Below are positions 1 through 51,915 of a stretch of DNA of 51,915 bases, piece by piece. The translations under genes were made by a program, and so were the position numbers. The notes under the pieces were generated by a model. It saw only the letters and a list, made by a program, of their open reading frames with translations. It ran no database searches and was not told the origin of the DNA. Source of the DNA: Candidatus Fermentibacterota bacterium (GTDB lineage Bacteria > JAFGKV01); the NCBI GenBank assembly GCA_030620115.1, contig JAUXFG010000004.1, positions 1-51,915 of the forward strand, in the 5' to 3' direction. Within the stretch, counting starts at the first letter, position 1, and each line of letters begins with the position of its first letter.

Positions 1-47
1 GTCATCTGAACGCTGAACGCTCTCTTCTCCCTTCCCCATTCCATCTC

Positions 48-115
48 TGGAGGGACGCGCTCCGTCGCGTCCGTGGTATGGAGCGCCAACGGCCATGACG
101 GAGCATGGCCCTCCA
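48..115. repeat. REP-like inverted doublet, family A (TGGAGGGACGCGCTCCGTCGCGTCC...GGCCATGACGGAGCATGGCCCTCCA)
   Basis: Two hairpins bounded by TGGAGGG/CCCTCCA; near-identical copies at 23229-23305 and 49355-49422. Confidence 0.85.
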
Positions 116-125
116 TCATCCTCAC

Positions 126-157
126 TTCGATGTTGGATGTTTGATGTTCGATGTTCA
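126..157. repeat. Degenerate heptamer tandem repeat (TTCGATG)n
   Basis: ttcgatg ttggatg tttgatg ttcgatg ttc; similar arrays near 22958, 23414, 25304-25341 and 49433-49470. Confidence 0.75.
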
Positions 158-178
158 ATCCCCCCTCCCCCCTCGGAA

Positions 179-1288
179 CTACCTAATCTTCAGCGAGGCC
201 AGGCTGAGCAGCATCAGCATGCCTGAGATTATCCAGAATCTGACGGCGATTTTTGTTTCAGCCACGCCCATATACTGGAACGTGTGATGCAGCGGCGCGC
301 GATAGATGAGTCGTCTCTTCAGAAGCTTGATGCCGATCCAATCCTGCAGCACCACGGACGCCATCTCTGCCACAAAAATGCCACCCGCTAATAAGAAAAG
401 CACTTCCTGGCGCAGCACTGCCGCGGCAGTGCCGAGTACGCCGCCCAGCGAGAGCGCCCCTACGTCACCCATGAACACTTCAGCAGGATAGGCGTTGTAC
501 CAGAGAAAACCCACCGAGGCTCCGGCAAGGGCGGAGCAGAATATGGCGATCTCACCTGCACCGGGAATACCCTGAAACTGAAGGTAGCCACTGTACACCT
601 GATTGCCCAGTACGTAGCCAAACACACCATAGACTACTGCCACAAAAAAGGCCGGAACCACGGCAAGCCCGTCCAGCCCGTCGGCGAAGTTCACGGCATT
701 GGCCGCAAAAGTAATAATCAACGCGGTCCACGCGATGGAAAACCATCCCATATCAAACACAGGCGACTTCACGGATGGGATCAACAGAGCATTCCGAAGT
801 TCCTCGGGAAGCGGACTGCTGGAAGGATGAGCGAGAAAGACGCCGGCCGCCACACCAAATGTTGCCTGCAGGATGAACTTGGGCCAGCGAGACAATCCTC
901 TTTCAGCATCCCGGTGACGATTCTTCTGAACATCGTCGAGCAGCCCCAACGCAGAGAACCATATCAGGGAGGCTCCAAGGAGTTGGACAAACCGATTCGA
1001 CAGGTCACACCACAAGACCGTAGCAGCGGCGGTAGCAAGCACGATCATCACCCCGCCCATGGTGGGAGTTCCTCTCTTGCTGGTGACATCCATGACCCCA
1101 TAGTCCCGGACCCTATCGGTCATTCCCGCTCGAAACAGGAGCAAAATCCCTTTTCTTCCCAGCAGAATACTCAAGAGAAGCGCCGTCACCGAAGCAAAAA
1201 CCACCCGGCTAGTGATGTAGTTGAACAACCGAAGAAACGAGAGCCATCCGTCTGGGTCGTACAGTGCTTGATAGAGAATGTGGAACAT
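179..1288 (-). CDS. mraY: Phospho-N-acetylmuramoyl-pentapeptide transferase
   Basis: Motifs KRGTPTMGG, LDD, NAVNFADGLDGL, VFMGDVGALSLG, APLHH; about 10 TM helices; TAATG coupling to the upstream murG. Confidence 0.97.
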   Translation of the reverse strand: MFHILYQALYDPDGWLSFLRLFNYITSRVVFASVTALLLSILLGRKGILLLFRAGMTDRVRDYGVMDVTSKRGTPTMGGVMIVLATAAATVLWCDLSNRFVQLLGASLIWFSALGLLDDVQKNRHRDAERGLSRWPKFILQATFGVAAGVFLAHPSSSPLPEELRNALLIPSVKSPVFDMGWFSIAWTALIITFAANAVNFADGLDGLAVVPAFFVAVVYGVFGYVLGNQVYSGYLQFQGIPGAGEIAIFCSALAGASVGFLWYNAYPAEVFMGDVGALSLGGVLGTAAAVLRQEVLFLLAGGIFVAEMASVVLQDWIGIKLLKRRLIYRAPLHHTFQYMGVAETKIAVRFWIISGMLMLLSLASLKIR

Positions 1289-3294
1289 TAGCCCTTCCTC
1301 AGGGATGTGGAGAGTTCTGCGATTGACTGTTTCAGATCAAACAGCGGCCTAAAATCCGTTGATGTCAACAGAATGTGTTGAAGGTCGTCTTCCACCAGAC
1401 TGATGTCTTCTTCAGAAAGCACGCCGCGCTGGCTCAATCTCTGGAGCGCCGTGAGTGCGGCTTTCCGCACCTTCCAGTTATGCTCCAGAAAGAAACGCGT
1501 GAACCTTGTTGCCCAACCTTGTCCCTGCACCGTCTCTCCTAGGGCTTCCAAAGCCGCGGACCGGACCTCGAACCGTGGGTCGTCCACGAGCTGCTCTAAA
1601 GAAGACATGATGCCCGCGTCATCCCGCACATGCGTGGCCATGGCGCCTGCCGCACGGGCTGCGGCAGTTCGGATTTCGAAATAGGCATCAGCAAGCCCTT
1701 GCATCAATGCCTCCCTCACCTCATTATTCCAGATACCCACTTGCCCCAGGGCTACAAGACAATTACGTCGCACAAAATCGTTCTCCTTGAACTCCAATCC
1801 CAGCATCCGCCTCACAAGGCTCCGTGATGACTTTCGATCATAGACCATGGCGGCAATCAGGCTTATCCTTCCACAGAGACCCAAAAGACCTACTAGTTTT
1901 ATGCCGATATTCCTCTCCTCCCACCGGGGAGACGCCAGGTAGCCATCCGTGCGATATGCCAGATACTCTTGCTCCTCCTGTGAGAAGCCGGAACCTGCCT
2001 TGGTTCGCCCTCTGGCATCTTCCAGGAGTAAGCCTCCACGCAGGTGAGCCAGACGATCAAGGTCTCGAGACAAAGAAGGCCATTGCGCATTGTCCCGTGG
2101 GTCTGAGGGAATAGACTCTCCCGCAGCCAAGGCAATGGTTGCCTCGGCAATCAGTCTCGACGCATGTGGAGTCGCCAAACGGCGCCCCCTTTCGCCCAAC
2201 AATTTCAGGCGCGACTCGTCCGACAGCAAACACGCGATCCGACGTGCAAGCTCTTGAGGTGGAGCGACCCCGATGATCTCGTCCTCTGTTCTCACGGGCA
2301 CTTCATATAAGACCTCAGCAGCACCTGCAGCCTGCAGAGCCAGCGCATTCCTGACTTGATGATCCCCTGGGAGGTTTGCCTTGGGAACAAGCAGGGCAGG
2401 TTTGCCGAAGGCGCAGAGTTCACTAAGGCTGCCGGCACCGGCACGACAAACCACGAGATCGGCTGCCGCAAGGTAATCAGAGATCGGATCAAGATAGCCC
2501 ATACAGCGGTAAAAGGAATCAGATGATCCGATGCCCATCTTCGCAATATCCCGGCGCGTCTCCTCCACTGGATCGTAAGAACCTGAAGAAGCCTTTCCCG
2601 TGGCGTGTATGATCAGGAGGCTCTCCACATTGCGGAGGGCAGGCAGAGCCGCCACGATCCCCTTGTTGAGTGCCCGTGCTCCTAGGCTCCCACCGAATAC
2701 GAGCACCACCTTGGCATCTTTGGCAACCCCCAACTTCTCCCGTGCGGCCCCTCTTGTCAGCGGTTCAATCATGCCGGCACGGATGGGATAACCCAAGAAA
2801 GAGGCCCGACCCGGCGGGAACTCCTCCACTGTGGAGGGATACGACACTGCCACCAGGCTCGCCCAACGTGCCGCATAACGATTGAGGCGCCCAGGCGCCG
2901 CATTCTGCTCGTGGAGGAGAACAGGACAGGCAAAAAAGCCCATCTTTCTCCGAAACATGTTGGCAAACACCACGGGCGCTGAGGCGTATCCTCCCGTACC
3001 CACGATGACATCGGGTTTCCAGCGACAGAGTATCCAGAAAGCCTTGATCATGCCTAGAAAGAGGCTTGCCGCGAATCGTGCCAATGCCGGGAGTGAGCGA
3101 CTGGTGGGAAATCCCCTGGAACTCACTGTCCTGAGAGGGATGCCGGCCGCAGGCACAAGCTTTTCTTCCGCCCTGCCCCGGACGCCCACGTAGAGGAAGA
3201 CCGCCTGCGGATCCAGTTTCGCCAGTTGCTCCCCGATGGCCAAAGCAGGATAGACATGTCCGCCGGTACCGCCACCGGTCAGAAGGAAACGCAT
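1288..3294 (-). CDS. murG: MurG (GT28) fused to a C-terminal HEAT-repeat domain
   Basis: GGGTGGH, GTGGYAS, HEQNAAPG, FGGSLGA, RAGAGSLSE and DHQVRNA in aa ~1-390; HEAT-like units (FVRRNCLVALG, FEIRTAAARAAG, FEVRSAALEALG, WKVRKAALTAL) in the last ~230 aa. Confidence 0.92.
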   Translation of the reverse strand: MRFLLTGGGTGGHVYPALAIGEQLAKLDPQAVFLYVGVRGRAEEKLVPAAGIPLRTVSSRGFPTSRSLPALARFAASLFLGMIKAFWILCRWKPDVIVGTGGYASAPVVFANMFRRKMGFFACPVLLHEQNAAPGRLNRYAARWASLVAVSYPSTVEEFPPGRASFLGYPIRAGMIEPLTRGAAREKLGVAKDAKVVLVFGGSLGARALNKGIVAALPALRNVESLLIIHATGKASSGSYDPVEETRRDIAKMGIGSSDSFYRCMGYLDPISDYLAAADLVVCRAGAGSLSELCAFGKPALLVPKANLPGDHQVRNALALQAAGAAEVLYEVPVRTEDEIIGVAPPQELARRIACLLSDESRLKLLGERGRRLATPHASRLIAEATIALAAGESIPSDPRDNAQWPSLSRDLDRLAHLRGGLLLEDARGRTKAGSGFSQEEQEYLAYRTDGYLASPRWEERNIGIKLVGLLGLCGRISLIAAMVYDRKSSRSLVRRMLGLEFKENDFVRRNCLVALGQVGIWNNEVREALMQGLADAYFEIRTAAARAAGAMATHVRDDAGIMSSLEQLVDDPRFEVRSAALEALGETVQGQGWATRFTRFFLEHNWKVRKAALTALQRLSQRGVLSEEDISLVEDDLQHILLTSTDFRPLFDLKQSIAELSTSLRKG

Positions 3295-3310
3295 GCTTCA
3301 CTCCTATGCA

Positions 3311-4861
3311 TCATTGGATCGAGCCAATCCTTGTCAAAAGACGGTGGAGCACGAACGCCACCAATCCAAGGAATACTACTCGCACAAGGCTGGGCAAATG
3401 CAAGAGCTCCCATTCCGGTATGCGCCATCCCGCAGCCCAGACTCTGAAGGGTATGAGTATGACACCAAAACAGGCCGACAGAAAGAGAATTCTCAGCGAG
3501 ATGTGGACATTCTCCCCGTGATTGGCCACGGGCGTCCCGTGAATGAACCCCCACCAGAGAATCACCGTTCCTGCCGAAAAAGCGATGGAGGTGGCCAGGG
3601 CAATACCTCCGTGCACAAGGGAAGTCCGGACGAGCACATAGTTCAGGATGATGTTCACCACCGCACTGAAAACCGCCACGCCAAGGGTGAATCCGTTTCG
3701 AGCGCAGACCGCGTGATACCTGGAAAGCACGCTTGTCAATGCCAATCCTGGGAGTCCAAGGCTGTAGAAGCGAAATGCCCAGGCGGCCGCCTGAGCCTCG
3801 ATGCCTCCGAATTCCCCGCGTCGATAGACCAACGATGTGATCTCGCCGGACGCGACACAACAGAATGCCGCCACAGGGGCAATCACCCGTAATGTGCGTT
3901 CCACCGCGTGGTGCACAAGCCGCGCCAATTCCCGCGTGTGCCCCTTTGCGTGTTTCTCCGTCATAGCCGCCACGCCTGCGCGGCCGGCGGCAAGCCCAAC
4001 CACCGCTTCCGGCAGTTGCACCAGTCGAGCGGCGTACCATAATGCGGCAACACTGCCTGCCCCCAGCCCTGAAGCCAACCGTCGATCCACGACCTCAGCC
4101 GACTTCTGTGCCACGGACTGCAAGAATACCCAAAGCGACTGCACAAAAATCGCTTTCGCCTCTCTTGCCGTCAATCCGTCCCTGATTCCCCAGCTCACCT
4201 GGTGCCGCCGCCTGTAGCCGGGAGAGAGGAATGCCACTACAAGCGCGCCCAACTGGAGGCCGCCACCGAGAAGAAAGCCCATGGCCAATGCCCGGGCGCC
4301 CGCATCACTCCCCTTGACCGCTAATGAGAGAATGACGCCGAGGCTCAAGCCGATGGGCGCCAGGGAGTAGATCCTCACCGATTCGGTATACAAGAGGATG
4401 CCGCCCACATAGGCTGCAATGCCAATGATGACAAGAAAGGGCAGAATCAACCTGATCAACGGAATCAGAATAGCTCCCCCCTCTTTCTCGATGATCCCGG
4501 GGCCGATCAATCGAGCCAATGCCTCCGCGCGCAACCAAAGAATGGCCCATATCACAAGGAGGGCGCCAACCATCCCAAAGAAAAGCTGCCACGTCATGGC
4601 CCACGCACGGCGCGTCTCGCCCCGGGAATGGGCGCCCTTGATCGCGGGCATGAGAGCCCGTTCCACCATTTCCTCCCCGAGAATCCTCCTGAACAATGTC
4701 GGCACGGTGAAGGCAACGACGAATCGATCCATGGCAGGCCCCGCACCGACAAATGCCGCGGTGGCAAGCTCGCGCAAGAAACCAGTTCCCCTGGCCATTG
4801 CCGTGCCTATAGCCAATGTCAGGAAGTTCTTCCCGAATCTAGATCTCTCCCGGCTATTCAT
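3311..4861 (-). CDS. murJ: Lipid II flippase MurJ/MviN
   Basis: ARGTGFLRE...FVGAGPAMDRFVVAFTVPTLFRRILGE N-terminal signature, RLVQLP, YRRGEF, HGGIALATS; multi-TM, 516 aa. Confidence 0.92.
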   Translation of the reverse strand: MNSRERSRFGKNFLTLAIGTAMARGTGFLRELATAAFVGAGPAMDRFVVAFTVPTLFRRILGEEMVERALMPAIKGAHSRGETRRAWAMTWQLFFGMVGALLVIWAILWLRAEALARLIGPGIIEKEGGAILIPLIRLILPFLVIIGIAAYVGGILLYTESVRIYSLAPIGLSLGVILSLAVKGSDAGARALAMGFLLGGGLQLGALVVAFLSPGYRRRHQVSWGIRDGLTAREAKAIFVQSLWVFLQSVAQKSAEVVDRRLASGLGAGSVAALWYAARLVQLPEAVVGLAAGRAGVAAMTEKHAKGHTRELARLVHHAVERTLRVIAPVAAFCCVASGEITSLVYRRGEFGGIEAQAAAWAFRFYSLGLPGLALTSVLSRYHAVCARNGFTLGVAVFSAVVNIILNYVLVRTSLVHGGIALATSIAFSAGTVILWWGFIHGTPVANHGENVHISLRILFLSACFGVILIPFRVWAAGWRIPEWELLHLPSLVRVVFLGLVAFVLHRLLTRIGSIQ

Positions 4862-6279
4862 CCTCGCTCCGCCCTGCAGACATGTTCCTGGGTCACGCGA
4901 TCGAGCAAGACCCGAACATCCTTCTCACCTGTTTCCATCTGAATATCGTAGGCGCGCCTGAGAAGCTCTCCAAAAAGAGGGCCTGGATCCAGCCCAGCCT
5001 CAATGAGGTGCCGTCCCTGAAGCACCGGCGGCGCAGGTTCGGTTCGCACGAGATGCTTCTCCGCCTGCTCCAATAGCCATGTACCCGCGGGGAAAGCATC
5101 CATATGATCAAAACCGGTCGCCCTATAATCCGCACGGGCGCATCGTTCCAAGAGCTCGATGTTCACCTCTGGCGCCAGACGACGCGCCAATCGTCTCAGG
5201 GCCCCGGGCTTGGCCCCCTGCTGGAACAGAAACTGGGGAGCGAGATGATCCTTCACAAGCTTCTTAGTTCCGCTGATGAGTTCCTTGTCTCCGGTGAAAC
5301 GACAGAGGAACTGCTCACAGAGCCCAACTCCCGCACTGGAGTGCCCCACCGAACGAAGCTTGCCCTGGGCCATGACCGTAGTGTTTGCCTTCCCGAAATC
5401 ATGGCAGAGCACGCCAAACATGAGCAAAAGATCAGTGCGACGGCTTCCGGTCCGAATCCCTGCGGCATGATCCAACGCCAGAAGCACGTGATTCCAGACA
5501 TCACCCTCCGGATGCCACTCTGATTCTTGCGGCACATCAATGAGGGAAGCCCATTCAGGGAAATACCGAATCCAGCCGGAAACACGAAGGAACTGCGCCC
5601 CCAGGCTGGGTCTCTTTCCGACGAGCATCTTCTCGAGCTCGACGAAGATACGCTCCCGGGCAAGCCCCTCAATCCGCATCCGTCGACTACACTTCACAAG
5701 CTCTGGACCTGGCACGAGAAGGAATCGAGAAAGAAACTGCGCGGCTCGCAACACACGAAGTGGATCATCACCAAAGGTGTCCGGATTCACTACTTCGAGG
5801 AGCCCTTGCTCCAGATGGGCTTTCCCGCCCCAGGGGTCGACGATGCATCCGGTGCTAAGATCAAGACCCATGGCATTTATCGTGAAGTCGCGTCGGCGCG
5901 CGGCCTCTCGAAACGAGAGATCGGGAAGCGCCGTCACCTCGAACCCTTGATGCCCTTCGGAGACCTTGGAATCGACCCGCGGGAGCGAGAACTCAACATG
6001 CGAACCCGACACACGGAAGACGGCAAATGCCTTGCCTACCAGATCAAGAGAGCCGTAGCGTTCCAGGATGTCCGCCAGACAATCTGGACCAATCCCAAAC
6101 ACTTCGACGTCCACATCAGTGGACTCCACCCCCAAAAGAAGATCCCGTACCCATCCACCTACGATATAAGGTCTCCCGCCCTGGCTCTGAATCGAGGTCA
6201 GTACGTCTGCCAGCGATGAACCGTTTGGAAACGAAAATCGGGATAATCGCTGGGTCATACCATTCAAGTTCACCCGCAC
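4858..6279 (-). CDS. cca: CCA tRNA nucleotidyltransferase (class II) with HD domain
   Basis: VGGWVRDLLLG, DVDVE, RRRDFTINAM, DDPLRVLR; HD motifs HPEGDVWNH and HDFGK; GTG start after GAGGTG; 4-bp overlap with murJ. Confidence 0.88.
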   Translation of the reverse strand: MRVNLNGMTQRLSRFSFPNGSSLADVLTSIQSQGGRPYIVGGWVRDLLLGVESTDVDVEVFGIGPDCLADILERYGSLDLVGKAFAVFRVSGSHVEFSLPRVDSKVSEGHQGFEVTALPDLSFREAARRRDFTINAMGLDLSTGCIVDPWGGKAHLEQGLLEVVNPDTFGDDPLRVLRAAQFLSRFLLVPGPELVKCSRRMRIEGLARERIFVELEKMLVGKRPSLGAQFLRVSGWIRYFPEWASLIDVPQESEWHPEGDVWNHVLLALDHAAGIRTGSRRTDLLLMFGVLCHDFGKANTTVMAQGKLRSVGHSSAGVGLCEQFLCRFTGDKELISGTKKLVKDHLAPQFLFQQGAKPGALRRLARRLAPEVNIELLERCARADYRATGFDHMDAFPAGTWLLEQAEKHLVRTEPAPPVLQGRHLIEAGLDPGPLFGELLRRAYDIQMETGEKDVRVLLDRVTQEHVCRAERG

Positions 6280-6486
6280 TACTCACCTCTCCCACAGCTG
6301 ACACAGAAACTTCGTCCCGAACTTTGCTTGCCACGCCGACTGGTCACGGCGCATCCGCCAGGAGAAGACGGAAGCCATCCAACGAAGGCGGGTCCCGAAC
6401 TTCTTCAATTCATACCAGAGTTTCGTGATGGAATGATCCCGCCGGATGGCGGGTGGCGCGTCTGACACAGGAGTGAGAAACGCCCA

Positions 6487-6543
6487 CCATGAACCCATGA
6501 ACCTCTCAATCTCTTAACCCATCAACCCATCAACCCATCAACG
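6487..6543. repeat. Degenerate octamer tandem repeat (AACCCATC/G)n
   Basis: aacccatg aacctctc aatctctt aacccatc aacccatc aacccatc; related array at 25954-26045. Confidence 0.8.
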
Positions 6544-6662
6544 CGAGACACAGAGCTTCTGCTCATGTCGCATCCATGTCAACCTCCGCATCATGCTGAT
6601 CGAGCTGTTCCACCACGCCAGGCACCAAGATCATGGGTGAATTGCGCGGCGCTTTTTGGGGG

Positions 6663-6699
6663 TTGACAGGAGGATCGGCAAGCCCCATATGTGTAGGTT
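6663..6699 (+). promoter_or_regulatory. Possible sigma70-type promoter for the lipoprotein gene
   Basis: Perfect TTGACA at 6663-6668; the -10 is only weak (CATATG at 17-nt spacing). Confidence 0.3.
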
Positions 6700-6758
6700 A
6701 CTCTAAATGCAGGTGGGCCACGTTTCTTGAGTGAGCCCACCCAGCAAGGAGGTTGCCT

Positions 6759-7145
6759 ATGAAATTGACATACCTCGTATTCTGCGGGTTTTGTCTCGCT
6801 CTTGTGGTTCTCCCCCTCGGGTGCGGCAACAAGAAGCCACAAGATGAGACATTCCGCATGGAGCTCTCACCTGGTGAGGGCTCGGGCCCGGCTGAACTCC
6901 TCTCGCGTGCTCAAACAGCACGCACCCCGGAGGAGAAGCTCACGCTTTTCAGACAATTGGCGCAAACATATCCGGACAGCCCACAGGCCGATGATGCCCA
7001 ATTCATGACCGGCTTCCTTCTCAAGGAGAACCTCGGCAAGCCGGAGAAGGCGGCCGAGGCATTCGACGTGCTGAAGACCAAGTATCCTGATAGTGAATGG
7101 ATCGACGACGCCGAGAGTATGATGGGTGACGATCCAGGAGACTGA
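6759..7145 (+). CDS. Small TPR lipoprotein (CpoB/YbgF/BamD-like helical repeats)
   Basis: RBS AAGGAGG; lipobox PLG-C; two YPDS-containing TPR-like units (LAQTYPDSPQADDAQF, LKTKYPDSEWIDDA). Confidence 0.8.
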   Translation: MKLTYLVFCGFCLALVVLPLGCGNKKPQDETFRMELSPGEGSGPAELLSRAQTARTPEEKLTLFRQLAQTYPDSPQADDAQFMTGFLLKENLGKPEKAAEAFDVLKTKYPDSEWIDDAESMMGDDPGD

Positions 7146-7165
7146 TCAAGCATACTTGAGAACCA

Positions 7166-7270
7166 TTCAGGTTGTTCAGGGTGCGAGTGTTCAGGGGTTC
7201 AGCGTTCAGAGTTCGGGAGAAAGCCCGGTCCATGGCCGCTGTTCCCCCCTGAAATCTGAACACTGAACTC
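7166..7270. repeat. Inverted arrays of GTTCAG/CTGAAC short repeats
   Basis: Left arm ttcaggttgttcaggg...gttcaggggttcagcgttcag; right arm cccctgaaatctgaacactgaac; the arms can pair. Confidence 0.6.
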
Positions 7271-7357
7271 CTGTTACGCCCATAACTCCGGATAGCCCCC
7301 TTCGCCACAAAATGAGGGGGCACGATCCATAACATTTCCTCCGAGGAGTCCTGGCCT

Positions 7358-10135
7358 ATGAATCCAACGAAGTGTTTTCCAGTCTTGATGCTGATTTTCT
7401 TCGGCCTGGCTGCAGGGGTTTTTGCCGGTACCACCGGCAAGGTCGCCGGCAGAATCACCGACGTCGGCTCCGGGGAGCCTCTTCCGGGAACCAATGTGAT
7501 TCTCGAAGAATTGATGACAGGGGCCATTGTTGATCATAATGGTGAGTATGCGATTCTCAACATTCCTCCGGGATCCTACACCCTGCGCGCCGAGATGATC
7601 GGCTATGGAATCATACGGGCGTCACAGGTTTCTATAGGCGTCGATCACACCACGCGGATGGATTTCCAACTCAGCACCGAGGCCATCGCTCTGGAAACCG
7701 CTGTTGAGATCGTTGCGACACGGCCTGCTGTGCAGATGGATCTCACCTCTGCAAGCTCGGTGGTTGGTTCCAACGAGATCGCAGATCTCCCGGTGGACAA
7801 TGTGCAGGATATACTTACTCTTCAGGCCGGCGTTGTGCAGGGCGCATTTGGGGAGCTTCATATTCGTGGCGGTCGGTCGGATGAGGTGGCGTACTGGGTC
7901 GATGGCGTGCAAACCACTGATGTATACGAAGGGGGCCGGGGTGTAGAGGTCCAGAACTCCGCAGTAGAAGAGCTGCAGGTCATTAGCGGGACCTTCAATG
8001 CCGAGTACGGTCAGGCCATGAGCGGTATCGTCAATATCGTCACCAGCGCCGGCGGCTCCGAGTACGAGGGCGCCATCACCGCGTATGCGGGAGAATTCGT
8101 GAGTACGGATGACAAGACATTCTACGATATCAAGAATCTCGATCCATTCAGTACCGTGAATGCCGAGGTGATCTTGAGCGGCCCAGTTCCAGGCATTGAT
8201 AAGAAGTTGACGTTCTTTGGCTTGGGGAGATACTACGATACTGAGGGTTACTTCTTCGGAAAGCGGGTCTTTTATCCTGATGGCTCAGTGGGCGAGAGCT
8301 CTGCGGTGGCCATGGCGCCCTCCCAGAACATCTACCTGCAAGGTAAGCTGGCGTGGAAACCAAAACCCGAATTAAAGCTCACCTACGGCCTGTTCTGGGA
8401 GGAGAGCGAGCACAAAGATTACGACCATTATTACAAGTACAATCCGGACGCAACGCTCAATCGCTTCAACACCGGGCAGACGCATATAGTAACCTTCACG
8501 CATACCCTTTCCTCTCACACCTTCTATGAGTTGCGGGCCACAAGATTCAATACGGGCTACAAACACTACCTATACGAGGATCCCTTGGATCCCCGATATG
8601 TGCATCCGGACAGCCTTACTGCTCCGGCGAACTACAGCTTCGGGGTTGGCGGAACGCAGATGTCTCACTTCTCCAGAACCACCGAGTATTTGACGATAAA
8701 AACCGACCTGATAAGCCAGATCACCAAACGTCACCAGCTCAAGACAGGCCTGGAGCTCAGGGCGCATAGCCTCGAGATGGACGATGCCGAAGTGAGACCG
8801 AAGACCGTAGGGGGGTACGACGAGTTCGGCGATTGGGACGAACTGGCCGGAACCGAGATCACGCCCTTCGAACCAACGATCCACCCGACACGGAGCCCAT
8901 ATCACGACTACTACAAGAGGAAGCCCAAGGAGTTCAGCGCCTATGTGCAGGACAAGATTGAGTTCCAAGAGATCATCCTCAACCTGGGTCTTAGATTCGA
9001 CTACTTCGATCCAGAGGGCGTGGTACTCGCCGATCCGCAGGATCCCGACGTGAATCATCCGTTGCTTCCCGAACATGTGTACAAGAACTACTCGCCCGCG
9101 GTGACTGACAGCGAGTTGGTCGCCTATACGTTGGCGGAACGAGAGGCCTTCTGGTACAATGATGTCAGCGCAAAGACGCAGATCAGCCCAAGGCTCGGGG
9201 TGGCATATCCAATCACCGACCGGGGCGCGATCCACTTCTCATATGGTCATTTCTTTCAGATACCCCAATTCAGATATCTCTACGAGAATCCAGAGTTCGA
9301 AGTGGCTCGCGGCTCCGGCTTGGGCACGATCATCGGAAACGCTGACCTCGATCCCCAGAAAACGGTGATGTACGAGATCGGACTGCAGCAGGCGCTCTCG
9401 GATGTTGATGCCTTTGACATTACCATGTTCTACCGCGACATCCGCGACTGGGTCGGTACCAGCGAAGCCATCAGTATGTATGTGGCGGGGACCTCGTATA
9501 GCCGGTATATCAATAAGGACTATGCCAATGCCAGAGGCGTCACGCTTACCTATGACCGGCGGTTCATCGATGGATTGAGCGCGGGGTTAGACTACAGTTA
9601 CATGGTGGTGGAAGGATCCGCTTCAGACGCGGCGGACGCATATAATGCCGCCCGTGAGAATCAATCGCCCAAGATCAGCCTGATCCCCTTGGGGTGGGAC
9701 CAGACCCATACGTTGAACGCCTCCCTGGCGGTGGGATCCCACACGTGGCGCGCCACTTTATTGGGTCGATTCGCCAGCGGCACCCCGTATACGCCATCAT
9801 TCGCTCGCGGCCAGATCGCTGGGTCGGGTCAATATGTGGGCCTCGCGGAGAACTCCGAGCGCAAGCCCAACGTGTACAACATCGACCTGAAGCTTTATAA
9901 GAAGCTCGATTTCGGCCGGCTTCGCTATACGGTATTTCTTAATATCTATAATGTCTTTGATACACGGAATGAAACGGGGGTCTACTCCACCACAGGGAGA
10001 GCCACCTATGACCTGGATGCCCAGACCGCATCCGACGACCCCAACCGTCCCAACACCGTTGAGGAATACATCACACGGCCGGATTACTACTCCGAGCCTC
10101 GCAGAGTACAGTTCGGCGTGACTGCGTCCTTCTGA
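7358..10135 (+). CDS. TonB-dependent receptor (CarboxypepD_reg-like N-domain, plug, barrel)
   Basis: Signal peptide then GTTGKVAGRITD; plug LHIRGGRSDEVAYWVDG; ISGTFNAEYGQAMSGIVNIVT; LGLRFDYF; C-terminal ...VQFGVTASF. Confidence 0.95.
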   Translation: MNPTKCFPVLMLIFFGLAAGVFAGTTGKVAGRITDVGSGEPLPGTNVILEELMTGAIVDHNGEYAILNIPPGSYTLRAEMIGYGIIRASQVSIGVDHTTRMDFQLSTEAIALETAVEIVATRPAVQMDLTSASSVVGSNEIADLPVDNVQDILTLQAGVVQGAFGELHIRGGRSDEVAYWVDGVQTTDVYEGGRGVEVQNSAVEELQVISGTFNAEYGQAMSGIVNIVTSAGGSEYEGAITAYAGEFVSTDDKTFYDIKNLDPFSTVNAEVILSGPVPGIDKKLTFFGLGRYYDTEGYFFGKRVFYPDGSVGESSAVAMAPSQNIYLQGKLAWKPKPELKLTYGLFWEESEHKDYDHYYKYNPDATLNRFNTGQTHIVTFTHTLSSHTFYELRATRFNTGYKHYLYEDPLDPRYVHPDSLTAPANYSFGVGGTQMSHFSRTTEYLTIKTDLISQITKRHQLKTGLELRAHSLEMDDAEVRPKTVGGYDEFGDWDELAGTEITPFEPTIHPTRSPYHDYYKRKPKEFSAYVQDKIEFQEIILNLGLRFDYFDPEGVVLADPQDPDVNHPLLPEHVYKNYSPAVTDSELVAYTLAEREAFWYNDVSAKTQISPRLGVAYPITDRGAIHFSYGHFFQIPQFRYLYENPEFEVARGSGLGTIIGNADLDPQKTVMYEIGLQQALSDVDAFDITMFYRDIRDWVGTSEAISMYVAGTSYSRYINKDYANARGVTLTYDRRFIDGLSAGLDYSYMVVEGSASDAADAYNAARENQSPKISLIPLGWDQTHTLNASLAVGSHTWRATLLGRFASGTPYTPSFARGQIAGSGQYVGLAENSERKPNVYNIDLKLYKKLDFGRLRYTVFLNIYNVFDTRNETGVYSTTGRATYDLDAQTASDDPNRPNTVEEYITRPDYYSEPRRVQFGVTASF

Positions 10136-10154
10136 GTAGAGGATCGAGGTGACC

Positions 10155-13100
10155 ATGAAACAATTCAGTCTCACATTCGTTGCACTGGTTCTTCTCCTCG
10201 TGGGATCATCCGTTGAGGGGAAGGTCGATGAACGGGGAAGCTACGATGCCCGACTCAAGAACTGGCATAGCGGGAATCTTGTGCATACGACATATTTCAA
10301 CTATGGCATGATAGGGCGGGAACTACCTGCGGTCACCGGCGAGGTGGGGGGCGAATGGCCCATCAACTCGGGGCACTGGTATGTCGGCGACGTCAGCGTC
10401 TTGGTAGGCGCAGAGATCATCGACATGAATGGTGATACGCTGTACTCGGTTGAAGTGTCCGACGGCCCCCGGGGGAACAACGAATACAGCCCCGACGGGT
10501 CGACCTACTGGGGATGGGAGCCCATCCCCGGCTATGCAACACGAGTTGCGGATACGGACAATTGCTGTATCGCCATGAGTCATCAACCTGAGTCATGGCC
10601 ATCCTTTTGGCCCGACAAGACAGACGACGAAAACGACCCCGGGTGGCACGGCCAATGGAACGGCTACTTCGGCAAGGACGTCTCCAACGCTGATCAGGAA
10701 AGCTACTGGGTCATGGATGACGCCTCGGATGAGGAGTTCCTCTTCTACCCCGATGCCACCGACAGTACCAGGAGAGGGTTGGGGCTCCGGGTCTCAGTCA
10801 GGGGCATGCAGTGGAGCCATGTCCTGGCCGAGGATTGTATCTTCTGGATATATGATATCACCAACATCGGGACGACCGACTACGACAAAGTAGTGTTCGG
10901 CATGATCGTCGGCGGTATGGTCGGCGGAGGTGGCGATGCAGGTGATGACCATGCCGACTTCCAGAAGGAAGACAACATCACCTACTGCTGGGATCATGAC
11001 AATGTCGGCCAAGGCGGCTTCAGCCCCGTGGGATATGTTGGCTATGCCTTCTTGGAGAGCCCCGGCAATCGATTCGATGGGATCGATAATGATGGAGATG
11101 GGAGCGGAGGTTCGGGCATGGTCCTGACCAGGTCTTCTTTCGCTCCGAAGATCTATAACATCGGTGATGAGATCGTGATCATCGAGTACGATTCGTACGA
11201 ACGAACCGTGGAGACCATGCCGGCAGAAGGTATTGACATCCTCTACCGGGGAAATGTCTACCATATCAATCCCGGAACGGAGATCAGAGAGATCCCCCGG
11301 AACAACATCGACGACAACCTTGACGGCCTCATCGATGAGAATAACGGCTTTGAGGTCGAGAGCGTACAGTACTACTTGAATGAGGGCTTGCTCGCCAAAA
11401 ACTGGCTCACCGGCGAAGGTCTGGACAACCCTATGATCGACGAGGGCAGAGATGATGGGATCGACAATGATGGTGACTGGGATCCCATCACCGACGACGT
11501 CGGCCTGGACGGCAAGGCGGGGACGGGCGATATCGGTGAGGGTGATGGGCTGCCCACCAGTGGCGCCGGCACGAACCTCCCTGGTGAGCCCCACATCGAC
11601 AAAACGGACATCGATGAATCCGATCAGCTTGGTTTGACCAGCTTCTACTTCTTTCATCCCTCCGGAAAGATCAAGCTCCGCAACGACGAGCAACTATGGG
11701 AGGCAATGGCGCCAGGGTACTTCAACGCCACGGCCCAAAACGTAGACGGAGACTTCGTCTATGGGTCCGGTTACTTCCCACTGAAGGCAGGTCAGACAGA
11801 GCGGATCTCAGTCTGCCTCGTGTTTGGTGATGACCGTGACGACATCCTCAGAAACAAACGTACCGTGCAGACGATCTACAACGAGAATTACAACTTCGCC
11901 AAAGCACCCGAGCTGCCGACACTCACGGTGGTCCCAGGCGACAAGAAGACCACACTCTACTGGGATTCGGCATCAGAGAGCTCGTTCGATGTTATCTCGG
12001 GCTATGACTTTGAAGGATACAAGATCTACAAGGCCACGGATACCGAATGGGCGGATGCGTCCGACATCACCGATGCATGGGGAAGCCCGAAGTTCGACAA
12101 GCCCGTGGTCATCTATGACCTCAAGGATGGAATCCAGGGCCTTTTTCCTTTGGTGGACGAGCGCCTTGGCGCCCAGTTCGATCTCGGAAGTGATTCCGGC
12201 CTCAAACACAGCTTTGTTGACACTGATGTGGTCAACGGTCAACGCTACTTCTACGCCGTGACGGCCTATGATCGTGGGGATATTCCCAAGGAACTCTCTC
12301 CAGCCGAGACGTCGAAGTTCGTGAAGATAAACCCGGACGGCACCATCTCGGCGGGCAGGAATGTCGGGTACGCCATACCCAACCCCAAGGCCACGGGATA
12401 TGAGCCGCCAACCGGTGAGGGCGAGCTGGCCCGGGAAGGGCAGGCCCATGGAACGGGCACGGTCTACCTGGAGATTCTCAATCCCGATGACGTGCCGGAA
12501 TCAGGCCTTGACTGCATCGTTTCCTTCACCGACCAATCCAATGATTCGTGGGACAACGACGGTGACTGGATCCCATGGGATGACGAGCCAAATGGCATGT
12601 GGGACTCCAACGAACCATTCAGCGACGTTGGCGTCGACGGTCTGGCCGATGAACAGGAAATCAGCGGTGACGGCAGGGTCTACAATCCTACCACAAATCC
12701 CGATCCTGCAGGTGACAACTACGATGCGCTCAACAATCCTGCGGGTACCGAGCATAACGCCAAGTGGGATTTTACTGACATCAACTCCAACGGCGTTTTC
12801 GACCCCGCATTCGAGCAGGCGGAACCATGGACCGATCTCGGAGACGGAGTTCTCGATCCAGGAGAGGACATCATCCACGACACGGGAACCGATGGGCTCA
12901 AGCCCGGAGACCCCGGCTATCCCGGCCCTGATGCCGATGGGACCGAGGCCAACGGGCTTCCAGATCCCGGTGAACCGAACATCGATCTTCGAGATCCCGA
13001 CGAATGGATTCCTTTGACCACAAGCTTCTCGGTTTACGATAGAATCAGTGGTTCGTACCTGGTGGAGAGAGAAACGGATCTTGTTGGTGACTCCCGGTTC

Positions 13101-13982
13101 TTTTTGCTCGATGAGGAGCCCCTGGGAATGAGGCTTCAGATAATGAATGATACTACCATCACAAAGATCGATAGCACCTCGGGGTGGAATCTGTACCGAG
13201 CGGAGAACTATGCCTACTCCTTTGAGCCATTCCGCGCGGCAGGCATAGATGAGGAAGGAGTCAGATTCCCAAGAGATTATCTGCTCACTTTCTCCGATGA
13301 CCTCTCCGAGAGCTCATGGGCACTAAGTATTGGCCCGTTTGATTTGCCTGCCAGAGCGTGCAACTTCACCGTCACGGATCCCAATATGCGAGAAAACATA
13401 AGCTTCGCGTTCATCGATGCGAATCTTGAACCTAGCCTGCATGATCCCGGATATATCACCAATCTCGATCAGCTCATCTTCTTCGAGCGCACCGACGAGA
13501 GCCGCCTATTGACCTGGAAGCTCACCTTTGTGGGTTTCGACTCAACGGCTCACGTACCCGTAGGTGGAGACGAGCTCAGGATGTCCACCACAAAACCATT
13601 CAGCGCCACGGATTCATTCATCTTCGAGGTCCACCCCCAAGAGGTGAACACCGAAGGCCTGCAGGAGAATGTGCTGGACGAGATCATCGTGGTGCCCAAC
13701 CCATATATCGCATCGGCAAGCTGGGAAGGGAAGAACCCATTCTCCGATGGGCGTGGTCCCCGGGAGCTGCACTTCGTCAACCTCCCCGAACGCTGCACTA
13801 TCAGGATCTACACGGTTGGCGGCCAGCTCGTCGACACCATTGAGCACGACTCGCTCACTGGTACGGCGGTGTGGGATATGCTCACCAAGGACAGTCTCGA
13901 CATAGCCTACGGCGTTTACATTTTCCATGTTGATGCCCCGGGTATTGGCGAGAGAATCGGCAAATTCGCCGTCATCAAGTAG
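10155..13982 (+). CDS. Large secreted acidic protein with DxDxDG repeats, FN3-like segment and T9SS-like C-terminal domain
   Basis: Signal peptide; many DNDGD motifs; FN3-like FEGYKIYK...YFYAVTAYD; CTD VVPNPY...IRIYTVGGQLV...YGVYIFHV...GKFAVIK; ATG 10155 follows GAGG. Confidence 0.85.
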   Translation: MKQFSLTFVALVLLLVGSSVEGKVDERGSYDARLKNWHSGNLVHTTYFNYGMIGRELPAVTGEVGGEWPINSGHWYVGDVSVLVGAEIIDMNGDTLYSVEVSDGPRGNNEYSPDGSTYWGWEPIPGYATRVADTDNCCIAMSHQPESWPSFWPDKTDDENDPGWHGQWNGYFGKDVSNADQESYWVMDDASDEEFLFYPDATDSTRRGLGLRVSVRGMQWSHVLAEDCIFWIYDITNIGTTDYDKVVFGMIVGGMVGGGGDAGDDHADFQKEDNITYCWDHDNVGQGGFSPVGYVGYAFLESPGNRFDGIDNDGDGSGGSGMVLTRSSFAPKIYNIGDEIVIIEYDSYERTVETMPAEGIDILYRGNVYHINPGTEIREIPRNNIDDNLDGLIDENNGFEVESVQYYLNEGLLAKNWLTGEGLDNPMIDEGRDDGIDNDGDWDPITDDVGLDGKAGTGDIGEGDGLPTSGAGTNLPGEPHIDKTDIDESDQLGLTSFYFFHPSGKIKLRNDEQLWEAMAPGYFNATAQNVDGDFVYGSGYFPLKAGQTERISVCLVFGDDRDDILRNKRTVQTIYNENYNFAKAPELPTLTVVPGDKKTTLYWDSASESSFDVISGYDFEGYKIYKATDTEWADASDITDAWGSPKFDKPVVIYDLKDGIQGLFPLVDERLGAQFDLGSDSGLKHSFVDTDVVNGQRYFYAVTAYDRGDIPKELSPAETSKFVKINPDGTISAGRNVGYAIPNPKATGYEPPTGEGELAREGQAHGTGTVYLEILNPDDVPESGLDCIVSFTDQSNDSWDNDGDWIPWDDEPNGMWDSNEPFSDVGVDGLADEQEISGDGRVYNPTTNPDPAGDNYDALNNPAGTEHNAKWDFTDINSNGVFDPAFEQAEPWTDLGDGVLDPGEDIIHDTGTDGLKPGDPGYPGPDADGTEANGLPDPGEPNIDLRDPDEWIPLTTSFSVYDRISGSYLVERETDLVGDSRFFLLDEEPLGMRLQIMNDTTITKIDSTSGWNLYRAENYAYSFEPFRAAGIDEEGVRFPRDYLLTFSDDLSESSWALSIGPFDLPARACNFTVTDPNMRENISFAFIDANLEPSLHDPGYITNLDQLIFFERTDESRLLTWKLTFVGFDSTAHVPVGGDELRMSTTKPFSATDSFIFEVHPQEVNTEGLQENVLDEIIVVPNPYIASASWEGKNPFSDGRGPRELHFVNLPERCTIRIYTVGGQLVDTIEHDSLTGTAVWDMLTKDSLDIAYGVYIFHVDAPGIGERIGKFAVIK

Positions 13983-13995
13983 AGGGGGTGACAAG

Positions 13996-15018
13996 ATGAA
14001 GCGACTTTGGCTTGTACCAGTTGTGGCAGCTTTGGTCTGGGCCCCCTGCCATGGGGATACGGTGACCAAGACAGGTACTACGGCGGCCACCTTCCTGTCC
14101 ATTGGGGTGGGAAGCCGAGCCCTGGGCATGGGAGGAGCATTCGTTGCCGTGGCCAATGATGTATCGGCATTGTATTGGAACCCGGCGGGAACTGCTCATC
14201 TCGCATCTCCGGAGTTCATGTTCAGCCACAATGAATGGCTTGCGGACATCAACTTTGATTACGCAGCCACCGCCATACCGGTTGGAGAGCGCGGTGTTCT
14301 CGGGCTCAGCGCCACATTCCTCACCATGGGGGAAGAGCCCGTCAGAACGGTCCTGCAGCCTGAAGGCACGGGTGAGCTTTTTGATGCGGGGAGCTATGCC
14401 ATGTCCCTGGGCTACTCCATGATGCTCACCGACAGGTTTTCCATAGGATTCTGTGGCAAGTATGTCAGGGAGTATATCAAAGATTGCAATTCCACGGGCT
14501 TTGCCATGGATGTGGGGACGCTTTTCGAGACACAGTGGCGCGGCCTGATGTTGGGCATGAGCATCTCGAACTTCGGGACCAAGTTGCAGATGGCGGGAAA
14601 CGATGTGCTTGTTCAGGTGGATCCTGATCCCACTCAGGAAGGCAATAATGAGAACATCAATGCCAACATTGCACTGGACAAATTCGACATGCCGCTTGTT
14701 TTTAGGGTCGGTCTTGCCATGGATGTGCTCAGGGATGTAGCTGGAAACAGTCTTCTCGTGAGCATGGACGCACTGCATCCCAACGACAATACCGAGGCCA
14801 TGGACTTCGGCGTCGAATACGGCTTGGCCGACCGGCTGTTTTTGCGGGCAGGCTACAAGTCGGCATTCATGAAAGACAGCGAGGAAGGGCTCGCGGCAGG
14901 GCTTGGGCTCTCCCTCCCCATATTAGGCTCAGCGAATCTGAAGCTTGACTATGCATATCAGAGTTTTGGCAGGCTCGAGCAGGCACACCGAGTCAGCATT
15001 CTGATCAGCGCCATTTAG
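13996..15018 (+). CDS. PorV/PorQ-family (UPF0164-like) outer-membrane beta-barrel
   Basis: Signal peptide then GTTAATFLSIGVGSRALGMGGAFVAVANDVSALYWNPAG, the hallmark N-terminus; amphipathic strands; LFLRAGY, LDYAY. Confidence 0.9.
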   Translation: MKRLWLVPVVAALVWAPCHGDTVTKTGTTAATFLSIGVGSRALGMGGAFVAVANDVSALYWNPAGTAHLASPEFMFSHNEWLADINFDYAATAIPVGERGVLGLSATFLTMGEEPVRTVLQPEGTGELFDAGSYAMSLGYSMMLTDRFSIGFCGKYVREYIKDCNSTGFAMDVGTLFETQWRGLMLGMSISNFGTKLQMAGNDVLVQVDPDPTQEGNNENINANIALDKFDMPLVFRVGLAMDVLRDVAGNSLLVSMDALHPNDNTEAMDFGVEYGLADRLFLRAGYKSAFMKDSEEGLAAGLGLSLPILGSANLKLDYAYQSFGRLEQAHRVSILISAI

Positions 15019-15161
15019 CAGGAAAGAACGAAAGGAGGCGCCTATCGGAGAACCTATGTAACCGCACGCTCGCGCCAAGCGAGTCTTGCGGTCCCTGTAG
15101 TAGCCCATCCCGGGACAAACGATCCCGCGGAAGATTTGTTGCACCACCATAAGGAGGATCT

Positions 15162-16949
15162 ATGACACGGTGCAAGTTTCTCGTAGCTCTGGGGGTCATC
15201 GCTCTTCTTGTTCAGGGTGCGTCGGCCCAAGTCACGGTGACATTCAGGCTGAACACCTGCACCGTGAACGCCTACGATATCACGGACGAGAGCATGGTCC
15301 AGGTACGCGGGAGCATCGCACCCATCACCTGGGGTGACGATTCCGTGAACTTGGTGAACACGGCCGGTGATTACTGGGAAGCCGTGGTCACTTTCGACGC
15401 ATCGGAGACAGGGAATACCCTGGAGTACAAGTACTATGCCGAGGATTGGGAAAGCACCGACAATAAGACGTTGCTGCTCGACCAGGATGTGACCCTGGAT
15501 CTCGCCTACTTCAACAATGGCTTCAATCCTCCGTACACGCCCACGGATGATATCGACCTCTGGTTTCGGGTCAGCATGGAGTCAAATGCCATCTTCAACC
15601 CTGATACGGATGAGGTGGGCATGAGAGGTGCCGGCGTCGATGATCTGTCATGGTCGACAAATCTTGTCTTGGATAGAGAGGATGAAAGCTTCTACTACTC
15701 GGGCCAGGTGACTGCTCCTGTGGACTCTGCCGGAGTGACGATCGAGTACAAATTCGTGCGAGGCACCGCTCCCGACGAGTGGGAGGATCTGCCGGAAGGG
15801 AATCGAACACTTGTGATCCCCGCTGAAGATCAGACCATTGTCTGGGCATATTGGAACAATGAGGAGCCTTCTCCCGCCATTATCGACACCGGCGTGGTCA
15901 CCTTCAAGGCCGACATGTCCGACCTGATTTCCAATGGATGGTTCGATGCCGGGACTGACTGGATCTCGGTTCGCGGGAACTTCGAGGGATGGGGCAACCA
16001 GGAGCCCATGGTCCCCGGTCTTATCGAACCCACCATCTATGAGTGGGGATATGAGATCATTGCCGAGCATGAATCCACCATCTCGTGGAAGTTCAAGGCA
16101 TTCCCCGATGAGCACTTCCTCGATTCCGGCTGGGAGCTGGGCGCCAACCACGAGTTCCCCTTCATTGGTGAGGAAATATTGGATCCCCGGTTTCCGGATA
16201 TCTGGCCGGCGGGAGGTCCTGTGGAGGTCGATGTTACACTCAACGTCGGCTGTGATATGACCAACGCCATATGCTGGTATACTGGGGAGCCCTTCCCATC
16301 CATCGGGAGTGTGTGGCTCGCAGGTGATGACGGCACTGGTCCCCTGGAGTGGCCAAGCTGGGACCCGGATGACACCACAAGCATGGTCCGGCTCTACGAT
16401 GACGGGACCAACGGAGATCAGACCCCAGGCGACGGCATCTGGGCGGCTGATGTGCTCATGCCCGAAGGAACATCGAGCACGATCCTGTACAAGTATAGCG
16501 TCTGGTACCCAGGCGTGGAGAATCTCAACGACGGAAGCACTCCCATGGACAACGAGGCTGGCTTCGCCATGAACCATGCCGCTGTCCTGGATAGGTACGA
16601 GGAGAACCAACAGCTCTTCGACGCATTCGGCGACCAGCCTGTTCATGAGATCAAGGGTGCGACAAAACCGGAAACCGTGGCACTTGGCTACAACTGGCCG
16701 AATCCCTTTTCTCAGAGCACGTGCATCAACTACACCATTCCCGTGTCCGGTGAGGTGAACCTCTCAGTGTACGATCTCAGCGGGAGAAAGGTGACCATGC
16801 TCCATGATGGCTATCAGAATGCAGGCATGTATGCTGCCATGTGGAATGGCAGAGATACCAGCAATAAGCCTGTGGCAACTGGTACGTATCTGATGAGACT
16901 GGAGAGCGCGGCAGGCTCCGCCACCAGAAGGATTGTGGTTCTCCGATAG
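15162..16949 (+). CDS. Secreted protein with four CBM20-like (starch-binding) domains and a T9SS/FlgD-type CTD
   Basis: RBS AAGGAGG; signal peptide; repeated VTF...V.VRG...W...(L/I)EYK(Y/F)...WE...N pattern; LYDDGTNGD..PGDGIW motif; CTD NWPNPF...VYDLSGRKV...WNGRD...TGTYLMRL...RRIVVLR. Confidence 0.8.
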   Translation: MTRCKFLVALGVIALLVQGASAQVTVTFRLNTCTVNAYDITDESMVQVRGSIAPITWGDDSVNLVNTAGDYWEAVVTFDASETGNTLEYKYYAEDWESTDNKTLLLDQDVTLDLAYFNNGFNPPYTPTDDIDLWFRVSMESNAIFNPDTDEVGMRGAGVDDLSWSTNLVLDREDESFYYSGQVTAPVDSAGVTIEYKFVRGTAPDEWEDLPEGNRTLVIPAEDQTIVWAYWNNEEPSPAIIDTGVVTFKADMSDLISNGWFDAGTDWISVRGNFEGWGNQEPMVPGLIEPTIYEWGYEIIAEHESTISWKFKAFPDEHFLDSGWELGANHEFPFIGEEILDPRFPDIWPAGGPVEVDVTLNVGCDMTNAICWYTGEPFPSIGSVWLAGDDGTGPLEWPSWDPDDTTSMVRLYDDGTNGDQTPGDGIWAADVLMPEGTSSTILYKYSVWYPGVENLNDGSTPMDNEAGFAMNHAAVLDRYEENQQLFDAFGDQPVHEIKGATKPETVALGYNWPNPFSQSTCINYTIPVSGEVNLSVYDLSGRKVTMLHDGYQNAGMYAAMWNGRDTSNKPVATGTYLMRLESAAGSATRRIVVLR

Positions 16950-16968
16950 ATCCGCACGTCTTCGATCC

Positions 16969-17006
16969 AACCGGGGAAGAGAGTTCACCTCTTCCCCGGT
17001 TTCTCT
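16969..17006 (+). terminator. Rho-independent terminator of the TonB receptor operon
   Basis: 13-bp perfect stem AACCGGGGAAGAG/CTCTTCCCCGGTT, 7-nt loop, pyrimidine tail, 19 nt after the stop. Confidence 0.75.
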
Positions 17007-17037
17007 GTGAGGGAGTTCTCCATGAGTATATGCGCAC

Positions 17038-17220
17038 TAGCCCGTATTCCTTACCGGCCATCTGCTGCAGCGTTGCATTTGGCCCTGCCTGCGGCGTTAC
17101 GCTCCTTCGGACTCCTCGATGTATCGCAGGGGATACGCCTGCGGGGTCCTCGGTCGCAAGCCTTGCAGCCAAAGCCAACTACAGCGCTTCGCGACGAAAG
17201 CCGGTAAGAAATGCGGGCTA
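17038..17220. mobile_element. MITE with ~21-bp terminal inverted repeats and TA ends (copy 1)
   Basis: TAGCCCGTATTCCTTACCGGC (17038-17058) versus GCCGGTAAGAAATGCGGGCTA (17200-17220), 19/21 complementary; internal homology to the element at 23440-23650. Confidence 0.8.
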
Positions 17221-18299
17221 ACGATCCAGGAAGCAGGATTGCACCAGATCCCATCACGGGAGCGGAATCTGTTGCTGAGCTGATGAATAAGGCCTTTCTC
17301 GCCTACAATTCCGCCCGTCTCCGCGAGGCGGCACTCCTCCTGGTGGAAGAGATCTCAGCTCCCGATGTTACCACGGTATGGACCTTGAGTGGGGCTCTCA
17401 CTCCCGCAGGGCTTGGAACATCATGCCTGGTGCCGCTCATGCAGGCAGGATGGGTCGACTGGCTCATATCCACCGGGGCAAATCTGTATCACGATCTCCA
17501 TTATGTCTTGGACCTGCCGCCGCGGATGGGTCACCCGAATCTCGATGACAGGGAGCTCAAGGAACAAGGCCTGGTGAGGATCTACGATATTCTCCTCCGG
17601 TACGACGTTCTCCTCTCCACCGATGCCTTTGTCCGATCCGTGGTGGAAGAGCAGATCCAAGGTCATGGGAAGCCTCTCAGCACGCCTGAGCTCCACGCAG
17701 CATTGGGCAAAGCGGCGGCGAAGGAGAGGCAACGCCGTGGTGTATCCAATCCGGGCATTCTCGAAACAGCAGTCAATCTCGACATCCCGATCTTCTGCCC
17801 GGCCCCTGGAGACAGTTCCATCGGCATGAACATTGCGGCGCTTTCTCTGCCAGGCAAAGCCCTAGTGATCGATCCCACAGCCGACGTGAATCTCGCGGCA
17901 TCCATCGTCTGGGAAGCCAAGCAAAAGGGTGGAAAGAGCGCGGTCATCATTCTCGGCGGTGGCGCACCCAAAAACTTCGCGCTCCAGACGGAGCCTTATC
18001 TTCAGGAGATTCTGGGTCTTAAGGAAAGCGGTCATGACTTCATGATACAGATCACCGACGCTCGCCCGGACACCGGAGGCCTCTCAGGAGCGACACCGTC
18101 GGAGGCAGTCAGTTGGGGAAAGATCGATCCGCTGGAACTGTTCAACACGGTGGTCGTGTATCTCGATATCACGGTAGCCCTGCCGCTCCTGACTTCCTAT
18201 CTCCTGGCAAAAGCAAAACCCAGAGAGCAGAAAAGGCTGATGTCCCGCAGGCAGAAGCTCGTGAAGGATCTCAAGGATGCGGTTAGTATTCAGACATGA
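17211..18299 (+). CDS. Deoxyhypusine synthase-like protein (bacterial homospermidine-pathway type)
   Basis: SGALTPAGLG, ISTGANLYHDLH, APGDSSIGM, GGGAPKNF, DTGGLSGATPSEAVSWGK with the active-site Lys retained. Confidence 0.92.
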   Translation: MRANDPGSRIAPDPITGAESVAELMNKAFLAYNSARLREAALLLVEEISAPDVTTVWTLSGALTPAGLGTSCLVPLMQAGWVDWLISTGANLYHDLHYVLDLPPRMGHPNLDDRELKEQGLVRIYDILLRYDVLLSTDAFVRSVVEEQIQGHGKPLSTPELHAALGKAAAKERQRRGVSNPGILETAVNLDIPIFCPAPGDSSIGMNIAALSLPGKALVIDPTADVNLAASIVWEAKQKGGKSAVIILGGGAPKNFALQTEPYLQEILGLKESGHDFMIQITDARPDTGGLSGATPSEAVSWGKIDPLELFNTVVVYLDITVALPLLTSYLLAKAKPREQKRLMSRRQKLVKDLKDAVSIQT

Positions 18300-18370
18300 T
18301 TCGCCGACTGGCCGAGCGGTGAAGCAGATCATTGGTTGCGAGTTGTGGGCTGCAGGGCCTTGGGTTCGAT

Positions 18371-18464
18371 CTGTCATTCTGAGCGCAAGCGAAGAATCTC
18401 AAGGCATGCGATCTCGACCTGACGAGGAGAGATTCTTCGTTCCTGCGGTCACTCAGAATGACAG
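18371..18464. repeat. REP-like inverted doublet, family B (TGTCATTCTGAGC...GAAGAATCT / AGATTCTTC...CTCAGAATGACA)
   Basis: Head-to-head pair; further units at 23088-23121, 25034-25065, 25122-25222 and 49120-49221. Confidence 0.85.
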
Positions 18465-18573
18465 TGTTGCGAAAGGTGTACGTTCGCGTCAGGATCTGTC
18501 CTCAGTCTTCCGTCTTCTGTCTACCCAAGCGTAGCGCTCGTTTTTCCGCGCGCGGTCACGGAACGGGGATCTT

Positions 18574-19770
18574 ATGAACACTATCAGAGCAAGCAGTAGG
18601 GTACGAAGAATCGTCAGACCGCCCATCGCAGAGATGGCGAAGGCTGCGCAGCTCCTGGAGCAGTCAGGCAGGAGGGTAATCAGGCTGTGCCAGGCCACAC
18701 CATGGTTCGGCCCTCCTGAGTGGGCACTGGAAGCGGTAAAGAAACGACTCCACGAACCGGTTATGCATAGATACAGCCCCGATCCGGGACTCGATGAAGT
18801 CAAGAAGCTCTTGTGTAGCCGATGGTTTGCCTCCAGGGGGTTGACGATAGATCCGGATACAGAGATCCATCTTACCTGCGGAGCAAGCCAAGCATTCGTG
18901 GGAGCCTTGACCGTGTCGGCAGATCCCGGGGAACGCGTCATCCTCAGCGATCCATACTACTTTGATCATCTGTTTGCCGTTCATTTCCTCGGGCTGGAGC
19001 CCGTCTTTGTCCCCATGATCGAGCATGAAGGTGGTTACTCCCAAGATATCCGGCGGTTGGCTGATTCCATCGAAGAGGGTGCGTCCGCGTTAGTTATAGT
19101 CGACCCTGCAAACCCCACGGGATCGGTGATAGGCGAAGAGGATCTCCGGTTCCTCGCTGAGCACTGCGCAGAATGCGGATGTATGCTTATAATCGACGAG
19201 ACCTATGAAAGGCTTGAGTTCACCGACAAGAAACGTAGTCACCCGTGGCTTGTTCCCGAACTCAAGGAGGTTGTTCTGACTGTGGGGAGTTTCTCCAAGA
19301 GCCTTGGAATGGCGGGATGGCGGCTGGGATACCTATTTGGCCCGAAAGAACTCATGGATGAAGCCTACAAGGTTCACGACTCGGTAGCAATATGCTCCCC
19401 CGTTCCTGCGCAGGCTCTGCTCAGGGAAATCTTGATGGGCCCGGTGGACGATTGGCTTGATGGGAGGATGATCGAGCTGAGACGCCGGATGGAAACCACG
19501 GCCTCAGCCCTTGACGCGGGAAACGGCTTCTTCTCCTGGAGAGACGTAGAAGGTGGCATGTTCACCTTTGTCTCCTATTCCGAGGACAGAAACAGCCTCG
19601 ATGTGGCCATGTCTGTCCTCGAAAAGGCCGGTATTATTTTGGTTCCCGGATCCGCCTTCGGCCCTGCAGGAGAAAGGCATCTCCGGCTGAGCTTCGGCAG
19701 CTCCTCCTTTGACGATCTGAAAGCCGCCTTGGAGATGCTCGCCGTATTCGAGCCGCAAAAGCTTGCGTAA
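18574..19770 (+). CDS. PLP-dependent aminotransferase class I/II
   Basis: TCGASQA, PANPTG, IIDETY, SFSKSLGMAGWRLG (PLP Lys), VPGSAFG, LRLSF. Confidence 0.93.
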   Translation: MNTIRASSRVRRIVRPPIAEMAKAAQLLEQSGRRVIRLCQATPWFGPPEWALEAVKKRLHEPVMHRYSPDPGLDEVKKLLCSRWFASRGLTIDPDTEIHLTCGASQAFVGALTVSADPGERVILSDPYYFDHLFAVHFLGLEPVFVPMIEHEGGYSQDIRRLADSIEEGASALVIVDPANPTGSVIGEEDLRFLAEHCAECGCMLIIDETYERLEFTDKKRSHPWLVPELKEVVLTVGSFSKSLGMAGWRLGYLFGPKELMDEAYKVHDSVAICSPVPAQALLREILMGPVDDWLDGRMIELRRRMETTASALDAGNGFFSWRDVEGGMFTFVSYSEDRNSLDVAMSVLEKAGIILVPGSAFGPAGERHLRLSFGSSSFDDLKAALEMLAVFEPQKLA

Positions 19771-19908
19771 GCGACGGATACTGCACAAATTCGCCAGGCT
19801 TTTTTTCCACAACTGTACCTAAGTAGATGAGAATCGCTCAACTTAGGTGCTATTCACTGACTGCAGGCACATCCACGCAGTCCCCTTGTGACCCATAGGA
19901 GGTAACAC

Positions 19909-22836
19909 ATGCGACAGTTCCGCATCATGATGATCATGGCTCTCATCCTTGCGGCGACCACATCCTTTGCCGGCATCCAGATCGTGTCCGGCAGTAACCC
20001 CATGCAACTTCCCCATGCGTCTGATCTACGACTCGACCGAGAGCAGGTGTTGACGCTCCAGGCCCAAGACCAGCTCAAGCGTCTCCCCATGGAGAAGGCC
20101 GCGCGGGCCGCAAACATATCGCTGAAGCCTGAGGCCGATCCCAGGGGCGGCACCATTATAGGAAGTGTGACGGGACCGCAATGCCCCGAGGGCTGCGAGT
20201 ATGACGTTGATGTCCTGGCTCTGAATAAGTATGGATTCGTCCTTTCCTCCGATTGGGTGTGGATGGACGGCCGGGCCGACTATGAGCTCAGCGGGCTCCC
20301 CCCTGGTGACTACTACGTGTTCACACTCACCCAAGGGTGGGACGACGATGTGCACCAGGGCACGCTCATCAACGAGTTCTATGACAATACAACAGACTGG
20401 AATCAGGCAAGCCTCGTTACCGTAACTGCGGGGGGGACCACCGACGGCATAGACCTCGATCTCGAGAGCAATAGTGGTTTCGTCTCGGTTACTGTGAATG
20501 ACGGATCGGGTCAGCCCCTGGCAAACACGGGCGTCGAATTCGAGCTGTACCCCTATGCACCAGCGGAAGAGGATATTTTCACGGAAGGTCACGTATTGCA
20601 TCATACCGTGACCACCGATGACGCCGGCGTGGCGACAGTTGGCCCGATTCCTCTCGGCACGTTCTATCTCTCCTGCCGTGCCCTGAACTTCGGGCGGATA
20701 TTCTACCCCAATACGCCCGATCCTGAGCAAGCCCAGTCGTTGGAGATCACCACTCCTGACCAAACGATTACCGGTATCACGTTCAATCTCCCACCGGGTG
20801 GGAATATAGCCGGGATCATCACCTTGGATACGGGCGAGGCTGCCTTCGGAACCATGGTGGATGTGTACGAGATCGGCAGTGATAGCTCCATTGCCATGGG
20901 TATGGTCTTCAACTTCGACGGGAGCTACATCGTCGAGGGGATTGCACCAGGCAACTATGTGGTACGTGCGGATCCCAGCTTCGCCAGTCCAGGCTATATG
21001 CCTGAGTACTATGATGACAAGCCCACTGCTGAGAGCGCCAACCCGGTGACCGTACAGCCAGGCCAAACCACCGAAGGAATCGACTTCGTGCTGGCACAAG
21101 GTGGGGCCATCAGTGGTACTGTGGACACAGACGTTCCTTCTGCCGATGAGTTTTTATTCTTTGTTTCAGCGTTCGCCCCCGACGACAGCACATTCTTTGT
21201 TGCCATGACCTTCGCGGAAGCAGGAGAGGAGTACATCATCGGGGGACTCCGGCCCGGGCAGTACATAGTCTCATTGCAGGGTTTCCCCTTTCCGCTTTTG
21301 CCCATCTACTATGACGATGTCCATAGCTTCGATCAAGCCACTCCTGTCACGGTGACGGGTACATCCACCACCACAGGCATTGACTTCAACCTTCCTGCCC
21401 GCGGAATCATCGAAGGCGCCGTCACGCTGGCCGGAGGAGGCACGGCGGACAATGACATCGTCGAGTTCGTCATTGCCTATCCAGAGAGTATTCCTCTGGA
21501 GGGTGATGTACTGGAGCTATTCTTCATGTATCCGGCTCCTGTGGACGAGAATGGTTCTTACACCATATGGGGCCTCCCCACGGGCAACTACAAGGTGTGG
21601 GCGTCAACCACAGTGGGTGATTACGACGAGATCGGATATGTATCAGAATATTACGGGGGGGTATTCAACTTCCCGGACGCGCCGACGATCCAGGTCACTG
21701 AGGATCAGACCACCAGCGGCATAGATATCGAGCTGGATCAGGAAGCCATTGTGCAAGGTTACGTCCATATGCCTGACGGCAGCCCGGCCAGCGATGAAGA
21801 CATCCAGGTATTGATCGTCGCCTATGACGCTGAGAGCGGAGCGCCGACGGGCTTCAGCCTATTCGACGAAGCGCCCATCTACACGGAAGAGGACAACACC
21901 TTCTGTGCGGGGTATAGGATCCGCCGTCTTCCCGCTCGGCAAGTGAAGCTCGCCGCGGTTCCCATGGGCGCACAGGCGGCAGTAGGCTATTATGGTGGGG
22001 GCCACACCTTCGACCAGGGTGGTACGGTCCAGTTGACGGCAGGAGAGGCCTATGCCTCAGACCTTGATATCCATCTCACGGCAGCCAATCAGACCATAAA
22101 GGGGAGAGTCACCAATAGTGAAGACGCCCCGCTGAACTGGGTGATCGTGACATCATATGATCTCACCGGGCATTTGACTGGGGTGAGCAGCAGTGGCTTC
22201 GACCCTGCTACAGGGGACGAGTGGCAGGCCGGGAGATACGAGATACAGAGCCTGGCCAGTGGCAGCACCCACTATGTGAGAACATGGAGTCTCATGGCGT
22301 GGGTACGATACATCTTCCTCAACGAGGGAGCCGATATCATACCTGCGGACGAGTGGTACGACGATGTTCCGGCGCCGCTTCTTCCTATGGAGATGGCCAT
22401 GTTCATGCCCTTCGGGTATTACTACTTCTTCGGATTCATGCCATTCGAGCAGGATGTGCCGCTTGAAGCTACCCAGGTGTCGGCCAGCTCCTCGGGGATA
22501 GACTTCGCATTGGGGTATCAGGGAATGGGCTCTGACGAAAAGCCCATGGCGCTCCCGGACGCCCTCACCATGGATCGAGTATGGCCGAACCCGACGCAGA
22601 AAGACCTGACTGTTGAGCTCGCGCTGCAGTCGCCACAGCAGGTACGCCTTGAGATCCTCGATCTCGCCGGCAGAACCGTCGGCACGCTGGAAGCCCGATT
22701 GCTCCCACGGGGACTGAACCATATCCGTATTCCCATGGGACAGTTCGATAACACGGTGGCATCCGGTGTATACACCGTCCGGGCCATCGGGCAAGACGGC
22801 GCCTCCGCAAGCAATAGATTTGTGGTCCTAAGATAG
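19909..22836 (+). CDS. Secreted protein with seven carboxypeptidase-regulatory-like beta-sandwich repeats and a T9SS-type CTD
   Basis: RBS AGGAGG; signal peptide; repeat (E/I)(Y/F)Y.......A..V.V......GID(F/L).L x7; CTD WPNP...ILDLAGRTV...ASGVY...NRFVVLR. Confidence 0.85.
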   Translation: MRQFRIMMIMALILAATTSFAGIQIVSGSNPMQLPHASDLRLDREQVLTLQAQDQLKRLPMEKAARAANISLKPEADPRGGTIIGSVTGPQCPEGCEYDVDVLALNKYGFVLSSDWVWMDGRADYELSGLPPGDYYVFTLTQGWDDDVHQGTLINEFYDNTTDWNQASLVTVTAGGTTDGIDLDLESNSGFVSVTVNDGSGQPLANTGVEFELYPYAPAEEDIFTEGHVLHHTVTTDDAGVATVGPIPLGTFYLSCRALNFGRIFYPNTPDPEQAQSLEITTPDQTITGITFNLPPGGNIAGIITLDTGEAAFGTMVDVYEIGSDSSIAMGMVFNFDGSYIVEGIAPGNYVVRADPSFASPGYMPEYYDDKPTAESANPVTVQPGQTTEGIDFVLAQGGAISGTVDTDVPSADEFLFFVSAFAPDDSTFFVAMTFAEAGEEYIIGGLRPGQYIVSLQGFPFPLLPIYYDDVHSFDQATPVTVTGTSTTTGIDFNLPARGIIEGAVTLAGGGTADNDIVEFVIAYPESIPLEGDVLELFFMYPAPVDENGSYTIWGLPTGNYKVWASTTVGDYDEIGYVSEYYGGVFNFPDAPTIQVTEDQTTSGIDIELDQEAIVQGYVHMPDGSPASDEDIQVLIVAYDAESGAPTGFSLFDEAPIYTEEDNTFCAGYRIRRLPARQVKLAAVPMGAQAAVGYYGGGHTFDQGGTVQLTAGEAYASDLDIHLTAANQTIKGRVTNSEDAPLNWVIVTSYDLTGHLTGVSSSGFDPATGDEWQAGRYEIQSLASGSTHYVRTWSLMAWVRYIFLNEGADIIPADEWYDDVPAPLLPMEMAMFMPFGYYYFFGFMPFEQDVPLEATQVSASSSGIDFALGYQGMGSDEKPMALPDALTMDRVWPNPTQKDLTVELALQSPQQVRLEILDLAGRTVGTLEARLLPRGLNHIRIPMGQFDNTVASGVYTVRAIGQDGASASNRFVVLR

Positions 22837-22843
22837 TCTCTTG

Positions 22844-22871
22844 GAGGGGCGGCCATGCCGGCCGCCCCTCA
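22844..22871 (+). terminator. GC-rich hairpin just downstream of the CTD gene
   Basis: GAGGGGCGGCC-ATGCC-GGCCGCCCCTC 11-bp stem 7 nt after the stop; poor U-tract, may be REP-like. Confidence 0.5.
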
Positions 22872-22949
22872 CGCTCTGTTCTTTCCCGCCGTTCAAATTC
22901 TGTTCACAAATATCATCAGCTCCGCTGTTTCTTGCAAGACAGGCTCCAC

Positions 22950-23430
22950 CTCCCTCCTTCGACGTTCGATGTTCATTCACCCATTCACTCATCCCCATTC
23001 CGGCATTCCGCTCTTCTTCTCAATCCTCCCTCCCCATGTTGGAAATTACAGATTGCCAGATTCCAGATTCTCCCCCTCCCCCCACCCAGATTCTTCGGTC
23101 GCTCCGCTCCCTTAGAATGACACGTGGTCCTGCATCCTTCCTCCGTCATCTGAACGCTCAGCGCTGCAAGCTCTCTTCTTCTCATTCCCCCATCAACCCA
23201 TCCCCCATTCGCAGCTCATCACCATCTCTGGAGGGACGTCCGCCGGCCGGTGGATCGCGTCCGTTGTATCGAGCATCAACGGCCATGACGGAGCATGGCC
23301 CTCCATCATCCTCCCAAACTTCGTCTCGAACTTTGTCCCGAACTCCTCCCGACATCTACGCTTCTTGCGTAGTCCCGCGTACTGCGCGGGATTGCCCCGA
23401 GCAGAGGCGAGGGGATGTTGAATGTTCGAT
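22950..23430. repeat. Composite intergenic repeat mosaic (heptamers, family B unit, family A doublet, AACTTCGTCCCG 12-mers)
   Basis: Same modules as at 1-165, 25030-25380 and 49100-49540. Confidence 0.75.
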
Positions 23431-23439
23431 GCTGGGCGT

Positions 23440-23650
23440 TAGCCCGGACTTCTCACCAGCTTTCGTGGCGAAGCCCCGCGTCGGACGCGGGATTCTGAAT
23501 GCGAGGCTTGCGACTGAGGACCCCGCAGGCGTATCCTCTGTCCGCCAGCTGGCGGATCGAGGAGGCCGACGAAGCGTAACAAAGTCCCGCGTCTGACGCG
23601 GGATGCCATATCGGCTGCTGCAGCCGAAACTTGGTGAGAAGTTCGGGTTA
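23440..23650. mobile_element. MITE copy 2 (opposite orientation) carrying nested palindromes
   Basis: TIRs TAGCCCGGACTTCTCACCAG / TTGGTGAGAAGTTCGGGTTA; core GGCTTGCGAC.GAGGACCCCGCAGGCGTATCC shared with the reverse complement of 17038-17220. Confidence 0.8.
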
Positions 23651-23667
23651 GACACCACCAAGCAATC

Positions 23668-24906
23668 TCAAGGGAATAACATAGTCCCTACGGTCATCTT
23701 CTCTTGGTAGTTCTCGGCTGAATTGGCACGTGGGAACAGAGCGAAGGTAAGCCCGAATATGATTGCCAGGGCTATGAGCAGTCGATCGAGACGTTTCGGT
23801 TCCATGGACCTGAAGCCAAAGAGCAATGCGGGATAGATCGGGTTGAGATAACGAAGTCCGACTTGATGGCTCTCGAGCTTGCCGGCGGTACAGAATGCCA
23901 CCAGAATGGAGAATGCCGCCAGCATAAGGGTCGCCCCCCTCCGTTCCCGAACCATCCTCCACATGGCAAACACCGAGAGCGGATAGAACCATAATAGGCC
24001 TATCCGGGGAGACACGAGGGAAGTAAAAAGATCTTGGATGCGAAAGTGCGTCGCCCTGGAGAATCTCGCAAAGACCACAGAATGTGCCGCTCGGTCGAAC
24101 TGCTCCTGACCAGGGAATTGGAAGGGGTAGTAGAGAAATCGAGCTCCTGTTCCGAAATCCAACCACGCGGCATGCGCGGTACCGAACACCATGCGGTAGT
24201 AGAGCAGTTGTGGCAAGAAACACAATACGGCAGCGCCACAGAGTATAAGAACATGCCGCGTCCAGATCTTTCCTCGGGCCAGTTCCAGGAGAGGCAGAAA
24301 AATCCAGAAGACCAGTGGGAATTGGCTGGCAGCCGCTAATCCAAGAAAAACCCCGGAAATGAGATAGCGCCTTCGAAGAAAGAAAAAGAGAAAGCCACTG
24401 CTGAGGAAAAGCATCCAGGTGGCAGGCGTCTGCCAAAGGACATAATCATAGGCCGCCGAGAACCAGAGACCAATGACAGCGAGTACCCACCCACGCCTTA
24501 TTCCCATTGAACGCGCAAGATGTTTGGCGAGAAAAAGAACTGTTCCCGCCCATAACAGCGCGTTCAGGACATGGAAGCCAAAGAAACCGAATACCTTGAA
24601 AAAAGCTGCGGCGACTGCCGGGTAATAGAAACTGTGGCCACCCACATAGCAGGTGCCGCTCTCATTGCGAAGAAGAAACATCCCTGCGGGGAAATCAGTA
24701 CCGAGCGGTCGCTCCGTCAGTATTCGAGACAGGTCGCCCGGCGCATAATAGAGATCTCCATCTTCCGCAATGCTGGCTGCCATCATGACATAGTCGCCTG
24801 CATCCCCACATCTCATCACCTGCCCCGTCAAGACAGGGAACAATGCGATGGCCAAACATGCAGCGAAACAACCCAAAGTCATCAAAGATGGGGATCTAAT
24901 CCGCAT
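23668..24906 (-). CDS. Polytopic membrane protein, GT-C/PMT-ArnT-like glycosyltransferase candidate
   Basis: TM1 followed by GDAGDYVMMAASIAEDGDL (D-x3-Y type motif); about 10 TM segments; GLRYL near the C-terminus. Confidence 0.6.
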   Translation of the reverse strand: MRIRSPSLMTLGCFAACLAIALFPVLTGQVMRCGDAGDYVMMAASIAEDGDLYYAPGDLSRILTERPLGTDFPAGMFLLRNESGTCYVGGHSFYYPAVAAAFFKVFGFFGFHVLNALLWAGTVLFLAKHLARSMGIRRGWVLAVIGLWFSAAYDYVLWQTPATWMLFLSSGFLFFFLRRRYLISGVFLGLAAASQFPLVFWIFLPLLELARGKIWTRHVLILCGAAVLCFLPQLLYYRMVFGTAHAAWLDFGTGARFLYYPFQFPGQEQFDRAAHSVVFARFSRATHFRIQDLFTSLVSPRIGLLWFYPLSVFAMWRMVRERRGATLMLAAFSILVAFCTAGKLESHQVGLRYLNPIYPALLFGFRSMEPKRLDRLLIALAIIFGLTFALFPRANSAENYQEKMTVGTMLFP

Positions 24907-25029
24907 CAATCACCACCCGAGGCGATTAGGGTTCGCGCAGTTCATTCCCTCGATGGGCTCAGGACGGGCTATGAGCGAAACAGACGGACTCCGAATGACA
25001 AACACTTCCATATCCTTATGCCTTAAATC

Positions 25030-25380
25030 CCTATCATTCTGAGCGACCGCAAGGAGCGAAGAATCCCTCCGACATCCTCTCTCCGTCATCTCAACCCTGA
25101 ACCCTCTCTCCTCCCCCCACCCAGATTCTTCGGTCGCATTGCTTCCTCAGAATGACACCCAGTGCCACATACTTCTGCACACAAGCACTGTCATTCTGAG
25201 CGACTCCAAGGAGCGAAGAATCTCTCCTTGCTCCTCCTTCTGTCATCTGAACGCTACACGCTCAACGCTCTCCTCTCCCCTTCCCCCCATTCCCTTCTCC
25301 CATTCGACGTTCGATGTTGAATGTTCGATGTTCGATGTTCATTCCTCCCTCCCCAAAAATCCCCCATTCCCCCATTCCAA
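25030..25380. repeat. Composite intergenic repeat mosaic (family B units plus heptamers)
   Basis: 25122-25222 matches 49120-49221 including the spacer; TTCGATG array at 25304-25341. Confidence 0.8.
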
Positions 25381-25392
25381 TGCGAAGCGGAG

Positions 25393-25890
25393 CTATGTTC
25401 CTCGTCTCACCTCGGTAATACCAATCTCATCGATCTCCACAGGAACCGTCGAGAATGTGAACACTCTGATGTAGGGCTGCTCCCGGAAACTCGCCGTGTT
25501 GATGATCTTATGGAAGGCCATGTATTGGGGACCGATCTCCAGAGGTGGAATCAAGAGTTCCTGATCCGGGCTGTCATAAGTCTCATCCACAAAAAGATCG
25601 AGGCTTAGTTGGGCAGTCGGTGTGCGCACGGCTCGCACCTTCAGGGACAACTTATAGCTGGTATTGGCCTTCAGTGTGGTGAGTTTCTGCCTTATTTGGC
25701 TCGGCTCCACGCCATCAGGGCTCTGCAGAAGTGCACTTCCCTCTGCAATCGAAGCGTTCATGGCCTCCCACGCGAGCCGGTTATCAATTCCCGGATCGAG
25801 AACAGCATTCACGATATCCTCTTCTGTAGAGCAGCCCAGCAGGGATACCAAGATCGCTGAGATAGCCAATACAGTAAGCAGCCTAATCAT
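25393..25890 (-). CDS. Lipoprotein with a putative carbohydrate-binding (CBM4/9-like jelly-roll) domain
   Basis: RBS AAGGAGG; lipobox LLG-C; IRQKL..LKANTSYKLSLKVR and VEIDEI pattern. Confidence 0.65.
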   Translation of the reverse strand: MIRLLTVLAISAILVSLLGCSTEEDIVNAVLDPGIDNRLAWEAMNASIAEGSALLQSPDGVEPSQIRQKLTTLKANTSYKLSLKVRAVRTPTAQLSLDLFVDETYDSPDQELLIPPLEIGPQYMAFHKIINTASFREQPYIRVFTFSTVPVEIDEIGITEVRRGT

Positions 25891-25953
25891 TCTCTGCGCC
25901 TCCTTCCTGGTTGCTTCGGCAAACCGTAGGCGTTCAAAGGTTCGGATTCTCGG

Positions 25954-26045
25954 TGAACCCTGAACCATAAACCTCTGAACCTTGGAACTCCCGAACCTCT
26001 GAACCCATGAACCTTGGAACCTCTGAACCCATGAACCTCCGAATC
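25954..26045. repeat. Degenerate octamer tandem repeat (GAACCYYT/GAACCCAT)n
   Basis: About 11 units such as gaacctct gaacccat gaaccttg. Confidence 0.8.
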
Positions 26046-26072
26046 AAGACATCCCTTCCACTCGCCATCGAC

Positions 26073-27215
26073 TTACTCGAGGCATCTTTGATAAATGCCA
26101 CGCGTCTGCCGAGCCGTCTCACGCCACGAGTAGCGATCAGCCCGTAACTGGCCCTTCCTCCGCAGCTCCGCACGAAGGCTGGAATCACTCAGCACTGATT
26201 TCATCGCCTGCCTCAGCATGCCGGTATTCTCTGGATCCACGAGAAGCGCGGCCTCACCCGCCACTTCCGGAAGCGAGGAGCAATTCGATGTAATGACAGG
26301 CGCACCGCATGCCATGGCCTCCAGTACTGGTAGCCCGAACCCCTCATACAACGACGGATATACGAAAGCACGACAGGCATTGTAGAGGACCACGAGATCA
26401 TCGGTGCAGATGTACCCGAGAAACTTCACCGCATCAGCGATCCCGAGTTCATCGACTCTCTCGTATATCTGCTCATTCTTCCATCCGCTCCCTCCTGCGA
26501 TGACCAGCCATTCTGGATGTTCTGATTCAGCTTTCATCTCGGCATATGCCTCGATGAGCGTGGTGAGATTCTTCCGGGGTTCTACAGTGCCCACAAAAAG
26601 GATAAAGTTCTCATGTATGCCGAGGTGAAGCAGCCTCTCACCAATTTCTCTCGCATCATCGAGCCGTCGGTATTCAGGCCCCGCCGCTTCTCGCACCACA
26701 AAAAGCCTCTCCTTCGGCACATGAAGGTATCTCCTGACATCGAATGCAGTGGCTTCCGAAACACAAATGATGGCGTCTGCATATCGGGAGGCCCGAAGGC
26801 TCTGAATCATGCAGAAGCTCCGGTTCTCCTCGGTATGAAAATGGGGATGTGTCAGAAAGCTCATATCATGGATCGTGACCACCAGCTTCTTGCCAGGAAC
26901 ATAGGGCGCCGTATAGGCAGGTGAATGGAGAAGATTGATGGGGCCCAGCACCTTATCCACAGGATATCTCCCTTCGGTCCATCGATCCTGAAGCTCCTCG
27001 AAGGAGCGATTCGCATGGTGCAATCTGAAATTGGGTTTGGAAGGCGCCCTAGCCTTCTTGTAGTCCTGTGGGTGGCAGAACCAGAAAAACGGGTAAAGCG
27101 TGTACTGATTCTCCGAATCTACCTCAGACAAAGCCCGCACCAGCTGGCGGGCATACCACCCCACACCTGTGGGCTGACCCAAGGTTCGCGATATATCTAT
27201 CCCAATGTGAGGCAT
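26073..27215 (-). CDS. GT4 glycosyltransferase (MtfB/WbpY-like)
   Basis: IGIDI...TGVGWY, VVTIHD, FVGTVEPRKN, YPSLYEGFGLPVLEAMACG. Confidence 0.93.
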   Translation of the reverse strand: MPHIGIDISRTLGQPTGVGWYARQLVRALSEVDSENQYTLYPFFWFCHPQDYKKARAPSKPNFRLHHANRSFEELQDRWTEGRYPVDKVLGPINLLHSPAYTAPYVPGKKLVVTIHDMSFLTHPHFHTEENRSFCMIQSLRASRYADAIICVSEATAFDVRRYLHVPKERLFVVREAAGPEYRRLDDAREIGERLLHLGIHENFILFVGTVEPRKNLTTLIEAYAEMKAESEHPEWLVIAGGSGWKNEQIYERVDELGIADAVKFLGYICTDDLVVLYNACRAFVYPSLYEGFGLPVLEAMACGAPVITSNCSSLPEVAGEAALLVDPENTGMLRQAMKSVLSDSSLRAELRRKGQLRADRYSWRETARQTRGIYQRCLE

Positions 27216-27217
27216 CG

Positions 27218-28459
27218 TCAACAACTTCCATTTCTCAAAGAGAGGAGTGTACGTTCGAGCAGCGTCAGTCTCTGCGCCCAAAGGTATGTCGAAAGAACCT
27301 TCTTCCTCCCTGCTTCTCCCATGGCTCTCCTCAGCTCTTTTTCCTTGAGCAGCCCGGCTATCGTTTCGCTCAGCATGTGTACATCGGCAAACGGAACCAG
27401 CAATCCGTCGACGCCGTCGCGAATTAAGGCGGGGAGAGACCCCGCGTAGCATCCTACCACAGGCTTTCCGTACACCCATGTCTCCAGAAAGGCGATGCCG
27501 AAACTCTCGGCCCGGGAGAGCATTGCCAAGATATCTCCCGCAGCCAGCAGGTCCTTCTTCAGCTCTTCGTCGATATGTCCCAGACAGTACACATGCTCGA
27601 GGATCTCCTTGGGTTGATGTGACAAATATGCATCAAAATCGGGGAGCACCTTGCCGACCATGACAAGATGCGCCTTGATTCCCTTACCCCAAACCAATTT
27701 CATCGCCTCCACCAGGTGGTGAGATCCCTTGTCATGGGTCTGTGTCGATATCTGGAAGACTATGGGGTACTCAAGCCCGTACTGTCGTCGAAACCGGGCG
27801 GCACTGCCGCCCTGAACCAAAGGCAGATCAAGCCCTGCTCCGATGACGGCAATCCGTTCCTTGTGTATGCCCCACCGTCGTAAGGCACGAGCTTCGACCT
27901 CCGTATTGGCCAGCAACAAATCTGCTCGTCGAATCAGGTTTCGTTGTCGAGGTCTCCCGAACGATGCCAGGACCGTTTCGTCTCCAGGTTCGCCGATATG
28001 CAACAGAGGAAGGATCACACATGGGCTTCCCGCGGTCCTGGCGATCACCTGCCCGGCATGGATGAAGCTCGTGAAGGGAAGATAACCCGCGATTACCATA
28101 TCGACCTTTGACCGCCGAAACCGAGCGGCCAGCTGAAGTCTTGGAGACACTACGTGTGGGGCATCGAACACATCCCCGGATCCCGGAATCGGCAGACGTT
28201 GCGCCCTGGAGAATGTTTGCTCCTTGTTTTTGGGATGCCACAGCGGGAAGCGAGATACCGAAACCCCACCGTGCAACTCTCTCTTGCCGGGAACACGCCT
28301 GGCTGATGGAAAGTAGAGGTATCGATTTTCTGCAGCATCGGTGGTCCATACTTCCACCACATGCCCCCGGGCAGTCAATCCCTCTGCATAGCCCCTCAGC
28401 AGCCTCGTGGCGCCGGAGACGTCAGGCCAATACAGAGGAGTCACCATGAGGATTCTCAT
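27218..28459 (-). CDS. GT4 glycosyltransferase
   Basis: MRILMVTPLYWP..SGA, DKG, SRAESFGIAFLETW..GKPVV; 4-bp overlap with the upstream gene. Confidence 0.9.
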   Translation of the reverse strand: MRILMVTPLYWPDVSGATRLLRGYAEGLTARGHVVEVWTTDAAENRYLYFPSARRVPGKRELHGGVSVSRFPLWHPKNKEQTFSRAQRLPIPGSGDVFDAPHVVSPRLQLAARFRRSKVDMVIAGYLPFTSFIHAGQVIARTAGSPCVILPLLHIGEPGDETVLASFGRPRQRNLIRRADLLLANTEVEARALRRWGIHKERIAVIGAGLDLPLVQGGSAARFRRQYGLEYPIVFQISTQTHDKGSHHLVEAMKLVWGKGIKAHLVMVGKVLPDFDAYLSHQPKEILEHVYCLGHIDEELKKDLLAAGDILAMLSRAESFGIAFLETWVYGKPVVGCYAGSLPALIRDGVDGLLVPFADVHMLSETIAGLLKEKELRRAMGEAGRKKVLSTYLWAQRLTLLERTLLSLRNGSC

Positions 28460-30675
28460 GGCAGAAGAGCTCTGAGCAAGGGACTGTGTGGCGCAAGAAG
28501 ACTGATTTCGTTGATGCCGATGGGGACCTTGGTTCTCAAAGAGACACAGACATTCGCGGGGACATCGTTTGCTTCGACCCGGAGCGTATGCCATCCCGCC
28601 TGGGGGATGGATACCTGATAAGGCCGGCCACCGGTGAGAGCTACCTGCATCTCCGTATGAGGGACCTCCGGCGACAAGAAGGCATGGATCTGCAGAAAAC
28701 CCCGGCTGCAGGCCTTATTGGACAAGATGATACTTCCGCGTCCATGGAGTGTGCGAAATCGGGGCAGCTGCGAAACCTCGGCTGACCACTTCCCTTTGAG
28801 TCCTTCATCCATGCATGCGGGGAGGAATCGCCCTTGGGGGACCAGGCCTGCATACAGATCTGAGAACTCCTCCAGGAGCAGAGGAAAGATCGGGCGTGGA
28901 AATCCGGAGGCAAGCTCCCGAATCCACCCCGTGTCACGACCGGTGGATCTGAAAATCCGCCACGCGAGGATATTCGGGATGTGGAGCAAGGCGGATGCCG
29001 CAGCTTTGATTTGAAGGAGAATTCTCCGGTACTCCCGTGCACTCATCCATGATCGGATCTCCGATACCTCTTGAGCCATCATTTCCAGGGCATGCCTACT
29101 CAAATAGGAGAAGGGAGCGTTTTTCAGAATGAATCGATAACGAGATCGTTCAAGAAGAAATGTCTTCCAGCTGGAAACAGGGCCCGAAGTGGCGGAATGC
29201 TTGTGAAATACCTTGCTCTTGGGTGCGTACACGATTCGCCACGCCTGCAGTCGGAGGCGATGACAGAGATCATTATCCTCATAGTAGGCGAAATACACGG
29301 GATCGAAAAGCCCTACCTGCCGCAATGCGGAAGATCGAAGAAGAACCGACCCGCCGGTCACGGACCGGCAATCAGTCCGGGCATTCCATCTCCGCCCATC
29401 GTGTTCATAAACCCCTCTGTCCCAGCCATAGAATGATTGGTTCATTCTGCCGCCTGCACTGTTTATCGTTCTCGGTTTATCATAGAAGAGCATCTTCGAT
29501 CCTACGGCGCCTGCATCCGGCTCTCGCTCGGCAACAGCCACCAGCTCCTTGAGCCATCTCCGCGCCACACGTGTATCATTGTTGAGGAGCACCACGTAGT
29601 CAGCGCCCTCCTCCAAGGCGCGTTGCATGCCTCCATTGTTGCCACGTGCAAAACCGAGGTTTTTTCTATTTGTCAGAATCCGGCATTCCGGGAAGACCGA
29701 CCGGACAAAATCAACACTTCCATCCGAGCTTCCGTTGTCGACCACCACAGGGAGCATGGCGGGGTACTCCTGCTCCCTGAGAGACTCGAGACAGTCCGGA
29801 AGAAGTACGCCTCCGTTCCAGTTCAGAACCACCACCTGTACATGGGGCTTGGGCGCCCTCATGTCCTCCAAGGCGGCTTCCAGGCGCCGCCACAGCTTGG
29901 TCCATGAAAGCTTCCGTTGGACAAAGCGTCGGCCGGCCATCCGTAGCTGTTCGGCGATATGCTCATGAGCCTGCAAGTACCTGACCGCCCTGGCTGCTTC
30001 GTCACGATCCCGGCAGGGCAATCCCAAGGAACCGAAATCACAGATATGCCTGAGCGGCATATTATGGGAGGGAATGATAGGGATCGCGCCGGAGCCAAGC
30101 GCGTGGAGAAAATGGGGGATCCCGCCCACGCCTTCAGGCGTCCAAATCACGGCAATGGAGGCGCCGGGAATTCCCGCCGTGTCTGTCGCGCCATCCACAA
30201 ACCGGCAGGATTCTTCAAGTGCGGGCCATCTCTCCTCTGATCCGTCTGGTCCGTCCCACGAGACGACGACCATGTCCACCGAGTGCGTCATGTCCACGAT
30301 CTTGACACCGCAACCAAGGAACGAGACAGGCGTGCCTTCCCAGCCGGCGCCGGCGCCAAGAGGGAGCAGGATGCGCGCGCTTTCTTGCCATGGGTGTGAA
30401 GCGAGATTCCCGTGGCCAAGCCGGGGTATCCAACAGCAGGATCCAAGATGTGCCGGAGCAGGAACCTCCCGGGAGGGAGCAATGCCAAGGTAGAGCGATG
30501 AGGATTGATTTCCCGATGGTAGGAATCCATCGTTGCCCGGCTCCGCGATTATCACACTCCGGAACGTATCCTCGAGACGCGGTAGTATCTCCTTGGTGAA
30601 CTGCGCCCAGTAGCCCTGATCTGCCCCCTGCTCAGGAAGAGTTACAACTAGGTCACTTGAGCCCAATGACCGCAT
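28456..30675 (-). CDS. Multidomain glycosyltransferase: degenerate GT4-like N-domain, GT2 domain and C-terminal beta domain
   Basis: GT2 motifs VVVLNWNG, VVDNGSSDGS, NLGFARGNN, LLNND, FAYYEDNDLCHR. Confidence 0.85.
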   Translation of the reverse strand: MRSLGSSDLVVTLPEQGADQGYWAQFTKEILPRLEDTFRSVIIAEPGNDGFLPSGNQSSSLYLGIAPSREVPAPAHLGSCCWIPRLGHGNLASHPWQESARILLPLGAGAGWEGTPVSFLGCGVKIVDMTHSVDMVVVSWDGPDGSEERWPALEESCRFVDGATDTAGIPGASIAVIWTPEGVGGIPHFLHALGSGAIPIIPSHNMPLRHICDFGSLGLPCRDRDEAARAVRYLQAHEHIAEQLRMAGRRFVQRKLSWTKLWRRLEAALEDMRAPKPHVQVVVLNWNGGVLLPDCLESLREQEYPAMLPVVVDNGSSDGSVDFVRSVFPECRILTNRKNLGFARGNNGGMQRALEEGADYVVLLNNDTRVARRWLKELVAVAEREPDAGAVGSKMLFYDKPRTINSAGGRMNQSFYGWDRGVYEHDGRRWNARTDCRSVTGGSVLLRSSALRQVGLFDPVYFAYYEDNDLCHRLRLQAWRIVYAPKSKVFHKHSATSGPVSSWKTFLLERSRYRFILKNAPFSYLSRHALEMMAQEVSEIRSWMSAREYRRILLQIKAAASALLHIPNILAWRIFRSTGRDTGWIRELASGFPRPIFPLLLEEFSDLYAGLVPQGRFLPACMDEGLKGKWSAEVSQLPRFRTLHGRGSIILSNKACSRGFLQIHAFLSPEVPHTEMQVALTGGRPYQVSIPQAGWHTLRVEANDVPANVCVSLRTKVPIGINEISLLAPHSPLLRALLP

Positions 30676-31783
30676 ACTCTTGATAGCCGAACACCACGTG
30701 ATTCAATCTGTCGAAATTGACCCGTATCTTCTCTTCCAATGTGTCCCCTGCTTGTTCCGGCAGTGGCAGCAGGCTGTAGTCTTCGCCGAATGGCGCGTAG
30801 TAGGACACCTCGAGCTTTCTGAATCCTGCGTCCTCGGCCAAGAAACGAATGGTTTCAGGAGGCAACGGGCGAACGTGCGTGGGATCGAGATAGAAGTTAT
30901 TCGCCAGCGCAAACAGCGAACGGGGATTGATGGTAACCAGAACAAGACAGGTTCCCCGCTTGAGAACACGATATGATTCACGGAGAAGGCTGACAAGCGT
31001 GTGCATAGGCAGATGCTCTATGACCTGTGAGCAGAAAATGCCGTCAACCGACTTCTCCGAGAGGCTATACAGATGCTCTATGATATCCGCCTGGTTAACC
31101 TCCAGCCCAAGTCGTTGACAATGCAGCACCATATCCTCATTGGAATCCACACCGTATGCACCAACCCCCTCGGAGCCGCATAAGTCGAGAAACTCCCCAC
31201 GCCCGCACCCGAGATCCACTACCCGCCTGCATCGTTGAAAGTGCGGAAGAAAAGGACGAAGGGATTCCCTGACCTGGTCCGCGGGCCCCCTGTGTTGGTC
31301 TTCGAACCAGAAGTAGGAAAAATCCGTTGGCGAGAGGACCGACAGGTGGCGAATCCCCCTCATGCGGGTCCCCATGGTCCGCACAGACTCCTCCAGTGTA
31401 GCCAGATGGGTCTCCAGATCTGATATCTTTCCACTGGCCGGAACTCCTGCATCGATCTTGCGCCGGAGCTTTTCCAAAGCACTATGGCTCGCAGGAGGCC
31501 CATCTTTTGCCAGCGAATTCTGTTTATTCTCCAATCGCGCCCCAAGCCGCTCGATCTTCGTGATCCTTTCTTGCACATCGGAAAAACAATCACGCAATGT
31601 TCCCAGCTCCTTGGCAAACTCATAACGAAGCTGATCGATGCTCTCTTCACACGCCTGAGCTCGAGCCTCTTCAGCCCTCCTCTTGCGCTTCAGAGTCTCG
31701 ATCCTGCCGATAATGCTCCCATCCTGCTCAGGATGAGCGCCGGAGACATCCCCCTTGTTAATCGGCTTTCCTTTCTTTGCCAT
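30653..31783 (-). CDS. Class I SAM methyltransferase with N-terminal coiled coil (glycan chain-terminator type)
   Basis: YFWFEDQHRG, VVDLGCGRGEFL, SQVIEHL, FYLDPTHVRP; heptad-rich first ~140 aa; GGAGG before ATG 31783. Confidence 0.85.
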   Translation of the reverse strand: MAKKGKPINKGDVSGAHPEQDGSIIGRIETLKRKRRAEEARAQACEESIDQLRYEFAKELGTLRDCFSDVQERITKIERLGARLENKQNSLAKDGPPASHSALEKLRRKIDAGVPASGKISDLETHLATLEESVRTMGTRMRGIRHLSVLSPTDFSYFWFEDQHRGPADQVRESLRPFLPHFQRCRRVVDLGCGRGEFLDLCGSEGVGAYGVDSNEDMVLHCQRLGLEVNQADIIEHLYSLSEKSVDGIFCSQVIEHLPMHTLVSLLRESYRVLKRGTCLVLVTINPRSLFALANNFYLDPTHVRPLPPETIRFLAEDAGFRKLEVSYYAPFGEDYSLLPLPEQAGDTLEEKIRVNFDRLNHVVFGYQEYAVIGLK

Positions 31784-31822
31784 GCGTCCCTCCATTGACA
31801 TCGCCGGCAGCCCGGAGCTCCT

Positions 31823-32617
31823 CTACGATGAGGATGCGAGGATTTCCTCCAGGAAGTCTACCACTGCCTCCAATTCTCTGGCCAGCTTTTTTTCAATGCC
31901 TTCTTGCCCTTCGATGGTCTTCTTCTCTATCTCTGCCAGCCGTGTTTGGAGGTTTTGTACCGCTCCGCCGAACTCGCTCCTCACTCCATCGTGGAATTCC
32001 TGCACTTTGGTGCTTGTCTCTTTGACCCCTTTCACAAATTCTTGCTGAACTCCCTCCAGCGCCTTCTGTGTCTCTCTGTCTGATTCCATCTGACGCTTTG
32101 TCTGATCTTCAAGGCCATTGGTCAATACGGCATGCATGGCTTGATCGCGCTCAGCCATCTCCTCCCCCAGAACTTCCAGCCTGTTCCGTACGTCCGCCAT
32201 CTCATTGGCTATCAGCTCTTGAACAGCTTTCTGCTCGTTGCGGAGAGCAAGGAACTGATCATTCAGGGAATCGAGCCTCGCAAGGACACTGGTGACAATA
32301 CGATTCAAGGCTTCATTGTAGTGGGCCTGTTTATCAAGAAAATGACCAGCATAAGGCTTTACCGCTGCTTCAATGATCTTCTTGAGCCCAATGACAAGAG
32401 GGGCAATTTTCTTGTCAGTGCCAATTCGGTATTCTCGCACATCGAAATTGTTGCGCAACACTTGGAGATCGGTCATCTCGGAGAAGAGTGGCGCAGCAAC
32501 GTCAGATCGTGCCGCTCCCGCGGGGTCAGAGGGCGATTGGTGTGCCTGGATCTCCGCCCGAATAGCCTGCAACAGCTCCTTGACGTCAACCTCGTCACTG
32601 GGATATCTACTGCTCAC
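31823..32617 (-). CDS. Coiled-coil protein in the glycan export operon
   Basis: EVDVKELLQAIRAEI N-terminus, amphipathic LVIGLKKIIEAAVKPY...QAHYN, long E/K/Q-rich heptads; overlaps the wzt stop. Confidence 0.75.
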   Translation of the reverse strand: MSSRYPSDEVDVKELLQAIRAEIQAHQSPSDPAGAARSDVAAPLFSEMTDLQVLRNNFDVREYRIGTDKKIAPLVIGLKKIIEAAVKPYAGHFLDKQAHYNEALNRIVTSVLARLDSLNDQFLALRNEQKAVQELIANEMADVRNRLEVLGEEMAERDQAMHAVLTNGLEDQTKRQMESDRETQKALEGVQQEFVKGVKETSTKVQEFHDGVRSEFGGAVQNLQTRLAEIEKKTIEGQEGIEKKLARELEAVVDFLEEILASSS

Positions 32618-34124
32618 TCGTTACCTCACCGGCAATAACCCGCCAGTTGCATTCCATATCGATCGCTCCGTCATATTCCCGTCGTGGTTCCACTTGGATC
32701 TTATAGTAATTCTCCATCCTGTGGTATTGTACTGTGTTGTCCGCGGAGTGTGCCGCCAGGGTGACGAAGAAAAGCCCGCCAAGCAAGGCAAGCCTGGGTA
32801 TCTTGATCTCTAGCGTCCCCATGGTTCCAGTGTCCAAACTCCCCACCCTATCAATGACCGTATTGGTGCCAAACACAACGCTCCCCCTCTGATCGCGGAA
32901 AGAGATGCCGAATATGGGATCTTCAACCGCTTCATTGACTCGGTACTTGACTCGTACCGTCAGGGAATCGCCACTCCTGAATCTTTTCCCTGGTGTGCCA
33001 TTCCCATCAAGAAAGTCCACGTCCAGAAACTCAATCTGATTCGTCCCAAAAGATCGCGAAAGCAAAGGAGACGCGTCGGAAAGGAACGTATGAACTCTGC
33101 TCTCCAAGAGCTCCAGCTTACGGCCCAAGTCGCCCAGTGCTTGGTCTCGCACAGCCCCCTGACCTTGGGCTGCACTCATGGTCTTCTCCATCTCGACGAT
33201 TCGCTCGCGGGCATTCTCGATAGACATGGGTTCACTGACGCGTCGCTCCAGCCATGCCATGACTTCCTTGATCCCCGCCATCTTCTCGTCCACACCCGCC
33301 AGAAGGCCGTCGACATCCGGGAATGACTCTTTCAATTTCTCCTGGCATGGAGCGAGTTCCGGCACGAGTATCTGCGTCCCTGTTTCGGTGCCAAGTCGGC
33401 GACGGTACTCAGCAATCGTGTGCGCCGGCTGCCCATCTGCGGTCAACTTCCCCTTGGTAAGGAGGATGGCTCTATCGCAAAGGGCCTCCACCGAACCCAA
33501 GGCATGTGACACGAAGACGATGGTCTTGCCTGCCTTGCGGAAATGCCGGATCCTCTCAAGGCATTTCTGCTGAAAGGCCTCGTCGCCAACTGCCAAAATC
33601 TCGTCGATGAGCAGAATATCGGGATCCACATGTATCGCGATGGAGAAGCCGAGCCGCATGTACATGCCGGAGCTGTAGTTCTTGACCGGCGTATCTATGA
33701 ATTTCTCAAGCTCGGCAAAGGCGACGATCTCATCGAACCGATCATTGATCTCACTTCTCGAGAATCCGAGGATTGACCCATTGAGATACACATTCTCACG
33801 ACCCGTGAAATCGGGCTGAAAACCGGCGCCCAGTTCAATCAAAGCGGAGAGAGAGCCGTTCACCATCACCGCTCCGGTGTTTGGTCGGAGAATTTTCGCC
33901 AGAAGCTTGAGACAGGTTGACTTCCCCGAGCCATTCTCCCCGATGATCCCCAACATCTGCCCTTTGGGGATCTCGAGATCCACACCTCGTAGTGCCCAGA
34001 AATCCTCCCAGCGACGTCTATCGCGGAACATGGTAAGCACATTCTCCTTCAGAGAATGGTGTTTCTCATGATAGATCCTGAATCGCTTGGATACGTTCTC
34101 GAACCTGACTGCGTTATCTTCCAT
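32607..34124 (-). CDS. wzt: Polysaccharide ABC exporter ATPase with coiled-coil insert and Wzt_C carbohydrate-binding domain
   Basis: GENGSGKST, YSSGMYMRLGF, ILLIDEILAVGDEAFQQKC, VFVSH; C-terminal FGTNQIEF...DPIFGISF...VFGTNT. Confidence 0.93.
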   Translation of the reverse strand: MEDNAVRFENVSKRFRIYHEKHHSLKENVLTMFRDRRRWEDFWALRGVDLEIPKGQMLGIIGENGSGKSTCLKLLAKILRPNTGAVMVNGSLSALIELGAGFQPDFTGRENVYLNGSILGFSRSEINDRFDEIVAFAELEKFIDTPVKNYSSGMYMRLGFSIAIHVDPDILLIDEILAVGDEAFQQKCLERIRHFRKAGKTIVFVSHALGSVEALCDRAILLTKGKLTADGQPAHTIAEYRRRLGTETGTQILVPELAPCQEKLKESFPDVDGLLAGVDEKMAGIKEVMAWLERRVSEPMSIENARERIVEMEKTMSAAQGQGAVRDQALGDLGRKLELLESRVHTFLSDASPLLSRSFGTNQIEFLDVDFLDGNGTPGKRFRSGDSLTVRVKYRVNEAVEDPIFGISFRDQRGSVVFGTNTVIDRVGSLDTGTMGTLEIKIPRLALLGGLFFVTLAAHSADNTVQYHRMENYYKIQVEPRREYDGAIDMECNWRVIAGEVTSEQ

Positions 34125-34125
34125 C

Positions 34126-34926
34126 TCAGATTTCTTCGGCGAAACGCGGTTCCACCTGGGTAAAGATGACATATCCACCCCCCAACCAGATCAGCGCGAT
34201 ACCAAAGGCCTTTGCGAGTGCGGCCACTCCTGGGAATGGCGAACCATAAAGAATTGCATGGTAGAGCTCAGTTATTCCCACCACGGGATTCGCGTTGTAG
34301 AGAACCAACAGAGGTCCCTGCAGGCTTCCTGCAACGAGGTCGTACGAGTAGATGATGGGAGTCATAAAAAACCAGGCCAACAGAAGCACCTCAAGAAGAT
34401 GCTGTATATCCCGGAAGAATACATTCCAGGCCGACACGATGAGAACGACGCCCACGGTGAGCATCAAATGGATCACCAGGACAAAAGGCAAGAGGAGGTA
34501 GAGGCCGATATGAACCGGCCTTCCGAATATGATAAGGGCGGGAAAAAGGATGGTAAAGCTCAGCAGGAAATGAACCATATTGAACAGCACGGTGGAAATC
34601 GGAAGAATCTCCCTCGGGAAGTATATCTTGTTGATGAGGCTCCCGTTGCTGGTGATAGAGGTCACGCCGCCAAGCAAGCTCCCCGAGAAAAACACCCAGG
34701 GAAGCAGCCCTGAGAGAAGATACACGGGGAAATCCTCGATGGACGTTTTCATGAGATAGCCAAAGGCAAACCAGTACACAAGCACCATGACGACAGGAAC
34801 CAGAAGACTCCAGAGGAACCCAAATACAGTCCCCTTATACTTCGCCTTGAATTCCTTGCCAACAAGATTGAACAGGAGCTCTTTATATCTGAATAGCTCC
34901 TTCAGCCGATTCGTCGAGAATTCCAT
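34126..34926 (-). CDS. wzm: Polysaccharide ABC exporter permease
   Basis: KEFKAKYKGTVFGFLWSLLVP, SLINKIYFPRE, FFRDIQHL, FFMTPIIY, ANPV, RFAEEI. Confidence 0.95.
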   Translation of the reverse strand: MEFSTNRLKELFRYKELLFNLVGKEFKAKYKGTVFGFLWSLLVPVVMVLVYWFAFGYLMKTSIEDFPVYLLSGLLPWVFFSGSLLGGVTSITSNGSLINKIYFPREILPISTVLFNMVHFLLSFTILFPALIIFGRPVHIGLYLLLPFVLVIHLMLTVGVVLIVSAWNVFFRDIQHLLEVLLLAWFFMTPIIYSYDLVAGSLQGPLLVLYNANPVVGITELYHAILYGSPFPGVAALAKAFGIALIWLGGGYVIFTQVEPRFAEEI

Positions 34927-34959
34927 GACTAGTGAAGTCTCTCCTTCTAGTGCCGCAAT

Positions 34960-37900
34960 CTACCGCGGATCGTAGCGTACTTCCCACGATTGAAGACCAG
35001 GATCTCCCATCGTAGATGATGTTAAGAACTTACCCTGCAGTCTTATCCAGGGATACAGGCTGGGGTCGATACCCGAGAGATTCCATTGGCCCGATGCACC
35101 CAGATTCTGAAAGCCTCCGATGGCCTCCCACACCAAGCTCTGGGTTGAGAAACCCCAGATGCTCACGAACACAGAATCCCCGGGTTCCGATTCCGTGGCC
35201 TCCACAGAAAGCTCGTGCCACCAAAGCGCAGGACCAATACTCGAGCTCCAGAACTCACCTTCGGGGGGGACCGTCACCGGCTGGGCGAAAATCTCGTAGA
35301 TCCTGGATCCCCAGTAGACGCCGCTGGTTTGCGGGCAACCGGCGCCAAAGCAGGCGCGAATATAGCGCGCAGGCAACGGATCGTCCACCTCGGCATAGAC
35401 GCAAGGCGGAATCTCGACATTAGGCTCGGAATAGGGGCCATGCGTGATCCAGGGCTCATAGGAGATGCCGTCATTGCTCGTCGAGATCTCCAATTCCGAC
35501 CATACCCCTCTGTCCATGGCGCCCGCCCATAACTCCGCCCCCACCCGAAGCAGGGAACGTGATACACCAAGATCAATAACCGCTGTTTGCTCCATGTCAT
35601 TGTTGCCGAAAATGAACCTCCCGGAGCCAATGAGGGCCTCGGGCAAAAAACTGGGATGGGAGGATGAGTAATCAATCACCGTGGCGCCTGAATCAGTGAG
35701 GGCGACATCCGGCCCAGGCGACTTGGCGAGCTCGATCAATGACGACAAAGTATCTACCGTGCAGTTGAGGAGGGAATCGGCAACGAACTGGCCCCAGTGT
35801 GCCTCACGCCAGCCACGTCCGGAGGCAAGCCGGTTTATGAAAAAGGATCGAGCCCCCGACCATCTTCCTGGAATGTCGTGGTCCTCTGCTCGACAGCGCC
35901 AATAGAGCACTCTCCTCTCGGGCAGTGCCGGCGGAGTCCAAACCGTATAGTATGGCCCTGCAGGCAAAACATCCGATTCCGCAAGAATCGATTCTGGTAT
36001 CGCAAAAGACGGATCCGTGCAGACTTGGAAGCGATACACGACATTTGCCTCTCCGGGAAGACTCCTTACGGAGAGCTGCGGAATCTGCGTCACCAAGAGC
36101 GCGCAGTCTCCCGGGCTTGAAGGCTGCGGCGCCGCGAAAAGCACTGCCATATCCTCTCTCGCGATGTTGTTGCCCTCATCGAGTTCGGAGATCTCGTGAT
36201 TGACATCAATCTCGACCCGTATCTCATGAGATCCCCTGGCAGGAATGGGCTCCCACGGTATGGTGAAAAGACTATCTCCCGTGATGGCGACATCGGAGGA
36301 GAAAGACCCGAGCAAGGTCACTCCTGCAGAGCTGCTGTCGGACACCGTGATCTGACACCAGTCCTCCCCCGGATCGCTTGCAGCACTCCCGAGGTTGGCA
36401 ATCTCAAAAAGCAGATTCACGGATGGATCATCTTCAGAGGGAGCCATGGGCTCAGCGCTCAACCACTGGTCTGGCGCCGAAAGATCGGCATCCCGGGGCC
36501 TTGACAAGACTAATCCCGGGTTCCCAAGGAGCAAGAATCGTTGAGAGATAAAATCACCCGCTTGAAGCACTCCCGCCACGAAAGCCTCACCAGCGGTCGC
36601 AGGCTCCTCCGCCAGAAGCACCGGCAACGCATACCGTGACCAGAGGTAGCCACTGCTGACGCTCGTAACACCCGTGCTGGAGATAAAGCCACTGCAGCAT
36701 CCATCAGTGGAGCTCGAACGCAAGAGCATTTCACCAAGACAACTGCTGTCAGGCAATGCAACCCTTCCGCTGTGGCATGATCCTCCCACAAGGAATGGGG
36801 GCAGGTCAGCACCTGTCAGCGTGTCAGCCATGGAGTTATGCAGCTCCATGCACCAGGTATAGAAATCACCGCGTCCAATGAAATGAACCAAGAGCGGCGT
36901 ATTGTTCCAGACATCCATGAACTCGTTCTTGTACGATCTCGTGCTATCGGCGCCCTCAAGATCGGCGTATATGCGATGGATTCGTGGCAATAGATCGCTG
37001 GGCACTGCATAGGTTATCAGTCCATCGGATTGGGCCGCAAAAGAAATATTCTCGTAGTCACTCGATCCGTGAGCCATGAAAACGATGCGCTTGGTTACAA
37101 TCTCGGAATCAAGATATTGCAGGCTGGTTCGGATCATGCTGCGGGCTTCGGCTGCATCCCTGGCAGGGAGCCGGCCGATGGCTATATCAGGTATCCAATC
37201 ATAGTCTCCTTGGAGGTCGCTGGTCAGTCTCCCAAAAAAATAATCGTTGCCTGGATTCCCCCACGTGGGGACAAGATTCTGTGCCGTGCCGGGACCGGAA
37301 TGTCCCAAGAAATCCCAACACGCATCCCCAAGAAAACAGACATAGGAAGGCTCGGGACTGACCCAATTCTCATACGCGGCTTCAAGGAAATCTCGGATGG
37401 CCACGGGAGTGAGCTCACCGTAGGAGAAGTAGTCATAGAGCAACTGAACCCCAACAACAACAGTCCTCCAACCGAAAAACGATTCCATCTCTTCTGCCAG
37501 GGAGTCTGCCAACTCGGAGAATGCTTGAGGCGTGACCACGATATAATCAGCCCCCCGGGTCGACGAGTCCGGCGACGGATCAAGTTCCTCATAGACAACT
37601 ATGGCCTGTACACTGTCCAGCACAAAGCTGTGTTGCGCCCAGAGCCGATGAGAGCCGGAAATATTAGCGGAAAAGACCAACGAATCCCCGGACAGCGTGG
37701 CGCCCTCGATCCAAAGGCCACTGGAGAGATTCACCACTGCCACGTCGGCATCGCCAAAACCCTTCAACTTGAAAAGATACGCCTCGCCTCCGGCTCCTTC
37801 AGGGGCACCGAACCCCAGGGAGGAATCCGAGGCCACGAAGTGCCGCGGGTACAAGATCTCAATCCAGTTCAAGTAGCTCCTTGCGGCTGATCCTGCGGGG

Positions 37901-39171
37901 CCATCATTCAGCTCCTTGATTCCTATGGTGGTACTCCCCTCGTCGAGAAGAGTAAGGGGGAGCCCAAGAGCGGAATCAGCACTGTCAAAAAGCAGCGTGT
38001 CACGCCCCGCCTCGGATCCCCACCAGGCACTGTCCACCAGTGCCCCCTCGACATAGAACTCGCTGTGATGACCGGGACTGTCCGATGCACCTTGGATTCC
38101 CGCTCGAAGGACAAAGGTGTCGGCAGCGGCAATATCCGTGGTGGGAACAAGGAACTGACGCAGGACCGTGGAAGCAGGCAAATGCTGCCAAAACCATTCA
38201 AGGCTGTTATTGTACGCCTCGTTGTGAAAAGCAATAATAACGGTGTTCTCCTCTTCAGTGTGCTCCAGATGCCAGAACCATTCGGCCTCGGGATTCTCAT
38301 AATCGGGGGAACCGTCAGTCACGGTCCACCGCAGCCCTGCATCTCCCCCCCATGAAAACCAGTAGGTGGCTTCCCTCGAATAGTGACTGACATAGGGATC
38401 GTCGCGCCCTTGTGGATCTTCACGGTGCCGCTGCTCCCCATAGAAAACGATATAGTCGTCTTCCTCGAAAGCAAGATCACCGCCGTCTTCGACACGGAAT
38501 GACTGCTCCTCCCCATGGTACCAAAGCCGGAATGTGGATGGATCCTCTTCTCGAAGTGACACACCTGCAGCCCAGAACTGCTCATACGTGACCTTGTAGA
38601 GGCCCTGATGGTCCACAATCAGTTTGCATGATGGGGAGGGAGGAGGTGTCGATCGCACACTGGATCTATTCTGTTTCTTGCGAAGGAGCCGCGCCTGGTC
38701 CGGATTCACAAGCAGGGGCCGCAGAATACGTTCCGCGAACGGATCACCGCCCCAAAAGGGATGCGTGGGGCCAACCGGAAAACGGAGGGTAACCTGCACC
38801 CGTGGAAAGAACAGCCACTCCTTACCCTTCTGCTGCAGCGGCTGAACCAGCACTCGAGTCAGAAAATTGGCCCGGAAAAAGCCCTCTCCCGCAATGGCAG
38901 CCACGGGCATCTCCAAAGCCGCTCGACTGGTACAAGGGAGGCTCAGACGAATCGGAGGGTCCAGCGCTTTCCAGGTGAGCTCGGCCTCGCCACCGGTGGC
39001 GAGAAGCAGCGGTCTTCCCGGCCACACAACCCCGTGACGAACCTGCTCCATTATGGCGGTGGAATCGCTCTCGACCACGAACTGAGCCAGACCAGGCGCG
39101 GTGAGGACAAGATCAACATGTTCGGTAGGCGAGACCGCCAATAGCAAAACAAGGATACCCAGAAGACTCAT
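34960..39171 (-). CDS. C25 (gingipain/PorU-like) paralog B: catalytic His replaced by Arg; one CARDB domain, discoidin-like domain, no CTD
   Basis: ADYIVVT, LYDYFSYG..TPVAIRDFL, FLGDACWD, PDIAIGRLP, HFIGRG (vs GHG), GGSCHSG, LLGNP. Confidence 0.85.
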   Translation of the reverse strand: MSLLGILVLLLAVSPTEHVDLVLTAPGLAQFVVESDSTAIMEQVRHGVVWPGRPLLLATGGEAELTWKALDPPIRLSLPCTSRAALEMPVAAIAGEGFFRANFLTRVLVQPLQQKGKEWLFFPRVQVTLRFPVGPTHPFWGGDPFAERILRPLLVNPDQARLLRKKQNRSSVRSTPPPSPSCKLIVDHQGLYKVTYEQFWAAGVSLREEDPSTFRLWYHGEEQSFRVEDGGDLAFEEDDYIVFYGEQRHREDPQGRDDPYVSHYSREATYWFSWGGDAGLRWTVTDGSPDYENPEAEWFWHLEHTEEENTVIIAFHNEAYNNSLEWFWQHLPASTVLRQFLVPTTDIAAADTFVLRAGIQGASDSPGHHSEFYVEGALVDSAWWGSEAGRDTLLFDSADSALGLPLTLLDEGSTTIGIKELNDGPAGSAARSYLNWIEILYPRHFVASDSSLGFGAPEGAGGEAYLFKLKGFGDADVAVVNLSSGLWIEGATLSGDSLVFSANISGSHRLWAQHSFVLDSVQAIVVYEELDPSPDSSTRGADYIVVTPQAFSELADSLAEEMESFFGWRTVVVGVQLLYDYFSYGELTPVAIRDFLEAAYENWVSPEPSYVCFLGDACWDFLGHSGPGTAQNLVPTWGNPGNDYFFGRLTSDLQGDYDWIPDIAIGRLPARDAAEARSMIRTSLQYLDSEIVTKRIVFMAHGSSDYENISFAAQSDGLITYAVPSDLLPRIHRIYADLEGADSTRSYKNEFMDVWNNTPLLVHFIGRGDFYTWCMELHNSMADTLTGADLPPFLVGGSCHSGRVALPDSSCLGEMLLRSSSTDGCCSGFISSTGVTSVSSGYLWSRYALPVLLAEEPATAGEAFVAGVLQAGDFISQRFLLLGNPGLVLSRPRDADLSAPDQWLSAEPMAPSEDDPSVNLLFEIANLGSAASDPGEDWCQITVSDSSSAGVTLLGSFSSDVAITGDSLFTIPWEPIPARGSHEIRVEIDVNHEISELDEGNNIAREDMAVLFAAPQPSSPGDCALLVTQIPQLSVRSLPGEANVVYRFQVCTDPSFAIPESILAESDVLPAGPYYTVWTPPALPERRVLYWRCRAEDHDIPGRWSGARSFFINRLASGRGWREAHWGQFVADSLLNCTVDTLSSLIELAKSPGPDVALTDSGATVIDYSSSHPSFLPEALIGSGRFIFGNNDMEQTAVIDLGVSRSLLRVGAELWAGAMDRGVWSELEISTSNDGISYEPWITHGPYSEPNVEIPPCVYAEVDDPLPARYIRACFGAGCPQTSGVYWGSRIYEIFAQPVTVPPEGEFWSSSIGPALWWHELSVEATESEPGDSVFVSIWGFSTQSLVWEAIGGFQNLGASGQWNLSGIDPSLYPWIRLQGKFLTSSTMGDPGLQSWEVRYDPR

Positions 39172-39183
39172 CTATCCTCCTAG

Positions 39184-42100
39184 TCAACGCAGAAGCGCGA
39201 ACTTCTCTCGGCAACTCATGCCGGATTCCGATGAGAGGACGCAGAAGTAGACGCCGTTGGCTACTCTATCTCCATCCATATCCCGGCGATTCCAGGATAG
39301 ATGCGTGACCGGAGGTTCCATACTGATCGTCCAGACTGCAATGGGCCGCCCGGTCACTGTGAATACGGTAAGAGTGACGACTTCGCTGTGCTGTCCCTGA
39401 AGAACAAACACGGTCTCGTCTCGTTCGTGTCGCTGCATGACGATGATCCGGATCTCTCCAGGCTCACTGGCGACCTGCAGCCCTATGTCATCGCTGTGCC
39501 CCTCATTCCCCGCGAAATCTCTTACCACGGCCCGGATCTCGTGGAATCCCGGCTCCAGGGGGCCTACGCTGCCTCTCACCGTCCATCCTTCCGCATCCTC
39601 CATCCAGAACAGATCGCCCAAGGCCTGTACGTCCCCGTCCACCAGAATACGAACTGTAGACGTGTCCACACCCGATCCACTGTCAGCAAAAACCCCCACC
39701 AGCGGCACCACGGATGGAACCCATGAACTGTCAGAAAAGCCGGGAAGTGCCACCCTCAGGAAAACCGTTGGTGACGCCGCATCACGGGGTGCGACAATGA
39801 GAGAACGCTCAGCTTGATTGTTGACCAATGAGGCCTCTCGAGCTGCCGAATCCGGATTGGCCAGAGCCTGAAACCAATGGATCTCTCGAAAGCCGCCAGC
39901 TATCCATGATACATGACCTTCCACAATCCCCCCAGGGGCAAGGGGCAAAAAATTGAAGCGAGAAAGCTCTTCCCAGGCTCCTGTGGTTCCCACCCGGTGG
40001 CGGAGCAATGCTTCAAACGGCTCCGAGGTACTGCCTCCTACATTACGCACGGCAAACTTCACCATCACTGATTCCTGCTCCACGGGCGCCGAAGGCTCGA
40101 AACGAATCTCTTCACTCCGGATGACAAGATCCGGTTCACCAAGCACCGTCACCAACGTCTCGGTGATATTGTTGAACTCATTGGTTTCAGCCACCGAATC
40201 AGCCGAGTCGATAACCAAGCGAACCACTGCCTCAACCGGCTCGGCTGTAGTAAGCAAAGAACCTTGGACCACGGTCTCCGTGGTGCCTGCCAGCGCATGC
40301 CTGTGCTCCGTGAGGGGAACAAGATCCTCGGTGTCCCACAGCACTACGAATGAATCGGTCGGTGCCTCTCCCGCATTCCTCACGATGCCCGTGATGCTAA
40401 TCGTATCGCCTACCAGAATAATGAGGGGCTGTACGCTCAGCGTCTCCGAGGCGCAGTACAGATCCACGCCTTCCTGCACAAGAATAGAATCTCTGAGCGC
40501 ATTGTTCTCCTCATCCTGCTCCGATAGAAGGCTCTCCGGGTCTGCCTCGGCAAAAAATCGATGCCATCCCGGCAGCTGGGAGGTAGGAAAGGGAGCTTTG
40601 AGCTCAACGGAGTCAGCACCATCAAGATGTTTCTTATCCCAGGAGGCCAGTAGCTGTTCATCCGCGCCGGGAGGGAAATGAGAGAGAACTACTGCCGCAC
40701 TGTCCGTGGGCGCCTCCCCCAGATTCCGAAGCCAGAGCGAAAACCATACCGGATCCCCGGTGGGGGGAGACTCATTGGAGAAGCCTGCCGCGGCAAGGGC
40801 AAGGTCGGCGGCACTCAGGATTCTCAGGCGTGTGTGCAATGAATCATTCTCTTGGGTGATCTGCGCAGCCTCCGGGATGCCGTGGAGCCAAAGCCGGGCA
40901 ATGTATACGCCGGCCATCATAGGGCGATCCCATACCGGAGCCACCAGCGTGCTCTCCCCGGGATCCATGGGCGGGATCCACCCCGTGTCCACCGGCGGCA
41001 TCTGTTCCCCCACCGACTCCTCATTCACCTCGAGAAACCAAGACACCGAATCGGTCTCCACTGATCCTTTATTCTTGCACAAAGCCTCGAACAGAACGAC
41101 CCGATTCTCCTGTGGCGACTCGGTAAGTACGTGCAGCGAATCGATGAATGCCGGATCGGGCAGTATGGCAACCTGCATCGATATCGAGTTGTCTTCCGGC
41201 GCAACTTCTTGCGCGCCGCCCCCCACTCCCGCCACGAGGGAGAGCGTATGCCTGCCCATGGTGGAGGTCCATGGAGCCGTTACCTGCCGCACTTCCCCGG
41301 GGTAGAAAACCAGCAATGTGGTATCCCACACCGATATGGCTTGTGTTTCCTGCTCATCGAACAGATCCAGGAATACGCTGTCCGCGGGCACAGCGCCATC
41401 ATTTCTTAGCATGGCCGTGAGAAGCCCGATGGTCCCGGGTGGGGGCAGCGCGGGTGAAAGGGTCAGCGAATCACCGAATACGAGATCCACTGCTCCATCC
41501 AACTCAACGGACCACTGTGTGAGCTCCGGGGTGAGGGTGGGATCATCGCTCTGCAGCACGGCTTTCAGCTTCATGTAGGGTTGATCAACCGACGCCAGAT
41601 CCACAGGAGGAGAAGAAAGGTGACCAAAGCCCTCCACCGGCACGTATGCCCCTTGCTGGCTTGACGCCGCCAACACGGTGATCTTGATCCGGGTTTGCCC
41701 CGGTTCCTCCCGCTCCCAGGAGAGCTGGCCCCACGATGCCGCAGGCCCCACCGGCCGGGAAACTATCTCGCCCTGCTCGAGAAAGTCCACAGCATAGGCG
41801 AACAGCTCATATATGCGAGACCCCCAGAGGCCGCCCCCCGGCCAGGGGTGGGGCAGTCCCCGCCAAAAGTCGAACTGGATGTAGCGAACCTGCCGGGGCG
41901 TATCCAATTCGAAAAACATCGGCGTAGGGATGTTGTCCAAAGACGGCTCGGTGAATGGCCCCAACGCGCCCCACAGAAACCCCACGGGGTTGTCATCAGT
42001 CCAGGCAGCGATCTGGTACAATTCCCACACCGGCCTGTCGTCTGATCCGATCCAGTGTTCCGAACCAAGGAGTCCGATGGTTCTTGTCTGCCCTAAATCG

Positions 42101-45100
42101 ACGAGCGCTCGCTGTTCGTAGTCATTGTTCGCGAACAGGAACTGCCCATACTGCCCGGCGCCGCCCCCTATGTTGGCGCCAATAAGATTATCGGGATCGC
42201 ACACGCTGGAATTGACCGTGGACACCTCGACGGATGCTCCCTGATCAAGATGCGCGTAATCCGTGGGGTTGATCTCGGATGCAAGCTGTACCCGGTCCAT
42301 CTGCCTGTCGGGAACCACATTGTGCAGCGAATCAGAAAGAAATTGTTCCCCTGCTCGCTGCTCCCATCGCGTGCGCGTCAAGGTCGTATCAACAGTGAAA
42401 CTGCGTACAGGTGACCATGCACCCCCATACGTTGTTCCCTCTTCCGCCTTGCAGCGCCAAAAATACGTAGCGCCCTGGGTCAACGGTGATGGCGCCCACA
42501 TGGTCACCGATGCTCCCTCCGCAATCATCCCCGAGCTCTGATAGCCGGGAGCCGCGGCGGAGAAGCTGTCGCTCTCCGCGATCTCGAATATATAATTCCG
42601 CTCCGCGCTCTCGGTGGGCAGATTGACCACGGCCAGCCATGGGGATAACGACGAGGTGGCCTGGCAATCGAAAGGAAGAGAAGGCGCAGGCGGCGAAAGG
42701 AGCACTTCGATCTCCATCTGGGCCGCATTGTTGACTTCGCTGAGCTCTTCCATGTCGCCTGACGAATCCACCTCCACGAGGAGTCGACGCAGCCCAAGCC
42801 CAAGCCCGGAGTTCCAGGAGAAATCGTAGGTCGTGCTCCGCCTCATGCCGCATGTGTCGGCTCGATCACCAGCGGGCTGCTCCGCTCCCGGAACTCCGGC
42901 ACTGAACACGGTCCGAACAGACGTCGGATCGGCTCGACCGAGATTCTCCACCGTGGTCCGAACCAGGATATCTTGAAGCTCGCCAACGGGCGATGGCGAA
43001 ACAGTCATCTGGTCGGACGAAACAACGAGATCAGGACCCATCGGAATGGCCAGCGTGGTAAGGGGATCTCCAAGAAGCACGAAAAGCTCCATGATCTCTG
43101 ACCCGCCACTGATCTTGCCTGCAGTGCTCAGGGGTCCGATTCTCCGCTCGAGTTCAAGACACAAACCATGGAGTATCTCCCGTGCTCCCTGGTTTGCGCT
43201 TCCCTCATTGGCCTGCGCCGAGGCCCCCCAGAAGGCCACGGCCCCATGTTCCGGACTGTCGAGTCGAAGAAAAACCTCGCCCAGGGAGCTCGTGTCCGGC
43301 TCGGCAAATGCCGCGGAATTGCACGTGAGTCCCATGCCCACGGGCATCTTCAGGCCATTTTCCAGGTTGTAGAGATCGCCCACGTCGAACATGACCCCCC
43401 ACGTCAAGGCAGCGCCATGGCCGATGTAGTTCACGATCATGCTACCATCATTGATGGCATCCACCACATCCCTGTTGTAATAACCAGGCTGATATCCTTC
43501 CAGGGTTCGGTAGACGCGATCAACGTCGCCCAAAAAGGGCGGTGGAATCCAGAAGTCGTTCACCTGGCCTTCCGCATGGATCTGAAACGCCTGCTGCTCC
43601 CCCTCGGTGAAGCCGCCTACCACCAAAAGAGCATTCTTGCGCCAGCCTTGGTCTTCTGTACCCGACGAGGGATAGTGGGTCGGATAAGCCAATAGCTTTG
43701 CCACGGCATTGTCGGCCTCGTCCGCATTACGAACCGGCATCCTTCCTAGATGGATATCCGGATGCACCTCCTGGCCGTCCTCCGACGTCAACTCGGCATA
43801 GAAATTCTCGCTGGGTGGATAATCATAGCATGGAATGAAGGAAAACTCCACGTGAGGTCCTGAATGCCGGAGGTAGTCCCAGGATGCATCTCCAAAAAGG
43901 AGCACATATTTGAGTGAATCACTCGTCCATGCGTCAAAGGCAAACCGGAGAAAATCCCGAATGGCTACGGGATGGAGCACACCATAGTTGAACTCATCAT
44001 AGATGTCCTGCACATCGATCAGCCTGGTTTCAACATTCTCCTGTCGAGCCAATGCCAGCTCCGCCGCGGCGCCGAACAGATTATGGAACGGATCCTCATC
44101 GCCCACTGACTGACGATCGTAGGCAATAATCACATACTCGGCTTGCCCGTCCCCTGAGGAGAACGGAGGGTCGGCAGGCCGGTCCCGCACAATACGGCTC
44201 GGCCGAAAAAACCTGGAAGAAGCACTGATATAGAAAAGCGATGAGTCGCCAACCTCTGCCTCAAATCGCAGCGTGCCTCCCTGCAATTCCCAACCCTCCA
44301 AGAGTGAAAAATTGACAAGATCCAAGAGAAGCAGATCATCGTCCTCCACGTCGCCCACATGGAACTCCCAACGCCCAGGCCCGAGTTGGGTGGGATGGGT
44401 GAAAAGAAGGGTATCGCTGACCGCGTTGAGCTGTCTCGGGTACTGGAGCTCCCAGAAATTAAAGAAGGATGTACTATTCGCACCTGCGTCGGTATCATTG
44501 AAGAACTGGACTTTCAGGACATTGTCTCCATCCACAAGCCATTCATGGGGAATCGTCACACCACGCTCATCGCTATCGTAACACAACTCCACCCGTCCAT
44601 TCCCCAGTCCCCATGTCGTATCACCGACATCGTGGCCGTTCAAGAAAAATCCCGTGTGATGTTGTGTATACGCCCCGCCGATATTGGTATATCCATGGAG
44701 CCCCGCACGGAGCAGTGCTGATGATCCCTCCGCCAACGGATCATCGATATGGAGCGTGAACTCACGGCTGGCATTTGCACCGCCTGCACCCCACCGAAGC
44801 CAGAACCACTCAGTGGGCTTCGGCGCGCCCGTAGCGCTGAGAAAGGGCAGGCTCTCTTCCTCCGCGTGGCCAACGGCCAAACACCAGTCCACGGTTTGTG
44901 CCGTGCCCGAGGGCTGCGCATCCACGGGCGTGAACTGCGTACCGGCCGTATCGCTCCACGAAAGCCAGTAAACATTCTCTCGTGTATAGTGATCCCACCA
45001 TTCCGTCAATCGGCACCCTCTGTCAGGTCGGTAGTTGGGATAAGCAAAAAAGAGAAGGCTGTCTCCTCTTTCGAACGCCTCACCTGTCCCACCCTTCAAG

Positions 45101-45876
45101 AGATATGCCACCTCGGATCCGCGATTGGTCAATTGCAGGGTCGATACATCGACTTCGGAGAGATCAACGCCCGCGTCCTGGAGGTCGGCGCCCTCCACCA
45201 CACAGATGCCTTTCCCTTCCACATAAAGCTTCACCGCATTGCGGGGCAGTGGCACAGGCTCAAGGAGCACTCCCATGGGCGGCTTCGCACGCCACGACTT
45301 CGCCTGCTCATAGTTGATGACCTGGCGATAGGCAGCCTCGAAACTCGGTTCTCTGGGAAGAATCGACCCGCCAATTCCGCCAGTGAACGTAATCTCTACC
45401 CTGACCTGCTCGGCCAATCGGAGCCCATGACCCGTGGGGCTGCACAAGGCCGGGAAGATCCAGATCTCCAGAACTCGCTGGTGTCTGATCCACCCGGTGG
45501 CCGACACGTGGTACCATGCATCAGGAATCGCCACGAATCCTGATGCTCTGGTGCTGTCCTCCACCGCAACGAGTCGCCCAGGCACGGCTCGAACCCCCGA
45601 GGCTGAGGCCCGCACCGCGAATTCAGCGCCAGGAGGAATCGCCACCTGAACCGGAACCCCTGGGAGATCGGGGTTCCCCAGTGCCATGGGGTGACAAAGC
45701 GCGGGGCTTGTGATCCTGACCATCCCTCCCTGCACGGGCTCTACCACGATATCAGACCACTGCGCCTCCAGGGTCACCTGGTTGGGGCCGCTGGAGAGAA
45801 GGTGGATGGGCCCCGTAGATCCATGGATCAAGCGTGCCGGCAGCAAGAGAACAAGAAGAACAACAGCCTTTCTCAT
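39184..45876 (-). CDS. C25 (gingipain/PorU-like) cysteine peptidase A with propeptide, six CARDB-like domains, discoidin-like domain and CTD
   Basis: GGAGG before ATG 45876 and a signal peptide; DIYDEFNYG..HPVAIRDFL, LFGDASWD, PDIHLGRMP, NYIGHG, GLTCNS, LLGDP; CTD VANGVYF...EKFALLR. Confidence 0.9.
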   Translation of the reverse strand: MRKAVVLLVLLLPARLIHGSTGPIHLLSSGPNQVTLEAQWSDIVVEPVQGGMVRITSPALCHPMALGNPDLPGVPVQVAIPPGAEFAVRASASGVRAVPGRLVAVEDSTRASGFVAIPDAWYHVSATGWIRHQRVLEIWIFPALCSPTGHGLRLAEQVRVEITFTGGIGGSILPREPSFEAAYRQVINYEQAKSWRAKPPMGVLLEPVPLPRNAVKLYVEGKGICVVEGADLQDAGVDLSEVDVSTLQLTNRGSEVAYLLKGGTGEAFERGDSLLFFAYPNYRPDRGCRLTEWWDHYTRENVYWLSWSDTAGTQFTPVDAQPSGTAQTVDWCLAVGHAEEESLPFLSATGAPKPTEWFWLRWGAGGANASREFTLHIDDPLAEGSSALLRAGLHGYTNIGGAYTQHHTGFFLNGHDVGDTTWGLGNGRVELCYDSDERGVTIPHEWLVDGDNVLKVQFFNDTDAGANSTSFFNFWELQYPRQLNAVSDTLLFTHPTQLGPGRWEFHVGDVEDDDLLLLDLVNFSLLEGWELQGGTLRFEAEVGDSSLFYISASSRFFRPSRIVRDRPADPPFSSGDGQAEYVIIAYDRQSVGDEDPFHNLFGAAAELALARQENVETRLIDVQDIYDEFNYGVLHPVAIRDFLRFAFDAWTSDSLKYVLLFGDASWDYLRHSGPHVEFSFIPCYDYPPSENFYAELTSEDGQEVHPDIHLGRMPVRNADEADNAVAKLLAYPTHYPSSGTEDQGWRKNALLVVGGFTEGEQQAFQIHAEGQVNDFWIPPPFLGDVDRVYRTLEGYQPGYYNRDVVDAINDGSMIVNYIGHGAALTWGVMFDVGDLYNLENGLKMPVGMGLTCNSAAFAEPDTSSLGEVFLRLDSPEHGAVAFWGASAQANEGSANQGAREILHGLCLELERRIGPLSTAGKISGGSEIMELFVLLGDPLTTLAIPMGPDLVVSSDQMTVSPSPVGELQDILVRTTVENLGRADPTSVRTVFSAGVPGAEQPAGDRADTCGMRRSTTYDFSWNSGLGLGLRRLLVEVDSSGDMEELSEVNNAAQMEIEVLLSPPAPSLPFDCQATSSLSPWLAVVNLPTESAERNYIFEIAESDSFSAAAPGYQSSGMIAEGASVTMWAPSPLTQGATYFWRCKAEEGTTYGGAWSPVRSFTVDTTLTRTRWEQRAGEQFLSDSLHNVVPDRQMDRVQLASEINPTDYAHLDQGASVEVSTVNSSVCDPDNLIGANIGGGAGQYGQFLFANNDYEQRALVDLGQTRTIGLLGSEHWIGSDDRPVWELYQIAAWTDDNPVGFLWGALGPFTEPSLDNIPTPMFFELDTPRQVRYIQFDFWRGLPHPWPGGGLWGSRIYELFAYAVDFLEQGEIVSRPVGPAASWGQLSWEREEPGQTRIKITVLAASSQQGAYVPVEGFGHLSSPPVDLASVDQPYMKLKAVLQSDDPTLTPELTQWSVELDGAVDLVFGDSLTLSPALPPPGTIGLLTAMLRNDGAVPADSVFLDLFDEQETQAISVWDTTLLVFYPGEVRQVTAPWTSTMGRHTLSLVAGVGGGAQEVAPEDNSISMQVAILPDPAFIDSLHVLTESPQENRVVLFEALCKNKGSVETDSVSWFLEVNEESVGEQMPPVDTGWIPPMDPGESTLVAPVWDRPMMAGVYIARLWLHGIPEAAQITQENDSLHTRLRILSAADLALAAAGFSNESPPTGDPVWFSLWLRNLGEAPTDSAAVVLSHFPPGADEQLLASWDKKHLDGADSVELKAPFPTSQLPGWHRFFAEADPESLLSEQDEENNALRDSILVQEGVDLYCASETLSVQPLIILVGDTISITGIVRNAGEAPTDSFVVLWDTEDLVPLTEHRHALAGTTETVVQGSLLTTAEPVEAVVRLVIDSADSVAETNEFNNITETLVTVLGEPDLVIRSEEIRFEPSAPVEQESVMVKFAVRNVGGSTSEPFEALLRHRVGTTGAWEELSRFNFLPLAPGGIVEGHVSWIAGGFREIHWFQALANPDSAAREASLVNNQAERSLIVAPRDAASPTVFLRVALPGFSDSSWVPSVVPLVGVFADSGSGVDTSTVRILVDGDVQALGDLFWMEDAEGWTVRGSVGPLEPGFHEIRAVVRDFAGNEGHSDDIGLQVASEPGEIRIIVMQRHERDETVFVLQGQHSEVVTLTVFTVTGRPIAVWTISMEPPVTHLSWNRRDMDGDRVANGVYFCVLSSESGMSCREKFALLR

Positions 45877-45954
45877 GCCTCCAGCCCCCCTTCCGTTACG
45901 AAGAAAAAACGTTGCATCTCGTTGCATCTCAATGAATCCGTGCATCCGACCTCC

Positions 45955-45988
45955 TCCCCCTTTTGCAAAGGGGGACTGAGGGGGATTT
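45955..45988. repeat. TCCCCCTTTTGCAAAGGGGGA-type palindromic repeat
   Basis: Near-perfect hairpin plus adjacent GAGGGGGATTT, in the gap between the lipid kinase and C25-A. Confidence 0.6.
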
Positions 45989-46016
45989 TTCGATATCGCC
46001 CGCACTCACTGAGATG

Positions 46017-46913
46017 TTACGAGAATTCATGTCCACACACCACGCTCAACACCGCACGCTTGACCCCGATCACTATGGGGGTCTTTCCCAAAACCTCCCC
46101 ATCAGCGCACACGGGGCTGCCGTCCAGAGACGAAACCTCCACGCTCCTGACCGCGGCCGTCAAAAAATGGGGAGACTGCACATGCTCGCCCTTGAACACG
46201 TGGGGGAGAATCCGGAGGAACGCGGACTTCTTGATCTTGGGGACGATGCACACATCGAGATAGCCATCGGTAAGCGAAGAGCCTGGAGAGAGCTGCATGC
46301 CCCCTCCGTAGTAGGGAGCATTGGCAAGGGAGACCATCATTGCAGGGCCCTCGAAGAAAAAATCATCTCCCCTGACACGAAAAGACTGGGCCTTGTAGCG
46401 GGCGAGTTCCTTGAGGGCTGCCACAAGGTAGACCAACTTGCCCTTGACCACGGTGATCTTGGATGCCGCGATGGAAACCAGCGCATCGTAACCCGAGGCG
46501 GCGATAGTCGCGAATGGCCTATGCCCCACATAGCCCAGATCTATTAACTGTTCCCTCCCGGCGGCGAGAAGGGAAACTGCCTGCTTAGTGGCATGAGGAA
46601 CCCCTAGACTCCTCGCGAGATCATTTCCTCTTCCGCTGGGGATCAATCCCATACGAACCTTGATTCCCTCTCGAAGCGCCGAGAGCACCATATTCACTGA
46701 CCCATCTCCCCCGCACACCACCAGTCGATGGTCTTCGCCTTCAGAGCATCTCCGAACGAGTTCCTGGAAATGATGCGCCGTTTTGCTGAAATGGAACTCT
46801 CCTCTCAGACCGTGCTCTGCAAAGAGACGGGGAAGTATCTTTCCGATCCGGAGGCCGCTTCCGCCGCCGCTGGCCGGATTGATGATTACCTTGTGAATGA
46901 GTCTATCCAACAT
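46017..46913 (-). CDS. Diacylglycerol-kinase-family lipid kinase (YegS/BmrU/DgkB-like)
   Basis: IINPASGGG, VCGGDGS, IPSGRGNDLARSLG, ANAPYYGGG, DGYLDV, ADGE. Confidence 0.93.
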   Translation of the reverse strand: MLDRLIHKVIINPASGGGSGLRIGKILPRLFAEHGLRGEFHFSKTAHHFQELVRRCSEGEDHRLVVCGGDGSVNMVLSALREGIKVRMGLIPSGRGNDLARSLGVPHATKQAVSLLAAGREQLIDLGYVGHRPFATIAASGYDALVSIAASKITVVKGKLVYLVAALKELARYKAQSFRVRGDDFFFEGPAMMVSLANAPYYGGGMQLSPGSSLTDGYLDVCIVPKIKKSAFLRILPHVFKGEHVQSPHFLTAAVRSVEVSSLDGSPVCADGEVLGKTPIVIGVKRAVLSVVCGHEFS

Positions 46914-46917
46914 GGGA

Positions 46918-47808
46918 TCACTCCTGAGCCTTGCGCTTCACCTGCACCTTGCGCTCTACCTGCACCTTGCGCTTCACGAGCGTTCGGATGAATTCTCTGA
47001 TGATCGGATAGTCCTTAGGGGAAAATTGCGCCCCACGCGCCAAGAACCGTGTCTGAACACTGGCGCCGAGTTCCCGCACGCGAAGGGCAAGATCAGCCGA
47101 CGAGATAGCATCCTCCGCTTCCGTGCCAATCAGGGCGAGACACGGAACATCATCAAGATGCCCCAACCCCCCTTGCAGAAGCGTTCGAACGGGTCCGTCG
47201 GCATATCCGGAGACCAACACCACTCCATCCACCAACTCCCGATGGGCTGCGGCCCATACCGCCGCGACTCCGGCGCCTTGGCGAAAGCCGAGCACGAATA
47301 TGGGAGGCAGTTTTTTCGCCTTCATGTCTATCACTCGTTCCAGCACCTGGTCCACAAAGTACAGGGAGAGGGAGAGCCCTCCGTCAACCCAGGAACTCGA
47401 TCGAGTCGAGATCCATGAATAGCCGCGAAATGTTTGTGGCTCACCGGTCTCGGAGTCATCCACGTGCCATGTCGTTTCCACGGGTGCCTGGATGATCACA
47501 TGGTGCAAGAAGGCGGTATCGATTCGTGCAGCAATCTTCATGAAGTTCGGCGCATTGTCGCCTGCCCCATGGAAAAGCAGCAACGTAGCTTCAGGGATAT
47601 TCCTCTTCGGCTGCATCACCTTATACGTGCAGTCGATATTCCCCCGCCACACATACTCCTGCATGGAGCACGCAGCAAGGCGCAGCGAATCCCCCGTGGT
47701 CAGACTCATGAATTCATCTGTGGCATAGGCACGCGTCGTGCATCCCCACAATCCGAGCACAATCATTATCGCATACAGGCTACTGGTGGGTCGAATCCGC
47801 ATCATCAT
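46918..47808 (-). CDS. Exported alpha/beta-hydrolase (phospholipase/carboxylesterase fold), probably catalytically inactive
   Basis: LLFHGAGDN, IQAP, GYSW, nucleophile elbow GFRQGA (canonical GFSQG); signal or lipoprotein-like N-terminus. Confidence 0.75.
   Translation of the reverse strand: MMMRIRPTSSLYAIMIVLGLWGCTTRAYATDEFMSLTTGDSLRLAACSMQEYVWRGNIDCTYKVMQPKRNIPEATLLLFHGAGDNAPNFMKIAARIDTAFLHHVIIQAPVETTWHVDDSETGEPQTFRGYSWISTRSSSWVDGGLSLSLYFVDQVLERVIDMKAKKLPPIFVLGFRQGAGVAAVWAAAHRELVDGVVLVSGYADGPVRTLLQGGLGHLDDVPCLALIGTEAEDAISSADLALRVRELGASVQTRFLARGAQFSPKDYPIIREFIRTLVKRKVQVERKVQVKRKAQE
46929..46977. repeat. 18-bp tandem repeat (2.7 units) encoding the hydrolase tail
   Basis: ccttgcgcttcacctgca / ccttgcgctctacctgca / ccttgcgcttcac gives VKRKVQ VERKVQ VKRKAQ. 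Confidence 0.8.
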
Positions 47809-48048
47809 TCTCCTGTCTCATCTCGAAAGCTGACCTGAAACTTCATCCCGAACTTCCCCTTCCTCGTCCCCAAAACCCCCTCGGGAGCCTCATCGATTTT
47901 CCCAAAACTTCGTCCCAAGAGCATGGAATCCCATCATCAGAACTCAACGGGAACGGGATCAATACCAGAGAAGAAAGGGTCTGGTATTGCCAGCCGCCAC
48001 CTCAGCGCGTATTCTCTTGTTCATCGCTGGAGGGAAACGAGCCCGTTT

Positions 48049-48957
48049 ATGAAACAGAAAAACGAAAAAACACAAGCATGGGTCAGATCATGGCTCCAAA
48101 CATTGGCTGTTGAGCGTAACCTCTCTCGACATACCATTCTGGCATATAGAGCCGAGGTGAACCGGTTCATAACCTGGCTAAGAGAAGAAAAAGACTCTTG
48201 CCCCATCACGGCCGGCAAGAGCGATGTCGCCCAGTATCTTTCTCTCCTTGGTCAGGTGGGGCTTTCTCGATCAAGCCAAAGAAGATGCTATGCCGCACTT
48301 CGGAGTTTTTATCTATTCGGCCAGATGGAAGGCTGGTCGACCCTGGATCTCTCACAAGGAATCTCGGTACCGCGGCTGCAGAGAACACTCCCCACGGTTC
48401 TTTCGGTTCACCAGATTGAGCGCCTGCTTGACCAACCAGATCTGGCCACTCCCCTGGGGATCAGAGACAGAACCACGCTCGAACTCCTGTATTCATCGGG
48501 AATGAGGGCATCGGAATGTGTGACGCTCTCACTTGAGACGCTCTCACTGAAGGATCAGACACTCCGTGTGTATGGAAAGGGTGGAAAGGTTCGGATGCTG
48601 CCCATTGGAACCCCCGCTCGGCAATGGTTGAGCAAGTACCTCACCGAAGCAAGGCCATTGCTCCTGAAAGGAAGAGTGTCACCATTCATATTCATTGTGC
48701 GGGGAGGCAAGCCCCTCTCAAGGATTACTCTTTGGCATATGGTGAAAAAGTATGCGCGTCGAGCCGGCCTCGGGGAGAAGGTGAGCCCTCATACCCTGCG
48801 TCACAGCTACGCCACCCACCTGCTGGAAGGAGGCGCCGACCTCCGCGTAGTCCAGGAGCTTCTCGGGCATGTCAGCATCACCACGACACAGATCTATACG
48901 CACTTAGACAGGGATTATCTCATGGAGGTGCACCGCCAATTCCATCCCCGCGCCTAA
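48049..48957 (+). CDS. xerD: Tyrosine recombinase XerD
   Basis: ERNLSRHTILAY, LYSSGMRASE, GKGGKVR, SPHTLRHSYATHLLEGGADLRVVQELLGH...TTQIY, C-terminal HPRA. Confidence 0.92.
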   Translation: MKQKNEKTQAWVRSWLQTLAVERNLSRHTILAYRAEVNRFITWLREEKDSCPITAGKSDVAQYLSLLGQVGLSRSSQRRCYAALRSFYLFGQMEGWSTLDLSQGISVPRLQRTLPTVLSVHQIERLLDQPDLATPLGIRDRTTLELLYSSGMRASECVTLSLETLSLKDQTLRVYGKGGKVRMLPIGTPARQWLSKYLTEARPLLLKGRVSPFIFIVRGGKPLSRITLWHMVKKYARRAGLGEKVSPHTLRHSYATHLLEGGADLRVVQELLGHVSITTTQIYTHLDRDYLMEVHRQFHPRA

Positions 48958-48994
48958 CCCACACTTCGCACTCCCTGCAAAGTGGCGCAGGTCA

Positions 48995-49050
48995 GTGGCG
49001 CAGGCGTCCTCTCCGAGGCGTAGGCTCTACGAGCCGGAGGCCTGCCTGCG
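48995..49050. repeat. REP-like palindrome with nested insertion
   Basis: GTGGCGCAGGCGTCCT[CTCCGAGGCGTAGGCTCTACGAGCCGGAGG]CCTGCCTGCG. Confidence 0.55.
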
Positions 49051-49099
49051 ATCTTCCCCTGCCTGCGTTTTTTCTCCATAACATCTCAATAAGTCCGAG

Positions 49100-49540
49100 C
49101 ATCCGACCTTCTCCCCTCCCAGATTCTTCGGCCGCTCCGCTCCCTCAGAATGACACGCAATACCACATCCATTTGCGCGCTGTCCCTGTCATTCTGAGCG
49201 ACTACAAGGAGCGAAGAATCTCTCCCCCGACATTCTCACACTTTGGATTGCTTCCCGAACTTCCCCCCCCACTCCACCATCTGCATGCTCAACGCTCAAC
49301 GCTGCACGCTCTTTTCTTCCCCATTCCCCCATTCACCCATTTCATCAGCATCTCTGGAGGGACACGCTCTGTCGCGTCCGTCGTATCGAGCATCAACGGC
49401 CATGACGGAGCATGGCCCTCCATCATCCTCACTTCGACGTTGAATGTTGAATATTGAATGTTCGATGTTCTACCCCTCATTTCCCCATTCCACCATCTGA
49501 TCGCTCAACGCTCATCGCTATACGCTCTCTTCTCCCCATC
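49100..49540. repeat. Composite intergenic repeat mosaic (family B pair, heptamers, family A doublet)
   Basis: Contains 49120-49221 (family B), 49355-49422 (family A) and 49433-49470 (heptamers). Confidence 0.8.
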
Positions 49541-49543
49541 CCC

Positions 49544-50056
49544 TCACGGCAGCACAAATGCGGATTGAATTGCTTCACGTGCGTTATCGAGTTCCGACTC
49601 CTTCACAAGACACGCCACCGTGGATATGGATGTTGATACGCCGAGAACCTGGATTCCCTTGGTGGCAAGACAACAAAATAGATTCGCTGCAATGTCAGGT
49701 GTCTCGCGAAAATGCGGCCCATAGACCCCAATGGTCGCCACATCATAGATGAGGTCGATCTTCTCTGCTTCAACCGTTGCGCGCACACCCTCCATATCGG
49801 CAACCACTTTCTCACCATCCTGCTTATCCATGCAAAGTATGAAGTTTGCGGTGCCTCTGACATCGCTTGCAGAGGAGATGAATTCAACATTCACATCAAG
49901 GGTGGCCAGGTAGTGAAAGAGACGTCCACCTGCCCCGGGAATGTCCCGTATCCCCATGATTCTCACCATGGACAGCCCCCGGCTCTCAATGATGCCCCCA
50001 ATGGTGAGCTTGCGCCCAGTGCACCCATGCTGAATCGTTGTACGTCTTGGGATCAC
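49544..50056 (-). CDS. Stand-alone tandem ACT-domain protein (aspartokinase beta-subunit-like)
   Basis: GTG after GGAGGAGG; GIRDIPGAGGRLFHYLA..VNVEFI and VATIGVYGPHFRETPDIAANLF...VSTSISTVACLV. Confidence 0.8.
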   Translation of the reverse strand: MIPRRTTIQHGCTGRKLTIGGIIESRGLSMVRIMGIRDIPGAGGRLFHYLATLDVNVEFISSASDVRGTANFILCMDKQDGEKVVADMEGVRATVEAEKIDLIYDVATIGVYGPHFRETPDIAANLFCCLATKGIQVLGVSTSISTVACLVKESELDNAREAIQSAFVLP

Positions 50057-50129
50057 CTGCCTCCTCCGCGAAAAAGCCTTGAAAGAAACGCCATCATGAC
50101 CAGAAGTCTCGTCCGTGAGGGGCTCCAGG

Positions 50130-51512
50130 CTAGAGCAGCACCTTCGGCGCCTGGGGCAGCACGATCGGGCTCGCCACATGCTCCGCAACGATCTTCGTCG
50201 TTCCCCCTACCCTCAGCTGCTCGTAAAGGAAACCAAACTTGTCCTCGAGACTCTGCATGATGGGCGAGAGTATCTCTTCAGGAAGACTCCACAGCTCTTG
50301 TTTGAAGGGGCCGAACCCCTTCTTCCTTGTCTTGTAGATAAACTGCTCCTCGGTCTGCCCCTCTTTCCATTCTTTCTGATGCTTCTCTTTCAGAGATGCG
50401 TAGATCCTCTCCTTCAGCTCCGTGGGAAACATATCATGGTCGCAAATGATGTTCTGGAATCCTGTGGCTAGGTGCACCTCTGCAGCCCCGGCCTCCGGAA
50501 AACGATGGAAAAGCTCGTCAGGAAGCGTTGAAGCGCCGTGCTGAACTGTTCCTGCAATCCCGTATTCCCGCGTTCCAACCTTGGTGATATCCTCCAACAC
50601 CGCGAAGTCCAGCTTCACCTTGGCTATGGTGCCGTCGGGCAGCGGAACACCGCCATGGGATGTACCGGTCTGCACGCTGATTTTGCTGATGCCTTTCATG
50701 TCAGGGGGAAGTTGCTCGCGCAGTCCATCCATATATACCCGAAATTCCTGCACAGTACTATTCTTGCCGCCAACCTCGCCGATCTCTCCGCCCACACTCA
50801 CGGTGATGCCCTCTGGCTCATGGGCGCGAATGAGCTCCGTCATGGCCGCCGCCACCTCGAAGTTGTCCCGCTGCTGTTCCACTTCCGTGGGACGTTCAAG
50901 CACCACCAGGGTCGAGCTATCGATGTCGATATTGTAGAACCCGGCCTCAAGCGCCTCCTTGATGATAACCTTGAGCCCTTCGATCTCTTTATCACGATCA
51001 GCGAAATATCCTGCGGCTTTGGCCTGGAAGTGATCTCCCTGTATGAATACCGGCCCTTTGAATCCTTCTTTGATCGCAGCGCCGAGAACACAGGTAACAT
51101 ACTCAGAAGGCCGCTGCTCGGTATACCCGATTTCGCTCCTGGCGATCTCGAAGATCAGAGCGCCCACATCTCTCTTGATTGCCGCACGAAACGCGGCGCG
51201 GGAGGCATCATAGGTGATTCCTCGAATATTCATGGCTGGAACAGTAAAACCACCGGCCTCACCCCGACCCATGGCTTCATAGAGCCCTTGGATGGAGCTC
51301 GGGATTGCACCAAGCGCGCATGCGCTTGCCCGCACAAGCCATCGACTTGCATTCCGGATTCCCTCATCAGGATTGAACACCGCATTCCTCACGAGATCAT
51401 CAATCAGCCGCTCCCGAAGCGCCGGCTCATCAATGACAGCCAGGATGCCGGGCTCGTCGATTCTGAGAATTCCTTCGTGCGCCTGACGCATATCTTCGAT
51501 ATTGTTCCACAT
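50130..51512 (-). CDS. Class II fructose-bisphosphate aldolase family protein (long form)
   Basis: FTVPAMN, IARSEIGYT, QGDHFQ, DIDSS, GGEIGEVG, GTSHGG, VQHGASTLP, VHLATG; GAGGAGGAG RBS. Confidence 0.88.
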   Translation of the reverse strand: MWNNIEDMRQAHEGILRIDEPGILAVIDEPALRERLIDDLVRNAVFNPDEGIRNASRWLVRASACALGAIPSSIQGLYEAMGRGEAGGFTVPAMNIRGITYDASRAAFRAAIKRDVGALIFEIARSEIGYTEQRPSEYVTCVLGAAIKEGFKGPVFIQGDHFQAKAAGYFADRDKEIEGLKVIIKEALEAGFYNIDIDSSTLVVLERPTEVEQQRDNFEVAAAMTELIRAHEPEGITVSVGGEIGEVGGKNSTVQEFRVYMDGLREQLPPDMKGISKISVQTGTSHGGVPLPDGTIAKVKLDFAVLEDITKVGTREYGIAGTVQHGASTLPDELFHRFPEAGAAEVHLATGFQNIICDHDMFPTELKERIYASLKEKHQKEWKEGQTEEQFIYKTRKKGFGPFKQELWSLPEEILSPIMQSLEDKFGFLYEQLRVGGTTKIVAEHVASPIVLPQAPKVLL

Positions 51513-51591
51513 GGATATGCTCCTCCTCAAATTCAAAGGTTATGGAGACCCGGATACTTCGCAAGTCGCATTCGTTCCCACACAAGCCATC

Positions 51592-51646
51592 GGGGCACGG
51601 CATGCCGTGCCCACATGAGACCGTAGGGGCACGGCATGCCGTGCCC
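51592..51646. repeat. Two GTAG-type REP palindromes (GGGCACGGCATGCCGTGCCC)
   Basis: Perfect 20-bp palindrome twice, the second preceded by GTAG at 51623. Confidence 0.85.
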
Positions 51647-51915
51647 AAGAGCAACACAGAGTCATATTACCCAGTTTCACTCATGCGTGCCTCAGGAAAG
51701 CGTTCCCAGAAGCCAATGTCAAGCAATCACTGTCGCAGTACCGCATTGCCCCACAGATATGGCGAATGGTGTTCTCAGAGATATGCTCATCCGCCGTCGG
51801 ATTCATCGCCGATTGACCACCACAGATTTTCATGGTACGAAAAGGACCCCTAAAGATCAGGACCTGGTATCGCCGGCAAAGGTTACCGCTCGGTTGCCCC
51901 ACAGAGGGATTCTGA

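Follow-up and report, generated by a model that had tools for sequence, protein, structure and literature searches.

We propose, with a probability of roughly 60%, that the region described here is a starch or maltodextrin capture-and-import cassette that works without SusD and without surface lipoproteins. It lies in a window of 51,915 nucleotides (the whole stretch of DNA that was analysed) from a Candidatus Fermentibacterota bacterium, and its four genes encode a TonB-dependent receptor, a large secreted protein of an unannotated family (BIG), an outer-membrane barrel of the PorV/PorQ family and a secreted protein with CBM20-like modules (gene 4). The first three make up a trio whose members co-diversify, lie close together and are conserved across phyla of the FCB group, and this trio is a real, widespread and unpublished variant of glycan-uptake loci. 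The four-gene set probably does the job of the SusC/SusD pair of gut Bacteroides.

Bacteroidota import glycans through SusC/SusD pairs, and PorV-type barrels bind C-terminal domains (CTDs) at the cell surface. In the strict sense, a PUL is defined by a susC-like gene next to a susD-like one. Predicting PULs depends on finding SusC/SusD pairs, and so does much of what is written about the breakdown of glycans in oceans, sediments and digesters; the prediction tools are blind to phyla without SusD. No paper on the trio was found in the literature searched, which included PMC3534657 and a 2026 transporter review (PMC13543919).

Organization of the four-gene unit

The unit set out in the preliminary description, with gaps of 19, 13 and 143 bp and a terminator-like end, was reproduced from the open reading frames (Table 1). 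The frame of gene 2 also stood, but not its exact length of 1276 aa: the ATG gives the length listed in the table, and a GTG at 10149 gives 1277 aa. For the barrel gene, the start used was the ATG that yields the 13-bp gap; the longest open reading frame opens at 13927.

Table 1. Features of the cassette and its flanks (positions in the window)
Feature	Position	Strand	Length	Description
Small lipoprotein gene	6759..7145	+	about 128 aa from ATG	lipobox LPLGC; TPR_6
TonB-dependent receptor (gene 1)	7358..10135	+	925 aa	
BIG (gene 2)	10155..13982	+	1275 aa from ATG	secreted, unannotated family
BIG C-terminal domain	13683..13979	+	residues about 1177-1275	divergent, highly conserved candidate T9SS-type tail
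PorV/PorQ-family outer-membrane barrel (gene 3)	13996..15018	+	340 aa	
Gene 4	15162..16949	+	595 aa	secreted; four CBM20-like modules and T9SS type A tail
Gene-4 type A tail	16680-16946	+	residues 507-595	
Terminator-like hairpin	16969..17001	+		20 bp past gene-4 stop

The hairpin that closes the unit is 13 bp, rich in G+C, and has UUUCUCUG after it. Its stability was -26.4 kcal/mol (z -3.4), and none of 200 shuffled sequences was equally stable; it was absent from the list returned by a simple terminator scan. Rfam and tRNA scans of the window gave no matches.

Pfam and NCBIfam searches agreed with the earlier statement that the four proteins contain no SusD and no glycoside-hydrolase domain, and the SusD/RagB model (PF07980) had no match in them or in the whole 98%-complete genome. 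The label 'SusD-less' therefore holds for the genome of the window, but it is not a rule of the family: SusD was absent from four of five other trio carriers, whereas genomes of one phylum carry both systems together, so that 'replacement' of SusD is not strict. The locus falls outside the strict PUL definition and is PUL-like by context alone.

A TonB-dependent receptor outside the SusC/RagA sub-family

TonB-dependent receptors are defined by a plug and a 22-strand barrel, with a TonB box before the plug. The gene 1 product has a signal peptide, a CarboxypepD_reg domain, a TonB-box-like stretch (VEIVATRP), a Plug domain and a TonB_dep_Rec_b-barrel domain in Pfam; it passed PF07715 with 40 bits (cut-off 23.9) and PF00593 with 97 bits (cut-off 27), and also matched the OMP_b-brl_3/4 models. 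The VEIVATRP stretch and the plug motif HIRGGRS were conserved in 69 members of the receptor family, the box being judged by eye. Against the SusC/RagA model TIGR04056, the receptor scored 44.1 bits (cut-off 368) over residues 28-240 only, which places it outside that sub-family.

The receptor has an Oar-like outline and matches OMP_b-brl_3/4 models, and the tail of BIG is atypical for type IX cargo; these features would fit an Oar-like exporter that provides, with the barrel, a private route for the secretion and display of BIG and is no importer at all. PMC6434023 describes an Oar-type TonB-dependent transporter that protein secretion requires. Oar (PopC secretion, Myxococcus xanthus), set beside the receptor by outline alone, shares the regulatory-like domain, plug and barrel and the association of a secreted protein with a TonB-dependent barrel, but it is not known to come with a PorV-family barrel, a type IX tail or a glycan locus. 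In the cassette, by contrast, BIG ends in a tail that can be aligned with type A tails and is paired with a barrel from the type IX PorV/PorQ family, and the trio genomes carry SprA. Moreover, the related loci pair secreted glycanases with cytoplasmic-membrane sugar transporters and LacI and hold no other outer-membrane importer. We regard an exporter as highly improbable.

Conservation and co-diversification of the trio

The survey of gene neighborhoods proposed in the preliminary description was run, and the triad was strongly conserved. The survey took in 80 related loci, drawn from at least seven phyla. Receptor, BIG and barrel genes were all present and shared a strand in 64 of them, and in 13 of the remaining 16 a contig end falls where one would expect the missing gene. 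The trio was also present in all 20 regions around 24 divergent paralogues from three other genomes, and in 7 of 8 regions of further genomes. A receptor homologue was found in 73 of the 80 loci, immediately preceding BIG in most, and a barrel homologue in 64; in two loci (L054 and L059), more than 7 kb downstream of BIG contained no barrel gene. Between receptor and BIG the median gap was 20 bp (n=74), and between BIG and barrel it was 6 bp (n=48).

The genome of the window contains five trios, and the trio gene families expand per genome in the manner of PUL components. Mapping the four BIG clade labels took only 4 changes on the tree of barrels and 3 on that of receptors, compared to 26-33 in five examples out of 200 label shuffles, although these counts overstate independence because clade labels and neighbors are common to kin. 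Fusions of the barrel to BIG or to the receptor were found neither among long BIG relatives nor among 34 longer PorV-family proteins, the fusion partners of the latter being TPR, OmpA or FN3 domains.

BIG, a large secreted protein without a Pfam match

BIG has a conserved part (residues 1-800) with many DxDxDG-type acidic loops and an FN3-like stretch, a variable part (about 800-1170) and a conserved C-terminal domain. It matched no Pfam family, and 40 homologues gave only weak CHU_C matches (9 of 40). Its profile had no match at E<=1 among PDB sequences, and the ESM Atlas returned nothing beyond its own unannotated family, with no structure in it. No CBM20-like module was found within BIG; in a profile comparison with the gene-4 family, only the tail matched. 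Among 7999 candidates scored, 3494 were BIG relatives at E<=0.001, and the family amounts to 1479 representatives at 50% identity. Identity across phyla was 42-59%, a lipobox-like motif occurred in 1 of 80 members, and in one phylum the family was found in 89 of the 201 genomes sampled. A core housekeeping role, considered from the 50% cross-phylum identity, was dropped, the family being multi-copy and CAZyme-linked.

As gene 2 lacks a Pfam match, BIG could be an unrecognised enzyme. It might then serve the locus as its chief surface enzyme or as a processive binding platform, belonging to an unrecognised carbohydrate-active family, anchored by the barrel and merely adjacent to a receptor that works alone; SusD-less TonB-dependent glycan importers exist in Proteobacteria. 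Without a Pfam or PDB sequence relative, an unknown catalytic fold is possible, the window's locus has no recognised hydrolase, and BIG, at about 1200 aa, is twice the size of SusD (about 550 aa). In addition, three tandem BIGs share one receptor and one barrel in locus L107, and the family has many invariant acidic residues. However, most of these residues fall within the DxDxDG-type loops, which we take to resemble calcium sites, and GH13 and CBM proteins are already encoded in loci of its clade. BIG also lies directly after the receptor gene, in the place of susD, and its co-diversification is just as tight with the receptor as with the barrel. An enzyme or platform of this kind appears unlikely, and we favor BIG as a substrate-specific partner of the receptor.

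The BIG tail and its barrel

The preliminary description had assigned a CTD to gene 2. In the window's protein this was not borne out by curated models: the tail passed no Pfam or NCBIfam tail model (the best was the PorZ tail, E 0.005), and neither PF18962 nor a type A tail profile built for this analysis detected it. Relatives lent the assignment some support. In hhalign, the tail could be aligned end-to-end with its type A counterpart from the gene-4 family (E 2e-4, at a probability of only 46%), and in a related Atlas cluster PF18962 was present in 61% of members. The tail domain occurred in nine open reading frames of the genome, five of them in triads. Mean pairwise identity was 49% for the BIG tail, 51% for the BIG body and 39% for the gene-4 tail. 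Among three tandem BIG genes served by a single barrel, the tail was the most conserved part of these proteins (79-82%) and the region just before it the least (55-67%).

The gene 3 product belongs to the PorV/PorQ family (NF033709, 210.2 bits; cut-off 90), and passed neither equivalog, scoring 94.1 bits with the PorQ model NF033711 (cut-off 220) and 77.6 bits with the PorV model NF033710 (cut-off 250). The PorQ score exceeded the PorV score in all five triad barrels of the genome; a better PorV candidate was a separate barrel on contig C58 (154 bits, also under the equivalog cut-off). As for the wider type IX context, the genome showed SprA_N at a contig end (63 bits) and 43 PF18962 matches, and two PorU-like genes, under equivalog cut-offs, lie in the window. 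A type IX system comprises the SprA translocon, PorV, PorU and the GldKLMN motor and ring; no GldM (GldM_1st) turned up in the genome, which leaves documentation of this core incomplete.

According to PMC10202324, the PorZ tail of Porphyromonas gingivalis is kept and bound to PorQ. In pairs of the PorQ-PorZ, PorV-PorU and SprF-SprB type, a PorV-like barrel is likewise dedicated to one cargo, and in PorQ-PorZ the cargo tail serves as an anchor; for BIG, we infer such retention. BIG differs in being unrelated to PorZ and PorU, and its pair with the barrel is tied to a TonB-dependent receptor and multiplied per genome. The suggestion that BIG has its own PorV paralog fits this precedent, the five receptor/partner/barrel sets of the genome and the co-diversification, with scores that lean towards PorQ. 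The predicted role of the barrel as a dedicated partner of BIG is well supported, as is the alpha-glucan reading below, because of the comparative genomics of the trio, its clades and its neighbors.

Gene 4 and the link to starch

Judged from its sequence, gene 4 encodes a predicted starch-binding protein of the multi-CBM20/48 type. Its type A tail scored 35.8 bits with TIGR04183 (cut-off 23), and PF18962 gave 24.4 bits by hmmscan (cut-off 27) and 28.4 bits in the genome search. The profile of its second module detected three clear modules and one weak one, while CBM20 (PF00686) itself reached 20.6 bits in one stretch only, under the cut-off of 23.3. Among 24 homologues, all carried Por_Secre_tail, and CBM_20 was found in 20 (E<=0.01, best 2.7e-21), X25 in nine and CBM48 in eight. 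The earlier count of four modules agrees with the repeats found, and their CBM20 label was supported by the homologues, but not by the Pfam cut-off in the window's protein.

The window's locus contains no amylase, regulator or inner-membrane transporter by Pfam, so the case for starch is made by gene 4 and by relatives. A gene-4 homologue lay downstream in 33 of the 80 loci, a linkage kept across phyla. GH13 genes were present in 25 loci, all with the gene order T-B-P, as distinct from T-P-B (T, receptor; B, BIG; P, barrel). The window's BIG fell in a 34-row clade (support 95) in which 27 of 32 loci had a GH13 gene and/or a gene-4-like protein; the same was true of none of the 14 loci in the T-P-B clade and of 3 of the 23 in a third clade. 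Some loci were fuller: L126 and L127 have the order receptor-BIG-barrel-CBM20 protein-LacI-GH13, and L009 carries a GH13+CBM48+tail protein. LacI genes were found in 12 of the 80 loci and sugar ABC binding proteins in 10. In the window's genome, two of seven GH13-like open reading frames end in a type A tail. The alpha-glucan assignment made in the preliminary description agrees with the starch CBMs of the gene-4 homologues, the GH13 genes and the fuller loci, and the predicted alpha-glucan role of the window's cassette is well supported.

Other BIG sub-families adjoin GH26, CBM9, GH18, GH16, GH3 and GH94 genes. The four other trios of the genome, like the window's own locus, had no CAZyme neighbors, a SurA-like prolyl isomerase cluster recurred in 39 of the 80 loci, and a BamD-like TPR lipoprotein gene lies upstream of the cassette. 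These observations would suit a trio unrelated to glycans (envelope biogenesis, adhesion or another nutrient), in which the starch neighbors reflect shared localisation or regulation. Such a role is very unlikely, however, in view of the way BIG sub-families track the CAZymes of their loci (GH13/CBM20 versus GH26/CBM9 versus others), of the PUL-like expansion per genome and of the linkage of gene 4 across phyla.

Proposed mechanism and comparison with known systems

In the starch cassette as we propose it, gene 4 would be exported by the type IX system, lose its type A tail, be fixed on the surface and hold starch, in the role of SusE/F, and the polymer would be cut by secreted amylases encoded elsewhere in the genome. 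BIG would leave by the same export system, retain its unusually conserved tail and dock in its dedicated PorQ-like barrel as PorZ does in PorQ. Docking would hold BIG next to the receptor or on top of it, as a surface partner specific to the substrate, with the variable region before the tail as the carrier of specificity, and the receptor would import maltooligosaccharides via TonB. It is plausible, in line with the preliminary description, that BIG may cap the receptor like SusD while its tail would stay in the barrel and the proteins would touch. A similar geometry is described in PMC12578637, where BamG, a PorV/FadL-like barrel, packs on BamA and grips the surface protein BamH by extracellular loops; the arrangement of BamG, BamH and BamA there is that proposed here for barrel, BIG and receptor. 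BamG differs in serving protein insertion, and the BamG model gave the window's barrel 25 bits against 250.

The cassette resembles the Sus system of Bacteroides thetaiotaomicron (SusC, D, E, F, G) in that an importer gene directly precedes that of a substrate-specific surface partner, that starch-binding surface proteins and secreted GH13 enzymes share the locus, and that LacI-type or other sugar regulation occurs. As with SusC/SusD, a genome holds many paralogous sets, which differ in the CAZymes next to them. In contrast to Sus, the receptor lies outside the SusC/RagA sub-family, BIG is far longer than SusD and has no SusD_RagB match, the surface proteins carry type IX tails and are not lipoproteins, and a third gene, for the PorV/PorQ-family barrel, is obligatory.

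More tentatively, and with somewhat less than even confidence, a receptor, a type IX-delivered partner of ~1200 aa and a tail-keeping PorQ-like barrel may constitute a general glycan-import unit of SusD-poor FCB phyla (Fermentibacterota, Marinimicrobia, Calditrichota, KSB1, WOR-3 and Ignavibacteria-type Bacteroidota). This would be a SusCD equivalent built on secretion tails instead of lipid anchors, with the window's copy as its starch-specific member. If so, the trio would be a marker of glycan-uptake loci in Marinimicrobia, Calditrichota, KSB1, WOR-3, Fermentibacterota and Ignavibacteria, and BIG would mark PULs in SusD-poor phyla as SusD does in Bacteroidia. PorV-type barrels would gain a second use, that of fixing an importer's surface partner, and a large Pfam-less family would gain recognition. 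For experiments, the starch sub-family offers the simplest start because its substrate is predictable.

The small lipoprotein gene noted above sits 212 bp upstream of the receptor gene. Its product matched TPR_6 with 38 bits (cut-off 26.3), and the YfiO/BamD-like match was weak. None of the gene clusters that recur in the 80 loci from other phyla corresponded to this gene. Its coding sequence is kept before the receptor in a Fermentibacteria relative (L001), and it is possibly an accessory gene of the cassette.

The four-gene unit and its receptor

Four forward-strand open reading frames (ORFs) lie within positions 7358-16949, with intergenic gaps of 19, 13, and 143 bp, and encode a TonB-dependent receptor, a large protein (BIG), a PorV/PorQ-family barrel, and a secreted protein with CBM20-like modules (gene 4). 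The hairpin behind them had a folding energy of -26.4 kcal/mol (z -3.4) and was not among the entries of a simple terminator scan. The ORFs and the fold energy bear out the four-gene unit, gaps, and closing hairpin of the preliminary description.

Coordinates of the features discussed, in the window unless another contig or locus is named
Feature	Position	Strand	Length	Characteristics
MurG-like glycosyltransferase	1288-3294	-	668 aa	GT28 N- and C-domains fused to C-terminal HEAT repeats; adjoins MurJ
Small TPR lipoprotein	6759-7145	+		212 bp 5' of receptor; lipobox LPLGC; TPR_6 38 bits; weak BamD/YfiO-like match
Gene 1, receptor		+	925 aa	Signal peptide, carboxypeptidase-regulatory-like domain, plug, TonB-dependent barrel (Pfam)
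Gene 2, BIG	10155-13982 (ATG at 10155)	+	1275 aa	Signal peptide without lipobox
Gene 3, barrel		+	340 aa	PorV/PorQ family (NF033709 210 bits, cut-off 90)
Gene 4	15162-16949	+	595 aa	C-terminal type A type IX tail (TIGR04183, 35.8 bits)
Hairpin	16969-17001	+		13-bp stem, then UUUCUCUG; closes unit
Deoxyhypusine-synthase-like gene	17211-18299	+		PF01916, E 6e-69
Type IX cargo protein	19909-22836	+	975 aa	CarboxypepD_reg and SpaA-like domains
C25-peptidase protein	34960-39171	-	1403 aa	NF033707 162 bits, cut-off 420
C25-peptidase protein	39184-46005	-	2273 aa	NF033707 215 bits, cut-off 420; four CARDB repeats
PorV candidate with metalloprotease (L103)	C58 4447-8821	+	405 aa (candidate)	PorV model 154 bits; directly 5' of M6-like metalloprotease with FG-GAP repeats (NF052323 'T9SS-dependent M6-like inactivated metalloprotease', 264 bits vs 600)
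Extra trio, own genome	C99 16589-23939	+		
Extra trio, own genome	C276 13597-20373	-		
Extra trio, own genome	C262 2927-8453	+		
Extra trio, own genome	C237 4464-13904	-		
Prolyl isomerase beside trio	L002 16193-17518			PPIC-type, SurA-like N-terminus
Prolyl isomerase beside trio	L104 7986-9503			PPIC-type, SurA-like N-terminus
Prolyl isomerase beside trio	L126 14903-16576			PPIC-type, SurA-like N-terminus
Tandem BIG genes (three)	L107, G002:C154 15000-34999		1186-1215 aa	After one receptor and one barrel

The TPR lipoprotein gene is kept at the same position in a Fermentibacteria relative (L001) and may be a phylum-specific fifth gene of the unit. The two downstream genes (17211-18299 and 19909-22836) are also syntenic with L001 and lie outside the cassette in other phyla. 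The architecture of the glycosyltransferase next to MurJ is unusual for MurG.

The receptor is not a SusC protein, scoring 44 bits with TIGR04056 against a cut-off of 368; its TonB-box-like VEIVATRP and plug motif HIRGGRS were kept across 69 aligned family members. An Oar-like exporter (PMC6434023) is a rival reading of this gene. SusD (PF07980) had no match in the window's genome (4.1 Mb, 98% complete) or in four of five genomes from other phyla carrying the BIG family. The fifth, a Melioribacteraceae genome, had one match, five more genomes of its phylum had 0 to 4 each, and one classical sus operon is described for Melioribacter roseus (PMC3534657), so the receptor-BIG-barrel trio and SusD architectures can coexist.

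Conservation and co-diversification of the trio

The Pfam search of gene 2 returned no family, and BIG might alternatively be an unrecognised enzyme or binding platform. Among 7999 candidates scored, 3494 relatives were found at E<=0.001, every source-given name being 'hypothetical protein'; identity was 78% in Fermentibacteria and 42-59% in WOR-3, Calditrichota, KSB1, and Marinimicrobia. When residues 24-800 were searched with HMMER against the whole library, 1479 representatives passed E<=0.001, of which 436 also passed E<=1e-30.

One-genome-per-species contigs yielded at least 576 stretches with a BIG relative, the best 80 of which were used as the locus set. Homologues of the whole trio stood on one strand in 64 of these 80, in the orders receptor-BIG-barrel (T-B-P, 47 loci), receptor-barrel-BIG (T-P-B, 15), and BIG-barrel-receptor (B-P-T, 2); the survey of gene neighbourhoods suggested earlier thus finds the triad conserved. 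Of the 16 loci without the full trio, 13 are truncated by a contig edge on the side that should hold the absent gene. In L054 and L059, over 7 kb of sequence 3' of BIG contains no barrel gene, and in L066 that stretch is just 1.3 kb. The receptor and BIG were separated by a median of 20 bp (n=74), and BIG and the barrel by one of 6 bp (n=48); both values are minima, since every ORF was taken at its full possible length. No Rosetta-stone fusions of the barrel with BIG or the receptor turned up among long BIG relatives or 34 longer PorV-family proteins.

A FastTree tree of BIG (81 rows, three loci with BIG below 900 aa left out) fell into four clades. Mapped onto a barrel tree (60 sequences) and a receptor tree (63 sequences), leaving out two-copy loci, these labels required 4 changes and 3 changes, respectively, the latter being the possible minimum. 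Labels were also shuffled 200 times; five of these shuffles, given as examples, required 26-33 changes, a contrast that is not a probability because kin share labels. Because one and the same phylum can turn up in several clades, the signal is that of paralogue sub-families, not of species phylogeny.

The BIG tail and the dedicated barrel

Over its last ~90 residues, BIG matched the type A tail of gene-4 family proteins from end to end (E 2e-4 and 46% probability in hhalign). PF18962 occurs in 61% of members of a related Atlas cluster, and CHU_C matched 9 of 40 BIG homologues weakly; the curated tail models missed the BIG tail. Judged from sequence, it appears to be a distinct tail sub-class. 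Across 32 loci, mean pairwise identity was 49% for this tail, 51% for the BIG body, and 39% for the gene-4 tail, and a tandem set of three BIG genes had the highest conservation in the tail (79-82%) and the lowest in the region before it (55-67%). With a lipobox-like motif in one of the 80 BIG members (best 80 of at least 576), BIG is predicted not to be a lipoprotein.

The gene 3 barrel scored 94 bits with the PorQ model and 78 bits with the PorV model, each below its own cut-off, and PorQ outscored PorV for all five triad barrels of the genome. A sixth barrel, on contig C58, is the genome's best PorV candidate; together with its M6-like metalloprotease it is another barrel-plus-partner pair. 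Related arrangements are reported: the PorZ tail is kept and bound to PorQ, cognate PorV-like barrels have been suggested to shield tails from cleavage (both PMC10202324), and the FadL/PorV-like BamG packs on BamA and holds the surface protein BamH by loops (PMC12578637).

The genome has a SprA_N match and PorU-like and PorV-like genes, and no match to GldM_1st, so that its type IX core is documented in part only. Both adjacent giant C25-peptidase proteins of the window are similar to PorU, the type IX sortase, and to 'PorU2'; these side-by-side paralogues may pair with the many PorV-family barrels.

Link to starch genes

The CBM20 match of gene 4 was below threshold (20.6 bits vs 23.3). A profile of its second module found three clear copies and one weak, and the array of four CBM20 modules described earlier is for that reason right in substance. 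Among 24 gene-4 homologues from the best 80 of at least 576 loci, Pfam detected Por_Secre_tail in all 24, CBM_20 in 20 (best E 2.7e-21), X25 in 9, CBM48 in 8, and AMPK1_CBM in 6.

No hydrolase is present in the window's own locus; two of seven GH13-like ORFs elsewhere in its genome end in a type A tail. With a home-made profile, GH13 ORFs were found in 25 of the best 80 loci (of at least 576), all in T-B-P order; at L009, the cassette is followed by a GH13 protein (PF00128, E 6.8e-51) that also has CBM48-like modules and a type IX tail. A GH13 and/or gene-4-like protein occurred in 27/32 loci of the window's BIG clade, 7/8 of the Marinimicrobia clade, 3/23 of the remaining clade, and 0/14 of the T-P-B clade, which has CBM9 and GH26 proteins instead; the gene-4-like cluster was built by single linkage, and tails alone may have drawn in a few of its proteins. 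Therefore, BIG sub-families track the CAZymes of their locus, as SusD sub-families do. A rival reading gives the trio a role unrelated to glycans. Around divergent paralogues, 17 of 52 flanking ORFs had a type IX tail, one each matched GH94, GH18, GH3, GH16, and PF10091, and four carried CBM9.

Among the best 80 loci (of at least 576), LacI regulators occurred in 12 and sugar ABC binding proteins in 10. On L126 and L127, long contigs of other genomes, the order is prolyl isomerase, receptor, BIG, barrel, CBM20 or CBM48 tail protein, LacI, and GH13+CBM48 tail protein. Such prolyl isomerases, found at L002, L104, L126, and others, form a single-linkage cluster in 39 of the best 80 (of at least 576) and none in the window's locus; they may serve as periplasmic chaperones for barrels or BIG.

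Proposed mechanism

The gene content of the unit, the conservation and co-diversification of the trio, and its association with starch genes are established above, and our reading is a TonB-dependent glycan utilisation locus in which PorQ/PorZ-style anchoring would replace the SusD lipoprotein. The gene 4 product and the amylases would reach the cell surface as ordinary type IX cargo and be fixed there, and BIG would be type IX cargo whose tail remains in the dedicated barrel. The barrel would hold BIG at the receptor, and BIG would pass maltooligosaccharides to it for TonB-driven import; BIG as a lid is the weakest step. A search of full-text papers found no description of the trio. The window adds a Fermentibacterota example, a clean link of one BIG sub-family to starch genes, a genome with five trios and no SusD, and co-diversification counts for receptor, BIG, and barrel.

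Multiple trios per genome

The five receptor/BIG-like/barrel sets lie on contigs C7, C99, C276, C262, and C237, and the BIG-type tail occurs in only 9 ORFs of the genome. In the four extra trios, the partner is shorter (620-1097 aa) and the neighbours are not CAZymes. Many full-length paralogues, some tandem, were found with the BIG profile in WOR-3, Caldithrix, Marinimicrobia, KSB1, and Melioribacteraceae genomes, and all 20 regions examined around 24 of them held the trio, with a single receptor and a single barrel serving three BIG genes in one region (L107). In the phylum of the Melioribacteraceae genome, 89 of 201 sampled genomes carried the family at E<=1e-30, with T-B-P in 7 of 8 regions examined. 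The tandem BIG genes of L107 suggest that several BIG partners can share one docking barrel. On contig C211 of the window's genome, two proteins with BIG-type tails have neither receptor nor barrel nearby.

Follow-up and report, generated by a model that had tools for sequence, protein, structure and literature searches.

Probable replacement of the start codon of a deoxyhypusine-synthase-family gene by a MITE in a Fermentibacteria-like genome

In the window (the whole stretch of DNA that was analysed, 51,915 nucleotides), a 179-nt MITE lies at the very start of a deoxyhypusine-synthase-family gene, and its right TIR carries an ATG that opens this gene in frame. On balance, we explain the arrangement as a start swap, in which the element displaced the original start codon and substituted one of its own, the new AUG being most likely reached by a relay of ribosomes through the element. 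Insertion of a transposon within the first codons of a conserved gene is normally lethal to the gene; the family described here has repeatedly survived at gene starts by re-creating a start codon and at gene ends by re-creating a stop codon. The features of the locus, and a second copy of the family in the window, are listed below. All window coordinates of the element, starts and ORFs were re-checked and all were correct.

15162..16949, + strand: upstream gene for a secreted protein with a T9SS C-terminal sorting tail (Pfam Por_Secre_tail, FlgD_ig)
16971..17006, + strand: GC-rich hairpin with an 11-bp stem, a 7-nt loop and a T-rich tail, found by eye
17009..17015, + strand: Shine-Dalgarno (SD)-like GAGGGAG, 6 nt 5' of ATG 17022
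17022..17207, + strand: uORF1, 61 codons, from an SD-preceded ATG, in the gene frame, crossing the element to TAA 17205-17207
17030..17221, + strand: uORF2, 63 codons, from the displaced start, spanning the whole element to TAA 17219-17221
17038..17039, no strand: left copy of the TA target-site duplication
17040..17218, + strand: MITE of 179 nt with TIRs and without transposase coding capacity, a single long hairpin if transcribed
17211..17213, + strand: new start codon ATG inside the right TIR, opening a 362-aa ORF (MRANDPGS)
17211..18299, + strand: deoxyhypusine-synthase-family gene, 362 aa (Pfam DS PF01916, E 6e-69)
17219..17220, no strand: right copy of the TA target-site duplication
23442..23648, - strand: second copy of the MITE family (nhmmer match)

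The two 19-nt TIRs (left, 17040-17058, GCCCGTATTCCTTACCGGC; right, 17200-17218, GCCGGTAAGAAATGCGGGC) are complementary at 17 of 19 positions, and the 179-nt element has a predicted fold of -87.1 kcal/mol (z -4.1). An nhmmer search gave 352 matches in the 4.1-Mb genome, covering 1.2% of it; there were 145 non-redundant full copies, and blastn gave 227 HSPs. TA was present on both flanks in 117 of the 183 full matches with flanks, with T at position -2 in 152 and A at -1 in 166 (target consensus YTAR). The modal length was 179 nt (51 of the 183), and the TIRs were conserved between copies. With the TIRs and the TA on both sides of the window copy, these matches bear out the original prediction of a MITE. 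The family would be a non-autonomous MITE of the IS630/Tc1-mariner type, a superfamily assigned from the TA and the TIRs only. Past transposition is implied, since the flanks differ at every copy and some copies abut. G001, G002, G032 and G017 yielded no member of the family, and searching the 98%-complete assembly for a partner transposase of PF13358 (DDE_3) gave no match; IS copies are frequently unassembled in MAGs. Two long elements (C45 and C97) were rejected as autonomous partners, as they hold a metallophosphoesterase-like gene or no clear ORF and no transposase. The Rfam search of the element returned no match, with two sub-threshold matches to miRNA models lying only on the upstream hairpin. 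The left flank (17007-17039) resembles a TIR at about 13 of 18 bases at most (by eye); it was rejected as the relic of an older copy, the only nhmmer matches on the contig being 17040-17218 and 23442-23648.

In the parts of the literature considered here, general parallels are Correia/NEMIS of Neisseria and RUP, likewise TA-flanked MITEs of about 100-180 nt with long TIR hairpins that are co-transcribed (Delihas 2008, PMC2229807). RUP of pneumococcus has been linked to the IS630-Spn1 transposase through its TIRs and TA target (PMC2229807), whereas the partner transposase of the present family was not found in the assembly. The effects on transcripts described for Correia/NEMIS and RUP in the portion of that source used here concern promoters, RNase III and IHF, and start-codon replacement is not among them.

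The displaced ATG lies at 17030, with the target TA 8 nt downstream of its A. Removal in silico of the element and one TA puts this ATG in the frame of the gene, with the product MRTNDPGS; the pre-insertion sequence is this reconstruction. With the element in place, the outward tip of the right TIR has the sequence ATG-CGG-GC and adjoins the duplicated TA; the MITE contributes the first 8 nt of the coding sequence. Compared with the reconstructed MRTNDPGS, the MRANDPGS of the present gene has one residue changed (T3A) and the protein length is the same. The in-frame ATG 17211 and the replacement of MRTN by MRAN agree with the earlier claim that the insertion rebuilds the gene start. An in-frame TAA two codons 5' of ATG 17211 closes the gene frame, and this ATG is the sole canonical start (ATG, GTG or TTG) that retains the N-terminal RIAP motif. 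Of the copies whose right end is intact, the three most similar to this one have GTG at the position of the start.

Judging from a full-length profile match, the gene belongs to the deoxyhypusine synthase family (PF01916): the match scores 232.9 bits against a curated cut-off of 27 and aligns residues 28-330 with positions 9-287 of the 288-position profile. Homologs are named deoxyhypusine synthase or homospermidine biosynthesis protein in the source databases. The RIAP-x-P-I motif, which lies upstream of Met25, is kept in orthologs of 62-68% identity, in which RIAP is preceded by 9 residues; in the window gene it is preceded by 8. The orthologous loci of G001 and G002 are syntenic, with a gene of the type found at 15162-16949 on the upstream side as well.

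A protein from a public assembly of another lineage (P0121) also has 362 aa, is 94% identical without gaps and starts with MRANHPGS, its initial M being compatible with an ATG or a GTG codon. In run X9, from a strain of about 93% identity, contigs extend into the element on either side, by 26 nt and 61 nt, with 55 differences to the window over 766 nt and 72 over 1143 nt. The insertion is old, because the element is shared with this strain and the MRAN start occurs in a 94%-identical protein; the same two observations support its having been tolerated, as had been proposed. In a sample of the differences (40 of 138 rows), 23 of 38 CDS differences were at third codon positions and 20 codon changes were synonymous against 15 non-synonymous. 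At the level of sequence comparison, these data demonstrate continued purifying selection on the gene since the insertion. An empty-site allele was found neither among genome contigs (relatives of 54-67% only) nor among metagenome contigs (54-62% only), and the reads of 4 runs contained no joint skipping the element.

It is very probable that the in-frame TIR start is in use and that the gene is functional. That the gene is not expressed at full length, being either a decaying pseudogene or translated from an internal start at Met25, with the TIR ATG there by coincidence, seems to us highly improbable. A start-bearing TIR would fall in frame by chance in about 1 in 3 cases, and the Pfam DS match starts only at residue 28. 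However, the 362-codon ORF is intact and gapless in two lineages about 6% apart, residues 1-24 of P0121 and of the window protein differ by 2 changes only, and the differences are biased to third codon positions. The conservation in orthologs of RIAP-x-P-I, upstream of Met25, also argues against this reading, as does the repetition of the in-frame arrangement at other loci. Matching annotated starts in public proteins were rejected as independent support; gene callers take the first start after an in-frame stop, and the starts of P0121 and of an MreD variant are weak support because a gene caller would choose the TIR start regardless.

According to the start swap that we favour, a Tc1/IS630-like MITE would have inserted at the TA 8 nt past the A of the original ATG. 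The TIR tip would bring in a start codon as far from the TA as the displaced one had been, and the gene would restart in frame. In a transcribed leader, the new AUG would be buried at the base of the -87 kcal/mol hairpin, without a canonical SD. Ribosomes may be loaded at the displaced ribosome-binding site, starting at ATG 17022 (good SD) or ATG 17030, translate 61-63 codons through the element while melting the hairpin, terminate at TAA 17205 or TAA 17219 and re-initiate at the new AUG. The geometry for coupling is present: the TAA of uORF1 (17205-17207) is 3 nt upstream of ATG 17211, and that of uORF2 (17219-17221), made of the duplicated TA and the next base, gives an overlap of 11 nt with the new start. 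Termination-reinitiation requires an overlap or a distance under about 20 nt, as described in the part of the work of Huber et al. (2023, PMC10666635) drawn on here, and overlapping gene pairs using it (PMC10666635; PMC6728339) have the same stop-start geometry; compared with this classical coupling, the upstream frame here is a transposon-made bridge of 59-64 codons and the relay would have two steps. The genome does use SD sequences, the 4-mers GGAG, GAGG and AGGA peaking at -12 to -10 (first ATG of 1786 long ORFs); a search of the assembly for 16S rRNA, from which the anti-SD could be read, found none. In the reconstructed empty site, the start codon at a favourable distance from the SD is ATG 17022, whose frame there is not that of the gene; the old in-frame ATG 17030 is poorly spaced, at 14 nt from the SD. 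From the arrangement of these signals, we regard translational coupling as the main route to ATG 17211 as an even call. A regulatory leader provided by the element, in addition, is speculation.

The hairpin at 16971-17006 resembles a terminator for the upstream gene, although a simple terminator scan called none and left it unflagged. It ends about 16 nt before ATG 17022, and an equivalent hairpin is present in G001 and G002. It may stop most transcription arriving from the neighbouring gene, which would favour a use of the TIR start without coupling: either the transcript could begin inside the element or an RNase III-type cut in the long hairpin could remove the left arm, and with the right TIR thus single-stranded, ribosomes could bind directly at GGTAAG/GGTGAG + 3 nt + ATG. 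We consider this rather unlikely. It is true that GGTGA stands 3 nt upstream of the start codon in the family TIR, a motif which we take to resemble the 3' extension of a canonical SD, and that a GNAT locus (see below) retains its TIR start without relay geometry. Moreover, in Neisseria the hairpins of MITEs are known to be cut by RNase III and to donate promoters (PMC2229807), and MITEAba12 of Acinetobacter carries an outward promoter (Adams & Brown 2019, PMC6382973), as far as the sections of both papers used here go. On the other hand, no sigma-70-like promoter was found on either strand in 16700-17400, the TIR has none of the 4-mers GGAG, GAGG and AGGA that are typical of SD sites here, and the motif of the window copy is weakened to GGTAAG. 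Ribosomal bypassing over the element was rejected, as the take-off and landing codons differ.

In-frame starts donated by a TIR were also present at genes for a MacB-type permease, a PstB-like ATPase and MreD, and a GNAT gene is probably a further such locus. Several of these genes look essential, and the curated cases proved to be real genes with real upstream partners. The partners are an ABC ATPase for the MacB permease, a PstA-like gene for PstB-like, MreC for MreD and a flippase for GNAT; the MacB-type permease, PstB-like and MreD genes were natively part of coupled or overlapping pairs. At the curated loci the N-termini of orthologs agree with the TIR starts within 1-5 residues, and a 95%-identical MreD variant likewise begins with MRASRVW. 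Genome-wide, an in-frame ORF of at least 150 codons followed 14 of the 82 ATG- or GTG-bearing TIR ends and 8 of 208 other ends (Fisher p = 3e-4). When empty sites were reconstructed, 6 of 37 had their nearest in-frame start on the upstream side exactly 8 nt away from the TA, and each of these six involved a start-bearing TIR. Eleven further candidates were dropped: C166 (native start with GGAGGA about 80 nt downstream), C145 (TTG start, imperfect flanks), C186 (its 114-aa ORF is dubious), C56 and C276:9029 (directly followed by native ATGs), and C115, C68, C53, C168, C123 and C276:12965 (inserted in 5' UTRs, with plausible native starts further down). This matters for annotation: in several genes of this lineage, the N-terminus and the leader would consist of repeat DNA, and it is precisely there that assemblies break.

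The start region ATGCGCAC-TA resembles the TIR tip ATGCGGGC-TA, and the resemblance could stem from a preference of the transposase for TIR-like TA sites, making genes with a TIR-like start hot spots in which any displaced sequence is automatically exchanged for a similar one. This is possible though not probable, and it would add to the start swap without replacing it. The target consensus (G/S-rich, Y-TA-R) weakly mirrors the element tips, and at least 6 of 8 flank bases equalled the opposite TIR tip at 13 of 290 ends against 8.5 in shuffles (P = 0.017), several of the 13 being copies that abut another copy and share its TA. The flank at the GNAT gene matches the TIR tip at 7 of 8 bases and consists of coding sequence of the upstream flippase, not an element relic. 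Against such a preference, the flank logo is nearly uninformative beyond YTAR, the window copy, leaving out the functionally required ATG and the C favoured before TA, matches at only 2 of the 4 other bases, and the MacB, PstB and MreD flanks share little except the start codon.

TIR-supplied start codons are already known. MITEAba12, a bacterial MITE like the present one, gives from its outward TIR the start codon and thus the first four residues, MQQS, to the neighbouring CDS at three insertions, and also affects the expression of neighbouring genes (PMC6382973). Its consensus has at least 2 stops in all six frames and a weak fold of about -24 to -27 kcal/mol. The present family differs in having swaps at 4-5 conserved genes and stop-free frames passing through the element, and in that the swap is held in a second lineage at the deoxyhypusine-synthase-like and MreD loci. 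Replacement of a displaced original start, preservation of frame and length, and a read-through ORF bridging to the new start are undescribed for MITEAba12 in the sections of PMC6382973 considered. The REP2 repeats of Neisseria and the IR repeats of Borrelia (Delihas 2011, PMC3184786) are upstream 5' cassettes with their own promoter, lacking TIRs and TA duplication; replacement of a start that they displaced themselves is likewise undescribed in the corresponding part of that source.

An ORF of 59-64 codons that runs from the displaced start across the element and has its stop at -6 or +8 of the new start was present at 4 of the 5 swap loci, the deoxyhypusine-synthase-family gene being one of them; at the GNAT locus, which lacks relay geometry, the ORF from the old start ends after 17 codons. 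The same geometry occurred at 95 of 290 ends overall and at 23 of 77 other start-bearing ends (p = 0.04 for 4/5 against 23/77), a weak enrichment over a background of about 30-33%. In the forward family consensus, both frames that pass the left boundary are stop-free inside, the only stops being TGA at -6 and TAR at +8, unlike RUP, which has stops in all six frames (PMC2229807, part considered). Tentatively, the whole MITE family might be translationally transparent and suited to the tight gene junctions of a compact genome. The features that could conceivably confer this are a stop re-formed at the target TA, a stop-free interior and an outward ATG/GTG between TGA -6 and TA-R +8. Ribosomes would perhaps be delivered to an in-frame start for genes starting 5, 8, 11... 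nt before the TA, and it is an uncertain possibility that the ATPase/permease, PstA/PstB and MreC/MreD pairs are expressed via a transposon-encoded bridge ORF in a two-step relay. The Rickettsia palindromes (RPE) and other ORF-carrying MITEs are similar in being frame-respecting palindromes with stop-free frames, and RPEs are tolerated within conserved genes (PMC2229807). According to the same part of that work, RPEs are translated into the host protein, whereas the peptide of the present element would be separate, the host protein restarting at the far TIR. If the relay is true, it would be a simple natural device by which coupled genes could take up 180 nt of structured RNA between them and yet stay coupled, and it would account for the ability of MITEs to attain very high copy numbers in gene-dense genomes.

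Only 2 of the 145 full copies lay inside open frames with at least 100 codons on both sides, compared with 50% of 2000 random TA sites. This fits survivorship, in which insertions in gene bodies are purged and those regenerating a start or a stop persist. About 26 element ends coincided with stop codons of long ORFs, the flank TA and the first element base re-forming TAG or TAA, because the target is YTAR and the first base of the element is G or A. The BOX repeat similarly acts as a donor of stop codons, in 36 genes (Croucher et al. 2011, PMC3049150), but it is described in the part of the paper considered as modular and not TA-targeting, unlike the present family, where the stops arise from YTAR and the G/A first base. 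In the window, one flank TA of the second copy (23442-23648) forms the TAA at which an open frame of 265 codons ends.

On re-reading the sequence, the coordinates, frames, junction and one-residue difference (MRTN versus MRAN) of the original prediction were all as described, so that the initial observation in the window is confirmed. The features read in the sequence are the following:

17038-39, left copy of the target-site TA, adjoining the element
17040-17218, MITE element, 179 nt
17219-20, right copy of the target-site TA, adjoining the element

The terminal inverted repeats (TIRs) are 19 nt long and complementary at 17 of the 19 positions (left GCCCGTATTCCTTACCGGC, right GCCGGTAAGAAATGCGGGC). 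The old ATG at 17030 lies 8 nt 5' of the left TA. ATG 17211, within the right TIR, lies 8 nt 5' of the right TA and starts a 362-aa ORF (17211-18299), the product of which belongs to the deoxyhypusine-synthase family (PF01916, E 6e-69). In silico excision of the element together with one TA placed ATG 17030 in frame with this ORF; the N-terminus is MRANDPGS with the element and MRTNDPGS in the reconstructed empty site. At 17211 the window copy has an A, and hence ATG, where GTG stands in the three most similar copies whose right ends are intact (contigs C25, C211 and C155 of the same genome assembly). Judged by eye, two paired changes, at left position 13 and right position 7, also set the window copy apart from these three; the stem is preserved.

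Several observations support ATG 17211 as the start of the gene. A TAA is present in the gene frame two codons 5' of it, and no further ATG, GTG or TTG was found in this frame ahead of the R-I-A-P codons. R-I-A-P and the subsequent P-I-T/V-x-G are conserved in orthologs with 62–68% identity, so the protein must start at or ahead of R-I-A-P. Eight residues precede this motif from ATG 17211, and equally from ATG 17030 in the reconstructed empty site, versus nine in both same-family orthologs. These two orthologs are syntenic, with a T9SS-tail gene, a hairpin, AAGGAG, 6 nt and ATG or GTG. Shine-Dalgarno (SD) sites are used by the window's genome: ahead of the first ATG in 1786 long ORFs, 4-mers of the GGAG type are most frequent at −12 to −10.

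It had been proposed that the insertion is tolerated, and a look for the empty-site allele in related genomes or reads had been suggested as a check. Tolerance was borne out by the second member of the 90%-identity cluster of the gene (P0121, from a 1652-nt contig), which is an intact protein of 362 aa, 94% identical without gaps. Its N-terminus, MRANHPGSRISP, preserves the repeat-derived R and A codons while neighbouring residues are altered. The empty-site allele was not recovered, as no joint skipping the element was present in any of the 4 runs examined; instead, a strain approximately 93% identical to the window, in metagenome run X9 from another study, enters the element from both flanks. 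One X9 contig spans 16300-17065, its last 26 nt lying within the element, with 55 differences over 766 nt; another covers 17158-18300, beginning 61 nt ahead of the element end (72 differences in 1143 nt). In a sample of 40 of the 138 differences, 23 of the 38 in the CDS are at third codon positions, and they comprise 20 synonymous versus 15 non-synonymous codon changes. These data indicate an old insertion and a gene on which selection still acts. That the gene would be a pseudogene is very unlikely, because of the intact P0121 and the third-position bias of the differences.

The predicted MITE identity also held, since the element belongs to a repeat family with TIRs and TA flanks. With the element as query, blastn against the window's own genome assembly (4.10 Mb, 296 contigs, 98% complete; no 16S rRNA gene is present in it) gave 227 HSPs, and a profile made from 30 full copies gave 352 matches, or 1.2% of the assembly. 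After merging both-strand duplicates of the palindromic element, 188 full-model matches were reduced to 145 non-redundant copies. TA was present at both sides in 117 of the 183 full matches having 30 nt of flank, and the target consensus of these 183 is Y-TA-R. The element folds into a single long hairpin (−87.1 kcal/mol, z −4.1; none of 200 shuffles equally stable), for which an Rfam search gave no family match. The TA duplication and TIRs point to a transposase of the IS630/Tc1 type as the putative mobiliser. A partner transposase was not found in this assembly (no PF13358 match and no long copy with a transposase), and the family was not found in the four other genomes searched, of which two are of the same family as the host. 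A second copy is present in the window:

23442-23648, second copy of the MITE family; on one side, a 265-codon open frame is closed by a TAA made of the flanking TA and the next base

Mapping of the 145 copies relative to start and stop codons, which had been suggested as a check, showed that start-swaps, in which a start codon in the far TIR replaces the displaced one in frame, and stop-codon insertions both recur. At 82 of the 290 ends the outward TIR codon at −8 is a start codon (ATG or GTG), the majority of the remainder being GTC or GTT. An in-frame ORF of at least 150 codons follows 14 of these 82 ends versus 8 of the 208 others (p = 3e-4). Computational removal of the copies left 37 end/frame combinations with a downstream ORF of at least 120 codons and an upstream in-frame start; the nearest upstream start was exactly 8 nt from the TA in six, versus one to three for any other distance, and all six have a start-bearing TIR. 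On inspection, four good companion loci to the window case remained:

C294:9926-10104, between an ABC ATPase gene and a MacB_PCD/FtsX permease gene with an ATGA overlap
C148:2859-3037, between a PstA-like permease gene and a PstB-like ATPase gene
C24:11538-11718, in an MreC/MreD pair; the target TA doubles as the mreC stop codon
C10:60585-60783, between a polysaccharide flippase gene and a GNAT gene; the TA is that of the flippase stop codon

At C294 the permease N-terminus changed from MIFRAVPERF to (GTG)WVRAVPERF, and orthologs of the pair have a GTGA overlap at the equivalent position. The PstB-like protein changed from MVRTLL (or MRMVRTLL) to MQARTLL, its orthologs starting MAPTLL and MAQTLL. 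At C24 the mreC stop is re-formed by the TA and the first G of the element; MreD now starts MRASRVW, with residue 6 on Pfam profile position 6, and the same start is found in a variant that is 95% identical and comes from another assembly. No displaced start without replacement was seen among the inspected loci. Both the start-swap and the tolerance of it have good support. Other candidates were dropped for having plausible native starts 3' of the insertion. At C53:33569-33747 and C276:9029-9219, copies lie 2–4 nt 5' of native ATGs (one belonging to a PIN/VapC-like gene, the other to a gene of 792 aa); as any native SD is shifted by about 180–190 nt, initiation at these genes, too, must depend on the TIR region or on coupling.

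Only 2 of the 145 empty sites lie inside a frame open for at least 100 codons on both sides, versus 50% of 2000 random TA sites. At 28 of the 290 ends, the codon closing an upstream frame of at least 150 codons begins with the flanking TA, versus 11 and 7 in the two control frames; this codon is TAG or TAA in 26 of the 28. Stop codons are restored because the YTAR target is frequently itself a stop codon and the element starts with G or A. Examples among these roughly 26 ends, which lie exactly on stop codons of long ORFs, are C131:19231, C115:44753 and C86:3340. In forward orientation, the consensus closes one of the three entering frames at once by a boundary TAG; the other two are internally stop-free and end at a TGA at −6 or a TA-R at +8 of the TIR start codon. 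The reverse orientation has one additional TAA. The insertion pattern would reflect survivorship, aided by the design of the element. The displaced start region and the TIR tip are identical at 6 of 8 bases in the window, and for the GNAT locus the figure is 7 of 8; flanks matching the tip at 6 or more of 8 bases were found at 13 ends versus 8.5 expected (P = 0.017). A weak preference for targets that resemble the TIR may account for this likeness. In several cases two copies adjoin with one TA in common, and flanks resembling the TIR tip of another copy occur at C201:489-667, C291:31849-32083, C20:17415-17649, C241:54092-54254, C218:5094-5295 and C272:28188-28387. Since abutting elements appear to have a single TA in common, this suggests that the TA beside an existing end is a preferred target.

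How ribosomes would reach the new start was considered in the same loci. AUG 17211 is predicted to be base-paired at the hairpin base in a transcript covering the whole element, and the TIR has none of the genome-typical SD 4-mers. The displaced ribosome-binding region is intact 5' of the element, with GAGGGAG 6 nt 5' of ATG 17022, a well-placed SD. The frame of ATG 17022 runs for 61 codons to TAA 17205-07, 3 nt ahead of ATG 17211, and that of ATG 17030 for 63 codons to TAA 17219-21, 8 nt after AUG 17211. Ribosomes would load at the displaced site, translate 61–63 codons across the element, terminate beside AUG 17211 and re-initiate. In E. coli and Haloferax, termination-reinitiation requires overlaps or distances below about 20 nt (PMC10666635), a limit within which the stop-to-start distances here qualify. 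Displaced-start frames of 59–64 codons cross the element and stop at −6 or +8 at the MacB, PstB-like and MreD loci; that of the GNAT locus is closed after 17 codons. This relay geometry was found at 95 of the 290 ends overall, and at 4 of 5 start-swap loci versus 23 of 77 other start-bearing ends (p = 0.04), so that the support for coupling is no more than moderate. The rival is direct initiation at the TIR start, on a transcript begun in the element or cut in the hairpin; however, a scan of 16700-17400 found no sigma-70-like promoter. Judged from the sequence, translational coupling is a plausible route. In the leader at 17009-17032, the well-placed SD belongs to ATG 17022. In the reconstructed empty site this ATG does not share the frame of the gene; once the element is in place it does, yet its frame is closed by the TAA. 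The in-frame old ATG 17030 has a poor SD spacing of 14 nt. Before the insertion, the gene either started at ATG 17030 despite this spacing or had a leader that was altered later.

Repeats donating starts or stops are known, as are MITEs translated within genes. Like the present MITE, MITEAba12 donates a start, supplying the first four residues (MQQS) of the adjoining CDS in three insertions (PMC6382973), and like the present MITE ends, the BOX repeat donates stop codons, those of 36 genes (PMC3049150). RPE and others are stop-free MITEs translated within genes (PMC2229807). Among the openly accessible articles searched, we found none describing a MITE that restores, in frame and at near-equal length, a start which it had itself displaced, at several conserved genes and with a read-through frame that terminates at the new start. 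The term 'start codon' is absent from the main text of PMC2229807 and PMC11602168.

Some further observations concern the family itself. Summed contig depth over the element core (17104-17170) was about 31,000 in X9, versus 6–10 on unique flanks, and 342 in a second metagenome run (X1), versus about 3–6. Sequences shared with the core are more widespread than those shared with the TIRs, and this excess means that these metagenomes contain the family, or relatives of it, in extreme abundance. A 918-nt insert without a convincing ORF (the longest, of 122 aa, is of low complexity) interrupts the copy at C97:602-1698 exactly between model positions 81 and 82; it may be a nested unknown element. 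At C45:20806-22088, at least four copies or fragments are clustered around a 228-aa gene, metallophosphoesterase-like by eye. The family is probably a cause of breaks in the assembly, as 24 of the 352 matches touch contig ends.
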